Positions 1 through 52,725 are shown, numbered from the stretch's first letter. The stretch is 52,725 nt of DNA from an uncultured Clostridia bacterium (GCA_944360025.1 CALVTF010000001.1:1-52725), one strand, 5' to 3'. The notes: generated by a model not told the origin, from the sequence alone. Numbers and translations are program-made.

Positions 1-1
1 T

Positions 2-2182
2 TATAATCAAGCCGTTGTTGACAGAAATTTCCAAAACTTAGATTTTTCTACTGTGAAAAAGGCTCTTACACATGTTATTGAAAACAACCTTTTCAAAGCG
101 GTGATTGCAGATACACTTGGTGATTTTGTTGTAAACTTTGGTGAAATAAAAAATGATATGGGAATTGAACTTCCTAAAATAGCCGATGAGATTATAACGA
201 CTTTACAAGATAGATTTAATACACAAGATTTCAATGCGTATGAATATTTATCAAGCGATTTACTTTCTCTATTAGATATTGTAGATGACTTTGTTCGAAA
301 TGGAAGTTTAATAAAGATTGACAATGTTGATATGGAGAACCTTTCTTCGATTCTAGATTATGTTGTCAGTGATAACATTGTTCTTTCTTCAAGTTTAAAG
401 ACTTTTGTTGGACTTAACTTTGTTTCTGACACATTGCCTATTCTTCTTGATTTTGCAAATGAGCAAATTGCTCCAAATTTTGAAAATGACCAAGGACTTG
501 TGATTGCTATAAATGATAATATAAGTGTTGAAGAATTACAGTCAACAATTTCCACTCTTTTTGAAGGAGGAAATTCTATAGTTTGGCAAGTTAAAGAGTT
601 AGACGAAAATTATAATATTCTTTCTCTTCTTAATAGTGACAATGTATTGGACGCAATTTTAAATATGAATGGAATATCAAATGCACTTGTAGATTTAGGC
701 GGTCTTATGGATGACGTAAATGGTCTTACACTATTTTCTTACACCACACCGAACGGAGAAGTTAAAGCATTTGAAAATCTTTTGATTTTATATGGCGTGG
801 ACCTTTTAGATGACAAGATTACAGATAGAACACAAGACGAGGCTATAGAAATCTCACTATCTACCTACGAAAGCGTGTTTAAATATTTGAGTGAACCTAT
901 TGACCTTATAATTTCAAGCGGTCTTACCGATTTATTAGAAGAAAATGTTGATTTTGACACAATTTTAAATACCATGACCACAAATATCAGCGGTACGGAA
1001 GTTGGCGATGAAAATTATAACTTCCTTGCCGATATTCTCATGCCTTTCTATGAACTTGATGAAATGACGATTAATGGTCAAACATTAAAAGAACTTGTTT
1101 TTGATAATGTTGTTAATTTACTTAAAGATAATTTAGGTGATTATGTTGACCTTGAAACGACACCTGAAACAGAAAATTATGAAACTTGGGAGGCAAGACT
1201 TGTTTCTGTGGCTGAACTTATTGACAGTATGAACGGTGGCGAAATAGAGGTTGAAGGGCAAACAGAGACGCAAACTTATCTTGAATATATGCTCTCTGGA
1301 AATGCTGACTATTTCAACCTTATCACAATTATGAACGAAGATGGGGCTGTAGAAAACCTTCTCAATATTATTTTTGGAAATTCAATGTATTCACCAATTA
1401 ATGAACTTATTTTTAACACAATCGACACACAAATTGGAGAATTTACAGGCTTAAAGCCAACGACAAATATTTCTAATCTTTACACTCAAAAGGCTGAGTA
1501 TATAAATGTTATAACAACCCTAATTTCTTCTCTTGAGACATTGTCATCTTTTGATAATGATATTTTCACTGACCCTAATGCTGACTTACTTGAACCATTT
1601 ACAGCGATAGGAACGGTGCTTGACACATTGAAGGCTTCTGCTCAAAATGGTGTGTTTAAGGAAATTTATATTAATTTTGTTTGGTATATAACAGGTGATG
1701 AAATTGATATTAACGAGCCTACATACCAAGCAAGAGGAGAAACTTCATTTGAATACGCAGACAAAGTGAGAGAATATTTTGGCGTTACAAATCCTGAAAC
1801 AGGTTATTACGAAATTGATTTCAGCGCTGAAATTGCCGACCTTGTTGACTTTATCAAACTTGGCAATCAAATTGTAGAAAACTTGACTAATGCTGACCTT
1901 ACAACAAGTGTAGGTCGAGAAGAATTTGTTACAAACTTAAAAGACACTTTAGACAGCATTGAAAATCCTAAAGAGATTGTTGATAAAGCAACAGAAATTG
2001 TAGACGTAGTTTTGACTGAAGAACAAAAAGAGAAAATTCAGGCTCAAGGTCAAGAAATTGCTAATGCGATTGATGACTATATCTCAAATAACAGTGAAGG
2101 CTTGTCGCAAGATATGCAAGATGCATTGGCAGGACTTAAAGAACTCTTTGGTATTGGTCAAAACACAAACTTGGAGGCTTAA
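2..2182 (+). CDS. 3' part of a gene for a large, strongly acidic (D/E/N/L/I-rich) protein of unknown function; open at the left window edge
   Basis: The frame of ORF 53..2182 stays open back to nt 2 (YNQAVVDRNFQNLDFST precedes the GTG at 53). There is no Shine-Dalgarno before 53, so the gene probably starts upstream of the window. Stop TAA 2180-2182 abuts the rsmH start. No motif recognised. Confidence 0.6.
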   Translation, partial: YNQAVVDRNFQNLDFSTVKKALTHVIENNLFKAVIADTLGDFVVNFGEIKNDMGIELPKIADEIITTLQDRFNTQDFNAYEYLSSDLLSLLDIVDDFVRNGSLIKIDNVDMENLSSILDYVVSDNIVLSSSLKTFVGLNFVSDTLPILLDFANEQIAPNFENDQGLVIAINDNISVEELQSTISTLFEGGNSIVWQVKELDENYNILSLLNSDNVLDAILNMNGISNALVDLGGLMDDVNGLTLFSYTTPNGEVKAFENLLILYGVDLLDDKITDRTQDEAIEISLSTYESVFKYLSEPIDLIISSGLTDLLEENVDFDTILNTMTTNISGTEVGDENYNFLADILMPFYELDEMTINGQTLKELVFDNVVNLLKDNLGDYVDLETTPETENYETWEARLVSVAELIDSMNGGEIEVEGQTETQTYLEYMLSGNADYFNLITIMNEDGAVENLLNIIFGNSMYSPINELIFNTIDTQIGEFTGLKPTTNISNLYTQKAEYINVITTLISSLETLSSFDNDIFTDPNADLLEPFTAIGTVLDTLKASAQNGVFKEIYINFVWYITGDEIDINEPTYQARGETSFEYADKVREYFGVTNPETGYYEIDFSAEIADLVDFIKLGNQIVENLTNADLTTSVGREEFVTNLKDTLDSIENPKEIVDKATEIVDVVLTEEQKEKIQAQGQEIANAIDDYISNNSEGLSQDMQDALAGLKELFGIGQNTNLEA

Positions 2183-3115
2183 GTGGAATTTAAACATACT
2201 CCTATCATGCTTAAGGAAGTGATTGAAGGACTTAAGATAAAGCCAAATGGAATTTACGTTGATTGCACTATTGGCGGGGCTGGTCATTCTCTTGAAATTG
2301 TGAAAAAACTTAAAAATGGCAAACTCTATGGCTTCGACAGAGACGAAGAGGCCATAGAAGCAAGCCAAAACAGATTGCAAAACTATCTTGATAAAGTTGT
2401 AATAACCAAAATGAATTACAAAGATGCTCCAAAATTTTTGAAAGAAAATGTAGGTAAAGTTGATGGAGTTTTGATTGATTTGGGAATAAGTTCCTACCAA
2501 ATAGACGAGGGAAAGAGAGGTTTTAGTTTTCTTCATAATGGCAGACTTGATATGCGTATGGGACAAGACGAAGACACACTAACTGCCTATGATATTGTCA
2601 ATACATATAGCGAAGAAAAATTGAAAGAAATCTTCTTTAAGTATGGAGAAGAAGAATTTTCCAAAATTATTGCCAAAAACATTGTAAAATTTCGTCAAGA
2701 AAAGAAAATAGAAACAACCTTTGAACTTCGTGACATAATTGAAAACAGTTTGCCAAAAAAGGTGGTATATAGCCGAGGCGGAGCAAGCAAAAAGGTTTTT
2801 CAGGCTCTTAGAATTGAAGTAAACGGCGAACTTGATGGACTTGATGAATGTTTAGAAGAATTTATTGACCTTTTAAATGAGGGCGGTCGTATGGCAGTTC
2901 TAACCTTCCATAGTCTTGAAGATAGAATTGTTAAAAATGTCTTTAAAAAGGAAAGTGCAGACTGTATTTGTCCTCCAAAAACTCCTATATGCATTTGTCA
3001 CCATAAGGCGAAAATAAAACTTGTAACCAGAAAACCTATCATGGCAAGCACAGAAGAGCAAAAAGAAAATTCACGTTCAACGTCAGCAAAATTAAGAATT
3101 ATTGAGCGAATATAG
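2183..3115 (+). CDS. rsmH: 16S rRNA (cytosine1402-N4)-methyltransferase RsmH/MraW
   Basis: 310 aa with RsmH signatures HTPIMLKEV, SAM-binding DCTIGGAGHS, DLGISSYQID and FHSLEDRIVK. GTG start lies 5 nt after GGAGG (2173-2177). Located upstream of the FtsL-position gene and PBP, as in dcw clusters. Confidence 0.95.
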   Translation: MEFKHTPIMLKEVIEGLKIKPNGIYVDCTIGGAGHSLEIVKKLKNGKLYGFDRDEEAIEASQNRLQNYLDKVVITKMNYKDAPKFLKENVGKVDGVLIDLGISSYQIDEGKRGFSFLHNGRLDMRMGQDEDTLTAYDIVNTYSEEKLKEIFFKYGEEEFSKIIAKNIVKFRQEKKIETTFELRDIIENSLPKKVVYSRGGASKKVFQALRIEVNGELDGLDECLEEFIDLLNEGGRMAVLTFHSLEDRIVKNVFKKESADCICPPKTPICICHHKAKIKLVTRKPIMASTEEQKENSRSTSAKLRIIERI

Positions 3116-3167
3116 CCTAATTTGTTTTTAATAAAATCATAAAAAACTAAGGAGGTTAATATATTAT

Positions 3168-3965
3168 ATGGACAGGTTAGAACCACTAGTTGAGCAAAAG
3201 ATAGAGAAAAAAGAAGACACTATAAAAAAAGAAGAGAGTAAAAGCGTACAAGCGGAAAAGAAAGAGGTCCCTACAAAGAAAATTTCGCTAAAAAAAGAAA
3301 GTATAAAACAGGCAATCTCAATTGTCGTAGAATCTAAAAATGAAGAAAAAATTGTAGAGCCGGTTGAACAAGAAGAACTTGAAAAAGAATTGCCGGCGAC
3401 CAATTCCTATGTTTCAAACTTTGAGAATCTGACAATCTCTGACGTAAAAAAAGAGATGGAAGAAGAGGAAAAGGAAAGATTAGCCAAAGAGAAAAAAGAA
3501 ATTGCCGACAATTTTGTAGAAGAGAAATTTTCTCCAACTCTCAATGCTGAAGAAGAAAATGAACCTAATGAGAACTTAGAAAAAGAAAAACCTGTCAAAA
3601 AACTTGTTATTGAAAAACCAAATTATGATTTCATTCCTGATAAAAAAGGAAAAATAAAAGAAAAGAAAAAAAGTAAATTAAAAACCGTGGCTGTGGCATG
3701 TGCACTTGCAGTGGCAACGGTGGGATGCGTGGCTGGCTCTGTGCTTGTTGATAATTTACAAAGTTCATATATAGAACTTCAAGATGAATACAATTTGAAC
3801 CTTCTATCATATTTAAGAAATATCAACAATCTAAATGCCACAAATAGTAGTATGGATTTTCTTGAAACCTATCCAGAAGATTTAACAGAACCATCATCTA
3901 TTGGCGAATCTTCAAATTGGTTTGATAATTTGGCGAATTTCATAGCAGGAATATTTGGAGGGTAA
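3168..3965 (+). CDS. bitopic membrane protein at the FtsL position of the dcw block, with a long K/E-rich cytoplasmic N-terminus
   Basis: 265 aa with AAGGAGG at 3149-3155. About 170 aa of K/E-rich low-complexity N-terminus, one TM helix (TVAVACALAVATVGCVAGSVLV), and a ~70-aa C-terminal part with heptad-like YIELQDEYNLNLLSYLRNINNL. Its stop abuts the PBP start (3966). The FtsL-like role is inferred from position only. Confidence 0.45.
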   Translation: MDRLEPLVEQKIEKKEDTIKKEESKSVQAEKKEVPTKKISLKKESIKQAISIVVESKNEEKIVEPVEQEELEKELPATNSYVSNFENLTISDVKKEMEEEEKERLAKEKKEIADNFVEEKFSPTLNAEEENEPNENLEKEKPVKKLVIEKPNYDFIPDKKGKIKEKKKSKLKTVAVACALAVATVGCVAGSVLVDNLQSSYIELQDEYNLNLLSYLRNINNLNATNSSMDFLETYPEDLTEPSSIGESSNWFDNLANFIAGIFGG

Positions 3966-5864
3966 ATGAAGACGCCTTACACCTTATATTCAATGCAAAA
4001 GAGAATTTTAGCGATATGTTTAGTTTTAATTCTTCTCGCATTGACATTGGGTGTGAGGCTTTTTATTGTGCAAATAATAAACGGAAAAAATCTGCAAATA
4101 AGGGCAACTGACCAATGGACAAGAGATTTATCATTAACCGCACCTCGAGGAACAATATATGACTCAACAGGCGATACGCTTGCCGTTTCTTACACAACAT
4201 ATAATGTCTATGTTAGGGGAAGAGAGGTGCAAAATGCCGAAGAGACGGCACAAAAACTATCCACACTTTTAGATTTAAACTATGAATCCACATTAAAAAA
4301 AGTAAGCAATAAAAATATTTCAGAAAGTTTACTTAAAATGCAAATTGAAAGCGAAGTCGCACAAGAGATATACAATCTAAAACTTGATGGAGTATATTTG
4401 TCGGAAAATGTAGGCAGATATTATATCTACGGCGACCTATTGACTCAATTATTAGGATTTACTAGCATTGACGGAACAGGACAATCAGGTGTTGAGGCAT
4501 ACTTTAATGAATATTTAACAGGTGTTGACGGCTATAGTTATGTTCAAAGTGACCTTCAAGGCAAAGAAATTGGCGGAAATTTGAGATATTATGTCAAAGG
4601 TGTCGCTGGTGACGATATTCATTTAACAATCAACAGTAAAATCCAAATAATTTTAGAGAATATTCTAATAAAAGCATATGAAGAGCAACAAGCCAAGGCG
4701 GTAACAGGTATGGTGATGGAGGCAAAAACGGGCAAAGTGCTTGCTATATCTTCAAAGCCTAGTTTTGATTTAAATAATGTTCCTCGAGATGATCTTGAAA
4801 GTTTGTTTAATTATTCTCGTATGAGCGCGGTGACGGATTCATTTGAACCGGGCTCCACTTTCAAGATTTTGACAGTGGCTGCTGCATTAGAAGAAGGCGT
4901 TGTTTCGCTTGATGACACCTTTTATTGTCCGGGCTATCGAATTGTTGATGGGCAGAGGATTAAGTGCTGGAAAACAATAGGCCATGGTTCGCAAACTCTT
5001 GCAGAGGCATTTTCTAATTCATGTAACTGTTGTTTTATCGACCTTGCTTTGCGACTTGGTGTGGATAAGTTTTATGAATATCTTGAAAAGTTTGGGGTGG
5101 GAACGAAAACAGGAATAACCGTTCAAGGCGAAAGTTCGGGAATTGTTATGCCAAAAGAAAATGTTAAAACAGTTGATCTTGCACGTATGGGCTTTGGTCA
5201 TGCAATCGCGGTTACGCCTATTCAACTTCTATCTATTGTAACAGCAATAACCAATGGAGGAGTTTATCATACTCCAAGTATTGTCGAAGAAATTAAGGAC
5301 GTTTATGGCTCAACGACATACACTCCTAATACGTCAAGCAAAAGGTTAATTTCAGAAAAAACCAGCAAAATTATCAATTCATTTTTAAAACTTACCACAA
5401 ACAAAACGGGCGAATATACTTTTGTTGAGGGGTACAATATAGGTGGAAAGACCGGCACGGCACAAAAATATGGTGAAAATGGACAAATAGCACAAGGAAA
5501 ATATATTTCAAGTTTTATTGGAACATATCCTGCTGACGAGCCAGAATATATATTTATGATAATGGTAGATGAACCAAGTGCAGGTGCATATTATGGCTCT
5601 CTTGTTGCAGCACCATATGGTAAAGAGTTTTTCAGTTCACTTTTTGATTATCTCGACCAACCAAAAGATGATGAGTCAGCAAAGCGAGTAGAGGTCATTA
5701 TGCCAAATCTTATTGGGCAAAGTTTGGCAAATGCAGTTTCAACATTAAAAAAACTTAATCTGTACTATGAGATAGACGGCGAAGGTGGTGTTGTTACAGG
5801 ACAATTACCTCCAGCAGGAACAATTTGTTATGAAGGGGAAACAATTTTAATTTCCACTGCTTAA
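3966..5864 (+). CDS. class B penicillin-binding protein (FtsI/PBP2B-type transpeptidase) with C-terminal PASTA domain
   Basis: 632 aa with an N-terminal TM anchor. Transpeptidase motifs SxxK = STFK (EPGSTFK), SxN = SNS and KTG = GKTGTA. PASTA-like C-terminus (PNLIGQSLANAVSTLKKLNL...GETILIS). dcw context. Confidence 0.93.
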   Translation: MKTPYTLYSMQKRILAICLVLILLALTLGVRLFIVQIINGKNLQIRATDQWTRDLSLTAPRGTIYDSTGDTLAVSYTTYNVYVRGREVQNAEETAQKLSTLLDLNYESTLKKVSNKNISESLLKMQIESEVAQEIYNLKLDGVYLSENVGRYYIYGDLLTQLLGFTSIDGTGQSGVEAYFNEYLTGVDGYSYVQSDLQGKEIGGNLRYYVKGVAGDDIHLTINSKIQIILENILIKAYEEQQAKAVTGMVMEAKTGKVLAISSKPSFDLNNVPRDDLESLFNYSRMSAVTDSFEPGSTFKILTVAAALEEGVVSLDDTFYCPGYRIVDGQRIKCWKTIGHGSQTLAEAFSNSCNCCFIDLALRLGVDKFYEYLEKFGVGTKTGITVQGESSGIVMPKENVKTVDLARMGFGHAIAVTPIQLLSIVTAITNGGVYHTPSIVEEIKDVYGSTTYTPNTSSKRLISEKTSKIINSFLKLTTNKTGEYTFVEGYNIGGKTGTAQKYGENGQIAQGKYISSFIGTYPADEPEYIFMIMVDEPSAGAYYGSLVAAPYGKEFFSSLFDYLDQPKDDESAKRVEVIMPNLIGQSLANAVSTLKKLNLYYEIDGEGGVVTGQLPPAGTICYEGETILISTA

Positions 5865-5887
5865 GATTTGCAATTTCAAAGAAAGTA

Positions 5888-6622
5888 TTGTATAATATTA
5901 ATATGTGGGTGTATATTGTCATAGGAATAGGGGTAGTTTTTCTGTTAATACTTTGTTTTTGCCTTGCTGTTGCGAACTTTTCTTTTGATAATTTCAAGGA
6001 GAAACGCGATGAGGCAAGAAGGTATGGAAACTCTCTTGACATGACGGTTGAAGAGTTTGTGGAGGACGTTATAGCCAAACACCTTAAAGGAAATTTAAAA
6101 ATTGAAACTTGCGAAGAATACCAAGACCATTTCCGGGTTGGTGCGATTGCGTTAAGTCAAAGTACACGAAGATCAAACAGTCTGGCGACTTTTTCCACTG
6201 TAAGCCACGAACTTGGTCATGCCATTCAATATGAAAAAGGCGAACTCACAAAACATTGGCAAAAAAGACAGAAAAATCGCTTAATAGGAAAATTCTTTTT
6301 ACCATTTGTTATTTTAGGTTTAGTTTTTTCTATATTAGGACTTGTCAACGTATTGCCGTTTTATGTTGTGTATATTGGCATTGCATTTTTTGGATTAAGT
6401 TTTCTCATTTTCCTAATTGCCATATATATGAAATATTTGGAAATTAAAATTGAGAAAGGTGCATCCAAATATGCCATCGAAGTGCTGGGCAAGTATCTAA
6501 ACGCTGAGGAACTAAAAATTTGTAAAGAATTTTTAGACTCTGCAAGACTGACCTATTGGGGAAGTTTATTTAGAACGATGCTTGGCTGGACATTTTTAAC
6601 AAAAAGTGATAAAATGTTCTAA
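5888..6622 (+). CDS. membrane-associated zinc metallopeptidase, YugP-like (putative neutral zinc metallopeptidase family)
   Basis: HExxH = HELGHAIQ, with an N-terminal TM helix and hydrophobic helices in the C-terminal third, as in YugP-type proteins. The start is ambiguous: TTG 5888 (ORF track) or ATG 5903. Neither has a clear RBS. Confidence 0.72.
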   Translation: MYNINMWVYIVIGIGVVFLLILCFCLAVANFSFDNFKEKRDEARRYGNSLDMTVEEFVEDVIAKHLKGNLKIETCEEYQDHFRVGAIALSQSTRRSNSLATFSTVSHELGHAIQYEKGELTKHWQKRQKNRLIGKFFLPFVILGLVFSILGLVNVLPFYVVYIGIAFFGLSFLIFLIAIYMKYLEIKIEKGASKYAIEVLGKYLNAEELKICKEFLDSARLTYWGSLFRTMLGWTFLTKSDKMF

Positions 6623-6666
6623 GGTGGTACATGCCAACATATATAAAATTAAAAAAGGAGGAAACT

Positions 6667-6900
6667 ATGAAGGATATTATTCGTACTTTTGATGGCTTTC
6701 CAAAGTGGGCTAAGTTTATCTTAGCATTGCCTGTACTTGATATTGTTTGGGCAGTATATCGTCTTTGCAAGTCTATTGATAAGAAAAACACTCTCGGAAT
6801 TATTCTTGCCATCTTAATGCTTATCTTCTGTCCTGTAATATTCTGGCTTGTAGATATAATCACAATATTAGTTTGGGACAAAGTAATTTGGCTTGACTAA
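6667..6900 (+). CDS. small (77 aa) two-TM membrane protein, unknown function
   Basis: The ORF track starts at 6631, but the ATG at 6667 has a far better RBS (AAGGAGG 6655-6661, 5-nt spacer). Two hydrophobic helices (FILALPVLDIVWAVY; GIILAILMLIFCPVIFWLVDIITILVW). Confidence 0.6.
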   Translation: MKDIIRTFDGFPKWAKFILALPVLDIVWAVYRLCKSIDKKNTLGIILAILMLIFCPVIFWLVDIITILVWDKVIWLD

Positions 6901-6906
6901 AAATAA

Positions 6907-6936
6907 AAAACAAGGCATAAAAATCAGCCTTGTTTT
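6907..6936. terminator. bidirectional intrinsic terminator between convergent genes
   Basis: 10-bp stem AAAACAAGGC (6907-6916) / GCCTTGTTTT (6927-6936) with a 10-nt loop. A-run upstream and T-run downstream. Confidence 0.7.
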
Positions 6937-6940
6937 ATTT

Positions 6941-7402
6941 TTACTTTGTATGAGATGGAAATAATTTTGAAACCAAATGTTGTGCGAAATTGTTTGTTTT
7001 ATGTTGTGGAATAATTGAAGTTGGAGAAAGAGAACCATCTTTATTTACTTCATACATTTTTAAGCCTGAATTATCTTTATGATAGTAAGTAGTGCTTCTT
7101 CCCCTATCATTAATAAGCAAAGAATTTTTTACAACCTTTTTATGAAAGTTTGTGGTGTACAAAATTGTTTCCGTGATAGAATAACTATTTCCTTCGTCAA
7201 GGTTAGCATTAATTCTAAAGGTTTTTGAAATGTTTATAGGTTTGCCAGACTTTATCTTGCTGTCATAGACAATATATTCTCCGCTTCTATTAATATTTTC
7301 AAAAACTTCGTCAGAACTTAAAATATCCTCAACAAAGTTTTTTAAATGTTTGTCATCTGTAGATAACAATTTAATAATTCTTTTTCTAATATTTAAACTC
7401 AT
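6941..7402 (-). CDS. hypothetical protein (153 aa)
   Basis: Clean ORF convergent with the upstream gene and sharing the terminator. No recognisable motif. Confidence 0.55.
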   Translation of the reverse strand: MSLNIRKRIIKLLSTDDKHLKNFVEDILSSDEVFENINRSGEYIVYDSKIKSGKPINISKTFRINANLDEGNSYSITETILYTTNFHKKVVKNSLLINDRGRSTTYYHKDNSGLKMYEVNKDGSLSPTSIIPQHKTNNFAQHLVSKLFPSHTK

Positions 7403-7512
7403 TTTTTATAACCTCTCTTTTAACGTGATTATATTATATATTAAAAATAAATTAATTTCAATACTTTTTTTAAAATATAATAAATTTTTTAATAATTTTG
7501 TTTATTATTTTA

Positions 7513-7541
7513 TTGACAAAACATATTATAAAGATTATAAT
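7513..7541 (+). promoter_or_regulatory. sigma-A type promoter for the glyQS leader
   Basis: Consensus -35 TTGACA (7513-7518), a 17-nt spacer, and consensus -10 TATAAT (7536-7541). Confidence 0.7.
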
Positions 7542-7549
7542 AAAACTGT

Positions 7550-7698
7550 TTTTAAATTTGCTGTTGAAAGAATTGGCAACTCTGGAGGCAAACGCTTGCA
7601 CCTTGCGAAAAGGTGAAAACGAGGCAAAGAAATTTGCGAAATAGGGTGGAACAGCGGTTAAAAGTCGCCCCTATGCTGAAAAAGCATAGGGGCTTTTT
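7550..7698 (+). promoter_or_regulatory. T-box riboswitch leader, glycine specific
   Basis: T-box sequence AAATAGGGTGGAACAGCGG (7639-7657), whose UGGA (7647-7650) would pair with the UCCA end of tRNA-Gly (discriminator U). Candidate specifier GGC at 7587-7589 followed by A. Terminator GCCCCTATGCT (7667-7677) / AGCATAGGGGC (7683-7693) plus TTTTT. Lies directly upstream of glyQS. Confidence 0.88.
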
Positions 7699-7769
7699 AT
7701 TTAAGAATACAAGAATAGTTCAAAATAAAAGAGTGTAATCTTATTTAAAGGCATAAAAGGAGAAAGAAA

Positions 7770-9140
7770 ATGGATAAAAATTTGACAATGGAAAAACTTG
7801 TAAATCTTTGTAAAGCGAGAGGTTTTGTTTTTCAAGGAAGTGAAATTTATGGCGGATTTGCTAACACTTGGGATTTTGGGCCGGTCGGTGTTGAACTTAA
7901 AAATAATATTAAAAAGGCATGGTGGAAAAGATTTGTTCAAGAGGACCCTATGGCTTATGGTGTGGACGCGGCGATTCTTATGAATCCACGCGTTTGGGAG
8001 GCAAGTGGGCATGTTCAAAGTTTTTCTGACCCTCAACTTGATTGTAAGTCTTGTAAATACCGTTTCCGTGCTGACAATTTAATAGAAGAAAAATTTAAGG
8101 ATGTTGACGTCGAGAGAATGACCACAAAAGAGATGGAAGATTATATTAACGAGCATAAAATTAAATGTCCTCATTGTGGAAATTTTAATTGGACACCAAT
8201 TCGTCAATTTAAACTTATGTTTGAGACCAGCCGTGGAACAGTTGAAGGTGAAAAGGATATTGTTTATCTTCGTCCAGAGACTTGCCAAGGCGAATATGTC
8301 AACTTTTTGAATGTTCAAAGAACTATGCGGGCTAAAGTGCCATTTGCAATAGCACAAATTGGAAAATCTTTCCGAAATGAAATAACACCTGGAAATTTCT
8401 TGTTTAGAACTGTAGAGTTTGAACAAATGGAGCTTCAAATGTTTTGTCATCCTAATGAGTCAATGGATATATATAATAAGTACAAAGAAAGAGCAATGAA
8501 TTTTGTCGAGGAACTTGGGCTTACCAAAGATAACCTTCGTTTCCATGACCATGAAAAACTTGCTCACTATGCAAAGGCAGCATGCGACATACAATATCAA
8601 TTTCCAATAGGCTGGCAAGAACTTAATGGAATCCACCACCGTGGAGATTGGGATTTGTCACGTCACTCTGAATTTAGTGGAAAAAATATGGAATACCTTG
8701 ACCCATATACAAACGAGAAATATCTTCCAAACGTAATTGAATATTCAATAGGTGCAGATAGATTAACACTTGCCATAATGAGCGAGGCTTATGAAGAGGA
8801 AACATTAGAAAATGGCGAGACAAGAGTGGTTATGCACTTTAAACCATTTTTAGCACCTTTCAAAGTTGCCGTATTACCACTTCAAAAGAATTTAAGTGAA
8901 AAGGCAAAAGAAGTTTACAAAATTCTCTCTAAAGAATTTATGTGTGATTATGATGAAGCAGGTTCAATCGGGAAACGTTATCGTCGTCAAGATGAAATTG
9001 GAACACCATACTGTGTAACTATTGACTTTGACACTTTGGAAAATAATACGGTAACCATTCGCGATCGTGATACAATGGAACAAATAAGACTGCCAATTCA
9101 AGACCTTGTGTCTTATATTCAAAAGGCTATTAAATTTTAA
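7770..9140 (+). CDS. glyQS: glycine--tRNA ligase, single-chain (alpha2) type
   Basis: 456 aa. N-terminus MEKLVNLCKARGFVFQGSEIYGGFANTWDFGPVGVELKNNIKKAWW is typical of GlyQS. Class II core and C-terminal anticodon-binding region (VAVLPL...GKRYRRQDEIGTPYCVTID). AGGAGA RBS, preceded by the Gly T-box. Confidence 0.95.
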   Translation: MDKNLTMEKLVNLCKARGFVFQGSEIYGGFANTWDFGPVGVELKNNIKKAWWKRFVQEDPMAYGVDAAILMNPRVWEASGHVQSFSDPQLDCKSCKYRFRADNLIEEKFKDVDVERMTTKEMEDYINEHKIKCPHCGNFNWTPIRQFKLMFETSRGTVEGEKDIVYLRPETCQGEYVNFLNVQRTMRAKVPFAIAQIGKSFRNEITPGNFLFRTVEFEQMELQMFCHPNESMDIYNKYKERAMNFVEELGLTKDNLRFHDHEKLAHYAKAACDIQYQFPIGWQELNGIHHRGDWDLSRHSEFSGKNMEYLDPYTNEKYLPNVIEYSIGADRLTLAIMSEAYEEETLENGETRVVMHFKPFLAPFKVAVLPLQKNLSEKAKEVYKILSKEFMCDYDEAGSIGKRYRRQDEIGTPYCVTIDFDTLENNTVTIRDRDTMEQIRLPIQDLVSYIQKAIKF

Positions 9141-9228
9141 ATATTTGTTAAATTGTATGATAATATTGAAAATAATATATATTTCTAACAATATTTTGCA
9201 TTTTTAAATCAAAACTTATAAATATATA

Positions 9229-9257
9229 TTGACAAATAAAACTATATATGCTTTAAT
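9229..9257 (+). promoter_or_regulatory. candidate promoter of the glycosyltransferase gene
   Basis: -35 TTGACA (9229-9234), a 17-nt spacer, then extended -10 TGcTTTAAT (9249-9257). Confidence 0.45.
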
Positions 9258-9287
9258 TTAATCAGATTAAAATTTTTGGAGTTAGGG

Positions 9288-10587
9288 ATGAGTACGTGGG
9301 ATATAGTAAATTTAATTCTTTCAATAGTTGTTGGCGCATTGATGGCTTATCAAGTTTTATATATTATTATAGGGTTATTTTGGAAGAAAAAATTTAAAGA
9401 AACCAAAATTGAAAGTAGTTATGGTGTTTTAATTGCCGGCAGAAACGAAGAACTTGTGATTGGGCAACTTATTGATAGTATAAAGAAACAAAACTATAAT
9501 CAAGAAAAAATTAAAATATTTGTTGTTGCCGATAATTGCGATGCAAACGATAAAACGGCTCAAATTGCAAGAGATATGGGAGCGATTGTTTTTGAAAGAC
9601 ATAACAAAGAAAAAGTTGGTAAAGGTTATGCTTTAGACTTCCTTTTAAAAAATATAGCAAAAAATTATCCAGATTACAATCCTGACGGTTGGTTTGTGTT
9701 TGACGCGGACAACATTTTAGACTTAAATTATGTAAAAGAAATGAACAAAGCCTTTAATAGCGGGGGGGGGGAATATTGTAACTTCCTATCGTGCGTCCAA
9801 AAATTTTGGTGACAGTCTCTTTGCAATGGGATCTGCGATTTCGTTTGTCCGAGAATGTCGCTTTTTGCATACACCAAGAACAATTTTAAATTTGTCAACA
9901 CATATTTCTGGGACGGGATTTCTCGCTTCAAACAAAGTAATAAATCCTAAAATAGGTTGGAAATATACGTCTATTACAGAGGATTTAGAATTTTCATGTG
10001 ATAATTTAAAAAAGGGAAACAAAATAATTTATTGTGATGATGCAATTTTTTATGATGAACAGCCTATCTCTTGGAAACAAACATACCGCCAAAGATTGCG
10101 TTGGCAAAAAGGGACATATTTGTGTTGTAAAATTTTCACTTTTTCATTTTTTTATAAACTTTTAAAAACATTTAAGTTTCCGTTTTATGACTTTTTAATG
10201 TTTTTTGCGCCACTGCCAATAGTTTCAACAAGTTGGGCGATTTTAAACGGTTTGGTAGCAGTAATTGCAAGTTTTATTAAAATACTGTTGGGAGCACCGG
10301 TTTTGTTAGAGATACTTTCATTATTTGGTGCATTGTTATATTTTGCGGCTATGCTATACTTAGGGCTTTTTGTTTATGGTTCGCTTGCCGTTATAAAAGA
10401 TTGGAAAAGAATAAAGGCAACAAAAAAGAAAAAAATTCTCTCTATGTTTGCATATCCTATTTTCATGATTTGTTTAATTCCAATTTGCTTTATTGCACTG
10501 TTTAAGAAAGTTGAATGGAAACCCATTAAACATACTGCAAACATTAATATTGAGGATTTAAATAAAAAAGTGGAAAAACAAAAATAA
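9288..10587 (+). pseudogene. membrane-bound processive family-2 glycosyltransferase (PgaC/IcaA/cellulose-synthase-like), frameshifted in a G10 tract (OFF as sequenced)
   Basis: N-terminal fragment has a TM helix plus GT-A motifs VLIAGRNEE, VVADNCDANDKT and FDADN, and terminates at 9812. The reading continues in another frame from 9772 (NIVTSYRASKNFGDS...; QxxRW = QRLRWQKG; about four C-terminal TM helices) to 10587. Removing one G from the run 9762-9771 fuses both parts into one ~430-aa protein. Likely start is ATG 9288 (GGAG 9278-9281), not TTG 9276. Confidence 0.85.
9762..9771 (+). repeat. homopolymeric G10 tract inside the GT2 coding sequence
   Basis: AGC GGGGGGGGGG AAT. I noticed no other G/C homopolymer of this length on reading this AT-rich window. 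It coincides exactly with the frame switch. Confidence 0.95.
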
Positions 10588-10612
10588 TAAAAAAATATTT
10601 AAAAATTAAATT

Positions 10613-10657
10613 AAAAATAAATAAAAACCATCAAAAATATGGTTTTTATTTATTTTT
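10613..10657. terminator. bidirectional terminator hairpin between GT2 and SDR genes
   Basis: Perfect 19-bp stem AAAAATAAATAAAAACCAT (10613-10631) / ATGGTTTTTATTTATTTTT (10639-10657) with a 7-nt loop. AT-rich, but long and flanked by A/T runs. Confidence 0.6.
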
Positions 10658-10714
10658 TTGAATATTTTATATAAAATTTATTTTTATTATTAAATTTTTA
10701 AATTTAAAGTTTAT

Positions 10715-11521
10715 TTAACAATAAATTTTTTTAATTAAAAAGTTTAAAAATCTGGTTGGCAGAATTCTTGACAAGAAAACTACAAGTTTATATGAAAATC
10801 TCACAGTCTTGCGAAGAGGTGGATTTTTCCTTTTAAGCATTTTTACAACAATTTTTGCCACACTGTCTGGACTCTTTCCTTTTAATTCCTCTTTTTCCAT
10901 TTTTTTAATTGACTTTTTCACTTTTTCTGAGTAATTTTTATCGTTATTGTTTATTTCCACAATTCTGTTTTGTGTAAAGCCGGTTTTTACGTCGCCAGGA
11001 AGAATGGCTGTGACTTTTATACCAAAAGGTTTTACTTCATTTGCTAATGCTCTTGAAAAGATTTCTACGCCCGCTTTTGTGGCACTATAAGTTGCTTGAT
11101 ATGGAATTGGAATAACAGCCCCAACAGAAGAAATATTTATGATTTTGCCTTTAGTTTCTTTTAGATATGGAATGATAAGAGAGGAAAGAGTAATAACTGA
11201 AGAAAGATTGGTTTCGACAAGATTATAGATATTTTTTCTAGAGGCACTTTCAATTTCACCGGCAATACCGAATCCGGCATTATTAACAAAAATATCAATC
11301 CTATTTTCTTTCTTATAAATTTCTTCAATAATGCTTTTTACTTTTTCTGTATCATTTACGTCACATTGAAAACTCTCAATGTTTTCTGAACCTTGAATTG
11401 TTGAGCGAGATATGTTGTAAACCTTAACTTTGTTTTCCAATAATCTTTTAGCAATACTGAGTCCAATACCACTGCTTGCGCCGGTTATTATAGCCACCTT
11501 ATCCTGCAACTTATTTTTCAT
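10715..11521 (-). CDS. short-chain dehydrogenase/reductase (classical SDR)
   Basis: 268 aa with TGxxxGxG = TGASSGIG, NNAG = VNNAGFG, and catalytic YxxxK = YSATK. Confidence 0.9.
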   Translation of the reverse strand: MKNKLQDKVAIITGASSGIGLSIAKRLLENKVKVYNISRSTIQGSENIESFQCDVNDTEKVKSIIEEIYKKENRIDIFVNNAGFGIAGEIESASRKNIYNLVETNLSSVITLSSLIIPYLKETKGKIINISSVGAVIPIPYQATYSATKAGVEIFSRALANEVKPFGIKVTAILPGDVKTGFTQNRIVEINNNDKNYSEKVKKSIKKMEKEELKGKSPDSVAKIVVKMLKRKNPPLRKTVRFSYKLVVFLSRILPTRFLNFLIKKIYC

Positions 11522-11691
11522 CTTTCACCTCAATATTAAAAATACCTTTAACCTAAAAATTTTTTATAAATTTTTATTTTTTAATATTTTTTTGATAAAT
11601 TTTTATAATTTTTATTATTAATATATTTTTTATTTAATTTCAAATATAATTAAATTAAGTTTTGTGTCAAATCTTAAAATGTGACGAGTTG

Positions 11692-13266
11692 CTATTTTGT
11701 TGACATATATTCTTCGTAAGTCATTTCTTTGTCGATGATTGTATTTTCATCTACAATATCAATAATTCTGTTTGCTACTGTTTCAATAATTTCTTGGTCG
11801 CCGGTTGTAAAGAGAATTGGACCTTTAAAATTTATTAAACCTTTGTTTAGTGAAGTAATACTTTCAAGGTCTAAGTGGTTTATTGGTTCGTCTAAAATTA
11901 GTAAATTTCCACTTTCAAGCATAAGTTTTGCTAGCATGCACCTAACTTTTTCACCACCAGAAAGAACATTTACTTCTTTTAAACTCTCTTCGCCGGAAAA
12001 GAGCATTCTTCCAAGCCAGCCACGAACATAACTTTCAGTCTTATCTTTCGAATATTGCCTTAACCAATCAACAATAGAAAGGTGACAACCATCAAAAAAC
12101 TCACGATTATCTTGAGGAAGATATGATGGCTTAATTGTCTTTCCAAACTGAACGGTTCCGCCATCTGCTTGTTCTTTGCCCATAATAATATTGAAAAGTG
12201 TTGTCAAAACTAAAGAATTTGAAGATAAAAAGACAATTTTTTGATTTGGTTCAACATTAAATGAAAGATTTTTAAACATTCCTTTCTTTGTAAGTTTGTC
12301 AACTTTTAAAATTTCTTTACCAATTTGTTGCTCAAATTTGAAATCTACATATGGATATTTTCTTGAAGAAGGTTTAAGGTCGTCTAAAGTCAGTTTTTCA
12401 AGTTCTCTCTTTCTAGAGGTTGCTTGTTTAGATTTTGAAGCATTCGCAGAGAAGCGAGCAATAAAATCTTTGAGTTCTTTAGCGCGCTGTTCGGCTTTTT
12501 TGTTCTGTTCTTTTTGTTGACGAAGAAGAAGTTGGCTAGTCTCATACCAAAAATCGTAGTTTCCAAGATACATATTGATTTGTCCAAAATCCACATCGCA
12601 AATATGAGTGCAAACTTTATTCAAAAAGTGACGATTGTGTGAAACTATGATGACAATATTTTCAAAATCTAAGAGGAAATCTTCTAGCCATCTTATTGTT
12701 TTAAAGTCTAAGTTATTTGTAGGTTCGTCTAAAATTAATATATCAGGATTGCCGAAGAGGGCTTGTGCCAGCAAAACTTTCACTTTAACCTTTGCGTCAA
12801 GTTCACTCATAAGTTTGTAATAATCTTCTTCGCCGATACCAAGGTTTTGAAGAAGAGTTTTAGCGTTTCCGTCGGCTTCCCATCCGCCAAGTTCTGCAAA
12901 TTCTGTCTCTAATTCGCCTGCCTTTATACCATCCTCATCAGAAAAATTCTCTTTAGAATAAAGGGCGTCTTTTTCTTTTTGAATTTCCATCAATCTTTTA
13001 TGTCCTAAAAGAACTGTGTCCAAAACTGTTTCGTTGTCATATTTGTTTTGATTTTGTTCTAAAACGGACATTCTTTCGCCAGGAGTGATAATAACTTCAC
13101 CTGTGTTAGGTTCAATTTCTCCTGTCAAAATTTTAAGAAAAGTTGATTTTCCAGCACCATTGGCACCAATAATGCCATAGCAATTTCCTTTTGTAAATTT
13201 TAAATTCACTTCTTTATAAAGCACTCTTCCGCCGAATGCAAGTGACACATTTGAGGTTTGAATCAT
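11692..13266 (-). CDS. ABC-F family ATPase (two fused NBDs, no TMD), second ATP site degenerate
   Basis: Real start is MIQTSNV at 13266 (AAGGAG RBS upstream); the 33-codon extension in the ORF track runs into AT-rich intergenic DNA. NBD1 has Walker A GANGAGKST and Walker B ILILDEP. There is a K/E/Q-rich inter-domain linker. NBD2 has signature LSGGEK and Walker B LLILDEP, but Walker A is replaced by SSNSLVLTT. Confidence 0.9.
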   Translation of the reverse strand: MIQTSNVSLAFGGRVLYKEVNLKFTKGNCYGIIGANGAGKSTFLKILTGEIEPNTGEVIITPGERMSVLEQNQNKYDNETVLDTVLLGHKRLMEIQKEKDALYSKENFSDEDGIKAGELETEFAELGGWEADGNAKTLLQNLGIGEEDYYKLMSELDAKVKVKVLLAQALFGNPDILILDEPTNNLDFKTIRWLEDFLLDFENIVIIVSHNRHFLNKVCTHICDVDFGQINMYLGNYDFWYETSQLLLRQQKEQNKKAEQRAKELKDFIARFSANASKSKQATSRKRELEKLTLDDLKPSSRKYPYVDFKFEQQIGKEILKVDKLTKKGMFKNLSFNVEPNQKIVFLSSNSLVLTTLFNIIMGKEQADGGTVQFGKTIKPSYLPQDNREFFDGCHLSIVDWLRQYSKDKTESYVRGWLGRMLFSGEESLKEVNVLSGGEKVRCMLAKLMLESGNLLILDEPINHLDLESITSLNKGLINFKGPILFTTGDQEIIETVANRIIDIVDENTIIDKEMTYEEYMSTK

Positions 13267-13594
13267 AATTAACTCCTTAAAAATTTTAAATTTAAAATTT
13301 ATAAAATTGCAAAAATTAATTAAAAAATTTATATTTTTTGTTAATTTTTTTAATTTTTTTAACATTTTTTTTAATTTTTACAAATTTTTTATTATTTTTA
13401 CTTTGTTTATTATACCTATAAACCACATATTTTGTCAAGAGAAGATAGCAAAATAAAGATAAAAATTGCTTTATAAGTTTTAAAAATATCTAAAACAAAA
13501 TTTAGAAAAATCAAGATTAAAATTTGAAAATAAAAAATAAACATTTATGAATTAAAATATTTTTTATTTATTTTTATAATATTATTTATTTTGT

Positions 13595-13623
13595 TTGCGA
13601 AAACTACAAAAAAATTGTATAAT
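13595..13623 (+). promoter_or_regulatory. candidate promoter of the giant gene
   Basis: -35 TTGCGA (13595-13600), a 17-nt spacer, then -10 TATAAT (13618-13623), 40 nt upstream of the ATG. Confidence 0.45.
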
Positions 13624-13662
13624 TATTTTGTTTAATATAACAAATAATTATAAGGGGTAAGT

Positions 13663-16600
13663 ATGAAGAAAAAAAGAAAAGTCTTAGCGACTTGGAAAGT
13701 TGTTCTTATCACAATCGCGGCTATAATTGGGCTTTTAGGTGTTTCTACTTTTGTCATGTATCTTTTAGGATATTTTGAAAATCCTCCTGTTAATCCAGAA
13801 GATATGAGTTTTGCTCAAACAGAAGAGTATAATGCGACAACCGGAATGTATGAGGTTTCGGAAGATTTTTATATGACTATCAACACGACAACAGAAAATG
13901 TTAATGTTACAAACGTGACATTGTCACTTGGAACGACTGAGGCTCAAAATGGTTATATTGACAATGGCATTATTAGAGTGCCTCAAACTGTAAGACTTAA
14001 CACCCCTTTCTTAGTTACCCTTTCAACTGATTATAATGCAGTGACAAATTCTGAATACATAAATGGAGGTATTACTACTCTTCGTGCAACCTCCGACAAC
14101 CGTTTGATTTCTCCTATCACAACAACAATCGCAGTAGACGTACCTGTTTATGAGATTTCTGCTTTTGTTTATGATACAGGCGATGAAACAATGACGCCAA
14201 TTATTGATAATGAAGTTATCAATGGCTCGGAGTTTAAGATTGGGTTAAATTTTTCTCCTAATTCTACTGAAACGGGAAACAGTAGTGAGTTTATGTATGG
14301 TGGAACAGAAAAGAAAATGGTTTTCTTCTCTCCAACAAACAGGAATATTGAATTCAATTACGAAACTCAAACCTTCACAGCAAATGGTGTAAGTGCGGAA
14401 GGTTATCCAGACAGTGTAACACTTTACACATTTACCTCCGCAAGTTATCAAAAAGCTTTTTTAAGTGAGAATCAAAACATATTAAATAATTTTGCAGAAT
14501 TAAACCAAGCGGCTTTACATTATTTTGGAAGCAATCCTAGTACATATCGTAGTTGTAGTATTGAAATTACTGTTAAAGACGTTGGGGTTGAAAGTTTCTC
14601 AATAGGGAACACTCAATTTAAGTGTTTTGTTGATAAATTTTTGAATATTTCTTCCAATTCAAGTTCTTCAGTTTTTGATGGCTCTTTAAACGTTTCTATA
14701 CGTGATGATGAAGGTAATAGTCTAAATTCAATTTATGCAGGAAATGTTGGTATTGCTTTAACAAATGACAATACTAATGTTAAAATTGATGGCGAGGGAA
14801 TTGTGAGAGTGGTTGTTACCACAAATACAGAAACAAACACCACAAATTATGAGGTTTTTCGTGAAGCATATAACGGAAGTTTAGATAATTATTCTCCATT
14901 AGTTGAACAAACGGAAACAGGAACAGTTACAACGTATTATTTCATTTTGCCAAAAACAAGTCAGTCATCAAGTGCGGCTAACTATAGTTATGGATTTGCT
15001 TCAACAGCCGAAGGGAGAGTGGATTTTAAAGTTGCACTCTTTGTAGAGGGCGAAAATGGTTGGGAAATTTTCTTTGAAAATGGTAATAGTTTTTCGAATT
15101 TGCCAAGTCTTTATGTTGATTTCACAGTTCATCAAGAGCAAAATATATATTGGGCAGAAGAATATAACAACGAAAGAATAATAATTGTTTATGATAGTGA
15201 TACAGGAAGTTCAGACACTGTCGAACTTTCCGAACAAATTGTTTTGCCTACAGAAAATGTATATCAAAGAGTTAGATATTTCTTCTATTCTCCAACAGGC
15301 GCACAAATAGACGTGGCAAATTCTTTGGAATATGCTTCTTGTGTTCAATATACGGTCGGTGAAGACATAGATTTGTCAGGTTTAAATAATTTGGTAAGTG
15401 ACGTTTGGCTTTATGAACTAAATGATTCAAATTTAACCGCAATAGGACCATTAAACCAAGATGTTAATTTGGTTTTTGTGACAGTAAAAACTAATGCAGA
15501 TGGAGTAATTTTAAATAGTGATGGTGAAGTTTATGAGAGTGGTGATAAATATGATATTGTTCAAGTCAGTGCTCCAAGAGCCATTGTTGTTGATGCTACA
15601 TTAAAATTTGAGGATATGACGGGAGAAACAAGTTTTAGTTCGGTTGATGCTGACCAATTTAAGTATACAAGTGGAGAAAATAATTACCTTTATGTTCCAG
15701 CACTTTTCTACAGCGATGACTTAGGAAACAGTGATAGTTTTGAAATTACTATTACACTCAACAACGCTTCAGCAAATATGATTTCTGTAAACGAACTTCA
15801 AGACCTTTATAATGCAGGGCTAAGTTCGAATGATACTACTTCAAGTTCTGGTTATATTCGTGTGGAATTTAGAGATGAGAATGGAAATCTCGGAACATAT
15901 TTGGATGAAGATAATTTAGAGAGAAGTTATTTTGAAGTTGGACCTTTGACTTTTGCAGGAACGGAAACTATAACAGGAACAGCAAGTGTTAGCATTTCGG
16001 AGAAATTTTCAAATACTGATGGTATTCACTATACCCCTTACTTAGTTTATTATAATGGAAGAACAATTCAAGAGAAGGAAATGAGTGTGAATTATGCAGG
16101 GGAAAATTATGATGGGTTTACAATTTATGCTCAACTTGCTACAACAAGTGAATATAGTTTTGTAGATGGAACTCAATATGCACCTAATGGACCGATAACA
16201 GTTTCTATTAATGAAAGAGGTGAAAGAACAATTACTTGGGCAAGTGTAACAGGGGGTACAATAACCATCACTGACAGTCAAAATCAATCAGCGTTAGAGC
16301 ATATTTCAAGTCAGTTAAGTGTGGTTATATATGACCAAATTGGAAAAGTAATTAAAACAAATGCGGCATCATTTACTTTGCAAGAAGGCGCAACAGGTTC
16401 CAATCGTTATATAAATATTGTAAATAATCAAATTACGGGCTTTAACTCAACAGGTGGAGATACTATAGAAACCTTTGTTACAGCCACAATTTCTTCTATT
16501 TACGGGACAACACAAGACAGTGTAAGTCCTGGCAATGTTAATTTTTCAATCTTTAGTGCAGGCGTAAGAGAAGTTTTATATGATAAGAGCGAATTTGCAA

Positions 16601-19600
16601 CAAGTGATCCTGTTTATGATTTTGACCCTGATGAAGATGGAGATACATATGGTGCAGGTAAAGTTACCAAATATTTCACTCTAAACGACCAAGTTATTTT
16701 AAATGACTTGCTTCAAGTGTATATTGGAGACTCTGAAACTCCTACAGAAGAGGGATATTTGAAATTTAGATTAAATGCTGCTTATTTAACAAGTCTAGAA
16801 GGTCACACAAGCGAATTATTCAGTTCTCAAGGTGCTGTAACAAATTATGGTATGATTTCGCTTAAATCTGATACAAGCACTGATGCTTCTAGCATTTTAA
16901 GTTATACCTCTCAACAAATAAACGTTGTACAATTAAACTATTTATTTGCAGAAGAATTTTCACTTATTTTTGACGTTTATGATGACAATGGACTCGTAAA
17001 CATTCAATTAACACTTGTGTTTGCAAGAAATATTAACTATTCAGACAGTATCAGTTCATATTCTTCTGCTTATGCAGATTACTTAACTTACGGAGATGTT
17101 GGAAATTCTGCAAGCAAATTAGTATTTGGTGGAGATTCAATCTCTTTAAATCAATATCTTCCACTTAATTATATAAGAAATAATGATAACGACACACCAT
17201 TGAGTTGGACGGGTGGAGATGTTGGCACTGCCGTTCTTTACATTGATGACCATCTCGCGACAACAACAGACCTTGTATACATACAACCTGGAGAGAATAA
17301 TTTAGCGTATCTAGAATTTAGTGACGTTAAAACATTGACTTATGTTCAAGTTACTTTATATTATAACCGTCAAAGCACATATTCTCTTCGTATTGATTTA
17401 GGTTTTGTTATTAATCCAAACTATTTAATTGCTCAAAAAGAAACATTTGTTGATCTATCTCAACTTGGAACACAAGATTATTCTTTGCTTGAAAATTTCT
17501 ATACAATTTATAATGCAAAAGAATATATAAATAGACATATTTTAAATGTTTCTTATGATGATCCTACTGAAATAACATTTGAAAATGCAGGAATAAGTTT
17601 TACACCTACCACAACAAGTTCAATTTTAAATATTAGAACGGATGACGGATTTAATTTGGACAAGGAAGGTGTGTTTGTAGGAAGATTAGGACAACTTATT
17701 GACTCTAACATTAATCTATTTGATTTAAACAATGAAAATAATGCGTTCCAATTCATTTTGGCAAGAGAAAATGGAGGCGGACATGAAATCATACAACTTG
17801 GTTATTCGACTTTAAATTTCCATGTGGGCTATGGTGAAACTGCAGAGGCTGTCGTAAATGCTATAATAAACACTGCAGAGGGAACACCATTAAACTATGA
17901 AGTTTTGTCAAACAATGAAGATTATGTTTTGGTTTTACTTGAATTAAATGGATACTCATTAAACAATCTTTGGGCAGTTGAAGAAAATAGTGCTTTCATT
18001 GACGTGCTCAACAGTGTGCTTTCTGTTGGAGAACTTAGCACTTTCAATGTATCAGACACAATTACATTTGTTTACAACAATGAGGATAGAATTAGTGCTG
18101 ACGTTAGATTGTCAAAAGTTGGTTTGATATATGTAGCATATAAAGAAAATTATAATGGCGATGACAAGTTTTTCGCTTTTGAAGATATTACAACGGATGA
18201 AACAAGTGAAGTAGGACTTCAAGAATTCTTCAACAACTTAAGTACTAAAGGAATATATGATATTTATACAGCAGGAAAGTCTTATACGATTGTTTCAGAC
18301 AATGAAAATTCTTTTAACGAAGAATTGGATGTAGACGCTAGACAATATGGATTCTATTATCGTAGACCAACAAACACTTCTCTTATAAGTGCTACACTTT
18401 CTATACGTTCTATTACAGCGGGATATGAAGATATTTTAAGTATTGACAACGCTGGAACAGGCATAATATTAAACTCTCTGGTAGATACAGGAGAGGAAGT
18501 GTATGCAATTTTACAACTTTCTTTGTCACAGAACTTGAGTTCGGGTAATGTTACCTATGTTATGTATTATCGCATTAAGATTAATCCTAATTATTCTCTT
18601 GGAAACGTAACTTATCCATATAATAATGACGCGGAATATATTGAAGATACTGAATTTACTATCAATTTTGAAAAACCTTTCACTACTCAAGATGCTTCTG
18701 TTTCAAATGATGGAAAATACCGTTTTGCTAATTTGGAAGGTGGAGATGGAGAAGAGATAACCTTTAAATATTCAGTTGATAGCGTTATTATAAATGGCGA
18801 AGAATATTCAGACTTTTCAACTTATTTAGACCTTAGCATTGATGAAAGAAACGGTGTTTTAAGTGCTAATGTAATTGTTACCGATGCAAGCATTGAAATA
18901 ATTGTAGCCAAAACTTATTATATTAAAGATGGTGAAGTAGAGACCGAAGTTGTTCGTTCACAAAGACTTTATACCATTAAATATCATTCCGACATTGTAC
19001 CTATATATGATCATTCTGTTACAGGTGAACAAATAGAAGAAGATGGAGATAATTATATCGATAATAGTATCACAATTAATGACACCTACAATTACACTAT
19101 AACCGTTCAAGAGCAAGTGGGAGACATTTACACACCAAGTACTGACGTTTTTGCTCATATTACTTATGCAGGAAGTTCACGTGAAAATGGTGAAGTAAAG
19201 GGTATAGAAACTTACCTTTACGATTTTGTTAGACTTGCAGGCGGAGACCAACTTTATACTGTTGTTTCGGCAGATAATTCTTATACTCTTTCTACTCCAT
19301 ATATTTTCAATGCTGAAAATGGCAACGAAGATAATTATGTCCTTGTTGATTTAACAGGTGGAGAAGTGACAACACTTACAACATACGCTCAGATAGTTGA
19401 CATAATCGAAAACAATCCAAATTTCGCTGAAGATGGATATATTGTAAGTTTGTATAAAGATGGCGAAAACCTTGAAGGGCTATTCTATTTACCAAAATCT
19501 AGAGTTAACTATTTTGATTTTAGAAATTCTACTTCAAATGGTGTTTATGAACTAACTTTCAAAACACGAGAATCAATCGAAGAAGACGGTACTTTCAAAA

Positions 19601-22600
19601 TAGGAATTTATACTTCATATCTCAACATTTTTGATATAACTTTCAATATGAATGGTGGCTATCAAATCACATACGACCAAAATTTTGGTGGAACATATGT
19701 TGGTGGTAAAAACTATAATGTAACCGATTTTATTGATGAAATTACAAAAGGCGATGAAATTTTGTTAGATTCAAGCGTCAACGCCTTTACTTTCACTGAA
19801 TGTACTGACGTTGCCGATTTTGAAATTGTTGATAATAATACTTTCAGCGTGGCTCACTCTCAAGAGACTATAGCAGTGGAAATTAAGGCTGAACATAATA
19901 TTACAGAAAACTTGCTCACAATAGCAAGCGGAACAAACATATATAGAGGAATAACTTTAGAAGGAATAGGAGATGCGAATTCTCAAATTTCATTATCAAA
20001 TGAATTAGAACTTGCTGGCTTTACTTACACAGTTGGAACAGGTGTAGGTGAAGGATTAAATGGTATTGCGACAAATTATATTAGAATTGATTTAGCAAAT
20101 CCTATTACTGTTAACACTGCTTTGGGAACGCAAGAAGAAATTGAATCTTTCTATATAGAATTAACAGAAAGTGAAATAACAAAACAATCAAGAACGCTTT
20201 ATAGTTTCTTCTTCTCGCTTATGTTCGCTCCTTCAAATGATATAGCAGAAAATCAAACAGTGGCTTTCCGTGAAAGCGAGAGTATAGAAGGAATTAGATA
20301 TTCTCAAAACACTATCACTCTCAACCTTAGAGAAGGAAGATTGTATGATATGTTGGTAGCAAATTTCAGTAATAACGGAACAAACTTCAGAACAGGAATA
20401 GATAGTTTTGCATTTGAAAATGGCACAACAACATACACAATAACCTTGCCAAATGTTGGCGAAAGAAGAACAGATTATGTTGAAAACATTACTATACAAT
20501 ATAGATTCAATAATAATATAATATATAGATTTGGTTTAAACTATATTTTCGCGATAGAACCAAATGTTGAAATTTCTGATAACTATCCAACTCCTAACGA
20601 AACAGCAAATATGCAAGAAGAATATGTTGATAATAAAACAACAATAGAAGATTTCTTCAACACTTCTGCAAGTTTCGCTAAGGCGAATGCAAGTTCAAGA
20701 CTTAATGTAACAAGGAAGGATGCAGATTTAGATAATCAATATAATTATGACTATAATTTAGACATTACAACTATAACTAATGTTGTGTTGACAGTGAACG
20801 GCACAACTTCTTATAATCAACCAACTCCGTCATTAAGTTCAGGAAGCCTTAGTGAAGAAGGTGGTGTAATTAGATTGCCAGATCTTGATTTTGCCTTTAC
20901 TCTTAATAACACAGGAACCATAGGACGTGTAATGTTTACATTGCAAGTAAATAGTGTTACCAAAACTTACACCGTTATTGTAAATAATAACAACACTGTT
21001 ACTATTGAAACAAATATGATAACAAGAGTGGATAATTACGAAGAAGTCTTTGCAGAAGATTTATCTACATATGATTCAAACAAATTATTTAGTTATAATA
21101 GACTTTTTAAATATCAACTTTTAAACAGTGCATCTGGGACCTATTTTGTTCGCTTTGATGCGCCTATAGGAAGCAACCCATTAATTAGAGAAGTACAAGC
21201 AGGAAGTACGGCAGAAATTATAGTTGACTTAGGAGACTCATATAATAATTATACCTATAATGGTATATACTCTGACTATGCTTCTGCTCTTAGTGGTGCA
21301 AACCCATCAAGTTGGACGCAAATGTTTGCTTATCAACCTCAAATTACAAATAGAATAGTGCTTTTATATGCTGGATATGAGGTTAATAACGATATTGCTG
21401 ATATTCGACTTTCAGAAAGAATTAATCCAAAATTGACATATACTATTAAAGATGACGCAACCTTAAATGATTTCTATTATTTGAGATTTAACAAAGTTGA
21501 TGATCCAACAGATTATGTAACAATAAGCCATTCTTTCCAAGAAATCACAGGGCAATCTGTGACAGACACTCTTGACGCAAGCCTTGAAGGATATTATTAT
21601 CAAGGGGCATATTTAACTCAAGCAAATGCTGAAAATGCCGAGGCAAAAGTAACTAATATATTTGAAGTAGAACCTTCTTTAAGTGAAGATGGTGGACTTG
21701 GTGAATACAAAGAGTTGGGTGAAGTTTCATTTAGCCAAAACCAAGTTGGAGTTACCTCTCAATATCATGTTGGTTATGTTTTGACTAATGGCGATAATGG
21801 TATTGTTTATGAAAACAATATCAACAATGTCGTTGCAACCAATAGTTCTTATCGTTTACAACTTAATGTTCAATTTGAAGTAACTTCAGATGCTTTAACA
21901 CATTATGAAATTTTGGAAGTGGCAGATGGACTTACAAGCATCTATAATTTCCCAAATCTTGGTATTAGAGATGCGAAAACAGGCAATCTTTTGACTGCAA
22001 ATGATGTTGGAGAAAACAGAAGAATCGACCTTGCAATGTATGGTTTTGGTGATGCTCAAATTATGGCAAATTCTGATGATCCTTTAGAACAAGAAGCATG
22101 GCAAATCCATAATTATCTCATAAACGAGACTACTTATAACACCGGAATCAAACCAAGATATGGAGCGGTCTTAAATGGTGGTGTTATTGGAACAGACGAA
22201 GGTCAAACACAAGACTCAAACTATGCATCTTTAAACGCGGGAACAGATTATGGCGCAAATTATCAAATTTTACCTAGAGGTGCGGCTGTCAATGGAAACT
22301 TCATTATGCTTAGAATTACCTACACAACTTTCCTTGACAAAGACCATACAGAAGAAGGTAAAGTATCAGTTAGTGCAAACCTTAGATTCCTAATTATGCC
22401 TTCTTATGACGTTGAATTTAGATCCTCTTCGGAAAGCACACAATATTCAGATGCAATAGTCGAAGATATGCTAATCGGCGGGGAAAACGTTTCAGTAGCA
22501 ACAAATACTGCTGGAAATCCATATATCATAACAAGAGCAACGAATTCAACTTCAATTGATAGAACTCAATATCTTTATAAAAATTCAACTTCAACAGATA

Positions 22601-25600
22601 CCTATTATCCAATTTGGAGAGCAATGCTTGGAAGCGACAATCAAGGTTTTACTTTTAGTTATTCAATTCCATACAATGGTTCACAAGCGGAATATAATAG
22701 TTATTTCTCTGCAATAGATACTAGTGGCACTGGTTGGTCTGAAGATTCAACCTCTTCTGACAAGACTCACTCACCAACAACCTCAAATGGCGAAATTAAG
22801 TTCACAGCGGGAACCGTTAGTATTGGTGACAAGAGTTATTATATTGATGCTGTTGACAGTTTCGGCTATCGTGCAAGAATTTACTTTAGAATTGAATCGG
22901 AAATAAATCCTGTTATTGCTCACACAAATGTAACAACTGTAACAGAAGGAAACGAGGCTGAAATTGGCGCGACTTACAACACTTCAACCTTTGCAGGTGG
23001 AACATTAAATAATGTAACCTCAGTATCAGGTGGTGGGCAAGAATTAGCAAGTTCTTATCAAAATTGGGCTTATGATTATTCATATACCATTCAAAATGCT
23101 GATGGTAAAGGCGATGGTGTTCAAATTATTTTGGGATATGCGACAAAAAATGGCAATAAGGTCCCTATAACAGAAGATATAGAATTTCATAAAGAAAAAA
23201 TGTTTGAAATTGTTTATGCATACACCGCTTCAAGCGCAACGGGTGGCACAACAACTACTATTACATATGCAACTTCAGTTTTTGATAAAATTCCTGAGGA
23301 GACAACAAGTTATAATGTTTATGTCAACTATTTAGGTAATGATAGTGATGGCGCAGAAGTTATTAAAGAGATTTTAGAAACAATTATTAAAGAAGAAGGT
23401 GCTGAAGAAAAAATTCAAGCATGCATTGATAATGCCAACGAAGGCTTTGTTTTCGGACTTCAAGATATTGCTTCAAAAGCAATTCTCGCTCCTAATGGTT
23501 ATTTGCAAGGAACAACAACAAATCCAACATATGGTTCGTCAGTTGCTTTGCAAATGACAATAAGTGGATTATATGCTAATGTATATGATTCAAATGTTAT
23601 ACCTGCAATGAATGAAGCGTCGTTTAATACAGAATTCAACGCAGAAGTTGAATCAAATGTATACGATATTAATGTTGCAAGTGTTTGGTTTGAAATAGAT
23701 GGTGATATTGTGTTTGCCGACTTAGGTGGCGATGGCACTTATGGTAATAAGACTGAAACAAGTATTCATAATGAAAAGAAAAAACTAGTGACGAGTTCAG
23801 AAACAAACGGCGGTTATGTTTATGAAGACGGAACAATTTCTGAAGTTGTAACTTCTGGTGATAGTGATGGAGCAGGTTTCAAAATACCTTATTTCCCAGG
23901 CAAGTATTATGGCGAAAGTACAACACTTGAAAATGTTGTTATGGTTGTAAACTTTGTGTCAAGTACTGCTGGGGATGCAATTTCGCTTAATAGTGAATCT
24001 ACAGAAATTGCTCAAGTTCGACAAACATTGACAATTCAAAGAGCAGATTATGGCAATTTAGTGACTCAAAACTTTATTGATGACGACAGTATAACAATGG
24101 CCGACTTTAATACTACAAATAATTCTGAAGCATCATCTATTACTGTTACAAATGATACACTAGAAATTGAAATAAGTGCGGGTGGCTCTCTTGAATATGC
24201 AATTGTTAGTGATAACGCAAGCCCGACAAATGATGATTATAAACCATTAACCAACAATGAAAATTATGCTCAAAGAGAACAAATCAGAATTTCAAAAACA
24301 AGTGATTTAACTTCTGGAGTTGATTTAACTTTAGCATATGACGTTTATATTAGAAATGCTAGTGAAGGTACAGATTATAAAGTTAAATATTTCGGAAAAG
24401 AACTTTCATCAAATGGTGTGAAATATGATATTGAACTACAAACATTTAACGAAAATAATGGCTTGAAGTTAAATATCGTAGACGTCGACGAATTGAACTC
24501 TTCTGGTTATGCAACTAGATATATTTACACAATATCAAATGTAACTTACGGAGAAGAGGCAAGTGCCACAACCGAACATTATCAACAAACTGATTCAATT
24601 AGACTTTACCCTCATTTCCAATCAATAAGTGCTAATAGAACTTCAGCACATGACTATATTGTAGATGATTACTATAAAGTGACAACAGAAACCGGAACAT
24701 ATTATGTTATTTCTCCAACAAGTTGGGCAGGTCAAAATGGAACGGCTCAAGATGAAGATAGTGTTTCTGATTCAGTTATCTATAATCCATATTTCCAATA
24801 TCCAAGTGATGACACAGAAATAGGAACTTGGAATAATGAATATAGAATAGCAGAAATGCCATATATTTTCTCATATGAAGTGGTGGCAGGTGCAACCATT
24901 GATTCTATGGGAACAATAACCACAAACGAAGATTTCCGTATTCAATCCGACAACATTATGGTTAACGTTTATATGCGAGTTTCAGGTATCGATGGACTCT
25001 ATAATGATCCAAATGGTATACGTTTGACAAGCACACCTTTGACATTCTATTTAAGAAATTATGCTAATAATGGAACCACAGTTCAAAGATTAGGAAGTGA
25101 TATTACAAATGGAATTTATGGAATTGGTGCAAATGCTAAAGGCACAGGTCCAGATAATTCATTAGTTATTCTAAATGACGGAGATAAGGTATATGCAATG
25201 GGACAGGCTAATGTTGGAAACATTCTCATTGGTGATCCAACAACAGTTTCAAACACATATTTAATTCCAACAAATGAACCATTTGTGTTTGAAGACAATT
25301 TTGAAAAAACAACAGAATATAGAGATAATCCAAACAATCCAACTTCTAATAATGAATTTAGAATTATAAAACAATCGTCAAATTCTTCTTATATGTATCG
25401 TGGAAATCTTGATTCTTACACCTATACAACAGCGGGCGTATACGAAAGTATGTTCATAGAGTCATATAGATATTTAGGAGTTGAGACCACCGGAGAAACA
25501 GGTTCATTTATTTACTATTCAGCATTCAAAGCACAGATAATTGTTTATAACTCACAAGTACCAACAACTTATTCGGCTGCATATACATTAGGCGGAGAGG

Positions 25601-27861
25601 ATACTTCTTCATTTGAGTCATCAGGCAGTGAATTCAACCTCACTTTGAAGAGTCCTAATGTTACAGATAATCAAATAAGTATGGAAGAAATTTCTATGAC
25701 AGGAAGTTTCTATGACGTTGCAACAGGAAAGCAAATTGTTAATGCAATAGCCGACGATACTTATGCTGTTGATGCAGTGAAAGATGATGAGGGAAATATT
25801 ATTGAAGATGCAACTCGTATCACCTTTGATAGATTACTAGAAAGCGAAACCTCAGGCATAAAAACAAAAGAAATTGTATCTATTGAAGATTCAGGTGTTA
25901 AATTCTATCGCATAACCTTCTTTGTCTATGAATCAGGCATTCAATCCGAAGAATTGGCATTACAAACAAATAATCGTTATGTTTTTGCGAATCTATTTGG
26001 CAACGGAACATTCTATCAACTCAATGATTTTGAAGATCGAACTGTAACTGAAAAGAGTTATAATCTTCAACCTAACAATGAAATAAAGGAAATTTTCTAT
26101 GTGTTTGTAAATAATAGATTGACAAAGCATGAAGTAACATTTAAACTTTACAGTTCTTCAAATTTATACTCTCTCACAACTTGGGTAGAAGAAGATAGTT
26201 TAAGTGGAAGTGTGGATATAACAAATGGCGAAACCGCACCAACAGAGGAAACAGGTGGGCAATTATATATCAACACAACTGCAAATTCTATCTATCAAAA
26301 GATTAACGGAAATTGGTATTTGGTTTCAAACAGTTTTGTCACAACAGAAAATGAAATCATAGGCTGGCTGTTTGGAAATAGTATGCCGGCAGAAAGTGTT
26401 GGAGAAATTGGAAATGTCTACATTGATCAAAGTGCGTTTATGGTTTATCAAAAGGCTGAAAGCGGATGGTTAGAGATTTCTACTTTCGAAAATGTAGTTG
26501 CAAACATGGCGACGATAACTGTTGCCGGAGTTGATGAAAGTGTTAATGGTGGTGACCTATTTGACCGTTTAGGATATCAAGACGTGATATTTGACAATGG
26601 TAATTTCACAAGGAATCTAAATGGTACAGAGTATACCTACAAACTTTATGAAGTTAGTTCAATTAATACAGTAAATGCTATAACTTCTAATTCTTACTTT
26701 GTATATGAAACAAATTTGAATGGAACATCATTAACTGATTGGCAAAACACAACACGTACATTCTTTGTGGAAGAAAACAGCACAAATGGCAAGATATATC
26801 GTAGATATAGTGTCGTTTTCTATAAATATGCTGACATAATTGAAATTAATGCAATAACAGAGTTTAACAACCAATTTATGCTTAGAAACTTAGACCAACT
26901 TGTACGTGACGAAATTGGCGGAAATGCTGAAGTGAATTGGCGTCTCTACGATGAAAACAACTACACGCTATCATCAATAACTAACATAAGAATCGACGAA
27001 AGTACAGTGGGTGATGACGGACTTCTTAAGGACGAAGAAATTGGACAGTTCTATGTCTTAGTTGCAAACAAATATTATCATGTTAATCTTAACATTACTT
27101 GTGCAGAAACTAGAGGCTCGTATCAAGTGTATGTAGCAAATAAAGACCTTGAAAACGAAATTGATCCAAATAATATTCAGTTATATACCTTTGACAGTGA
27201 CGGAAATATCATTTCGTCAACCGAGAATGCTACTTACGAAACTATTTCTTTGGTTGACTATATAAACTTTGAAATTGGACTTACAAATTATGCTGGATTT
27301 GAGTATAATGACGTTAAATTCTATGTATATAACAATGCTTCAAATAGTATCTCAGCAGAATTTGACAAAACCGAACTTAGCACTATTGATTTGACAGGAC
27401 AACCGCCTTTTGTTAAGAACATGACATTTGTTTATTACATTAATTATTCGGTAACAACAGGCGAGAGCGAGTCGACAACAAGAAATCATTATGCTATTTT
27501 AAATGTAAGTTTTGTTGTGCAAAATGAGCCACTTTCAGAAAGACATTTCTTCTCTAGTACAACTTCTGGTGCGACCTTTGACCTCAACACTCTTACAACA
27601 CAAGTAAGGCAAAGATTTGAATTAAGTTCAACTTATATTTCATATTATATTGATAACTTAGGTGAAGAACAGGTTAAAACAGTTAATGGTCAAAATGAAA
27701 TTTTAAATTTATATTCATTGACAGACGATGAAAGACAACAAAATTATATTTTGAAAGTATTTTATATTAATGTTAATGGAAATTTTGAGCCAATTATATT
27801 GATATTACAAAATACAAACATTTTGACAACAAATAATTCTGCAAGCGGAGGCAATATTTAA
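13663..27861 (+). CDS. giant (4732 aa) N-terminally membrane-anchored surface protein, unknown function
   Basis: Uninterrupted 14,199-nt ORF. N-terminus is MKKKRK plus a TM helix (VVLITIAAIIGLLGVSTFVMYLLGYF). The remainder is N/T/S/Y/D/E-rich with many NxS/T triplets. No LPxTG at the C-terminus and no obvious long tandem repeats. All antisense ORFs inside are short. Confidence 0.9.
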   Translation: MKKKRKVLATWKVVLITIAAIIGLLGVSTFVMYLLGYFENPPVNPEDMSFAQTEEYNATTGMYEVSEDFYMTINTTTENVNVTNVTLSLGTTEAQNGYIDNGIIRVPQTVRLNTPFLVTLSTDYNAVTNSEYINGGITTLRATSDNRLISPITTTIAVDVPVYEISAFVYDTGDETMTPIIDNEVINGSEFKIGLNFSPNSTETGNSSEFMYGGTEKKMVFFSPTNRNIEFNYETQTFTANGVSAEGYPDSVTLYTFTSASYQKAFLSENQNILNNFAELNQAALHYFGSNPSTYRSCSIEITVKDVGVESFSIGNTQFKCFVDKFLNISSNSSSSVFDGSLNVSIRDDEGNSLNSIYAGNVGIALTNDNTNVKIDGEGIVRVVVTTNTETNTTNYEVFREAYNGSLDNYSPLVEQTETGTVTTYYFILPKTSQSSSAANYSYGFASTAEGRVDFKVALFVEGENGWEIFFENGNSFSNLPSLYVDFTVHQEQNIYWAEEYNNERIIIVYDSDTGSSDTVELSEQIVLPTENVYQRVRYFFYSPTGAQIDVANSLEYASCVQYTVGEDIDLSGLNNLVSDVWLYELNDSNLTAIGPLNQDVNLVFVTVKTNADGVILNSDGEVYESGDKYDIVQVSAPRAIVVDATLKFEDMTGETSFSSVDADQFKYTSGENNYLYVPALFYSDDLGNSDSFEITITLNNASANMISVNELQDLYNAGLSSNDTTSSSGYIRVEFRDENGNLGTYLDEDNLERSYFEVGPLTFAGTETITGTASVSISEKFSNTDGIHYTPYLVYYNGRTIQEKEMSVNYAGENYDGFTIYAQLATTSEYSFVDGTQYAPNGPITVSINERGERTITWASVTGGTITITDSQNQSALEHISSQLSVVIYDQIGKVIKTNAASFTLQEGATGSNRYINIVNNQITGFNSTGGDTIETFVTATISSIYGTTQDSVSPGNVNFSIFSAGVREVLYDKSEFATSDPVYDFDPDEDGDTYGAGKVTKYFTLNDQVILNDLLQVYIGDSETPTEEGYLKFRLNAAYLTSLEGHTSELFSSQGAVTNYGMISLKSDTSTDASSILSYTSQQINVVQLNYLFAEEFSLIFDVYDDNGLVNIQLTLVFARNINYSDSISSYSSAYADYLTYGDVGNSASKLVFGGDSISLNQYLPLNYIRNNDNDTPLSWTGGDVGTAVLYIDDHLATTTDLVYIQPGENNLAYLEFSDVKTLTYVQVTLYYNRQSTYSLRIDLGFVINPNYLIAQKETFVDLSQLGTQDYSLLENFYTIYNAKEYINRHILNVSYDDPTEITFENAGISFTPTTTSSILNIRTDDGFNLDKEGVFVGRLGQLIDSNINLFDLNNENNAFQFILARENGGGHEIIQLGYSTLNFHVGYGETAEAVVNAIINTAEGTPLNYEVLSNNEDYVLVLLELNGYSLNNLWAVEENSAFIDVLNSVLSVGELSTFNVSDTITFVYNNEDRISADVRLSKVGLIYVAYKENYNGDDKFFAFEDITTDETSEVGLQEFFNNLSTKGIYDIYTAGKSYTIVSDNENSFNEELDVDARQYGFYYRRPTNTSLISATLSIRSITAGYEDILSIDNAGTGIILNSLVDTGEEVYAILQLSLSQNLSSGNVTYVMYYRIKINPNYSLGNVTYPYNNDAEYIEDTEFTINFEKPFTTQDASVSNDGKYRFANLEGGDGEEITFKYSVDSVIINGEEYSDFSTYLDLSIDERNGVLSANVIVTDASIEIIVAKTYYIKDGEVETEVVRSQRLYTIKYHSDIVPIYDHSVTGEQIEEDGDNYIDNSITINDTYNYTITVQEQVGDIYTPSTDVFAHITYAGSSRENGEVKGIETYLYDFVRLAGGDQLYTVVSADNSYTLSTPYIFNAENGNEDNYVLVDLTGGEVTTLTTYAQIVDIIENNPNFAEDGYIVSLYKDGENLEGLFYLPKSRVNYFDFRNSTSNGVYELTFKTRESIEEDGTFKIGIYTSYLNIFDITFNMNGGYQITYDQNFGGTYVGGKNYNVTDFIDEITKGDEILLDSSVNAFTFTECTDVADFEIVDNNTFSVAHSQETIAVEIKAEHNITENLLTIASGTNIYRGITLEGIGDANSQISLSNELELAGFTYTVGTGVGEGLNGIATNYIRIDLANPITVNTALGTQEEIESFYIELTESEITKQSRTLYSFFFSLMFAPSNDIAENQTVAFRESESIEGIRYSQNTITLNLREGRLYDMLVANFSNNGTNFRTGIDSFAFENGTTTYTITLPNVGERRTDYVENITIQYRFNNNIIYRFGLNYIFAIEPNVEISDNYPTPNETANMQEEYVDNKTTIEDFFNTSASFAKANASSRLNVTRKDADLDNQYNYDYNLDITTITNVVLTVNGTTSYNQPTPSLSSGSLSEEGGVIRLPDLDFAFTLNNTGTIGRVMFTLQVNSVTKTYTVIVNNNNTVTIETNMITRVDNYEEVFAEDLSTYDSNKLFSYNRLFKYQLLNSASGTYFVRFDAPIGSNPLIREVQAGSTAEIIVDLGDSYNNYTYNGIYSDYASALSGANPSSWTQMFAYQPQITNRIVLLYAGYEVNNDIADIRLSERINPKLTYTIKDDATLNDFYYLRFNKVDDPTDYVTISHSFQEITGQSVTDTLDASLEGYYYQGAYLTQANAENAEAKVTNIFEVEPSLSEDGGLGEYKELGEVSFSQNQVGVTSQYHVGYVLTNGDNGIVYENNINNVVATNSSYRLQLNVQFEVTSDALTHYEILEVADGLTSIYNFPNLGIRDAKTGNLLTANDVGENRRIDLAMYGFGDAQIMANSDDPLEQEAWQIHNYLINETTYNTGIKPRYGAVLNGGVIGTDEGQTQDSNYASLNAGTDYGANYQILPRGAAVNGNFIMLRITYTTFLDKDHTEEGKVSVSANLRFLIMPSYDVEFRSSSESTQYSDAIVEDMLIGGENVSVATNTAGNPYIITRATNSTSIDRTQYLYKNSTSTDTYYPIWRAMLGSDNQGFTFSYSIPYNGSQAEYNSYFSAIDTSGTGWSEDSTSSDKTHSPTTSNGEIKFTAGTVSIGDKSYYIDAVDSFGYRARIYFRIESEINPVIAHTNVTTVTEGNEAEIGATYNTSTFAGGTLNNVTSVSGGGQELASSYQNWAYDYSYTIQNADGKGDGVQIILGYATKNGNKVPITEDIEFHKEKMFEIVYAYTASSATGGTTTTITYATSVFDKIPEETTSYNVYVNYLGNDSDGAEVIKEILETIIKEEGAEEKIQACIDNANEGFVFGLQDIASKAILAPNGYLQGTTTNPTYGSSVALQMTISGLYANVYDSNVIPAMNEASFNTEFNAEVESNVYDINVASVWFEIDGDIVFADLGGDGTYGNKTETSIHNEKKKLVTSSETNGGYVYEDGTISEVVTSGDSDGAGFKIPYFPGKYYGESTTLENVVMVVNFVSSTAGDAISLNSESTEIAQVRQTLTIQRADYGNLVTQNFIDDDSITMADFNTTNNSEASSITVTNDTLEIEISAGGSLEYAIVSDNASPTNDDYKPLTNNENYAQREQIRISKTSDLTSGVDLTLAYDVYIRNASEGTDYKVKYFGKELSSNGVKYDIELQTFNENNGLKLNIVDVDELNSSGYATRYIYTISNVTYGEEASATTEHYQQTDSIRLYPHFQSISANRTSAHDYIVDDYYKVTTETGTYYVISPTSWAGQNGTAQDEDSVSDSVIYNPYFQYPSDDTEIGTWNNEYRIAEMPYIFSYEVVAGATIDSMGTITTNEDFRIQSDNIMVNVYMRVSGIDGLYNDPNGIRLTSTPLTFYLRNYANNGTTVQRLGSDITNGIYGIGANAKGTGPDNSLVILNDGDKVYAMGQANVGNILIGDPTTVSNTYLIPTNEPFVFEDNFEKTTEYRDNPNNPTSNNEFRIIKQSSNSSYMYRGNLDSYTYTTAGVYESMFIESYRYLGVETTGETGSFIYYSAFKAQIIVYNSQVPTTYSAAYTLGGEDTSSFESSGSEFNLTLKSPNVTDNQISMEEISMTGSFYDVATGKQIVNAIADDTYAVDAVKDDEGNIIEDATRITFDRLLESETSGIKTKEIVSIEDSGVKFYRITFFVYESGIQSEELALQTNNRYVFANLFGNGTFYQLNDFEDRTVTEKSYNLQPNNEIKEIFYVFVNNRLTKHEVTFKLYSSSNLYSLTTWVEEDSLSGSVDITNGETAPTEETGGQLYINTTANSIYQKINGNWYLVSNSFVTTENEIIGWLFGNSMPAESVGEIGNVYIDQSAFMVYQKAESGWLEISTFENVVANMATITVAGVDESVNGGDLFDRLGYQDVIFDNGNFTRNLNGTEYTYKLYEVSSINTVNAITSNSYFVYETNLNGTSLTDWQNTTRTFFVEENSTNGKIYRRYSVVFYKYADIIEINAITEFNNQFMLRNLDQLVRDEIGGNAEVNWRLYDENNYTLSSITNIRIDESTVGDDGLLKDEEIGQFYVLVANKYYHVNLNITCAETRGSYQVYVANKDLENEIDPNNIQLYTFDSDGNIISSTENATYETISLVDYINFEIGLTNYAGFEYNDVKFYVYNNASNSISAEFDKTELSTIDLTGQPPFVKNMTFVYYINYSVTTGESESTTRNHYAILNVSFVVQNEPLSERHFFSSTTSGATFDLNTLTTQVRQRFELSSTYISYYIDNLGEEQVKTVNGQNEILNLYSLTDDERQQNYILKVFYINVNGNFEPIILILQNTNILTTNNSASGGNI

Positions 27862-29312
27862 TGGATGCTTGGTTTTGGGTATATGTTTGCTCGTGGTTTA
27901 TTAATCTTCTCCTCCTAATTTCGATGATATTCTTAGAAAGAAGAAAGTTTACTTCTATTGTTTGTTGGATGACTGTTTTAACTGTGCTTCCTGTTGTTGG
28001 CTATATCTTTTACATTGTTATGGGGAACGGGCTTTCTTATAGAACTCGTAAAATGATAAACAAACATAAATTATACGAACTTGACTACAACGAAGAAATA
28101 AAAAACATTCTTGCCATGCAGGAAGATTTAAGAGAAAAACTTGTTGAAGATGCAGGAATTATTAAATGCTGTTATAATCTTGGAAGCATTCTTTGTCCCG
28201 GAAACAAAATTGAATTTTATCGCTGGGGAACAGAAAAAATCTCCGCTTTAAAGAGAGATTTATTGAATGCTAAAGAAAGTATCAATATGGAATATTACAT
28301 TTTTGCTGATGACGTGGCTGGTAAGGAAATTATGAATATTCTAATTAAAAAGGCAAAAGAGGGTGTTAAAGTGAAATTTATCTTTGACTCTATCGGTTGT
28401 CTAGGTGCACCAAGACGCTTTTTTAGAAAACTTAAAAAAGCAGGCGGAGAAGTTGCGGAATTTTTTCCACCTTTTGGACATATTCGTATGATTAACCTTA
28501 AAATGAACTATCGTAATCACCGCAAAATTGTGGTTATTGATGGAAAAATTGGCTACACAGGCGGAATGAATATTCGTGATGACCATATTTACGGCACTAA
28601 GAAGAAATGCACACCTTGGAGAGACGCCCATCTTCGTATGGAGGGAAGCGGAGTTTATATTTTGCAAAATATCTTTCTTAACGATTGGCGTTATTGCAAA
28701 AAAGAAGAGAAAAAACCAGAAGAATATGTTGAAGATGGCTATTTTCCAAAAACAAAAGTTGTTGGGGATACAAGTTTGCAAATTATCTCTTCTGGTCCGG
28801 ACAGCGACATGCAGACAATTAAAGATTGTTATATCAAACTTATAACTAATGCTGAACGTTATGTTGTTATTGAGTCACCGTATTTTGTGCCAGATGAAAG
28901 TTTTATGTCGGCTATAAAAATTGCCCTTGCAAGCGGTGTTAAAGTTTGCATAATAATTCCACAAAAACCCGACCACAAGGCTATTTTCCATGTTTCCATT
29001 TCTTATCTTCAAGAATTAGTGCAAATGGGTGCGGACGTTTATCTTTACAAAGGATTTATGCATGCTAAAGCACTTGTTGTAGATGACGATAAAATTTCTA
29101 TTGGTACTTGCAATACTGACAATCGTTCTTTTGCTTTAAACTTTGAAAACACAGTTGTTATGTACTCCAAGGAAATTGCTGGGAATTACATTAAAACTGT
29201 ACAAGAAGATATTAAAAATGCTATAAAAGTTGATAGCCAATACTATAAAAAACGTAGATGGTACACAAAATTTTTACAAGCGGTTTATCGTTTAGGCTCC
29301 CCTATTCTTTAA
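27861..29312 (+). CDS. cls: cardiolipin synthase (phospholipase D superfamily)
   Basis: 483 aa with two N-terminal TM helices and two HKD motifs (HRKIVVIDGKIGYTGGMNI; HAKALVVDDDKISIGTCNTDNRS). Its ATG overlaps the TAA of the giant gene (TAATG, 27859-27863). Confidence 0.93.
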   Translation: MDAWFWVYVCSWFINLLLLISMIFLERRKFTSIVCWMTVLTVLPVVGYIFYIVMGNGLSYRTRKMINKHKLYELDYNEEIKNILAMQEDLREKLVEDAGIIKCCYNLGSILCPGNKIEFYRWGTEKISALKRDLLNAKESINMEYYIFADDVAGKEIMNILIKKAKEGVKVKFIFDSIGCLGAPRRFFRKLKKAGGEVAEFFPPFGHIRMINLKMNYRNHRKIVVIDGKIGYTGGMNIRDDHIYGTKKKCTPWRDAHLRMEGSGVYILQNIFLNDWRYCKKEEKKPEEYVEDGYFPKTKVVGDTSLQIISSGPDSDMQTIKDCYIKLITNAERYVVIESPYFVPDESFMSAIKIALASGVKVCIIIPQKPDHKAIFHVSISYLQELVQMGADVYLYKGFMHAKALVVDDDKISIGTCNTDNRSFALNFENTVVMYSKEIAGNYIKTVQEDIKNAIKVDSQYYKKRRWYTKFLQAVYRLGSPIL

Positions 29313-29357
29313 AATCTTTTAACATTTTTAGGAGCAAACCAGATTAATTTTCATTAA

Positions 29358-29393
29358 AAAGAAAAAATAGTTGAAAAATACTATTTTTTCTTT
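29358..29393 (+). terminator. AT-rich hairpin after cls, possible terminator
   Basis: 13-bp stem AAAGAAAAAATAG (29358-29370) / CTATTTTTTCTTT (29381-29393) with a 10-nt loop. Only two G:C pairs. Confidence 0.4.
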
Positions 29394-29423
29394 ATCTTTT
29401 TATGAAATTTTGTTATAATACTT

Positions 29424-29987
29424 TTGAGGTGTAATGTGGATTATAAAAAGTTTATTGATAAAGATATTGCTCGCGAAAAATTCATCAAGTATCGTAAATC
29501 TATTTTAGACTCAGCAGAAAGAGGGAATTTTGATGAAACATTTGCAGATATTGGCACCAAGGCACTTGAAGGTGATGCAGTTGCTCAAGATTGTATTGCG
29601 TATTTTTATAGCAAGGGCTTGCCAGGACATTTGAAGGCAAATTATGACCTTTATATGTCTTGGGAAGTTTTGGCTTGTGCAAACGGAAACTGTTTTGCCA
29701 TTGAAAAATTGGAATTCTTTTTGAAATACGCTCTTGATATTATCTTTTCCGTTGATAAAGTCCTTTATGATGCTCTAAGAAAGGGTAATATTACAAAAGA
29801 AAATGGGTTATATGTAATTTCCAACCTTCTTTGTGAAAGTATAGTAGATATTTTAAAAATCAATCCTAAAGAACTTATTTCTCGTGACAACACTTCGCAA
29901 CCTTTTTCGAATGACGTGAATAGAAAATTTGTTGATGCGCTTGAAATCTCTATGCCTATTGTTGTTCAATATATCATTACAGGTTAG
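29424..29987 (+). CDS. hypothetical protein, possibly Sel1-like repeat protein
   Basis: 187 aa. The segment GDAVAQDCIAYFYSKGLPGHLKANYDLYMSWEVLACANGNCFAIEKL resembles a Sel1 repeat (A..lg..Y..G.g...d...A..W...AA..G). Start is uncertain: TTG 29424, or GTG 29436 after GAGGTG. Confidence 0.4.
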   Translation: MRCNVDYKKFIDKDIAREKFIKYRKSILDSAERGNFDETFADIGTKALEGDAVAQDCIAYFYSKGLPGHLKANYDLYMSWEVLACANGNCFAIEKLEFFLKYALDIIFSVDKVLYDALRKGNITKENGLYVISNLLCESIVDILKINPKELISRDNTSQPFSNDVNRKFVDALEISMPIVVQYIITG

Positions 29988-30067
29988 ATTTTTATAATTC
30001 TTAATATTTTATATATTTAGTTGATTTTTTTAATGTTTTAATTTAAAATATTTAAAAAGAGGGGATT

Positions 30068-32080
30068 ATGGCAGAAAAAAAACAATCAAAATTTAAAAAA
30101 ATATCAATAGTCTTTTTAATTTTTTTGGTTATCGGCTACATAGCAGGGGCATGTATTTTATATTTTACAAACGACAACAATTATACATTCCTAGATGCTT
30201 TATATCGTGATGGATATGCTTTTGTCGGTCTTGGTGTAGGCTTTTTGTTTGGATTAATTTATATTTACATGGCAACAAGAAAGAAAAGTTCAGGAATGGT
30301 TTATGGAAAAACAACAGGTAAAACCGCAGAGGGCGTGGAAATGGACTTGAATTTCAACGCAAAAATGCTTACTCCAGATGAATTTGGAAAACAAAATGGT
30401 GTTATTTCGACAACATGGGCACAACTACCAAATTTAAAAAAGACGGGTCTTGTAATCCAAAATTCGCTCCGAAATGGAAAATACAATATTACAATGAAGG
30501 ACGAGTTCCACTCAATGGTTATTGGTGCAACTGCTTCTGGTAAAACTTGGATTGTCTTGATTCCTACAATAAGGATTTTAGGACATTCGGCCGAAAAGCC
30601 AGATATGGTCATATCTGACCCAAAGGGTGAGTTATATCAAAAAACTTCCAATATTTTAAGAGAAGAAGGTTACCGTGTTTATAAATATGATTTGAGAGAA
30701 CCTTTCACCTCTTCGCGTTGGAATCCTATGCAACATGCATATGACGTTTATCAAGAAGCAATGAATTTTAAAAACCAAGTAAAAAAATGCACAAATGGTG
30801 CCTCACCTGAAAAATCTGGTTTTAAAACTATTCCAGGAGAAAAATACGGAGCCGAATGGTACGGTTTTAATGGTGTGGCTTATCCTGATATTGACCAACT
30901 TCGAATAGCAGTATCTAGTACAGAAGAAATGTATAAAGATAAGGCTTATGGCGAACTTAAAGAAATTGCTTCCACTTTGGTTCCTAGAAGTCAGGCACAA
31001 GACCCTACATGGGAAGAGGGGGCTCAAGGTTTCTTGTATGGCGTTATGCTTGCCATGCTTGAGGACAGCCAAATTCCAGAACTTGGTATGTCAAGAGAAA
31101 AATTTAATTTTTACAATCTTTATCGTATTTGTATGTATCGTGACCTTGACCCAGACAATCCTTTTGAAACTTTAAAGAAATATTTGCTTCAAGGACGTGA
31201 CGAAACAAAAAGTGAGGTTGCACAATTAACCTCTGGGGTTGTCAACACTGCTCCTAACACTGCTAAATCATATTTCAGTGTGCTCACCGGAAAAATTAAT
31301 TTTATGCAAGACGTTGGTATTTCTTATCTTACTTCTGAAAGTGATATTGATTTCGGCGGATTTACAGACAAACCAACCGTGCTTTACATTTGTATCCCTG
31401 ACGATAAGGAAGAAAGATACACTTTAGCAAACCTTTGTGTTTCACAACTTTATAAGCGACTTGTCGATAAAACAAACACACTGCCAACAAAGAAATTACC
31501 TCGCCATGTTTATTACCTTCTTGATGAGTTTGGTAATATGCCACCGATTCCAAAGTTTGATAGTATGATAACCGTTTCACGTTCAAGAAATATCATTTAT
31601 GAATTATTAATACAATCATATACTCAGTTAGAAACGAAATATGGTAAAGAAGCGGCTGAAACTATTAAAGGTAACTGCAATATTCAAATCTTTATTGGTA
31701 CGGATGATCAAAACACAAGAGATGATTTCTCAAAGCGTTGTGGCGAAGTACAACTTTTGTATGAAGAAGAAAGCAAGACAAAAAATACCAAAAATTCGGA
31801 TGGAAATTCTAAAAATTATTCTGTTCAAAGAACGACAAGACCGCTTATTTCTGCTTATGAACTTGGACAGTTGCCATTCGGCACTGTGGTTGTCAAAGTT
31901 TTCCGTTTGCAACCATGCAAACTTGAACTCACACCAGCATTCAAAACTCCATTTTTCCACGCAAATGACGTAAAACCTGAAGTCGGTGTTATGAAATCAC
32001 TAGATAAAGATAAGGTTTATTACAATATTAAAGATAGAAATAAGAAAATCTTAAAATCTTCTAGTCCGTTTGATTTCTAA
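30068..32080 (+). CDS. type IV secretion coupling protein (VirD4/TraG/TraD family)
   Basis: 670 aa with two N-terminal TM helices, Walker A GATASGKTW, DPKGEL, Walker B YYLLDEFGNMPPIP, and TVSRSRNI...IQSYTQLETKYG...NCNIQIFIG, a layout typical of T4SS-DNA_transf coupling proteins. GAGGGG RBS. Confidence 0.85.
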   Translation: MAEKKQSKFKKISIVFLIFLVIGYIAGACILYFTNDNNYTFLDALYRDGYAFVGLGVGFLFGLIYIYMATRKKSSGMVYGKTTGKTAEGVEMDLNFNAKMLTPDEFGKQNGVISTTWAQLPNLKKTGLVIQNSLRNGKYNITMKDEFHSMVIGATASGKTWIVLIPTIRILGHSAEKPDMVISDPKGELYQKTSNILREEGYRVYKYDLREPFTSSRWNPMQHAYDVYQEAMNFKNQVKKCTNGASPEKSGFKTIPGEKYGAEWYGFNGVAYPDIDQLRIAVSSTEEMYKDKAYGELKEIASTLVPRSQAQDPTWEEGAQGFLYGVMLAMLEDSQIPELGMSREKFNFYNLYRICMYRDLDPDNPFETLKKYLLQGRDETKSEVAQLTSGVVNTAPNTAKSYFSVLTGKINFMQDVGISYLTSESDIDFGGFTDKPTVLYICIPDDKEERYTLANLCVSQLYKRLVDKTNTLPTKKLPRHVYYLLDEFGNMPPIPKFDSMITVSRSRNIIYELLIQSYTQLETKYGKEAAETIKGNCNIQIFIGTDDQNTRDDFSKRCGEVQLLYEEESKTKNTKNSDGNSKNYSVQRTTRPLISAYELGQLPFGTVVVKVFRLQPCKLELTPAFKTPFFHANDVKPEVGVMKSLDKDKVYYNIKDRNKKILKSSSPFDF

Positions 32081-32129
32081 CACACGTTGTGTGTTTCTAA
32101 GATTTTCTATTATCTAATGAGACCAATTT

Positions 32130-32160
32130 AAAACTAGCAAGCAAGACTTGCTAGTTTTAT
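32130..32160 (+). terminator. intrinsic terminator after the coupling-protein gene
   Basis: Stem AAAACTAGCAAG (32130-32141) / CTTGCTAGTTTT (32147-32158) with a 5-nt loop, running into a T-run. Confidence 0.7.
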
Positions 32161-32299
32161 TTAAAAAATAAATAACACTCTTAAAAAAACACATACAATA
32201 TGTGGAAATGTGGATAACTCTAATTTTTATAAAATTTTAAATAAACCTTTTTAGTAAATTATAGGTGTCATAAAAGTTTTGCCTTTCATATAAAAAAGT

Positions 32300-32764
32300 A
32301 TGGAAAATTATAATGACGAAAAGTTAGCCGAGAATTTTGAAACGATTGCTCGTGCATATTCAAAGTCAATGAAAAATAAGGGCTTTATCTTTATTAAACT
32401 TGAAGAAGAGGAATTTTCTCTACTTTTAGAGGAAATTTGTCTATTATTTTCCAAAATAATGGCATGTCTTGAAAGGCTTAAAGGCTTTTTAGATTGTACA
32501 CTATTAAAAGAAGTAACCTATCAAAACGAAAAAGATTTTAAGGGAAAGTTTAATGTTAAATCAAAATGTCGTTTTAAAAATGTTGAAAACCCGACAAATT
32601 GTTTCTTATCTTTAATTTCTTTGGAAAATATGCTTACTTTAAAACTCATGATATTGTCGGTAAAAAGTGGAGAACTTGAGTTTTGTCAAAATATCATAAC
32701 AAAGAGAACTAGGATTTATGCATCAAGTTTTTCACTCGAAGGTTTTGTTTTGTTAGATGAATAG
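32300..32764 (+). CDS. hypothetical protein (154 aa)
   Basis: ORF with no recognisable motif. Cys- and Leu-rich, with no TM segment. Confidence 0.45.
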   Translation: MENYNDEKLAENFETIARAYSKSMKNKGFIFIKLEEEEFSLLLEEICLLFSKIMACLERLKGFLDCTLLKEVTYQNEKDFKGKFNVKSKCRFKNVENPTNCFLSLISLENMLTLKLMILSVKSGELEFCQNIITKRTRIYASSFSLEGFVLLDE

Positions 32765-32840
32765 TTTAAAATATTAGTGTCTAATGTCTTTAATCTGTTT
32801 GACTTTTTATCTTCTTCTTGGATATAATGTCTAAGAGGTT

Positions 32841-33386
32841 ATGATGAAAAACAAAAGTAAAAGTTTCTTCGCATCAATAATTAGCACTGCTGTTTTTGCA
32901 CTTTATATATGTGCTTTAATTTATATTATAGTGGCGGCATGGGTAGGATTTCAAAAAAGTGGGCTTGATGACACTCGCAAAGCGGTGGAAGGCTCACTTT
33001 ATTTAGTGCTTATGGTCGTTATTATTTGTGCTTTTGTTTTATCTCTTATATGCCTAATCCATACCATTAAAAACAGAAATTTATTTATCGGACAAGCCCG
33101 TAAATTAATGTTGTCAACTGTTTTTTTTGATTATTTTGTGGCATTTTTGTTTTTCATATTAAGTGTTTCAGGTGTTGGTGTTCTCGCTGCAGTTTTGTAT
33201 GTTGTTGGATTATTACTTCTTGCTTTGGCAGGAACTTTGTATTTAATAGATTATAATGAAGATATAAAACTTCAAAAAGCAAACCGTAGCAAAATTGATA
33301 ATACGGCAGTACAAGATGCATACTACAAAATTAAAGAGATCATGGACAAAGAAAATGAAGAAAAACATGAGGATAAAAAGGATTAA
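32841..33386 (+). CDS. integral membrane protein (about 4 TM), unknown function
   Basis: 181 aa with four hydrophobic helices and a charged C-terminal tail (KENEEKHEDKKD). Confidence 0.6.
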   Translation: MMKNKSKSFFASIISTAVFALYICALIYIIVAAWVGFQKSGLDDTRKAVEGSLYLVLMVVIICAFVLSLICLIHTIKNRNLFIGQARKLMLSTVFFDYFVAFLFFILSVSGVGVLAAVLYVVGLLLLALAGTLYLIDYNEDIKLQKANRSKIDNTAVQDAYYKIKEIMDKENEEKHEDKKD

Positions 33387-33391
33387 AGAAA

Positions 33392-34237
33392 ATGGAAATC
33401 GGAATTACTATTTTTACAATATTTTTGGTAGCAATTTTTGTTGGTCTTATAATTTTTGCTTTTATTAAAGAAAAAAAGAGTTTATCGAAATATACTACTA
33501 ACCTAATTTTTAAAAACTACAATAAAAAACTCGACAAAGTTTCAAATCTATTTAAAAATGAAAAACTCGACAAACTTTTAACAGAGTGTCATTTAAATAT
33601 TGTCGAAAAAGAAAATCTTTCTGAGAATATGATTTTTGACAACATAAAAACTATAGATAAACTTGAAGATAATTGGGCTCTTTTGAAAAATATTCAAAAA
33701 GAATTTGCTCACCGCGGAAGTGTTGAAGATAGAATTTCTCTTCTCAAAAAACCACTTGAAATAGTGAATGTAGAAAAATACGTTGCCTTTCCAAGTAATA
33801 TTAAACACAAAGCACTTTTAATGTTTAATGAAAAGTTTAACGAGATTAAACTTGATAATGATACAAAAAAAATATTAAGTGGAACTCCATGTTATAAATT
33901 TGGTGACGTGTTTATGTTTTTAGAGAAAAAAATTTTGAAAATTGACATGGAAAATGTCTTTGCGGTGGAATTTCTTGAATATGAAAATATAAATATTAAG
34001 GTTAGCAAAAGTGGTGAAGAGTGGGTAGACTTCGATGGTACTTATGATTTAGAAGAAACTGTTCACAAATTTCCAGATGGGGTGGATAAGGATGACCCAT
34101 ATATAAAAGAACAAGTATTGCAAAAAAAATATGTTTTATCATTTACAAATGGTAGTATGATTTACGACGTAGAACATAAAGAAGTAATAACAGAACTTCA
34201 AGAAAAATATGAAAAGTTGACAATTACATTAAAATAA
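33392..34237 (+). CDS. N-terminally anchored protein (281 aa), unknown function
   Basis: Starts 5 nt after the previous stop. Has an N-terminal TM helix (ITIFTIFLVAIFVGLIIFAFI). No motif recognised. Confidence 0.55.
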   Translation: MEIGITIFTIFLVAIFVGLIIFAFIKEKKSLSKYTTNLIFKNYNKKLDKVSNLFKNEKLDKLLTECHLNIVEKENLSENMIFDNIKTIDKLEDNWALLKNIQKEFAHRGSVEDRISLLKKPLEIVNVEKYVAFPSNIKHKALLMFNEKFNEIKLDNDTKKILSGTPCYKFGDVFMFLEKKILKIDMENVFAVEFLEYENINIKVSKSGEEWVDFDGTYDLEETVHKFPDGVDKDDPYIKEQVLQKKYVLSFTNGSMIYDVEHKEVITELQEKYEKLTITLK

Positions 34238-34256
34238 CAGGCATGGCCTGTTTTTT
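34236..34256 (+). terminator. intrinsic terminator overlapping the stop codon
   Basis: TAACAGGC ATG GCCTGTT followed by TTTT. The stem ACAGGC/GCCTGT begins inside the TAA stop (34235-34237). Confidence 0.7.
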
Positions 34257-34520
34257 ATGTAAATGTATTTGAAATTAAAAAGCACTGCCTCATTTAATTA
34301 AATATATAATAAGTATTTCATATATTAAAGAACAAAACAGTGCTTAAAATTTCCATATTAAATATATGGTTTGTGTTTTGCGAATAGATTTTGAAAATTC
34401 TTAAAAATAGCATTTTGTTATAAATTTATAACTTGCGTTCGTCAATTTCGCTATAGAGAAATTTTGTAAAAATTTATATAAAATTTTATAATTTATTAAA
34501 TTTAAAAAAATTTATAAAAA

Positions 34521-34571
34521 ACACAAGATATTGAGTCAATTTCTTGACAAAACCACCATATCTATTATAAA
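34521..34571 (+). promoter_or_regulatory. nrdDG promoter with two NrdR-box-like sites
   Basis: Box 1 ACACAAGATATTGAGT (34521-34536) matches 14/16 of my remembered consensus acaCwAtATaTwGtgt. Box 2 CCACCATATCTATTAT (34553-34568) matches 11/16, with centres 32 bp apart. -35 TTGACA (34544-34549), a 16-nt spacer, then -10 TATAAA (34566-34571). Confidence 0.45.
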
Positions 34572-34606
34572 ATGAAGTTAGATTTCAAAATATAGGAGGC
34601 AAAAAA

Positions 34607-36763
34607 ATGCAAGTCGTAAAGCGTAATGGCAGTATTGTAGATTTTGACCCAAGCAAAATTGTAGGGGCCATAACAAAAGCAAATGAAACTGTTAAAGAAA
34701 AGGAAAGAGCGTCTAAAAAGGAAATTCAAGAGATTGTTGATTACATAAAAGGTATTAACAAGAACAGAATTTTAGTGGAAGATATTCAAGACCTTGTCGA
34801 AGAAAAATTAATGGATTTTAAGCACTTTGAACTAGCGAAGAAATATATTATTTATCGCTACACTCGTGCTCTTGTTAGAAAGGCTAATACCACCGACCAA
34901 TCAATAAAAGAACTTATTGATGGTGAAAGTGAATATTGGAATACGGAAAATTCCAATAAAAATGCAAGAATTGTTACCACTCAAAGAGACTATCTTGCAG
35001 GTATTACTAGCACGGATATAACAAGAAGATTTTTGCTTCCAGAAGATATTGTAAAAGCGCATGATGAGGGGATAATTCACTTCCATGATGCAGACTATTT
35101 TGCTCAAAATGCTCTTCATAACTGCGACCTAATAAATCTTGAGGATATGCTTCAAAACGGCACAAATATTAATGGTGTAATGATTGAGAAACCTCATAAG
35201 TTTTTGACGGCAATGACAATTGCAACGCAAATTATAACTGCCGTAACTTCCAGCCAATATGGCGGAGCAACCGTTACAATGACTCATCTTGCACCATTTG
35301 TTAGAGAAAGTTATAAACGTTATCTTCAAAAATATCGTGACAGAAAACTCTCTGAAGAGCAATGCGTTCAATTCGCTAAAGAGGACGTTTTAAGAGAAAT
35401 TAAAGACGGCGTTCAAACCTTCCAATATCAAGTAAATTCTATGACCACAACAAATGGACAGGCACCATTCTTAAGTGTTTGTTTGTACCTTGGTGAAACA
35501 GAAGAATATAAAGAAGAACTTGCTCTTATTGTCGAAGAAATTTTAAAACAAAGAATTGAAGGAATGAAAAATGAAAAAGGTGTGTATATTACACCAGCAT
35601 TCCCAAAACTTCTTTACGTTTTGGAAGAGGACAATATTCATGAAGGCAGTAAATATTGGTATTTAACAGAACTTGCTGCAAAATGTACAGCAAAACGTAT
35701 GGTGCCAGATTATATTTCTGAAAAAATTATGAAACAACTCAAAATAGACAAAAATGGAAATGGAAATTGCTATCCATGTATGGGTTGTCGTTCCTTCCTT
35801 ACACCATATGTTGACCCAAAAACAAACAAACCAAAATATTATGGGAGATTTAATCAAGGAGTTGTAACTATTAATCTTGTGGACGTTGCACTTTCTTCTA
35901 ATGGTGATTTTGACAATTTCTGGAAAATTTTTGATGAAAGATTGGAACTTTGTCACCGCGCTCTTCAAATTAGACATGAACGTCTTGCACATGTAACAAG
36001 TGACGTTGCGCCAATTCTTTGGCAACACGGAGCATTAGCAAGACTTCAAAAAGGCGAAAGTATTCATCCACTTCTTCATGGTGGATATTCCACAATTTCT
36101 CTTGGCTATGCCGGATTATATGAATGTGTAAAATATATGACGGGACATTCTCACACCGGTGAAGGCAAAGTATTTGGACTTCAAGTTATGCAACACCTTA
36201 ATGATAGATGCAAGGAATGGAAACAAGAGGAAGATATTGATTATAGTGTTTATGGAACACCTATTGAGTCAACAACATATAAATTTGCTAAGAATTTAAA
36301 GAAAAGATTTGGAACTATAGAAGGCATAACAGATAAAGATTATATCACCAATTCTTATCATGTTCCCGTTTTCGAGGAAATCGACGCATTCTCAAAACTT
36401 AAACTTGAAAGCGAATTTCAAAAACTTAGTCCTGGTGGTGCTGTTTCGTATATTGAAACTCCAAATCTTCAAGATAATTTGGAAGTTATTCTGCAAGTTA
36501 TTAAGTATATTTATGACAATATTATGTATGCAGAATTAAATACTAAATCAGATTATTGTCAAAAATGCGGTTATACAGGTGAAATTTTAATTGATGATAA
36601 TCTTGAATGGTATTGCCCAAATTGTGGAAATCGTGACCATTCAACATTAAATGTTGCAAGAAGAACATGTGGATATATCGGCACAAACTTCTGGAATAAG
36701 GGAAGAACTCAAGAAATAAAGGAAAGAGTGCTTCACATAGACAATAAGGACGATGACGAATGA
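34607..36763 (+). CDS. nrdD: anaerobic ribonucleoside-triphosphate reductase (class III RNR)
   Basis: 718 aa with an N-terminal ATP-cone (VVKRNGSIVDFDPSKI...), C-terminal Zn site CQKCGY...CPNCGN and glycyl-radical motif RRTCGYIG. AGGAGG RBS. Confidence 0.96.
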   Translation: MQVVKRNGSIVDFDPSKIVGAITKANETVKEKERASKKEIQEIVDYIKGINKNRILVEDIQDLVEEKLMDFKHFELAKKYIIYRYTRALVRKANTTDQSIKELIDGESEYWNTENSNKNARIVTTQRDYLAGITSTDITRRFLLPEDIVKAHDEGIIHFHDADYFAQNALHNCDLINLEDMLQNGTNINGVMIEKPHKFLTAMTIATQIITAVTSSQYGGATVTMTHLAPFVRESYKRYLQKYRDRKLSEEQCVQFAKEDVLREIKDGVQTFQYQVNSMTTTNGQAPFLSVCLYLGETEEYKEELALIVEEILKQRIEGMKNEKGVYITPAFPKLLYVLEEDNIHEGSKYWYLTELAAKCTAKRMVPDYISEKIMKQLKIDKNGNGNCYPCMGCRSFLTPYVDPKTNKPKYYGRFNQGVVTINLVDVALSSNGDFDNFWKIFDERLELCHRALQIRHERLAHVTSDVAPILWQHGALARLQKGESIHPLLHGGYSTISLGYAGLYECVKYMTGHSHTGEGKVFGLQVMQHLNDRCKEWKQEEDIDYSVYGTPIESTTYKFAKNLKKRFGTIEGITDKDYITNSYHVPVFEEIDAFSKLKLESEFQKLSPGGAVSYIETPNLQDNLEVILQVIKYIYDNIMYAELNTKSDYCQKCGYTGEILIDDNLEWYCPNCGNRDHSTLNVARRTCGYIGTNFWNKGRTQEIKERVLHIDNKDDDE

Positions 36764-37263
36764 GATATAATAAAATTAGGAAAATGGACATTTCAAATGG
36801 TAAAGGTGTAAGAGTTTCGTTGTTTGTGCAAGGTTGCACTTTTAACTGTAAAAACTGCTTTAATCCAGAAACTCACGACTTTAACGGAGGCAAAGAGTTT
36901 ACTGATGAAACAATTACACATATTCTTGACCTCTGTCAAAATGAAAATGTCGAAGGACTGTCTCTTCTTGGTGGAGAGCCTATGCATCCAACAAATTTAG
37001 AGGGTGTAACAAAACTTGCCAAGGTATTTAAAGAAAGATTTCCAAATAAAAACCTTTGGGCTTGGACAGGCTTTACATATGAAAACTATTTAAAAGGCAA
37101 AGAAATTGTGAAATATCTTGACGTTTTGGTGGACGGGCAATATGTCGACGAACTCCATGATTTTACGTTGAAATGGCGAGGCTCTTCAAATCAACGAGTA
37201 ATTGATATTCCTAAAACTCTTCAAGAAGGGAAAGTGGTTTTGCTGGAAGAAGCATATAAATAA
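36760..37263 (+). CDS. nrdG: anaerobic RNR activating protein (radical SAM)
   Basis: 167 aa with CxxxCxxC = CTFNCKNC and GGEP = LLGGEPM. ATGA start/stop overlap with nrdD. Confidence 0.95.
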   Translation: MRYNKIRKMDISNGKGVRVSLFVQGCTFNCKNCFNPETHDFNGGKEFTDETITHILDLCQNENVEGLSLLGGEPMHPTNLEGVTKLAKVFKERFPNKNLWAWTGFTYENYLKGKEIVKYLDVLVDGQYVDELHDFTLKWRGSSNQRVIDIPKTLQEGKVVLLEEAYK

Positions 37264-37298
37264 AAATCAAAATTATAAAATTAGAAAGTTGGATATAT

Positions 37299-37796
37299 AT
37301 GTCCTTAAAAGGTAAAAAATATATGAGGAAATTTGAACTTGTAAAAAAAGAATTTATGAAATATGGTGTTGACCCAAAATTGCTTAAAAAACCGTATAGG
37401 GCGACAAAGCATGCCGTTGCTTATGATTGCTTCTCGCCTATTGATATTACAATTGCTCCGGAATCAACCGAACTTGTGTTTACAAACTTTAAGGCATATT
37501 GTAACACCGATGAAGGTTTTATTTTGGCTTCGACAAGTGGACTTGGGAAAAAAGGAATAATTCTTGCCAATGGCATAGGGATTATTGAAAGTGATTATGC
37601 TGATAATGAAACTAATGATGGCAATATAGGATTTTTACTACATAATCTCAACAAAACACCATATGAAGTCAAAGCGGGAGACAAAATTGGTCAAATTTTC
37701 TTCTTTAAATTCTTGACAGTAGATGACGATGCCGAGACTAATGCAGGTGTAATACGAAAAGGCGGCTTCGGCTCAACTGATTCTAACAAAAAGTAA
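37299..37796 (+). CDS. dut: dUTP diphosphatase (trimeric dUTPase family, YncF/YosS-like)
   Basis: Motifs AYD (HAVAYDCF), GIIESDY (GxID.DY), KIGQIFF (R-I/V-AQ-like) and C-terminal RKGGFGSTD. The start could instead be the ATG at 37323 (MRKFEL). Confidence 0.8.
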   Translation: MSLKGKKYMRKFELVKKEFMKYGVDPKLLKKPYRATKHAVAYDCFSPIDITIAPESTELVFTNFKAYCNTDEGFILASTSGLGKKGIILANGIGIIESDYADNETNDGNIGFLLHNLNKTPYEVKAGDKIGQIFFFKFLTVDDDAETNAGVIRKGGFGSTDSNKK

Positions 37797-37802
37797 TATA
37801 AT

Positions 37803-37835
37803 GAGTGTCTAAGAATAGGCACTCTTTTATTTTTG
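37803..37835 (+). terminator. intrinsic terminator after dut
   Basis: Stem GAGTGTC (37803-37809) / GGCACTC (37818-37824, one G:U pair) followed by TTTTATTTTT. Confidence 0.65.
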
Positions 37836-37944
37836 ATACTTATTTAAAGAAATAATAAAAAATTTGTAAAATTATGTTAATTGCTTGACAGGTAGCATAT
37901 TTTTATGATTTAATATATTTATTATTAAAAGTTTGGAGGATATT

Positions 37945-38517
37945 ATGAAAAGAAATCTAAGTTTCGCAGGTACAATTTTAAGTACTATAGCAAATGGAAT
38001 TTTGGTGATTATTTCCGTTGTTTCTTTAATTATGGTATTTGGAATAATTGCAGGTATTTCTGGTCAAACAGGCCTTGCTCAAGCAGAATTGATGATTGCA
38101 ATAATTTCTATTGGCGTATCACTTTTAATGCTAGCACTTGTTTTGGCTGCGTTTATTTTGTCTTGTAAAATGTTTAAGTATATTAATGCTCCACATGAAG
38201 AATATGCAAAAAAGAAAAGTAGTATTATTGCAGTTATTGTTTTGAACTTTTTAGTCATGGTTCTTTGCATTCTGAGTATGGATCCTTCTTCTGTTGGAAC
38301 ATTTATCTTTTACTTAATTTGTATGCTTGTTCTTATTGCTTCCAATATTCTTTTTATCATTGATCTTGCTCAAGAAAATAAGAAGATGAAAAAGATGACT
38401 GTAAGAAATGTTGAAGAAAATGCAACTGCGGTTGTAAGCGATGCAATTAAAAACAAAGAGACTGAAAAGCAGGATTCTGAAAGTCAAAAAGAAACCGAAA
38501 CACCAAAAAACGAATAA
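37945..38517 (+). CDS. integral membrane protein (about 4 TM) with acidic/K-rich C-terminal tail
   Basis: ATG 37945 follows GGAGGA (37935-37940); the TTG 37933 in the ORF track overlaps the RBS. Four hydrophobic helices. Confidence 0.6.
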   Translation: MKRNLSFAGTILSTIANGILVIISVVSLIMVFGIIAGISGQTGLAQAELMIAIISIGVSLLMLALVLAAFILSCKMFKYINAPHEEYAKKKSSIIAVIVLNFLVMVLCILSMDPSSVGTFIFYLICMLVLIASNILFIIDLAQENKKMKKMTVRNVEENATAVVSDAIKNKETEKQDSESQKETETPKNE

Positions 38518-38527
38518 ATTAAAAGAT

Positions 38528-38556
38528 AAACTAAGAGAAATCTTAGTTTTTTTCTT
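38528..38556 (+). terminator. intrinsic terminator
   Basis: Stem AAACTAAGA (38528-38536) / TCTTAGTTT (38541-38549), a GAAA loop, then a T-run. Confidence 0.7.
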
Positions 38557-38641
38557 TTTATAAAATATTTTTGAAAAAATGGTTTACTTTTTCTTTATTT
38601 TATAGTAGAATAAATATGTAAATTAGTTTGGAGGGATTTTT

Positions 38642-39028
38642 ATGAACGTTAAGAAAAAATTTGGAGATAATGCTAATTTAGTTTGGAAAGATAGAAAAAG
38701 ATATTTAGGTATGCCTATATCTTTTACTAGATATTATCTTATTAAAAATGGCGACGTTTGGTTTAAAACCTTTAGAGACGTTGGACTTTTCTCTACTCAT
38801 ATTGAAGAAGTAAATTTATATCGTATGTATGATATTTCTCTCTACCAATCTTTTTGGGACAAGATTTTTGGAACGGGAACAGTAGTTTTATATAGTAATG
38901 ATGAGCGTTCCCCAGAACTTGTTTTAAAGAGTATTGCAAAACCTTTCCAAGTTAGAGATATGTTTTCCCAACTTATTGAAGAACAAAGAAAAGCAAATGG
39001 CGTTCATGTTGCAGAAATTCAAGGATAA
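38642..39028 (+). CDS. bacterial PH-domain (bPH_2 / YdbS-YdbT-like) protein
   Basis: 128 aa. The pattern RYYLIKNGDVWFKTFRDVGLFSTHIEEVNLYRMYDISLYQSFWDKIFGTGTVVLYS resembles the bPH_2 fold signature. GGAGGG RBS. Confidence 0.55.
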   Translation: MNVKKKFGDNANLVWKDRKRYLGMPISFTRYYLIKNGDVWFKTFRDVGLFSTHIEEVNLYRMYDISLYQSFWDKIFGTGTVVLYSNDERSPELVLKSIAKPFQVRDMFSQLIEEQRKANGVHVAEIQG

Positions 39029-39050
39029 CAGGCATTGCCTGTTATTTTTT
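39027..39050 (+). terminator. intrinsic terminator overlapping the stop codon (near-twin of 34236..34256)
   Basis: TAACAGGC ATT GCCTGTT followed by ATTTTTT. The stem begins inside the TAA stop (39026-39028). Confidence 0.7.
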
Positions 39051-39100
39051 ATATTTTGTGTTCAAAATATGCATAAATAATTATATCCTATTTAGAATAT

Positions 39101-39135
39101 AAAAAGAAAATATACCACATTTGGTGGTATATTTT
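39101..39135 (-). terminator. terminator downstream of tRNA-Ala
   Basis: 12-bp stem AAAATATACCAC (39107-39118) / GTGGTATATTTT (39124-39135) with a 5-nt loop, followed on the minus strand by CTTTTT. Confidence 0.6.
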
Positions 39136-39140
39136 ATATT

Positions 39141-39217
39141 TGGTGGAGATGATCGGATTCGAACCGATGACCCTCTGCTTGCAAGGCAGATGCTCTAGCC
39201 AACTGAGCCACACCCCC
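39141..39217 (-). tRNA. tRNA-Ala (anticodon UGC), CCA encoded
   Basis: Reverse complement is GGGGGTGTGGCTCAGTTGGCTAGAGCATCTGCCTTGCAAGCAGAGGGTCATCGGTTCGAATCCGATCATCTCCACCA. It folds as a cloverleaf with anticodon loop CTTGCAA (TGC), the G3:U70 alanine identity pair, and T-loop GGTTCGAATCC. Confidence 0.95.
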
Positions 39218-39376
39218 ATATTGCTTAAATATATTAACATATTAATTTGCTTTTGTCAAGAAATAATTGAAAATAATTTAAATTTTTATAACGACGGGTA
39301 AATAAATTTTGTAAATAAAAAGGCATCCTTTATGAATGCCCTTTTATAAATTCTTTTCATATTAGAATTATTTCAA

Positions 39377-39577
39377 TTATTTGCAGAAATTGTTGCATCC
39401 GCAGTTAGAGAGTAATAAGAGTAATAAGATTGTTCCACAGTCAACATTGATTCCTTTCATACCGCAACCGCCACAGCAGTTTAAAAGTATGATTAAGAAA
39501 ATGAGTGAGCAGCAATCATTACCGCAGCCGCAATCTCTACCTACGTCACCACAACCTGAGCCTCCAAAAAAGTTCAT
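39377..39577 (-). CDS. 66-aa Cys/Gly-rich hydrophobic peptide, unknown function
   Basis: AGGAGG lies 5 nt upstream of the ATG (reverse complement of 39578-39588). A weak bidirectional hairpin (GGCAT/ATGCC, 39322-39340) flanked by A/T runs lies downstream. 12 Cys in 66 aa, with two Leu/Ile stretches flanked by CG/CC clusters. Confidence 0.7.
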   Translation of the reverse strand: MNFFGGSGCGDVGRDCGCGNDCCSLIFLIILLNCCGGCGMKGINVDCGTILLLLLLSNCGCNNFCK

Positions 39578-39840
39578 TTGTGCCTCCTAAATTTCTTCTT
39601 ATGTATTTACGACTTTTACTTTGTGCTTTCACACATTATCATTCTATTAAGTTTTTCAAAAAATGTGAAAAATTCTTATTTTTGTTATTTTCTTGTTTAA
39701 ATTCTTTTCTTTTGCCTTAAAGTTATGTTAAAATAAAAAGGAAACTAAAATTTTTAGACTTTACACATAGTTTAAAAAAAATTGAACAAACTATTTTTAG
39801 TTAACAAGGAAATCTTGTTGAAAAATAATAGGAGGGGAAA

Positions 39841-40422
39841 ATGGAAAAAAATTTATCATTAAAAAGAGCCTTGACAATTTTTGCTTGTATAGCAATGGTT
39901 TTGGTTGCTGGTTTTACACTTGCTGCCTGCGGAGAAACACAAACAAATGATTATATCACACCGGGAACTAACGCATCATTTTCAGGCTCGCCAGACGTTA
40001 AATACAATAATGCTTCAGATTTTACTCTTGTATACAAAGGAAACAATCACTATGAAGCAACAGGTTCGCTTGCCACAATGGATGCTACACAAGCGACAAC
40101 TTGGGGTGGTGTTCAAGAAGGAGCAAAATATTGTGTTTTAAATGTTAAGACAGGAAAAGATGCAACAGGTTATATCGGTTGGAGGAGTGTGGAAGATAAA
40201 GACAAACCTTTTACCGAGGAAGAAGCAACTTCTGACGGTGTAAATGTAAAGAAGACGTCCGCCTCAAACGAGACAAAGAACTATATACTTGCTCTTACTG
40301 ATGGTGTGAATGAAAGATATCCAGATAAACCTATTTGGAGAATACAAATCACTCCAAAAGACTCTACAGAAGAAATCACATACACTATTGATTTTTCTAA
40401 CCTTTTAGGGGAAAACGCTTAA
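39841..40422 (+). CDS. lipoprotein, unknown function
   Basis: Signal peptide with lipobox LAAC (FTLAAC|GETQ). AGGAGGGG RBS. 193 aa. Confidence 0.8.
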   Translation: MEKNLSLKRALTIFACIAMVLVAGFTLAACGETQTNDYITPGTNASFSGSPDVKYNNASDFTLVYKGNNHYEATGSLATMDATQATTWGGVQEGAKYCVLNVKTGKDATGYIGWRSVEDKDKPFTEEEATSDGVNVKKTSASNETKNYILALTDGVNERYPDKPIWRIQITPKDSTEEITYTIDFSNLLGENA

Positions 40423-40552
40423 CAAAATTTAAGGAGATAAAGCCATACAGATTGTGTGGTTTTATTTTTGCAATTCTTGCTTTATATTTTTTATATGATT
40501 TATGAAAAATTAATAAAAATTGAGAGAAAATATAACTTTCCTTTTTGTTTAC

Positions 40553-40582
40553 TTGCTTTTTGAAAGTTTTATTTGCTATAAT
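40553..40582 (+). promoter_or_regulatory. promoter of the 7-gene ESCRT-like operon (extended -10)
   Basis: TGcTATAAT at 40574-40582, with a weak -35 TTGCTT at 40553-40558 (18-nt spacer). Lies 33 nt upstream of the GTG start. Confidence 0.55.
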
Positions 40583-40614
40583 TTATTTGAAGTATAGTCT
40601 TTTAAGGAGGAAAG

Positions 40615-41433
40615 GTGGAAGAGGTAATCAAATTTTCTGGCACGAATGAAAAACTTTTTACTCGCAACATAGTTGAAAATGTGACTGAAAAAACAACTCT
40701 AATTGTTCCAGAAACACATAATGCCATTTTGATTTCTGATGGCGAAATGCTTCAAACTCTTCCAAAAGGAAGATACCTTCTTCGCGATTTGGTAGAAATA
40801 AAAAAAGACCAAAAACTTTCGCTTGAAGTTATTTTTGTGAGCAAGACGGCAAAACTTAAACTTCTTTGGGGTACGCCTAACAAAATCACACTTGAGGACC
40901 CTATTTTAAATGAAACCTATAAAATGGGGATGAGTGGAGATTTTGAAGTTCAAGTAGGGGATCCAAGAAAATGTTTTCTATATCTTGTAGGAGCAGAGGA
41001 TGTTTTGACAGCAGATGCTCTTCAAGACCGCCTTATGAGTAAAGTTGTTTCAATTGTGGAAACAGAAGTAGCAAAATTTGTGGCTGAAAAAAAAGTGCTT
41101 TACTCAAATGTTTATCAATATAAGCAAGAAATTGCCCGAAGAATTGTTCCTATTCTCACTTCATCTTTTTCGTCTAGTTATGGAATAACGGTTTATTCTT
41201 TAAATTTTGCAAATATTATCTTTGATGAGGATGATTTAGAACGGCTCAATTCTAAAAATCGAGGAAGCGCCCAAAAAGCACTCTGTCCAAACTGCGGTAC
41301 GATGCTTGAAGAAAATGCGAAGTTTTGTTATAATTGCGGGACTAAAATTAGCGATAAGAAAATTTGTCCAAAGTGTAGGTCGGAAAATTCAGAAGAGGCC
41401 AAATTTTGCAGTATGTGCGGAACAAAGTTTTAA
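40615..41433 (+). CDS. SPFH/Band-7-like protein (YdjI / COG4260 type) with C-terminal double zinc ribbon
   Basis: GTG start after AAGGAGG (40604-40610). The N-terminal ~215 aa follow the YdjI-type pattern (LIVPETHNAILISDGEMLQTLPKGRYLL...; VIFVSKT...LLWGTPNKITLEDP...; FEVQVGDPRKFL-like). The C-terminus has CPNCG..x..FCYNCG and CPKCR..x..FCSMCG. Confidence 0.7.
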   Translation: MEEVIKFSGTNEKLFTRNIVENVTEKTTLIVPETHNAILISDGEMLQTLPKGRYLLRDLVEIKKDQKLSLEVIFVSKTAKLKLLWGTPNKITLEDPILNETYKMGMSGDFEVQVGDPRKCFLYLVGAEDVLTADALQDRLMSKVVSIVETEVAKFVAEKKVLYSNVYQYKQEIARRIVPILTSSFSSSYGITVYSLNFANIIFDEDDLERLNSKNRGSAQKALCPNCGTMLEENAKFCYNCGTKISDKKICPKCRSENSEEAKFCSMCGTKF

Positions 41434-41442
41434 GGAGGAATT

Positions 41443-41856
41443 ATGATTGTTGCATTTTATATTATTGTTTGTGTCGCAATTGTCGGAGTTTCAATATATT
41501 TTCTTGTCCGAGAAATTCGCTCTTCAAAAAAGGAAGGTGGAGAAGGGAAAGAAGGTCGGTCAGTTTTAACAAATAAACGTCAGATTGAACGTTCGGTGCA
41601 AAATATTGAAAGTATGATTGTGCTTGCTGATGGAAATGACACTTTGACGAATAAGTTGGTTGAACTTAAAGATGAAATACGTTTCTTAAATCCTTCAAAA
41701 AATCCAAAAGTAAAAGCAGTCGATGAGAAAATAGCAAACAAACTTGACGATATCAAAATTGAGATTTCCAAAGACAAAGACTCGGAGGCTATCTTTCGTA
41801 TGATAGAGGAAGTAGAAGGGTATTTGTCTCAACGTACAAAGGAAATAGACGCATAA
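41443..41856 (+). CDS. single-pass membrane protein with predicted helical soluble domain
   Basis: 137 aa with an N-terminal TM helix (IVAFYIIVCVAIVGVSIYFLV), then charged helical sequence. GGAGG RBS, 9 nt after the previous stop. Confidence 0.6.
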   Translation: MIVAFYIIVCVAIVGVSIYFLVREIRSSKKEGGEGKEGRSVLTNKRQIERSVQNIESMIVLADGNDTLTNKLVELKDEIRFLNPSKNPKVKAVDEKIANKLDDIKIEISKDKDSEAIFRMIEEVEGYLSQRTKEIDA

Positions 41857-42203
41857 TGAAAAGAGAACTAAAGGTAAGTGACGGAGTCGGTGAAAATGTT
41901 TTAAAGGAATTAAAACTAGGCTACATAAATTTGGCAGATGGTTTTTTTGACCTTGCACAAACAAACTTTGATTTGGTGATACTTGCAGATCCTAAATGTG
42001 CCGACGCGTTTTGGGGGTTAATGCTTGGCAAATGTCATATTCGCAATGAGGACGTATTGCTTACTAATGCCACCTTATATAAAAATGTGGTTTTCTTGAA
42101 AGAATATCAAAACGCTCTCATCTATGCCGACGATGACCAAAAAGCAATATACAACAATTTACTTTCCGAAATTATAAAGATTAATTCGGGCGAAGAATAT
42201 TAG
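41856..42203 (+). CDS. small TPR-like protein
   Basis: 115 aa. GFFDLAQTNFDLVILADPKCADAFWGLMLGK resembles a TPR unit. The same module recurs after the zinc ribbon of the 1253-aa protein (FQEAVKDFDKILALYPKSHEAYYGRLQAK). TAATG overlap with the upstream gene. Confidence 0.5.
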   Translation: MKRELKVSDGVGENVLKELKLGYINLADGFFDLAQTNFDLVILADPKCADAFWGLMLGKCHIRNEDVLLTNATLYKNVVFLKEYQNALIYADDDQKAIYNNLLSEIIKINSGEEY

Positions 42204-42211
42204 GAGGAGAT

Positions 42212-42823
42212 ATGTGGTGGCCTTTTAAAAGAAATAAATTTAAGAAAATTCAGCGTGAGGATTTGGTAAATTCTATTTGTGAACTTGAAAGACAAGAACG
42301 TACAATAGAGGCTGAAATCTTCCAAATGCAAAAAGAAATTGATGCCCTTTTAGATAAAGGCAAAAAAGAAAAAACAGAAGAACTTAAACTTTTTTATGCC
42401 AAAAAGATTAATCATTTAAAAGAGCAAAAATCAAGCACAATGCAAAAAGGTATGTATCTTTTATATAATATTCGCCTAATGAACAAACTTAAAGATGCGT
42501 ATGACAGTAATGCGTTTTATAAAACTAAAACAAAAGTTCCTCTTTCAGAACTACTTGCCGATCAAAAAGGTTTAGCAAAGTTTTTAAATAAAGCATTAGA
42601 AACTCGAATTGCTTCTGAGGACGTCTTAACAAGTGCTGACGATTTGTTCACAGAAATACAAGGTGCATATGATACCAATGAATCCATTTATGGAATGAAG
42701 AAAGACGATGAAGAACTTTTAACTTCCTTTGAAAAGGAACAACAAATTTTGGACGAGCAATCTCTTTACGAAGAGTCGCAAGTAAATAAAACAAAAAAGA
42801 AAAAAATGAAAATGGAGGAATAA
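42212..42823 (+). CDS. ESCRT-III (Snf7/CHMP)-like protein, paralog A
   Basis: 203 aa. Basic N-terminus MWWPFKRNKFKK, a long predicted helical hairpin (ELERQERTIEAEIFQMQKEIDALLDKGKKEKTEELKLFYAKKINHLKEQ...), and an acidic C-terminal half. AGGAGGAG RBS. Confidence 0.6.
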   Translation: MWWPFKRNKFKKIQREDLVNSICELERQERTIEAEIFQMQKEIDALLDKGKKEKTEELKLFYAKKINHLKEQKSSTMQKGMYLLYNIRLMNKLKDAYDSNAFYKTKTKVPLSELLADQKGLAKFLNKALETRIASEDVLTSADDLFTEIQGAYDTNESIYGMKKDDEELLTSFEKEQQILDEQSLYEESQVNKTKKKKMKMEE

Positions 42824-42826
42824 AAA

Positions 42827-43423
42827 ATGGCTTGGTTTAAAAGTAAAAAACAAAAAGAAATCGAACAAAAAATGCTGGTTAAAAGGACGATAAATTCCAT
42901 GGAAAAACAAATTGCTCGTCTTGACGAACAAAAGAAAGTTTTTGTGGAAGCGGCAAAGAAAGCGAAAGAAAAAGATTTGGAACCTCAATTTAATTTGGCA
43001 CTTTCTGGTTATCGAATGACAGTTCAGCAACAAAAAAGAGCCCAAGAAATGCTCTTAAATTTTGAGATAACCGCTCAAATGCGTGACGTGACCATGATGA
43101 CAACAGAATTTTTGCGTAGTATGAGTTCTATTTCTAAAGAAATGAGTAAACTTGCAGACGCTAAAGAATTTGAAAAAATCCAGGCTCAATTTGAAGAAGC
43201 AATCACAGCAGTAGAAACTCAAACGGACCAAATGGATGCTTTTATGGAAATGAGTCAAGAGTCATTTAGTCAAGCCGGCAAAGCAAAAGATGGCAAAGAC
43301 ATTTCTAACGAGGACTTTGAAAAATATATTATGGAACAAGCAGCAAATGATGAAGCATCAAGCGAAGATATAGACAAGGAAATTGAAAAACTTAGAAAGA
43401 AAATAGAGGAAGAAGCAAAATAA
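42827..43423 (+). CDS. ESCRT-III (Snf7/CHMP2-like) protein, paralog B, with MIM1-like C-terminal helix
   Basis: 198 aa. MAWFKSKKQKEIEQKMLVKRTINSMEKQIARLDEQKKVFVEAAKKAKEKD...RMTVQQQKRAQEMLLNFEITAQMRDVTMMTTEFLRSMSSISKEMSKL...FEKIQAQFEEAITAVETQTDQMDAFME aligns helix-by-helix with my memory of CHMP2A/Vps2. The C-terminus is acidic and ends EDIDKEIEKLRKKIEEEAK. Confidence 0.72.
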   Translation: MAWFKSKKQKEIEQKMLVKRTINSMEKQIARLDEQKKVFVEAAKKAKEKDLEPQFNLALSGYRMTVQQQKRAQEMLLNFEITAQMRDVTMMTTEFLRSMSSISKEMSKLADAKEFEKIQAQFEEAITAVETQTDQMDAFMEMSQESFSQAGKAKDGKDISNEDFEKYIMEQAANDEASSEDIDKEIEKLRKKIEEEAK

Positions 43424-43441
43424 TTTTTCTACGGAGATAAT

Positions 43442-44569
43442 ATGGAAGATATTGAACTTCTAAACAATACCTTTGACCTTTATATGAAAAAGGGGAAGGA
43501 GGCAAAAGAAAAAGGAAATTACGCTCTTGCAAAGCGTAATTTTATGCTTGCTGGCGAGACTATGATGAAGATTGCAAAAGTAAGTCAAGGCAAGTTAAAA
43601 GAAGTAAGACTTAATCGGGCGAAGCGAATTGTCGAACTGTCAGAGCGTATAGGTCTAGAAAAAGAAAAGAAAAAAGAGGAAAAAGGTGAAGATGAAGAGG
43701 ATGAGGTAAAAAAATGGCAACAAGCACAGATTCCTAACATTCATTTTTCGGATGTAGCCGGGCTAGATGACGTTAAAAAAGCAATCAAGATTCGAATGAT
43801 TAATCCAATTCTTTACCCTGATAAGTATAAACTTTACAACAAAAAAACAGGCGGAGGAGTGCTTTTGTATGGACCTCCGGGAACAGGAAAAACCATGATT
43901 GCAAAGGCTATTGCTTGCGAAGTTGGAGCCAAATTTTATGCTGTGAAAGGCTCAGATATTGTTTCCAAATGGGTGGGCGAAAGCGAGCAAAATATCAATT
44001 CTCTTTTTGAAGAAGCAAATAAGCAAGACCGTTCCATTATTTTTATTGATGAAATGGACAGTCTTTTAGGAAAACGTGGACAAGATATTCATAATGACAA
44101 ACGTGTCAATGAATTTTTACAACAAATTGATGGCTTTGCTGGTCGAAACCCTAACCTTTTACTGTTGGGTGCAACCAATAGACCTTGGGATATAGATTCG
44201 GCCGCCACTCGTTCAGGTCGTTTTTCACAAAAGATATACATACCACTTCCTGATGAGAAGGCAAGAAAGTTTATGTTAGAAAAAAATATGAAAAATGTGC
44301 CGGTTTCTAAAAATTTTGATATTGACAAGATTGTAAAACAAACAGAACTTTATAGCGGGGCGGACATAGAAGAACTTTGCGACCGTGCAAAAGACGAGCC
44401 TCTTCTTAAAGCGATTGAAACTGATAGTGTCATAGAGGTAACCAATAAAGATTTTGACAATATCTTAAAAATTTTCCCGCCAAGTGTAACAGAAAGCGAA
44501 CTTAAAAAATTTGCAGATTATAACAATGAAATTGATAGTTTGATTAAAAATAGAAGAAAGAAAAAGTAG
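43442..44569 (+). CDS. Vps4-like AAA ATPase (meiotic clade) with N-terminal MIT-like domain
   Basis: N-terminal ~75 aa form a three-helix MIT-like region (KGKEAKEKGNYALAKRNFMLAGETMMKIAK...RAKRIVELSERI), followed by an acidic linker. Walker A GPPGTGKT (43871-43894), pore loop SKWVGESE, Walker B IIFIDEMD. ATNRPWDIDSAATRSGRFSQKIYIPLPDEKAR compares with Vps4 [25 protein letters not shown]. Confidence 0.82.
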   Translation: MEDIELLNNTFDLYMKKGKEAKEKGNYALAKRNFMLAGETMMKIAKVSQGKLKEVRLNRAKRIVELSERIGLEKEKKKEEKGEDEEDEVKKWQQAQIPNIHFSDVAGLDDVKKAIKIRMINPILYPDKYKLYNKKTGGGVLLYGPPGTGKTMIAKAIACEVGAKFYAVKGSDIVSKWVGESEQNINSLFEEANKQDRSIIFIDEMDSLLGKRGQDIHNDKRVNEFLQQIDGFAGRNPNLLLLGATNRPWDIDSAATRSGRFSQKIYIPLPDEKARKFMLEKNMKNVPVSKNFDIDKIVKQTELYSGADIEELCDRAKDEPLLKAIETDSVIEVTNKDFDNILKIFPPSVTESELKKFADYNNEIDSLIKNRRKKK

Positions 44570-47500
44570 ATGAGAGAGCGAATTTGTAATAATTGCGGAG
44601 GCAAAAAATATAAAGAGATAGGGCAGAATATGGTGAAATGCTTGTTCTGTGGGACTATCTATGTCGATGAATATGCGAACAAGGAAGAAGAGATATTGAT
44701 TGTCCAAGCATATGAAAAAATTCGTGATTTCAAATTTCAAGAGGCAGTAAAAGATTTTGATAAAATATTAGCACTTTATCCAAAATCGCATGAAGCGTAT
44801 TATGGTAGACTTCAGGCTAAAAATAAAGTGATTTATTTCAACAGCAAGGAAGGAAATAAGCGCTATCCATCTTTTTTTGGAAAAGAAATTCCAAACTATT
44901 TTGAAGATGAAGATTTTAAAAAAGCAGTGGAATTTGCACCTAAAGAGATTGCAGAAAGTTACAATGAACAAGCAACACGTGTAGAGAAAATCCGTAATCA
45001 CTTTTTAAATGATGCCACGAAATTTTCTTGCGACGTTGTTTTAAATATTAAAGAAAGAACTTCAAATGCCGAAAAAATAATTTCCGCATTAGAAGAAAAA
45101 AATCTTAAACTCTTTTTAAGAGAAGATATAAAAAAGCAAAAGAAAAATATTGAAGCCTTTACTTTTCAGGCTATAAACACAGCAAAAGTGGAAGTTTTGC
45201 TGGTGGAAAATGTAGACGCGTTGCTAGAACCGAAAATTAGAAATCTTTATCAAAGATTTTTATATCGAATTGCCATAAAAGATAGATTTCCTTCAAGTTT
45301 TGTTGTTGTTTATGATGACGAAAATGTGCCTATAGATGAAATTGAAAAGGCTTTTCCAAACTTAAAAAAATTGTATTCTACAAACGATAACAACTTTTCT
45401 TTTGACCTTGCAACATTTGTGAAAAGTGCAACTGAGAGAAATTACAACGAGCAAATTGGTCTAGAAAAAAGAGAAGTGGAAAGTGCCACTCCAATAAAAA
45501 AAGAAAAAGTGGAGATTGAAGCGGTTGAGCCGACAGAACTAGGGCATTATAACGTTGAGAATGTTCCATTATCTGAGAAAAATAAAGTTAAGTGGATTTT
45601 TTCTAGTATAAAAAATGGTGATTTTCAAACTGCTGAAAAACTTTTGAAGGAAGAAAAAGATAAAAACGAGGCAAGCGGTGAATTATATTTTGCTTCTCTT
45701 CTTTGTGAAAGAAAGATAAAAACTGAGGAAGAGTTTTTCTCAGATATAGAAAATTTTAAAAACAAAGAAGAACTTGAAAATGTTTTAAAATATTCTTCCA
45801 CTGATTTTGCAAATGACTTTGTAAACAAATGGGAACAACTCATTGTTAAAGAAAAGGACGTAGATTATTACTTAGAATATTTGGAGTTTTTGGCACAATA
45901 TAAAAATTCTATGCATGACGAATTTATTAGAGAGGCCGAAAATTTAGCGATTGAAACATTAAATGAGGACTTAATTAATGCCGTTTTAAAATGTTATAAT
46001 CCTACTGACGTAGACAAGTATACAAATTTTTATTTTCAACTTGCACAAGAATCAGGTGATGAAAGTTATTATACAAAGATATTAGAACTTGATGAAGGTC
46101 ATGCTCAAAGTTTATTTGCTATTTTTATGAAGAACTTTGACACTGTGGAAGAAAAACTTTCTTATCGTGATGGAAAAGCGTTAGAGGACGTTTTAAAATA
46201 TTGCGAAAAAGAGCGTCGTAGCGGATTTTTAACAGATTTAATAAATCTTATTTGTGAAGTTTCCTATTATGATATTAAAAAAGCCGAAGAACAATTCGAC
46301 TTCTATCTTTCATATATAAACGATGAAGAGATTTTGCAAAAAACTCTTATAAATTTGGCAACAGATTTGCAAACTAAAGGATTTTTTAATTTAGCAGAAA
46401 AATATCTGACACTAGCGATTAAAAATGATAAAGAAAACGCCGAACTTTATTGGCAACTTATTGCAATAAAAACGCATTGCCATAGCGAAAGTGAACTTTT
46501 AACCACTTCTGTTAAGATTTCAGATATGGAAGATTGGAAAACTCTTTTAAATTTTGCAAGTGACCAACAGGCAGAAAAATATAGCCAAATCGTCGCAAAG
46601 GCGAATATAAGTAGCGCCAAAAAAGTTTTTCGCCGAGAACTTTTAGATAAAAATGTTTTAAAAGAAAAACTTAGAGAATTTCTAATTAGAAATGACAAAG
46701 TTTTAAATGAAGCGGAGGATAAGGCTTTAGTCAAATATTATAGACAACAATTTACCGCTTTTGAGAGTTATTTTGATAAAATAAATAATGCTAGAACTTT
46801 CGAAGAATATGACGAAATCTTCCAAAGAATTTTTGACCGTATCGACATGATGGATTTGACGATTGACACTTCTGTTAATGTTGCCAAGATAAATACCAAA
46901 AAAGATAATTTAGAAGTATTGGAAAAAGAAGCGAAAAAAAGAGATGATAAATACCTCTCAACCATTGAGGAAGAAAGGCGAATAAAAAAACGCAAAGTAG
47001 TTTTATTTTGCTGTCTTCTTCTTGCACCTATGCTTCTTGTTTTATTGTTTTTGATTTTAGTTATTGCCGCTCCTAAGGATATGTATATGGTATTCACACA
47101 GGACGGAGTTATTATTTTTACCATTCTTTCTGTTATTCTAGGACTAGGTTGTCTTATTTACAATGTGATTAAAAAAACAGGCGATAAAAAGTGGAAGGTT
47201 GCAAGGTATTGTATAGTTATAATTGGTTTTGTCAATCTTGCATGCCTGCTTTTTGGATTTTATATCTATCCGCCTGAGATAGAAATCTTGAATGCTAATG
47301 AGTTTAATGCCATTGTTCACAATGCGAGTTTTGTAGATATAAAAATAGAAAATGACATTGATTTGGGGGATATAGGTTGGGCACCTGTGGATTTCTATGG
47401 CGACATAGAAGGAGAAAATCACAGAATTTTCAATATAAATTTCAAAAGCAAGGAAAATTTTTATGGTTTGTTTGATGAATTCGGTGGAAATGTGGATAAC

Positions 47501-48331
47501 TTAACCTTTGAAGTTTTGGAAAATGACTATGAAAATGTCACTCGATTTGGGGTTATTGCTTTAAATAATAATGGAGAAATAAAAAATTGTCATGTGATAC
47601 TTTCTACAAATATTTTGTCCACAACTTCTGATTGTTTGATTGGAGGTGTTGTCGCAAGTAATGGTGCGGGAGAAGTTTCAAATGTAACATTTGAGGGCAA
47701 TTTGAATATAACCTCAAATGGCAATGTTATTGCAGGCGGTCTTATTGGTGAGACTAGAAGCGAGTCGGAAATTAAGGAAAATTCGGTTGATTTTACGGCT
47801 AACTTTACCTTTGAAAATGGGTCCCTTCAATTTGGCGGACTTGTTGGAGAAAATTTGTCGACAATAACGACTTCAAAAGCAAATGTCAACTTTAATATTC
47901 AAGGGAATTTAAGTAATCCTTTAATAGGAGGGCTTGCAGGAAGAAGTAGAAAATCTATCAATAACTCCTATGCAAGCGGAATTTATAATTTGAATTATGT
48001 GAATGCAACAACAGGAGGACTTATTGGTCAATTTTCTAGGCGACATGAAAAATTGGAATATTGTTATCAAAATATTGACTTCCAAAATGTTGGCGAAGTG
48101 ACAGGCGCTTTAGTTGGAAATTTAAGAGAGGGAGAAGTTCGCTCATGTTTTGCTGTTGGTACCATGTCAAATTTGCTTGGAAGTAAGGGCGTTAACGAGG
48201 GTATTGCTCCAACTCCTCAAAATTGTCAAATTTTTGTATCAGCCGATGAAGTTACAAATACATTTGGTTTTTCGACAGAAATTTGGAATTTAGAGGGTAT
48301 TCTTCCAACTCTTATTTGTTTAGAAGGTTAA
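44570..48331 (+). CDS. 1253-aa multidomain protein: N-terminal zinc ribbon, TPR-like/helical cytoplasmic region, 3 TM helices, extracytoplasmic GLUG-motif repeat domain
   Basis: ATG lies directly after the TAG of the ATPase gene. Zinc ribbon CNNCGG..x..CLFCG, then a long helical region. TM helices at roughly nt 46997-47270. The C-terminal ~350 aa carry repeated GLUG-type motifs (LIGGVVASN, IAGGLIGET, QFGGLVGEN, LIGGLAGRS, TTGGLIGQF, VTGALVGNL). Confidence 0.75.
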   Translation: MRERICNNCGGKKYKEIGQNMVKCLFCGTIYVDEYANKEEEILIVQAYEKIRDFKFQEAVKDFDKILALYPKSHEAYYGRLQAKNKVIYFNSKEGNKRYPSFFGKEIPNYFEDEDFKKAVEFAPKEIAESYNEQATRVEKIRNHFLNDATKFSCDVVLNIKERTSNAEKIISALEEKNLKLFLREDIKKQKKNIEAFTFQAINTAKVEVLLVENVDALLEPKIRNLYQRFLYRIAIKDRFPSSFVVVYDDENVPIDEIEKAFPNLKKLYSTNDNNFSFDLATFVKSATERNYNEQIGLEKREVESATPIKKEKVEIEAVEPTELGHYNVENVPLSEKNKVKWIFSSIKNGDFQTAEKLLKEEKDKNEASGELYFASLLCERKIKTEEEFFSDIENFKNKEELENVLKYSSTDFANDFVNKWEQLIVKEKDVDYYLEYLEFLAQYKNSMHDEFIREAENLAIETLNEDLINAVLKCYNPTDVDKYTNFYFQLAQESGDESYYTKILELDEGHAQSLFAIFMKNFDTVEEKLSYRDGKALEDVLKYCEKERRSGFLTDLINLICEVSYYDIKKAEEQFDFYLSYINDEEILQKTLINLATDLQTKGFFNLAEKYLTLAIKNDKENAELYWQLIAIKTHCHSESELLTTSVKISDMEDWKTLLNFASDQQAEKYSQIVAKANISSAKKVFRRELLDKNVLKEKLREFLIRNDKVLNEAEDKALVKYYRQQFTAFESYFDKINNARTFEEYDEIFQRIFDRIDMMDLTIDTSVNVAKINTKKDNLEVLEKEAKKRDDKYLSTIEEERRIKKRKVVLFCCLLLAPMLLVLLFLILVIAAPKDMYMVFTQDGVIIFTILSVILGLGCLIYNVIKKTGDKKWKVARYCIVIIGFVNLACLLFGFYIYPPEIEILNANEFNAIVHNASFVDIKIENDIDLGDIGWAPVDFYGDIEGENHRIFNINFKSKENFYGLFDEFGGNVDNLTFEVLENDYENVTRFGVIALNNNGEIKNCHVILSTNILSTTSDCLIGGVVASNGAGEVSNVTFEGNLNITSNGNVIAGGLIGETRSESEIKENSVDFTANFTFENGSLQFGGLVGENLSTITTSKANVNFNIQGNLSNPLIGGLAGRSRKSINNSYASGIYNLNYVNATTGGLIGQFSRRHEKLEYCYQNIDFQNVGEVTGALVGNLREGEVRSCFAVGTMSNLLGSKGVNEGIAPTPQNCQIFVSADEVTNTFGFSTEIWNLEGILPTLICLEG

Positions 48332-48353
48332 AATTATAAAAATTTTTGAAATT

Positions 48354-48390
48354 AAAAATATAAACGACAAACTTGTCTTTATATTTTTTT
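48354..48390 (+). terminator. candidate terminator of the 7-gene operon
   Basis: Interrupted AT-rich stem AAAAATATAAA-GACA / TGTC-TTTATATTTTT with one bulge, running into a T-run. Confidence 0.45.
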
Positions 48391-48544
48391 GATTTTATTT
48401 GATTTAATTTAAAATAAGTGTTAAAATATACGTCGAAAACATTTTGTTTTCAATTTAAAGAAAAAAATAAAAATTTTCATATATATTAATTGTTGTTTAG
48501 TCTTTTGAATAAAAATATTAGATGACTTAAAATTAAGGTGTGTT

Positions 48545-50281
48545 ATGTTTAAATTATTGAGGTATTTAAAGAAAATCGATTATGCCTATGTTTTTATTAT
48601 CTTAGGACTAATCGTTTTGCAAGTTTGGCTCGACTTAAAACTTCCAGAATATATGTCGACAATCATCACTCTTCTTCAAACAGAAGGAGTGCCAAATCTT
48701 GTGAATGAAATTTTAATTAATGGTGGATATATGCTGGCTTGTGCTGTTGGCAGTTTGCTCTCCGCCATACTTGTTCATTTCTTTGTTTCTCAAATAGGAG
48801 CAAGACTTTCTGCAAATTTAAGATTGGCACTCTATGGTAAAATTGAAAGTTTTTCACTAACTGAAATGAACAAATTTTCAACTGACAGTTTAATCACAAG
48901 AACAACAAATGATGTCACTCAAGTTCAAATGTTAATCACAATGGGAATGCAATCACTTATCAAAGCGCCAATTCTTGCAGTTTGGGCAGTTATCAAAATT
49001 ATTGGCAAGGGCTGGGAATGGTCTATTGCAACAGCGGTTGCCGTTGGTGTTTTGATTATTCTTTCATTAGTTGTTGTTTTGTTTGCTCTTCCAAAATTCA
49101 AGAAAATTCAAACTTTAACAGACAATTTGAACAGGGCAACGCGTGAAAATTTGACAGGTATTAGGGTCATTCGTGCAAACAATGCTGAAGAATTCCAAAC
49201 GAACAAGTTTCAAGAATGTAATACTAAACTTACCAAAAACAATTTGTTTGCAAACAGAATAATGGCAATTATGTCACCAGGTATGTCACTTCTTATGACA
49301 GGTTTGAGTCTTGCAATTTATTGGATTGGAGCATATATTGTGGAAGATGCTGTCGATATTGCAAATATGATGGTTTTCACATCTTATGCAATGCAAGTTG
49401 TTATGGCGTTTATGCTTTTGATTGTCACATTCATCATTCTTCCAAGAGCATTGGTTTCTGCAAAGCGTATCAATGAAGTTTTGGACACTCATAACTCAAT
49501 AATTTCAGGCGAGCAAACAACAGGTGAAAACAAAGAAGAAGGATATATTGTTTTTGACAACGTTTCTTTCAAATATCCAGATGCGAACGAATATGTTTTG
49601 AAAGATATCTCATTTAGCGTCAACAAAGGCGAAACAGTGGCGTTTATTGGTTCAACAGGAAGTGGTAAAAGCACACTTATCAACTTAATTCCAAGACTTT
49701 ATGATGTCACTGAAGGTGCGGTCTTAATTGATGGTGTCAATGTTAAAGATTACAACTCTCATCTTTTGAACAAAAAAATAGGTTACACACCACAACGTGG
49801 AGTTCTTTTCAGTGGAACGGTTAAATCTAATGTTGATTTTGGAGATAACAATGCTGATGATGAGACAATTAAAAAATCTTTGAGCATTGCTCAAGCTTCA
49901 AACTTTGTTTCTCGTATGGAAGGCGGAGTTGATGGAAGAATTGCTCAAGGCGGAACAAATGTTTCGGGTGGACAGAAGCAAAGGCTTTCCATTGCAAGAG
50001 CGATTGCTCGAAAGCCAGAAATTTTCATCTTTGATGATAGTTTTTCTGCTCTTGATTTTAAGACTGATAAAAAACTAAGAATGGCTTTAAATAAACACAC
50101 AGATGGAATAACAAAATTTATCGTAGCACAGCGTATTGGAACAATTAAAGATGCTGACAAAATCATTGTTTTAGAAAGTGGCGAAATGGTTGGCATTGGC
50201 AAGCACGAAGATTTGCTTAAAACTTGCCCTATTTATAAAGAGATAGCGTTGTCGCAGTTATCAGAGGAGGAATTACAATGA
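48545..50281 (+). CDS. ABC exporter half-transporter (TMD-NBD), subunit with degenerate catalytic site
   Basis: 578 aa with an N-terminal 6-TM domain, Walker A GSTGSGKST and signature VSGGQKQR. Walker B is IFIFDDSFSALD, with Asp in place of the catalytic Glu. AAGGTG RBS. Confidence 0.9.
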   Translation: MFKLLRYLKKIDYAYVFIILGLIVLQVWLDLKLPEYMSTIITLLQTEGVPNLVNEILINGGYMLACAVGSLLSAILVHFFVSQIGARLSANLRLALYGKIESFSLTEMNKFSTDSLITRTTNDVTQVQMLITMGMQSLIKAPILAVWAVIKIIGKGWEWSIATAVAVGVLIILSLVVVLFALPKFKKIQTLTDNLNRATRENLTGIRVIRANNAEEFQTNKFQECNTKLTKNNLFANRIMAIMSPGMSLLMTGLSLAIYWIGAYIVEDAVDIANMMVFTSYAMQVVMAFMLLIVTFIILPRALVSAKRINEVLDTHNSIISGEQTTGENKEEGYIVFDNVSFKYPDANEYVLKDISFSVNKGETVAFIGSTGSGKSTLINLIPRLYDVTEGAVLIDGVNVKDYNSHLLNKKIGYTPQRGVLFSGTVKSNVDFGDNNADDETIKKSLSIAQASNFVSRMEGGVDGRIAQGGTNVSGGQKQRLSIARAIARKPEIFIFDDSFSALDFKTDKKLRMALNKHTDGITKFIVAQRIGTIKDADKIIVLESGEMVGIGKHEDLLKTCPIYKEIALSQLSEEELQ

Positions 50282-52068
50282 GAGGCGGGCGTATGATAGC
50301 GGGCGAAAAGCCGGCAAAGGGTATGTTTAAGAAATCAATGCTTAAACTTTTGAAATATTGCAAAAAGTATTATGGCGTGATGATTTTGGCAATTTTACTT
50401 GGAGTGGTTTCTGTTGTTTGTCAAATCTTATCGCCAAGCAAAATAGGTGATTTGACAGAGGTTATCACAGGTGCGATAGGGCAAGGTGTAGCCATAGATT
50501 TAGACAGAGTAACAAGTCTAGCACTTTTGATTTTAACTCTTGCTCTTATTATGGCAGTATTTAATTATTTTCAACAATTTATTATGGCAACTGCTACTCA
50601 AAAAATTGTTTATAGTTTTAGGCGTGATATTGCAGCAAAGATAAATAAATTGCCTCTTAAGTACTTTGATACTCATCTATATGGTGATACGTTAAGCCGT
50701 GTGACAAATGACGTAGACACTATTGGGCAGTCTTTAAACCAATCTATTGCTTCGCTGTTTTCTAATGTAATACTCTTTATTGGTGTTGTAATTGCTATGT
50801 TTGTTACTCAATGGATAATGGCATTCACTGTAATTGTAGCAACAATAATTGGGTTTATGATAATGCTTATATTCCTTACTAAATCACAAAAATATTTCAA
50901 TGTGCAACAAAAAGATTTGGGTGATTTGGAAGCGCATATTGAAGAGGTTTATTCAGGGCATAATGTTGTCAAACTTTTCAATGCTGAAAATAGTAAAGGG
51001 GATGAATTTCATAGTATTAATAAGAAACTTTATCGTAGCGCTTGGAAATCTCAATTTTTGTCAGGGTCAATGATGCCTTCAATGAATTTTGTTGGAAACT
51101 TTGCATTTGTGGCGGTTTGTGTTGTTGGGGCTATTTTAGTAACTAATGGATATATTGGTCTTGGACCTATTGCGACTTTCATGATTTATGCTAGAATGTT
51201 TACCAATCCACTTTCTCAAATTGCTCAATCTCTCACAAGTCTGCAGTCAACGTCAGCAGCAAGCAACCGTGTTTTTGAATTCTTGGAAGAACAAGAACTT
51301 CAAGATGAGAGCAAAAAGACAACTAAACTTGAAAATGTTAAGGGTAATATTGACTTTGAACATGTTAAGTTTGGATATAATAAAGATAAAGTTATCATCC
51401 ATGACTTTTCAGTAAGTGTAAAATCTGGGCAAAAAGTCGCTATTGTTGGACCTACAGGTGCTGGGAAAACCACTTTGGTCAATCTGCTTATGAAGTTTTA
51501 TGAAATTGATGATGGTGATATTAAGATTGATGGTATATCCATCAAAGATTTGACAAGAGAAAATATTCATGACCTTTTTGGTATGGTTCTTCAAGATACT
51601 TGGCTCTTCCAAGGGACTATCAAAGAAAACTTGAGATATAACAAAGAAAATGTTACTGATGAAGAGATTGTTGAAGCGTGCAAAAGTGTTGGAGTTGACC
51701 ACTTTATTCAAACCCTGTCAAATGGTTATGACACCGTTGTGGATGATACCGTCAATTTATCTGCTGGACAGAAACAACTTTTGACTATTGCAAGAACAAT
51801 GGTTGCAAATAATCCTATGCTAATTTTAGACGAGGCAACAAGTTCAGTCGATACAAGAACGGAAGAACTTATTCAAAAAGCTATGGATAAACTAATGGAA
51901 AATAGAACTTCCTTTATTATTGCACATAGGCTTTCGACTATTAAAAATGCAGATATTATTTTAGTTCTTAAGGATGGTGACGTTATTGAAAAAGGGAATC
52001 ACGAAGAACTTATGGCAAAAGGTGGTTTCTATGCTGATTTATATAACAGCCAATTTTCAGAAAATTGA
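50278..52068 (+). CDS. ABC exporter half-transporter (TMD-NBD), consensus-site subunit
   Basis: 596 aa with ATGA overlap with the upstream gene and GAGGAGG RBS. Walker A GPTGAGKTT, signature LSAGQKQ, Walker B LILDEATSSVD, H-loop IIAHRLS. Confidence 0.9.
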   Translation: MRGGRMIAGEKPAKGMFKKSMLKLLKYCKKYYGVMILAILLGVVSVVCQILSPSKIGDLTEVITGAIGQGVAIDLDRVTSLALLILTLALIMAVFNYFQQFIMATATQKIVYSFRRDIAAKINKLPLKYFDTHLYGDTLSRVTNDVDTIGQSLNQSIASLFSNVILFIGVVIAMFVTQWIMAFTVIVATIIGFMIMLIFLTKSQKYFNVQQKDLGDLEAHIEEVYSGHNVVKLFNAENSKGDEFHSINKKLYRSAWKSQFLSGSMMPSMNFVGNFAFVAVCVVGAILVTNGYIGLGPIATFMIYARMFTNPLSQIAQSLTSLQSTSAASNRVFEFLEEQELQDESKKTTKLENVKGNIDFEHVKFGYNKDKVIIHDFSVSVKSGQKVAIVGPTGAGKTTLVNLLMKFYEIDDGDIKIDGISIKDLTRENIHDLFGMVLQDTWLFQGTIKENLRYNKENVTDEEIVEACKSVGVDHFIQTLSNGYDTVVDDTVNLSAGQKQLLTIARTMVANNPMLILDEATSSVDTRTEELIQKAMDKLMENRTSFIIAHRLSTIKNADIILVLKDGDVIEKGNHEELMAKGGFYADLYNSQFSEN

Positions 52069-52087
52069 TATATAATAGATGGGTGCA

Positions 52088-52171
52088 GGCGAGCGCAGAA
52101 ATTCAAAACTTTGTTTTGAATTTCATCGAGCGTTCCGCTCGATAGTTCGCTTTAAGCGAACAGTGCTCGCC
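52088..52171. other. 84-nt perfectly paired four-helix-junction element (possible structured RNA or DNA cruciform element)
   Basis: Outer 9-bp stem 52088-52096 / 52163-52171 encloses three contiguous hairpins: 12 bp (52098-52109 / 52113-52124), 8 bp (52125-52132 / 52136-52143) and 7 bp (52145-52151 / 52155-52161). Linkers between helices are 0-1 nt. Locally GC-rich in an AT-rich spacer. Confidence 0.6.
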
Positions 52172-52274
52172 AAACAATCTCACTAAATCGACAAATATTT
52201 CTATAAAAATTAAAATCAAAAAAGAATAATAAAAATCAAATTTCACAAACTAACTTGCAGTTAGGAGGTGCAAA

Positions 52275-52725
52275 ATGATTTCAAGATTATTCTTTTCTTT
52301 TATGGGGGTACCAATGATATTTAATGCTATGTTTAATTTCACAGATATATTTTCATACGGACAAATGAATCTAATATATAACAATCAAGTTATCGAAATT
52401 ACAGATGAAGAGAAGGCAGATATACAGGGTGAAATAATAAAATACCTTGAAAATGCTTACGACTCTCCAGCGTTAGCCGTCACATTTCCAGAATTTTATA
52501 AAGAAATGCTTAAAGATGGATATTTTTTAAACTTTAAATTTGATAAACATTATGAATTCAATGGACTACCATTTGATGAATTAACAATTAAGATTGAAGA
52601 TAATGCTTATGGTTTCAATGTTTTTCGTGGGGAAAATGGAGTTTTTCAAGGTCGTTGTATATATGTTAACACAGAAAATTCCTCTTCAGAATTATATAAA
52701 ATAGTTAAAGAAATTGTAGATAATA
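52275..52725 (+). CDS. hypothetical protein, 5' part (runs off the right window edge); not in the supplied ORF track
   Basis: ATG 52275 lies 6 nt after AGGAGGTG (52263-52270). The frame is open for 150 codons to the window end (MISRLFFSFMGVPMIFNAMFNF... hydrophobic N-terminus). Confidence 0.6.
   Translation, partial: MISRLFFSFMGVPMIFNAMFNFTDIFSYGQMNLIYNNQVIEITDEEKADIQGEIIKYLENAYDSPALAVTFPEFYKEMLKDGYFLNFKFDKHYEFNGLPFDELTIKIEDNAYGFNVFRGENGVFQGRCIYVNTENSSSELYKIVKEIVDN

Follow-up and report, generated by a model that had tools for sequence, protein, structure and literature searches.

The seven-gene operon described here, from the genome of an uncultured gut Clostridia bacterium, raises the question of whether a bacterium can encode an ESCRT-like apparatus in which a Snf7-type protein is served by its own ATPase. 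According to reviews, the pairing of ESCRT-III proteins with MIT-domain ATPases is restricted to archaea and eukaryotes, and we found no published description of a bacterial Snf7-type/MIT-AAA pairing in the literature. The operon (positions 40615–48331) lies within a window of 52,725 nucleotides, the whole stretch of DNA analysed in this study, and a first-pass annotation of the sequence had presented it as a candidate bacterial ESCRT-like system in an SPFH/zinc-ribbon context. Comparative evidence supports and strengthens this proposal. In our judgement the operon probably encodes a bacterial ESCRT-like membrane-remodelling module, the likeliest role of which is membrane repair or maintenance under envelope stress.

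The seven genes, referred to as g1 to g7, are all located on the plus strand and are as tightly packed as had been annotated, with spacers of −1 to 18 nt (in order 9, −1, 8, 3, 18, and 0 nt). Shine–Dalgarno motifs (AAGGAGG, AGGAGG, GGAGG, or GGAG) are present 5′ of g1, g2, g4, g5, and g6, and g3 and g7 show translational coupling to the preceding gene. The promoter and leader region (40553–40614) contains the extended −10 element TGcTATAAT at approximately 40574–40582, followed by an AAGGAGG ribosome-binding site and the GTG start of g1. The match to this motif suggests that it is the promoter of the operon; it was missing from a consensus promoter scan because its −35 hexamer is poor. No Rfam elements were found in the leader, and a scan for terminator-like sites on the plus strand revealed none within the operon. 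Downstream, a hairpin followed by a T-run (48349–48395) has a minimum free energy of −10.5 kcal/mol (z = −4.26) and none of 200 shuffled sequences folded equally well, which makes it the probable intrinsic terminator. Both signals had been noted in the first-pass annotation.

The strongest link to ESCRT-III is provided by g5 (42827–43423; 198 aa), which we assign by sequence comparison to the Snf7 family of ESCRT-III proteins. The link is transitive, via the g5 family, and g5 itself has no direct Snf7 match in Pfam. The family profile recovers 346 representative clusters, with members tied to g5 at E-values of 1e-15 to 1e-77. Sixteen of 99 diverse family members match Pfam Snf7 (PF03357) collinearly, the best at 1.4e-9, and among the 25 most-matched of the 36 families with a match in these 99 members only Snf7 recurs. 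Precomputed PF03357 annotations are also found on Planctomycetota relatives. Searched against the PDB, the family profile best matches CHMP2A (E = 2.7e-5; residues 8–151 against 5–144, the whole ESCRT-III core), followed by CHMP3 and CHMP1B. A PspA-type identity of g5 was considered and rejected given these family links to Snf7, CHMP2A, and CHMP3, as neither g5 nor g4 matches PspA_IM30 (PF04012) in Pfam and this family is absent from the 25 most-matched of the 36 with a match in the 99 members.

Structural features of g5 are consistent with this assignment. The AF2 model (pLDDT 72) predicts helices at residues 7–48, 52–107, 112–148, 161–172, and 176–197, a five-helix layout that, as modelled, is that of ESCRT-III, with a hairpin, alpha4, alpha5, and a C-terminal helix. 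Ten of the top 50 Foldseek matches come from the ESCRT-III superfamily, every one of them at E > 0.3 and none individually significant. The net charge is +8 in the first quarter of the protein and −14 in its second half, the basic-to-acidic asymmetry of ESCRT-III proteins. The N-terminus carries the motif MAWFKSKK, and the C-terminus ends in a MIM1-like helix, DIDKEIEKLRKKI. Of 266 distinct family tails, 60% carry the terminal pattern D-x-x-I-x-x-x-L-x-x-[IL]-[RK], versus 7% of shuffled tails; the pattern agrees in spacing at five of six positions with MIM1, (D/E)xxLxxRLxxL(K/R), a spacing reportedly described in 2007 by Obita and by Stuchell-Brereton.

The adjacent gene g4 (42212–42823) encodes a 203-aa protein of four long helices that is a conserved partner of g5. 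Its AF2 model (pLDDT 70) places these helices at residues 15–52, 56–106, 111–154, and 164–202. CHMP2A-CHMP3 ranks first in Foldseek (prob 0.93, E = 0.14), and ESCRT-III, Vipp1, PspA, or CdvB structures account for 22 of the top 50, none of them at E < 0.001. With hhalign, g4 is connected to the g5 family by a weak but collinear match, which has an E-value of 6e-4 and a probability of 28%. Neither g4 nor its 19 orthologues gave a Snf7 match in Pfam or a sequence match in the PDB, HMM-to-sequence cross-searches with g4 yielded nothing significant, and PspA_IM30 is not among the 14 families listed for the 19 orthologues. Of the two proteins initially annotated as ESCRT-III, g5 thus keeps this designation through its profile link to Snf7 and CHMP2A, and g4 may be called ESCRT-III-like only by its predicted fold and a weak profile–profile match.

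The next gene, g6 (43442–44569), starts 18 nt 3′ of g5 and encodes a 375-aa protein composed of a MIT-like domain, a single classical AAA+ cassette, and a C-terminal helix. Seven of the 10 PDB matches of its N-terminal profile are MIT domains (chitin synthase best at E = 0.002; VPS4B at 0.035), and Pfam MIT is matched by four of 19 orthologues, with a best E-value of 2e-4; these matches give moderate support for a MIT-like N-domain. The remainder matches Pfam AAA (5e-42) as well as AAA_lid_3. Judged by its motifs, arginine fingers included, the cassette is catalytically intact, with Walker A GPPGTGKT at residue 144, pore loop KWVG at 176, Walker B IIFIDE at 199, ATN at 244, NRPW at 246, and RSGR at 257 (second region of homology, not of the RRR type).

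The subfamily of this ATPase is less clear-cut. Against the NCBIfam CdvC model, g6 aligns over nearly its full length (residues 5–362 against 5–366 of 370) with 213 bits versus a cut-off of 650. The AAA core alone scores 213 bits with CDC48 and 203 with CdvC, and most g6 orthologues and distant relatives score at least as high with CDC48 as with CdvC. The best 60 PDB matches comprise Cdc48/p97, VAT, AFG2/SPATA5, NVL, and Rix7, with no Vps4 chain among them. Vps4_C is matched weakly (E = 0.0032; 17.8 bits versus a cut-off of 21.3) by a region that aligns as well with the end of p97 D2, and this match is weak or faint in the g6 relatives of loci L086 and L088. The motifs are mixed, SKWVGESE and NRPW appearing Vps4/katanin-like and RSGRF Cdc48-like. 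The core fits Cdc48-D2 equally well or better, and therefore membership in the Vps4/meiotic clade is not established; g6 is better described as having a Vps4/CdvC-like architecture with a Cdc48-D2-like core. From the original designation as a Vps4-like MIT ATPase, the MIT-like domain, the intact cassette, and the overall architecture are retained, and the clade assignment is not.

These results bear on a reading that dispenses with ESCRT altogether, in which g4 and g5 are generic coiled coils, g6 is a general Cdc48-like unfoldase acting on a different substrate, such as g7 or some other membrane protein, and the likeness to ESCRT-III is convergent or spurious. It draws on the lack of direct Pfam matches for g5 and g4, on Foldseek E-values that are all above 0.1, on the proximity of the g6 core to Cdc48-D2, and on the fact that weak profile matches can be inflated by coiled-coil composition. 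However, 16 independent g5-family members match Snf7 collinearly with E-values down to 1.4e-9, the CHMP2A match (E = 2.7e-5) spans the whole ESCRT-III core, and the terminal motif of the family has MIM1 spacing, and we therefore consider this reading highly improbable.

The remaining four genes encode putative partners of the ESCRT-like module. The product of g1 (40615–41433; 272 aa) has a soluble SPFH domain of the Band_7_1, YdjI type and a C-terminal double zinc ribbon, an annotation borne out by Pfam (Band_7_1 5.6e-13; Zn_Ribbon_1 1.7e-16; DZR 3.8e-11). No transmembrane (TM) segment was detected in g1 by hydropathy, and the protein fits the YdjI type in its Band_7_1 domain, absence of a TM segment, C-terminal zinc ribbons, and location in one operon with genes for membrane proteins and an ESCRT-III-superfamily protein. 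As annotated, g2 (41443–41856) encodes a single-pass helical protein, with a TM segment at residues 2–20 according to hydropathy and a helical cytoplasmic tail of approximately 115 aa; it has no match among Pfam and NCBIfam profile families and is a probable membrane anchor.

The large g7 protein (44570–48331; 1253 aa) spans the envelope. It begins with a cytoplasmic zinc ribbon (CxxC pairs C6, C9, C24, and C27), continues through approximately 780 aa of helical repeats (TPR weak, Pfam 0.004) and three TM helices (814–899), and ends in an extracellular region of approximately 350 aa with GLUG repeats (Pfam Glug 4.5e-6; four GGLxG motifs), in agreement with the zinc-ribbon/TPR/3-TM/GLUG composition proposed for it. 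The C-terminal domain has no sequence match in the PDB, and identity falls to 21–40% beyond close relatives. The 115-aa helical protein encoded by g3 (41856–42203), previously described as TPR-like, has no Pfam match; BLASTP aligns it to g7 at residues 589–677 (E = 6e-9) and 47–84 (E = 0.003), and by this similarity it is better regarded as a stand-alone copy of the helical module that recurs in the cytoplasmic portion of g7.

Genes g1 to g7 are genuine genes rather than chance open reading frames, because they are found across 80 related Clostridia loci and their order is unchanged in close relatives. Among these loci g5 is present in all 80, g6 in 79, g4 in 77, g1 in 74, g2 in 67, g7 in 66, and g3 in 57. 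The g5–g6 pairing is retained in 79 of 80, and the core of the operon remains clustered in Clostridia relatives where flanking synteny is gone. The neighbourhood conservation that the first-pass annotation had proposed as a check is thus observed in 80 Clostridia genomes, and the pairing recurs in other phyla. Given that reviews confine such a pairing to archaea and eukaryotes and that a Snf7-type/MIT-AAA pair is conserved in Clostridia, bacteria may therefore possess an energy-driven ESCRT-like membrane-remodelling machine.

Outside Clostridia, the Snf7-like/MIT-AAA pair recurs at 23–35% identity on contigs of 28–69% GC, including those of Planctomycetota and Sumerlaeota. These distant loci often encode Band_7 plus zinc-ribbon proteins (L087, L082, and L091), and the Sumerlaeota locus L091 also contains a relative of g4. 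The Snf7-like gene adjoins the MIT-AAA ATPase in L081, L086, L088, L089, L090, and L091, and still does so in L084 and L087, where the MIT domain is carried by a SpoVK-like AAA type; in L082, SPFH and Snf7-like genes occur without an adjoining ATPase. In the distant loci, every paired ATPase has an N-terminus that the MIT profile of g6 picks up. Across phyla it is thus the MIT domain, and not any one AAA type, that is linked to the Snf7-like gene, which also argues against g4 and g5 being generic coiled coils served by a general unfoldase.

Some of these loci, together with domain fusions in the g5 family, bring to mind a role in conflict, defence, or DNA-linked processes, in which a Snf7-like polymer, together with an AAA ATPase, would be directed, as in abortive infection, against invading elements or membrane integrity. 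Domains of the g5 family are fused to RuvB-like AAA and NERD nuclease modules or to FtsK-like ATPases, L087 also encodes a RuvB-like ATPase and a SNF2 helicase, Ser/Thr kinase genes are found in the Planctomycetota and Sumerlaeota loci, and g6 has sub-threshold matches to models of the anti-phage ATPase IetA/IteA. We rejected g6 as an IetA/IteA protein of the Iet system, since IteA scores 115 bits versus a cut-off of 510, the matches to the PADLOC IetA model are of the generic AAA kind, and the operon contains no IetS-type protease partner. PADLOC returned nothing above noise for g1–g5 and g7 (no match at all for g4 and g5), and relatives of the operon proteins were not found in viral contigs. 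In the Clostridia clade, moreover, the operon is single-copy and syntenic, in chromosomal housekeeping surroundings that include nrdD/nrdG, dUTPase, and ABC exporter genes. A defence function consequently appears to us scarcely probable.

The function of the operon is most likely ATP-driven repair or remodelling of the membrane. In the machine we propose, g5 would contact the cytoplasmic side of the membrane through its basic N-terminal hairpin and the N-terminal MxxFKSK motif and polymerise there, probably joined by g4 with its predicted ESCRT-III-like fold. The soluble SPFH/zinc-ribbon protein g1 may recruit or organise this polymer and might itself be held at the membrane by g2, the single-pass protein, and the large g7, in parallel with Bacillus subtilis YdjI and its partners YdjG/YdjH. 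A g6 hexamer would dock by its MIT domain onto the conserved MIM1-like C-terminal helix of g5 and, driven by ATP, thread subunits via the KWVG pore loop, leading to disassembly or remodelling of the polymer. The extracellular GLUG domain of g7 could act as a positional anchor or a sensor that ties the machine to the cell envelope, and g3, as a soluble copy of the cytoplasmic module of g7, may compete with or bridge the g7 interaction.

Such a machine most likely repairs or maintains the cytoplasmic membrane when the envelope is under stress, and a scission role, in division or vesicle release, is possible. If scission were its chief task, the same machine would, like Cdv in TACK archaea, bring division to completion by abscission or sever membrane vesicles. 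Several observations fit: g5 has relatives that carry fusions to translocases of the FtsK/SpoIIIE type, which work at closing septa; g4, g5, and g6 (70–80% identity) are conserved about as well as the flanking ABC-transporter genes (65–72%) at equal divergence; and Pfam and NCBIfam profile searches found no stress regulator among the operon genes. A Snf7-type (CHMP2/3-like) protein with an ATPase is also the scission configuration of archaea and eukaryotes (PMC7619361; PMC7615534). However, among bacteria the SPFH/zinc-ribbon partner has its nearest parallel in the Psp stress response, no division genes were found near the operon, and scission would require action at negatively curved necks, a topology to which none of the present observations points. 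We thus regard scission as the chief role as rather unlikely and favour membrane repair or maintenance.

The operon can be compared with several known systems. The best solved-structure sequence matches of the g5 family are CHMP2A and then CHMP3, and the C-terminal helix of g5 shares MIM1 spacing with CHMP2; a MIM1-type helix binds the H2/H3 groove of the VPS4 MIT domain (PMC9477494). As differences from eukaryotic CHMP2/CHMP3 and VPS4, identity is about 15%, the arginine at MIM1 position 7 is not conserved in the g5 family, g6 is without a beta-domain insertion or Vta1 partner, and other ESCRT complexes are absent. A known bacterial comparator is the dyad of a MIT and Vps4-like AAA protein with a TPR and 6TM protein described in Text S2.2 of Ravi et al. 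(2024; PMC11237479), which resembles g6–g7 in placing a classical MIT-AAA ATPase beside a large TPR-like/TM protein. Different from these dyads, a Snf7-like gene adjoins the ATPase in the operon as well as in the loci examined from Planctomycetota and Sumerlaeota, and g7 has three TM helices and a GLUG ectodomain instead of six TM helices.

The archaeal ESCRT/Cdv systems combine CdvB-type ESCRT-III with CdvC/Vps4. With these, and especially with the euryarchaeal Meth_adaptin loci, the operon shares a Snf7-type gene directly 5′ of a gene for a single-cassette AAA protein of approximately 370 aa with a MIT-like N-domain, and an ESCRT-III protein with a C-terminal helical docking motif, putative in g5. 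Archaeal Meth_adaptin ESCRT loci also include an SPFH/coiled-coil/zinc-ribbon protein (Makarova et al., 2024; PMC10936438), so that SPFH and zinc-ribbon components are common to both. In contrast, the host here is bacterial, wH/ESCRT-II-like, CdvA, and adaptin-appendage proteins are absent, g6 reaches 213 bits against the 650-bit equivalog cut-off of CdvC with a core that is equally or more Cdc48-D2-like, and the operon adds the zinc-ribbon/helical-repeat/3TM/GLUG protein g7 and a second helical family, g4.

The envelope-stress operon pspA-ydjGHI of B. subtilis (samGHI; Scholz et al., 2021) differs in that the polymer here is Snf7-type and has a dedicated MIT-AAA ATPase, which Psp lacks, and in its sigma-W-type regulation, which is not evident here. 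Both operons nevertheless encode a soluble SPFH protein with C-terminal zinc finger (YdjI and g1) together with membrane proteins that serve as anchors, a role predicted for those described here. In B. subtilis, YdjI and its membrane-protein partners YdjG/YdjH act together to recruit PspA (PMC8581546), bringing an ESCRT-III-superfamily polymer to the membrane, and by analogy g1 may play the equivalent role for g5.

We have located on the forward strand of the window seven tightly packed ORFs, named g1 to g7 in order: g1 (40615-41433), g2 (41443-41856), g3 (41856-42203), g4 (42212-42823), g5 (42827-43423), g6 (43442-44569) and g7 (44570-48331), and the positions given for them in the first-pass annotation were all exact. 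The spacers from g1 to g7 measure 9, -1, 8, 3, 18 and 0 nt; a clear Shine-Dalgarno motif precedes five of the seven starts, and the remaining two are translationally coupled. The extended -10 element proposed earlier (TGcTATAAT) was recovered about 35 nt upstream of the g1 start as a motif match only, and its absence from the consensus promoter scan is due to a weak -35 hexamer. No Rfam element was found in the leader, and a scan of the cluster found no plus-strand terminator-like site within the operon. Downstream of g7, the expected hairpin and T-run are present (-10.5 kcal/mol, z = -4.3). The short spacers, the Shine-Dalgarno motifs or coupling, the -10 element, the lack of an internal terminator and the 3' hairpin make a single transcription unit a reasonable reading of g1-g7.

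Taken alone, g5 has no match in Pfam, NCBIfam, PADLOC or PDB, its close homologues are all unannotated, and shallow g4 and g5 profiles built from close homologues (at least 75% identity) retrieved nothing from the PDB. The Snf7 link was seen only with the diverse family drawn from a representative-protein search, in which a profile run against 1.84 billion sequences returned 346 clusters at E ≤ 0.001. Ninety-nine full-length members, 21-48% identical to g5, were aligned and scanned; 16 of them individually matched Pfam Snf7 (best 1.4e-9), and no other family was matched by more than one. Against the PDB, the profile of this alignment found CHMP2A (E = 2.7e-5, positions 8-151 against 5-144, spanning the entire ESCRT-III core), followed by CHMP3 and CHMP1B. 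Planctomycetota relatives of g5 carry precomputed PF03357 annotations or show weak direct Snf7 matches. PspA_IM30 is absent among the families listed in the scans of the g5 family and its relatives, so the family belongs to the Snf7 branch and not to the PspA/Vipp1 branch. By the profile of its family, g5 is a Snf7-type ESCRT-III protein.

The AF2 model of g5 (pLDDT 72) contains helices at residues 7-48, 52-107, 112-148, 161-172 and 176-197. ESCRT-III superfamily chains (CHMP1B, CHMP2A, CdvB, Asgard ESCRT-IIIB, Vipp1 and PspA) make up 10 of its 50 top Foldseek matches, none significant. Neither the g5 nor the g4 model had a Foldseek match at E < 0.001, and these searches were taken as soft evidence, for enrichment of ESCRT-III among the top matches only. 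The protein g5 carries a net charge of +8 over its first quarter and of -14 over its second half. Both ends of the family are conserved, with an N-terminal consensus MxxFKSK and a C-terminal motif, D-x-x-I-x-x-x-L-x-x-[IL]-[RK]-K-x-L, that occurs in 60% of 266 distinct tails as against 7% of shuffled tails. This tail coincides at five of six positions with the MIM1 consensus, (D/E)xxLxxRLxxL(K/R), only the arginine not being conserved.

The neighbouring protein g4 had been read as a second ESCRT-III-like protein, a claim that holds for g5 as a Snf7-type family and for g4 at the level of predicted fold only. The g4 model (pLDDT 70) consists of four long helices spaced as in g5; its top Foldseek match is CHMP2A-CHMP3 (probability 0.93, E = 0.14), and ESCRT-III, Vipp1, PspA or CdvB chains account for 22 of the top 50. 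As to whether g4 and g5 are paralogues, hhalign of 19 non-redundant g4 orthologues against the g5 family gives an alignment collinear from end to end (E = 6e-4, probability 28%). This link is weak: a shallow g4 alignment reached a probability of only 0.9%, HMM-to-sequence cross-searches between g4 and g5 were not significant, g4 has no Pfam, NCBIfam, PADLOC or PDB match, and g4-type proteins in other phyla, including the one in the Sumerlaeota locus, have no Snf7 match. For want of sequence-level support g4 was not filed under the Snf7 family, and it is taken as a conserved partner whose fold is probably ESCRT-III-like.

The single AAA cassette of the ATPase g6 is of the classical type (Pfam AAA 5e-42, AAA_lid_3), and none of its catalytic motifs is disrupted. 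Its residues 5-362 align with 5-366 of the 370 positions of the NCBIfam CdvC model (213 bits, equivalog cut-off 650), so g6 has the same length and layout as CdvC. When the first 90-100 residues of 19 orthologues were made into a profile, 7 of its 10 PDB matches were MIT domains (best E = 0.002), and Pfam MIT was matched by 4 of the 19 (best 2e-4). The motifs are of mixed character, SKWVGESE and NRPW resembling those of Vps4/katanin and RSGRF that of Cdc48. The AAA core alone prefers the CDC48 model (213 bits vs 203 for CdvC), most orthologues and distant relatives behaving likewise, and CdvC ranks first only with the MIT region included. Vps4_C stays below threshold (0.0032), and the top 60 PDB matches are led by Cdc48-type chains (Cdc48/p97, VAT, AFG2 and Rix7), with no Vps4 among them. 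Vps4 orthology was not adopted on account of the preference of the core and the PDB ranking. What is retained of the proposed MIT-domain Vps4-like ATPase is the MIT-like N-domain, the intact cassette and the CdvC layout; g6 is, as a sequence-based reading, Vps4-like in architecture and context.

Variant forms of g6 occur in related loci. In orthologues from more divergent Clostridia genomes (L058, L059, L061, L065, L068, L075, L077 and L080) the C-terminus is extended by about 110-150 aa, a stretch that shows a conserved pattern (...EFxV...Y.C...W.SE.L....G.Y.VE.F...), and a version with two tandem cassettes was found in one genome (L060, 2364-4553).

The accessory proteins largely conform to their earlier descriptions. 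An SPFH/YdjI-type domain and double zinc ribbon in g1 are borne out by Pfam matches to Band_7_1 (5.6e-13) and zinc ribbons/DZR (1.7e-16 and 3.8e-11), and no TM segment was found in this protein. The single-TM helical protein g2 has its N-terminal TM helix at residues 2-20, followed by a helical tail; the Pfam scan gave no family match for it, and none was found for g3. Although g3 had been termed TPR-like, it is homologous to a module of which the cytoplasmic part of g7 has two or more copies (E = 6e-9 and 0.003), and a free copy of the g7 repeat is the better label. In the large protein g7, a CxxC...CxxC ribbon at the N-terminus leads into helical repeats spanning about 780 aa; three TM helices (814-899) then precede a C-terminal part of about 350 aa, which by its predicted placement should be extracellular and in which a Pfam Glug match (4.5e-6) and four GGLxG motifs mark GLUG repeats. 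The ribbon, TM helices and GLUG repeats thus agree with the earlier reading, and TPR scores are weak. PDB sequence searches with the g7 ectodomain and g1 added nothing.

Relatives of the operon were sought with one degenerate peptide pattern of the g5 family and found in 161 species-representative genomes. The best 80 of these loci all come from Clostridia MAGs (Candidatus Caccovivens, Candidatus Coproplasma and Christensenella-like), with g5 53-97% identical. Within these 80, tblastn detected g5 in 80, g6 in 79, g4 in 77, g1 in 74, g2 in 67, g7 in 66 and g3 in 57, the missing genes mostly reflecting contig ends, and co-location in related genomes is thereby established (80/80 for g5, 79/80 for g6). 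The ABC-transporter flanks are syntenic in close relatives only. Divergent genomes keep g1, g4, g5 and g6 together in altered order, with a g7-like gene between g5 and g6; at equal divergence, g4, g5 and g6 are 70-80% identical and g7 35-40%.

Neighbours of the operon in the window are nrdD/nrdG, a dUTPase, a bPH_2 protein and two ABC exporters, with no mobile elements among them. A defence or mobile-element function was considered and rejected: the housekeeping flanks, together with the absence of relatives in viral contigs and of PADLOC support, argue against a defence island in this lineage. The bPH_2 (bacterial PH domain) gene lies upstream at 38642-39028 (+); 45 of the 80 loci have a homologue near the cluster, often encoded on the other strand, and the association is probably synteny only. 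Just upstream of the operon region, a tRNA-Ala gene (anticodon TGC; 39141-39217, -) stands beside two strong AT-rich hairpins (inverted repeats 39021-39049 and 39107-39135) that are terminator-like on both strands. Between it and a lipoprotein-like gene (39841-40422), a 66-aa ORF rich in Cys and Gly (39377-39577, -; MNFFGGSGCGDVGRDCGCGNDCC...CCGGCG...NCGCNNFCK) may encode a small Cys-rich peptide or have arisen by chance. Elsewhere in the window, a single 4732-aa ORF (13663-27861, +) without a Pfam family at E ≤ 1e-4 is directly followed by a 483-aa ORF (27861-29312).

Beyond Clostridia, we examined contigs encoding distant g5-family members (23-35% identical to g5), of which the named ones belong to Planctomycetota, Phycisphaerae, Candidatus Sumerlaeota and one MAG labelled Methanoregulaceae. 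Locus L086/L085 has a Snf7-like gene and, after it, a MIT-AAA of 375 aa that shares 42% identity with g6 from end to end; the same kind of pair is found in L088 and in L089, the latter also encoding a second MIT-AAA. Two proteins of about 200 aa (one g5-family match, one unassigned and helical) accompany two MIT proteins, at least one of them MIT-AAA, in L081, and in L084 the Snf7-like gene precedes a MIT domain fused to a SpoVK-type AAA. In L087, four g5-family paralogues and two MIT-ATPases occur together with Band_7_1 plus zinc ribbon, a RuvB-like ATPase and a SNF2 helicase. L082, beside rpmG-secE-nusG, has Band_7_1, two small genes and a Snf7-like gene without an ATPase. The Planctomycetota locus L090 comprises two helical proteins of about 200 aa, a MIT-AAA, a Snf7-like protein, a second MIT-AAA, a 640-aa protein and a kinase, and the Sumerlaeota locus L091 a DZR+Band_7 protein, a g4-like protein, kinases with DZR and Sel1, an AAA, a Snf7-like protein and a MIT-AAA 40% identical to g6. 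The MIT profile of g6 orthologues matches the N-termini of all these distant-locus ATPases (E 1.7e-3 to 4e-26). These contents point to a recurring unit of a Snf7-like protein and a MIT-domain ATPase, often with SPFH/zinc-ribbon proteins; the constant of this predicted unit is the MIT domain, not any specific AAA type. The Planctomycetota loci might be taken for the published dyads, in which a bacterial MIT and Vps4-like AAA protein stands beside a TPR + 6TM protein (Ravi et al., 2024; PMC11237479), but their post-ATPase gene encodes a soluble protein of 580-640 aa, and we do not regard them as simply such dyads.

Several further features of these distant relatives were observed. The g6-type MIT-like N-domain is carried by SpoVK/CbxX-like AAA proteins (GNPGTGKTT Walker A) in L084 (1090-2043) and L087 (5537-6745), still adjoining Snf7-like genes. 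Ser/Thr kinases recur in the non-Clostridia loci (L088 6918-8207; L090 11625-12800; L091 2565-6500 and 9954-13961; L085 1-1272), some with RDD, double zinc ribbon, Sel1 or FGE-sulfatase domains, a pattern reminiscent of the kinases associated with archaeal 'Main' and Halo_FHA ESCRT loci (PMC10936438). The g5-type domain also forms the N-terminal 180-190 residues of some larger proteins, fused to FtsK/SpoIIIE-type translocases (P0297, P0309, P0314) or to RuvB-like AAA, some with a C-terminal NERD nuclease (P0306, P0308, P0317, P0361); three FtsK- or RuvB-type fusions have weak direct Pfam Snf7 matches, and the fusions suggest that the domain is used elsewhere in DNA-linked contexts as well. The family member P0430, 55% identical to a Planctomycetota-type protein, lies on a 5.5 kb contig of the MAG labelled as a Methanoregulaceae archaeon and could either have been misbinned or be a genuine archaeal relative; its source bears on the origin of the g5 family.

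In Bacillus subtilis, the soluble SPFH/zinc-finger protein YdjI, anchored by YdjG/YdjH, brings PspA to the membrane (PMC8581546), and archaeal and eukaryotic ESCRT-III tails recruit Vps4 by MIT-MIM contacts (PMC9477494, PMC7619361). By analogy with these systems, g1, g2 and g7 may localise g5/g4 polymers at the inner membrane face, where the MIT domain of g6 would bind the g5 tail and drive ATP-dependent disassembly or remodelling of the polymer, probably in membrane repair or maintenance, or possibly in scission. The domains are present and co-inherited, and the steps beyond that we infer.

A 2025 review states that bacteria appear to be without a Vps4-like ATPase, an absence that leaves the regulation of their ESCRT-III-like polymers unexplained (PMC7619361). 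Ravi et al. (2024; PMC11237479) reported bacterial MIT+Vps4-like ATPases in five phyla, Firmicutes not among them, paired with a TPR+6TM protein and with snf7 'displaced', as well as scattered divergent Snf7 homologues in bacteria. Full-text literature searches turned up no account of an operon that joins Snf7 to a MIT-AAA in bacteria; what the operon adds is the ESCRT-III/AAA pair in a bacterium with an accessory set of its own. The operon, in which a Snf7-type protein with a MIM-like tail adjoins a MIT-AAA, is together with its relatives in other phyla a candidate counter-example to the claimed absence; it goes against a published generalisation, which it opens to test. The ESCRT-like reading of the first-pass annotation is supported overall, with caveats on the ESCRT-III status of g4 and the clade of the ATPase. 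More broadly, we put forward tentatively, at somewhat under even odds, that at least three phyla (Bacillota/Clostridia, Planctomycetota and Candidatus Sumerlaeota) possess an unrecognised complete ESCRT-like system homologous to the archaeal/eukaryotic ESCRT-III/Vps4 core, comprising at least one Snf7-type subunit, a dedicated MIT-AAA disassembly ATPase and SPFH/zinc-ribbon recruiters.

If so, these bacteria would perform ESCRT-type membrane scission or repair, and ATP-driven ESCRT-III remodelling would not be an archaeal invention, either predating the bacterial-archaeal split or reflecting ancient exchange between the domains. The existence of ATP-driven ESCRT-III turnover in bacteria, the age of the ESCRT-III/ATPase partnership and the role of SPFH proteins for ESCRT-III polymers all become testable. 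As the host belongs to an uncultured clade that is abundant in the gut, the system may also have a bearing on envelope biology in the microbiome. The SPFH context of the operon recalls the Bacillus Psp system and, among archaeal ESCRT variants, the Meth_adaptin loci, in which Makarova et al. described an SPFH/coiled-coil/zinc-ribbon component (PMC10936438).

Follow-up and report, generated by a model that had tools for sequence, protein, structure and literature searches.

Does any bacterium pair an ESCRT-III polymer with an ATPase that could take it apart? A Vps4-like ATPase is considered apparently missing from bacteria, and the regulation of bacterial ESCRT-III-like polymers is regarded as an open question (PMC7619361). 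Makarova et al. (2024) found ESCRT components to be identifiable in archaea and not in bacteria (PMC10936438), while Ravi et al. (2024) surveyed bacterial VPS4-like ATPases and reported that snf7 has been displaced from those operons (PMC11237479). Within the set of papers that it covered, our own literature search retrieved no bacterial system combining Snf7 with Vps4/MIT, although one may have been published elsewhere. Here, we analyzed a 52,725-nucleotide stretch of DNA (the window) from a gut Clostridia bacterium, in which an operon encodes a Snf7/CHMP-type protein (B), a probable divergent second copy (A) and a Vps4-style ATPase. At this locus the gene for a Snf7-type subunit adjoins those for a probable partner subunit and for a MIT-AAA ATPase, a pairing that reviews state to be absent in bacteria. 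The host clade is common among the gut bacteria of humans and animals.

A conserved seven-gene operon

The operon is tightly packed and spans positions 40615-48331, with its seven genes arranged as follows.

40615-41433, + strand: SPFH protein (YdjI type); Pfam Band_7_1 5.6e-13, Zn_Ribbon_1 1.7e-16, DZR 3.8e-11
41443-41856, + strand: 137-aa transmembrane (TM) protein, candidate membrane anchor, identified by hydropathy scan
41856-42203, + strand: 115-aa helical protein, related to a module within the 1253-aa protein
42212-42823, + strand: protein A open reading frame, 203 aa, starting MWWPFKRNKFKK
42827-43423, + strand: protein B open reading frame, 198 aa, starting MAWFKSKKQKE
43442-44569, + strand: ATPase, 375 aa, N-domain plus a single AAA cassette; Pfam AAA 5.1e-42, AAA_lid_3
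44570-48331, + strand: 1253-aa envelope-spanning protein; Pfam Glug 4.5e-6, weak TPR matches, TM and CxxC scan

Genes A and B are separated by 3 nt, and B and the ATPase gene by 18 nt. Both reading frames lie exactly where the original prediction had placed them. The two genes are genuine: independent gene callers pick the same A and B frames on other contigs, each protein has several hundred homologues, and gene order and spacing are kept in 80 species-level genomes (Caccovivens, Coproplasma and Christensenellaceae). These 80 loci were retrieved with the narrower alignment A3 and all come from a Christensenellales-like clade. Across the 80 species the core order SPFH-TM-A-B-ATPase is conserved, with the SPFH protein syntenic at 76/80 loci, the TM protein at 77/80 and the ATPase at 80/80. 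The position of the locus is also fixed in more than 50 species, among housekeeping genes (nrdDG, dut and ABC transporters). Because the flanks are housekeeping genes and synteny is stable, we rejected an origin as a mobile element or prophage.

The B family extends well beyond this clade, comprising approximately 300 clusters at 50% identity, and other uncultured Firmicutes carry the same module. The B-like gene and the AAA gene, usually with an SPFH gene, are retained in lineages as distant as 26-36% identity, and the ATPase adjoins a B-like gene in 7/7 distant loci examined. Beside the same module, some distant members of the B family occur as fusions, either with FtsK/SpoIIIE or with a RuvB-like AAA domain plus a NERD nuclease. 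Kinase, phosphatase and protease genes flank some of the distant loci.

Protein B is a Snf7/CHMP-type ESCRT-III homologue

When searched as a single sequence against Pfam, NCBIfam and the PDB, B gave no significant match. A B-family profile built from 83 diverse relatives had human CHMP2A as its best match in the PDB (7zcg_B, E=7.5e-7), aligned over profile positions 8-149 (~140 residues) and followed by CHMP1B, Vps24, CHMP3, CdvB, Asgard ESCRT-IIIB and CHMP1A. The correction for composition bias on the CHMP2A match was large (23.3 of 32 bits), and the same search also matched designed helical repeat proteins at 3e-4. PspA and Vipp1 chains were missing from this profile search even at E<=10. 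When the relatives were compared individually with Pfam, 25/83 matched Snf7 (PF03357; best 9.6e-7) and the next commonest family was matched by only 3; PspA_IM30 was not among the families matched. The kinship with Snf7/CHMP rather than PspA/Vipp1 that had been anticipated for B was therefore borne out. Because A and B singly match nothing, the resemblance to ESCRT-III is significant only at the level of family profiles. Matches obtained with the single sequences of A and B (bacHORMA, DUF4942, protein A repeats and the UVRAG coiled coil) were discarded as composition-driven noise.

The AlphaFold2 (AF2) model of B has a mean pLDDT of 85.7 and contains four long helices (residues 7-48, 52-107, 112-152 and 161-197). 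The top Foldseek matches were CHMP1B, CHMP2A (prob 0.97, TM 0.66), CdvB, Vipp1 and ESCRT-IIIB, with E-values that are non-significant (0.19 or higher); in the fold alignment B shares ~12% identity with CHMP2A. Charge is distributed as in ESCRT-III subunits, alpha1 carrying +6 and residues 112-198 carrying -13. The following features were assigned.

42827-42844, + strand: B N-terminus MAWFKS, putative membrane-binding alpha0; family consensus M..FKSK..KE, conserved in alignments A1 and A2
42845-43147, + strand: B alpha1 / alpha2-3 hairpin (helices 7-48 and 52-107), pLDDT 88-96; alpha1 basic, net +6
43046-43087, + strand: B family signature EMLLNFEITAQMRD inside the hairpin, conserved in the family alignment
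43160-43282, + strand: B alpha4 (helix 112-152), acidic, net -6; helix in the model
43298-43339, + strand: B DISNEDFEKYIMEQ, candidate alpha5; consensus I.D.EI..LI, conserved in A1 and A2; modelled helix

The alpha1-alpha2 hairpin expected of an ESCRT-III subunit is thus predicted for B at high confidence. Within the family, N78 and D87 are nearly invariant. At the tandem loci L085 and L086, it is the ATPase-proximal paralogue alone that keeps the B-type N-terminal motif. The original prediction had aligned B with CHMP2A. The resemblance itself stood, and the block beginning FEKIQ falls in register with LPQIQ of CHMP2A, but the first block was displaced by ~7-8 residues. Together, these computations show B to be a Snf7/CHMP-type ESCRT-III homologue that represents a divergent and unannotated bacterial family.

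Protein A is probably a divergent paralogue of B

Protein A has 499 homologues, none of them annotated. BLASTP detected no significant similarity between A and B, and ESCRT-III sequences were not matched when two A-family profiles were searched against the PDB. Alignment of the A and B families by hhalign gave a colinear match over 163-165 columns, with P values of 0.0009-0.003 and a probability of 11-23%, which is a weak match. The score was 25.1 over 165 columns, compared to at most 19.8 for the controls (1 reversed and 60 shuffled, n=61). Other helical proteins of the operon gave P values of 0.06-0.45 by hhalign. The 137-aa and 115-aa proteins were considered as further ESCRT-III-like copies and rejected by hhalign against the A and B profiles.

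The AF2 model of A is of medium confidence (mean pLDDT 64), with its hairpin helices modelled at 72-94 and its C-terminal half at low confidence. Approximately 30 of the 50 best PDB fold matches fall within the ESCRT-III superfamily (best E 0.17, non-significant) and include CHMP3, ESCRT-IIIB, CdvB2 (prob 0.93, TM ~0.45), Vipp1 and PspA. Three regions of A could be delimited.

42212-42253, + strand: A N-terminus MWWPFKRNKFKKIQ, putative membrane-binding alpha0, net +5
42254-42505, + strand: A helical hairpin (helices 15-52 and 56-98), pLDDT 72-94; contains GMYLLYNIRLMNKLKDA
42704-42733, + strand: A acidic-hydrophobic motif DDEELLTSFE; family consensus DDxLLxMFE

The A N-terminus follows the consensus MWPF.(K/R).K(F/Y).K(L/I).RE in 28 diverse orthologues; the basic, aromatic N-termini that had been ascribed to both proteins are indeed conserved motifs of the A and B families. 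The hairpin segment GMYLLYNIRLMNKLKDA was aligned by hhalign to the most conserved motif of B, and N86 is invariant in A. An invariant IYG (42686-42694) precedes DDEELLTSFE, and the invariant columns of this region are I159, Y160, G161, L170, F173 and E174. The DDxLLxMFE motif is set by hhalign against the D.EI..LI motif of B. A basic N-terminus and an acidic tail had been described for both proteins; B has the charge asymmetry of ESCRT-III, but that of A is far less clear.

The upstream slot was also compared among distant loci. At L081 and L083 the proteins in this slot show no detectable kinship to A and, at best, a weak match to the B family. At L085, L086 and L090 the equivalent or neighbouring slot holds unambiguous B-family paralogues. 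Tandem ESCRT-III paralogues followed by the ATPase are a recurrent arrangement in distant lineages.

We considered the possibility that B alone is an ESCRT-III protein, with the upstream slot filled by A as a helical adaptor or regulator that is unrelated to B and functionally comparable to CdvA, Vta1 or a YdjH-type partner. The failure of the A profile to match ESCRT-III in the PDB, the hhalign probability of just 11-23%, the slot proteins of L081 and L083 that are not detectably A-related, and the missing canonical charge asymmetry all speak for such a protein. We nevertheless regard this reading as rather doubtful, given that the full-length colinear A-B alignment beats 61/61 controls, that the hairpin is modelled confidently with best fold matches drawn mostly from the ESCRT-III superfamily, and that B-family paralogues occupy the equivalent or neighbouring slot in three other loci. 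From the colinear profile match, the modelled hairpin and the fold matches, A is probably a highly divergent ESCRT-III-like paralogue of B. The proposal of two paralogues forming a heteropolymeric pair fits the tandem copies found elsewhere, but A itself matches the B family weakly (P 0.003-0.0009) and its profile lacks an ESCRT-III match.

The C-terminal tail of B resembles a MIM1 motif

The last 20 residues of B are SEDIDKEIEKLRKKIEEEAK (nt 43361-43420), and most of this segment is modelled as a terminal helix.

43367-43420, + strand: B C-terminal MIM1-like amphipathic helix DIDKEIEKLRKKIEEEAK, pLDDT 86-92; family tail motif

The motif sits at the extreme C-terminus behind an acidic linker and is conserved down to 25% identity, with the family consensus D-x-E-I-D-K-K-L-x-x-L. 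The MIM1 reference motif is (D/E)xxLxxRLxxL(K/R), C-terminal in the subunit. We scored 70 B-family tails, which were themselves picked by the 0/+4/+7 hydrophobic spacing. Asp occurs at -3 in 31/70 of these tails, Glu or Asp at -1 in 45/70, Lys or Arg at +3 in 35/70, Lys or Arg at +8 in 20/70, and Leu or Ile at +11 in 37/70. The tail of the window protein reads S-E-D-I-D-K-E-I-E-K-L-R. Its Ile, Ile and Leu at 0/+4/+7 and its Arg at +8 fit MIM1, but Glu replaces Arg at +3, and Ser is found at -3 with Glu/Asp at -2/-1. The MIM1-like helix suggested for B thus agrees with the motif in location, spacing and the Arg at +8, and departs from it at +3 and -3. On the strength of its sequence, the tail resembles MIM1 as a conserved amphipathic helix with MIM1 spacing. 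In the tandem-paralogue loci the motif is carried solely by the ATPase-proximal copy, an arrangement that fits the heteropolymer idea.

The adjacent ATPase combines a Vps4-like architecture with a CDC48-like core

The ATPase carries ~95 extra residues N-terminal to its AAA domain. Its catalytic motifs are all intact (43871-44254) and belong to one classical AAA cassette, which has Arg fingers as well as an aromatic pore loop. Except for the N-terminal domain, which was delimited by weak profile matches to the PDB, the features below were read from the sequence.

43454-43651, + strand: ATPase MIT-like N-terminal helical domain, residues ~5-70
43871-43894, + strand: ATPase Walker A, GPPGTGKT
43964-43987, + strand: ATPase pore loop 1, SKWVGESE
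44036-44059, + strand: ATPase Walker B, IIFIDEMD
44168-44185, + strand: ATPase sensor 1, GATNRP
44201-44254, + strand: ATPase SRH, AATRSGRFSQKIYIPLPD

We take the KW pore loop to be Vps4-like, and the RxGRF form of the SRH, with its Gly, to be CDC48-like. The Pfam Vps4_C domain scored 17.8 bits in the window ATPase, under the cut-off of 21.3, and the orthologues at L083 and L084 pass this cut-off at 23.2 and 25.4. The best NCBIfam model was CdvC, which aligned with residues 5-362 of 375 and scored 213 bits against an unmet cut-off of 650. A search with the whole protein was headed by CDC48, and the C-terminal 105 residues matched p97 D2 at 2.5e-14, compared to 1.3e-4 for CdvC and ~1e-4 for fidgetin-like 1 and katanin. 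Judged by these comparisons, the ATPase is Vps4/CdvC-like in architecture only, and its AAA core is nearer to CDC48 D2 than to Vps4/CdvC.

A profile of the N-domain searched against the PDB found 2mpk, the MIT domain of chitin synthase 1, as its best match (E=0.0027), together with five VPS4A/B chains at 0.13-1.3. A MIT domain is present in 6/11 of the PDB matches. Pfam MIT was also the commonest family among 29 orthologous N-domains (4 matches, best 2.2e-4), and the N-domain motif persists in distant loci. The window ATPase itself did not match Pfam MIT. The N-domain is thus a candidate for the MIT-like domain that the original prediction assigned to this gene: MIT domains are its only consistent matches, but these matches are weak and the window protein falls below the Pfam threshold.

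These features raise the possibility that the ATPase is a CDC48-like unfoldase whose actual substrate is a different product of the operon, for instance the large membrane protein or assemblies of the SPFH protein, and that the B tail is a generic amphipathic helix without MIT-MIM docking. The AAA core and lid, nearest to p97/CDC48 D2, and the RxGRF-type SRH would suit such an enzyme, as would the window ATPase without a Pfam MIT match, the B tail without the MIM1 Arg and the frequency of heptad-like spacing in helices generally. We consider this explanation improbable, however. At all loci examined the ATPase gene has a B-like gene as its neighbour, also at those with other partners exchanged; the tail motif is at the extreme C-terminus, conserved to 25% identity and confined to the ATPase-proximal paralogue; and the sole consistent matches of the N-domain are MIT domains.

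The partner genes and a possible role at the cytoplasmic membrane

The SPFH protein is encoded by the first gene of the conserved core module. It is predicted to be soluble, with no TM helix, and has two C-terminal zinc ribbons (CxxC at 224, 238, 251 and 265). Genes with Band_7 or Band_7_1 domains also adjoin B-like genes at the distant loci L081, L083, L090 and L091. Upstream of the SPFH gene lies a 193-aa open reading frame (39841-40422) that is present in many close relatives.

The 137-aa protein has one N-terminal TM helix (residues 1-26) followed by a cytoplasmic helical region; it showed no family match and resembled neither the A nor the B profile. The 115-aa protein had no Pfam match, and in more distant species phmmer matched it to the same open reading frame as the 1253-aa protein, with start coordinates that coincide at nine loci (L053, L060, L066, L067, L068, L070, L071, L072 and L076). 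The 1253-aa protein starts with a zinc ribbon at its N-terminus and continues as a long helical region, TPR-like and cytoplasmic; three TM helices (residues ~810-900, nt 46988-47272) then lead to a C-terminal region that is extracellular and bears a GLUG motif. Its gene starts directly at the ATPase stop codon; most loci keep it in synteny, and its order varies in the distant ones.

The gene neighbourhoods also bear on whether the module could be a conflict or defence system, for example one that attacks membranes or DNA abortively upon phage infection, rather than a housekeeping remodelling system. The fusions of distant members to FtsK/SpoIIIE or to RuvB-like AAA and NERD domains, the kinase, phosphatase and protease genes near some loci, and a moderate similarity of the ATPase to the IetA/IteA defence ATPases would accord with such a role. 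It is nonetheless decidedly improbable: PADLOC gives a meaningful match for no component beyond the generic AAA domain, the fixed housekeeping position in more than 50 species is unlike that of typical defence islands, and a nuclease or toxin domain is absent from the window operon. A placement of B (and A) within the PspA/Vipp1 branch, as a classical phage-shock-type stress coat, is highly implausible, because the SPFH/zinc-ribbon partner, which is a known partner of Bacillus subtilis PspA, and the occurrence of Vipp1 and PspA among the fold matches stand against zero PspA/Vipp1 chains at E<=10 versus seven ESCRT-III proteins, and against 0/83 relatives matching PspA_IM30 versus 25/83 matching Snf7.

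A proposed ESCRT-III-type membrane-remodelling machine

We propose that the most likely product of the seven-gene operon is a machine of the ESCRT-III type that remodels membranes in a bacterium. In this model, the aromatic, basic N-terminus and the basic alpha1 of B would contact the membrane and its hairpin would polymerise, leaving the acidic C-terminal half to end in the MIM1-like helix as a docking site for the ATPase. Protein A would be the second subunit, strongly diverged and without the tail motif, and would probably co-polymerise with B. The ATPase, of a hexameric type, would dock onto the B tail through its MIT-like N-domain, and its KW pore loop would then extract subunits, resulting in turnover or constriction of the polymer as with Vps4 and CdvC in eukaryotes and archaea. 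The SPFH/zinc-ribbon, single-pass TM and TPR-TM-GLUG proteins would draw the polymer to the cytoplasmic membrane and place it there, analogous to the way YdjGHI brings PspA to the membrane in Bacillus subtilis. The computations show that B is homologous to ESCRT-III, which fold it is predicted to adopt, that motifs and synteny are conserved and that the ATPase motifs are intact; polymer formation, binding to membranes, docking of the MIT-like domain on the tail, disassembly driven by ATP and the function in the cell are inferred. This function could lie in repairing or maintaining membranes, or in their fission.

A stronger version of this model is possible, and we hold it only tentatively. 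It envisions a complete and stably inherited ESCRT-III/Vps4-type machine across a broad range of Bacillota, in which a Snf7 heteropolymer includes a MIM-bearing subunit recognised by a MIT-AAA disassemblase, and in which the ESCRT-III-like domain is joined in some lineages to DNA translocases of the FtsK/SpoIIIE type. Such a machine may perform true membrane fission and not only stress coating; the fission event could be the one that concludes division, or one of a sporulation type in which DNA is cleared. The fusions to FtsK and RuvB-NERD are a hint that these polymers may be connected with the handling of DNA at membranes. If this version is true, archaea and eukaryotes are not alone in coupling ESCRT-III with its own dedicated ATPase.

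If MIT-tail docking holds, the ATP-driven turnover of ESCRT-III could be studied with this operon in a simple bacterial setting. It would also bear on whether the partnership of ESCRT-III with its ATPase predates archaea or spread by gene transfer, and would tie Snf7-type polymers to SPFH scaffolds, a connection that has been proposed for early archaeal ESCRT systems.

Comparison with known systems

Protein B is like CHMP2A/Vps2-type ESCRT-III (PF03357) in length, helix order, charge asymmetry, aromatic/basic N-terminus and MIM1-spaced terminal helix, and its pairing with a second subunit without a strong tail motif recalls Vps2/Vps24. It differs in its bacterial host, in falling under every Pfam threshold when searched alone, in its ~12% identity to CHMP2A and in the replacement of the MIM1 Arg by Glu. 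The partners differ as well: in place of ESCRT-I/II or CdvA, B is accompanied by SPFH/zinc-ribbon and TPR-TM proteins. The ATPase shares with Vps4/CdvC its domain order, its size (375 aa, like CdvC), the KW pore loop and adjacency to ESCRT-III genes. In contrast, its lid and C-terminus are nearer to CDC48/p97 D2, its SRH has the CDC48-like Gly, and MIT and Vps4_C are only weakly detected. The window ATPase is also too short for a beta-domain.

In Bacillus subtilis, recruitment of PspA to the membrane requires YdjI, an SPFH protein with a zinc finger (PMC8581546). The PspA-YdjGHI (SamGHI) system resembles the operon described here in combining a soluble Band_7_1 SPFH protein that has C-terminal zinc motifs with small membrane proteins and a protein of the ESCRT-III superfamily. 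The window operon differs in its Snf7-type polymer, its two subunits and its dedicated MIT-AAA ATPase, which the Bacillus system lacks. The archaeal Meth_adaptin ESCRT loci (PMC10936438) differ from ours in that the present host is bacterial and that adaptin-appendage, GOLD and ProX components were not detected here. Finally, the bacterial VPS4-like AAA+/TPR-6TM operons (PMC11237479) likewise place a Vps4-like ATPase beside a large membrane protein with TPR and TM regions. In those operons snf7 is reported to have been displaced, whereas in the operon described here the ESCRT-III genes are present.

Organization of the operon

Two adjacent genes in the window encode proteins A and B, which the original prediction had put forward as ESCRT-III-like paralogs, and a third encodes an AAA ATPase. 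The coordinates, lengths and termini of the two predicted reading frames were all correct, and gene callers predict identical A and B ORFs in other assemblies.

Core genes of the operon
42212-42823, + strand: A, 203 aa, N-terminus MWWPFKRNKFKK
42827-43423, + strand: B, 198 aa, begins MAWFKSKKQKE, C-terminal end SEDIDKEIEKLRKKIEEEAK (nt 43361-43420)
43442-44569: AAA ATPase, 375 aa

The A-to-B and B-to-ATPase gaps are 3 nt and 18 nt, and neighboring genes throughout a same-strand run (40615-48331) lie no more than 18 nt apart or overlap. Besides these three genes, the run encodes an SPFH (Band_7-type) protein that carries two zinc ribbons, a 137-aa membrane protein with a single TM helix, a helical protein of 115 aa, and a 1253-aa protein in which a zinc ribbon, a TPR-like region and a GLUG motif accompany three TM helices. 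The 115-aa protein (41856-42203) is homologous to a module within the large TPR-TM protein (44570-48331) of more distant species, which points to gene fission or fusion inside the operon.

The remainder of the window is ordinary chromosome, with genes for MraW, a PASTA-domain PBP, an aminoacyl-tRNA synthetase, NrdD/NrdG, a dUTPase and ABC transporters. GC content is ~33%. The nearest genomes are those of uncultured gut Clostridia close to Candidatus Caccovivens. Several other features were recorded in the window.

Other features of the window
13663-27861, + strand: one giant ORF, 4732 aa
27861-29312, + strand: PLD-type, cardiolipin-synthase-like gene directly after the giant ORF, with a 1-nt overlap at the stop codon of the latter
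30068-32080, + strand: VirD4/TraG-type type IV coupling protein (T4SS-DNA_transf, TraG-D_C) in otherwise housekeeping surroundings
32841-34237: small ORFs with no family match, following the VirD4/TraG-type gene
39141-39217, − strand: single tRNA-Ala (TGC), shortly upstream of the operon region on the opposite strand
39377-39577, − strand: 66-aa Cys/Gly-rich small ORF with a hydrophobic core, MNFFGGSGCGDVGRDCGCGNDCCSLIFLIILLNCCGGCG; no match in NCBIfam, also called as a gene at three loci of other assemblies (L087-L089)

Protein B is homologous to ESCRT-III

As a single sequence, B had no significant match in Pfam, NCBIfam or PDB. Its family is unannotated but sizeable, with 304 clusters at 50% identity (E ≤ 1e-3). 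We searched PDB with a profile of 83 diverse members that are 20-47% identical to B (alignment A1). The top match was human CHMP2A, with profile positions 8-149 on chain residues 5-142, at E = 7.5e-7, a score that carries a large composition-bias correction in a search that also returned designed helical repeat proteins at 3e-4. Weaker matches followed to CHMP1B, Vps24, CHMP3, CdvB, Heimdall ESCRT-IIIB and CHMP1A. PspA and Vipp1 chains were absent up to E ≤ 10, and the expectation that CHMP/Snf7 proteins would outrank PspA/Vipp1 was thus borne out. When the A1 members were scanned singly, 25 of the 83 matched Pfam Snf7 (best 9.6e-7), compared to three for the runner-up family. The case for homology rests on the agreement of the ESCRT-III-specific match cluster, the independent Pfam matches and the full-length colinearity. 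The CHMP2A alignment of the original prediction is thereby corroborated: its second block is in register with the HMM alignment, and its first block is off by about two helical turns.

The AlphaFold2 model of B, built with A1 as the alignment, has a mean pLDDT of 85.7 and helices at residues 7-48, 52-107, 112-152 and 161-197. Foldseek E-values for this model did not reach significance, which is common for elongated helical proteins, and the leading matches were nearly all ESCRT-III; the leaders were CHMP1B, CHMP2A (prob 0.97, TM 0.66), CdvB, Vipp1 and Asgard ESCRT-IIIB. Helix alpha1 carries a charge of +6 and residues 112-198 a charge of −13, which is the classical ESCRT-III split. Together, these computations show that B is homologous to ESCRT-III and predict that it shares the fold.

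Protein A is probably a diverged paralog

Protein A has ~500 homologs, all without annotation, and is well conserved. The IYG and LL..FE motifs are invariant in one alignment of the family (A4), and the N-terminus, MWPF.K.K, is conserved. Neither the A4 profile nor a second family profile (A5) found an ESCRT-III protein in PDB, and A and B did not match significantly by BLASTP. Profile-profile comparison of the two families gave a full-length colinear alignment over 163-165 columns (P = 0.0009-0.003, probability 11-23%). The score of 25.1 compares with 13.7 for the reversed control and is higher than that of every one of 60 controls shuffled by column or by block, which reached at most 19.8 over no more than 63 columns. 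Other helical proteins of the operon gave P = 0.06-0.45 over short stretches. The alignment sets GMYLLYNIRLMNKLKD of A on the B signature EMLLNFEITAQMKD, such that a conserved Asn and Asp coincide.

The AlphaFold2 model of A, made from 62 input sequences down to 42% identity, has a mean pLDDT of 64. ESCRT-III superfamily members make up ~30 of its 50 best Foldseek matches in PDB, none of them significant. The C-terminal half of the model is weak, but a hairpin of residues 15-52 and 56-98 is confident (pLDDT 72-94); the helical hairpin proposed for both proteins is thus present in both models. On balance, A is probably an ESCRT-III-like paralog that has diverged strongly.

The ATPase and the tail of B

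The Walker A, Walker B, sensor 1, Arg-finger region and pore loop (SKWVGESE) of the ATPase are all intact, and the enzyme appears to be active. Its best NCBIfam model is archaeal CdvC (residues 5-362), at 213 bits, well under the 650-bit equivalog cut-off. With a profile built from the first 100 residues of 29 orthologs, the best PDB match was the MIT domain 2mpk (E = 0.0027), followed by five VPS4A/B chains (0.13-1.3). Pfam MIT is also the commonest family among these N-domains (4/29, best E 2.2e-4). The window ATPase itself has no Pfam MIT match. Vps4_C scores 17.8 bits in the window protein, under the 21.3 cut-off, and 23.2 and 25.4 bits, above it, in ATPases adjoining distant B homologs. 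The AAA lid and C-terminus are much closer to p97/CDC48 D2 (2.5e-14) than to CdvC, fidgetin-like 1 or katanin (~1e-4), and the SRH is of the RxGRF form, which we take to be CDC48-like. We therefore did not file the enzyme as a Vps4/CdvC family member; it is Vps4-like in architecture and context.

The extreme C-terminus of the B family is a conserved amphipathic helix that follows an acidic linker. We aligned 70 tails by the hydrophobic 0/+4/+7 pattern (59/83 sequences satisfy a stricter test) and obtained the consensus D(-3)-x-[E/D]-I(0)-[D/E]-K-K(+3)-L(+4)-x-x-L(+7)-x-K-K-L(+11). Asp occurs at −3 in 31/70 tails, and Lys or Arg at +3 in 35/70 and at +8 in 20/70. The MIM1 motif, which the Vps4 MIT domain binds, has the pattern (D/E)xxLxxRLxxL(K/R), and the consensus agrees with it at most defining positions. 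The window tail, I-D-K-E-I-E-K-L-R, has the three hydrophobic positions and Arg at +8, but Glu replaces Arg at +3. From its sequence, "MIM1-like" appears a fair description of this tail, as had been suggested.

Conservation of the module

The core order SPFH–TM protein–A–B–ATPase is retained across 80 species-representative genomes, all Clostridia MAGs (Caccovivens, Coproplasma, Christensenellaceae and similar), over which B identity falls from 97% to 53%. The large TPR-TM protein usually adjoins the core, and lies between B and the ATPase in the more distant of these species. B-like and AAA genes are still adjacent where B homologs are only 26-36% identical, in other uncultured Firmicutes. 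Six such loci are described here.

Distant loci
L081: Band_7_1, 97-aa and 203-aa proteins; Ser/Thr kinase gene with FHA domain and PP2C phosphatase gene upstream (1089-3429)
L083: Band_7 and 309-aa protein
L084: S49 peptidase and Ser/Thr kinase (6918-8207)
L085, L086: each with two unambiguous B-family paralogs in tandem ahead of the ATPase
L090: three B-family units

At L085 and L086, the M.LFKSK N-terminus and the tail motif occur only in the ATPase-proximal paralog, and the other paralog has a Gly/Ser-rich end. The ATPase N-domain motif LY..F..YY..G..A...GD...A.R.L..AAE.L..LA is kept in these distant loci. Among the indirect evidence, this pattern speaks most strongly for a polymer of two subunits, one of which would be the docking partner of the ATPase.

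The tandem pair and ATPase of L086 (7001-10991) lie between plsY and spoIVA on a spore-former-like contig. The kinase and phosphatase genes flanking the modules at L081 and L084 are reminiscent of archaeal ESCRT systems, some of which are associated with kinases and FHA domains (Makarova et al. 2024). Other distant B-family members form the N-terminal domain of fusion proteins with FtsK/SpoIIIE translocases or with RuvB-like AAA proteins, the latter with or without a NERD nuclease (P0299, L090:6001-7863; P0317, L091:6001-8403; also P0309, P0322, P0323, P0348 and P0369). In both loci examined (L090 and L091), the fusion gene is directly upstream of this same module, here consisting of genes for Band_7_1, a 344-aa protein, a B-like protein and the AAA ATPase. 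Such fusions suggest that ESCRT-III-like polymers may recruit DNA-handling enzymes.

A proposed mechanism and comparison with known systems

Computation establishes that B is homologous to ESCRT-III and predicts its fold, and it shows conserved motifs, coupled genes and an ATPase that appears to be active; the steps of polymerization, recruitment, docking and remodeling are inferred. B, probably with A, would polymerize on the inner membrane face, using the aromatic/basic motif at its N-terminus and its basic helix alpha1. Recruitment or positioning of the polymer would fall to the soluble SPFH/zinc-ribbon protein and the membrane proteins, resembling B. subtilis, in which YdjI with YdjG/H recruits PspA (PMC8581546). 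The ATPase would dock on the tail of B through its MIT-like domain and thread subunits through the KW pore, and the polymer would thereby be remodeled or disassembled. In the cell, the system might repair or maintain membranes, or it might carry out membrane fission.

According to a 2025 review, bacteria appear to lack a Vps4-like ATPase (PMC7619361), and Makarova et al. (2024) state that ESCRT homologs can be identified in archaea and not in bacteria (PMC10936438). Ravi et al. (2024) described the transfer of VPS4-like ATPases to five bacterial phyla, Firmicutes not among them, a TPR-6TM protein that displaces snf7 beside these ATPases, and occasional bacterial Snf7 homologs (PMC11237479). 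We found no description of a Firmicutes operon of Snf7-type, MIT-AAA and SPFH genes in the literature searched. The individual components belong to known types. What appears to be new is their joint occurrence in bacteria, together with this divergent family that lacks annotation.
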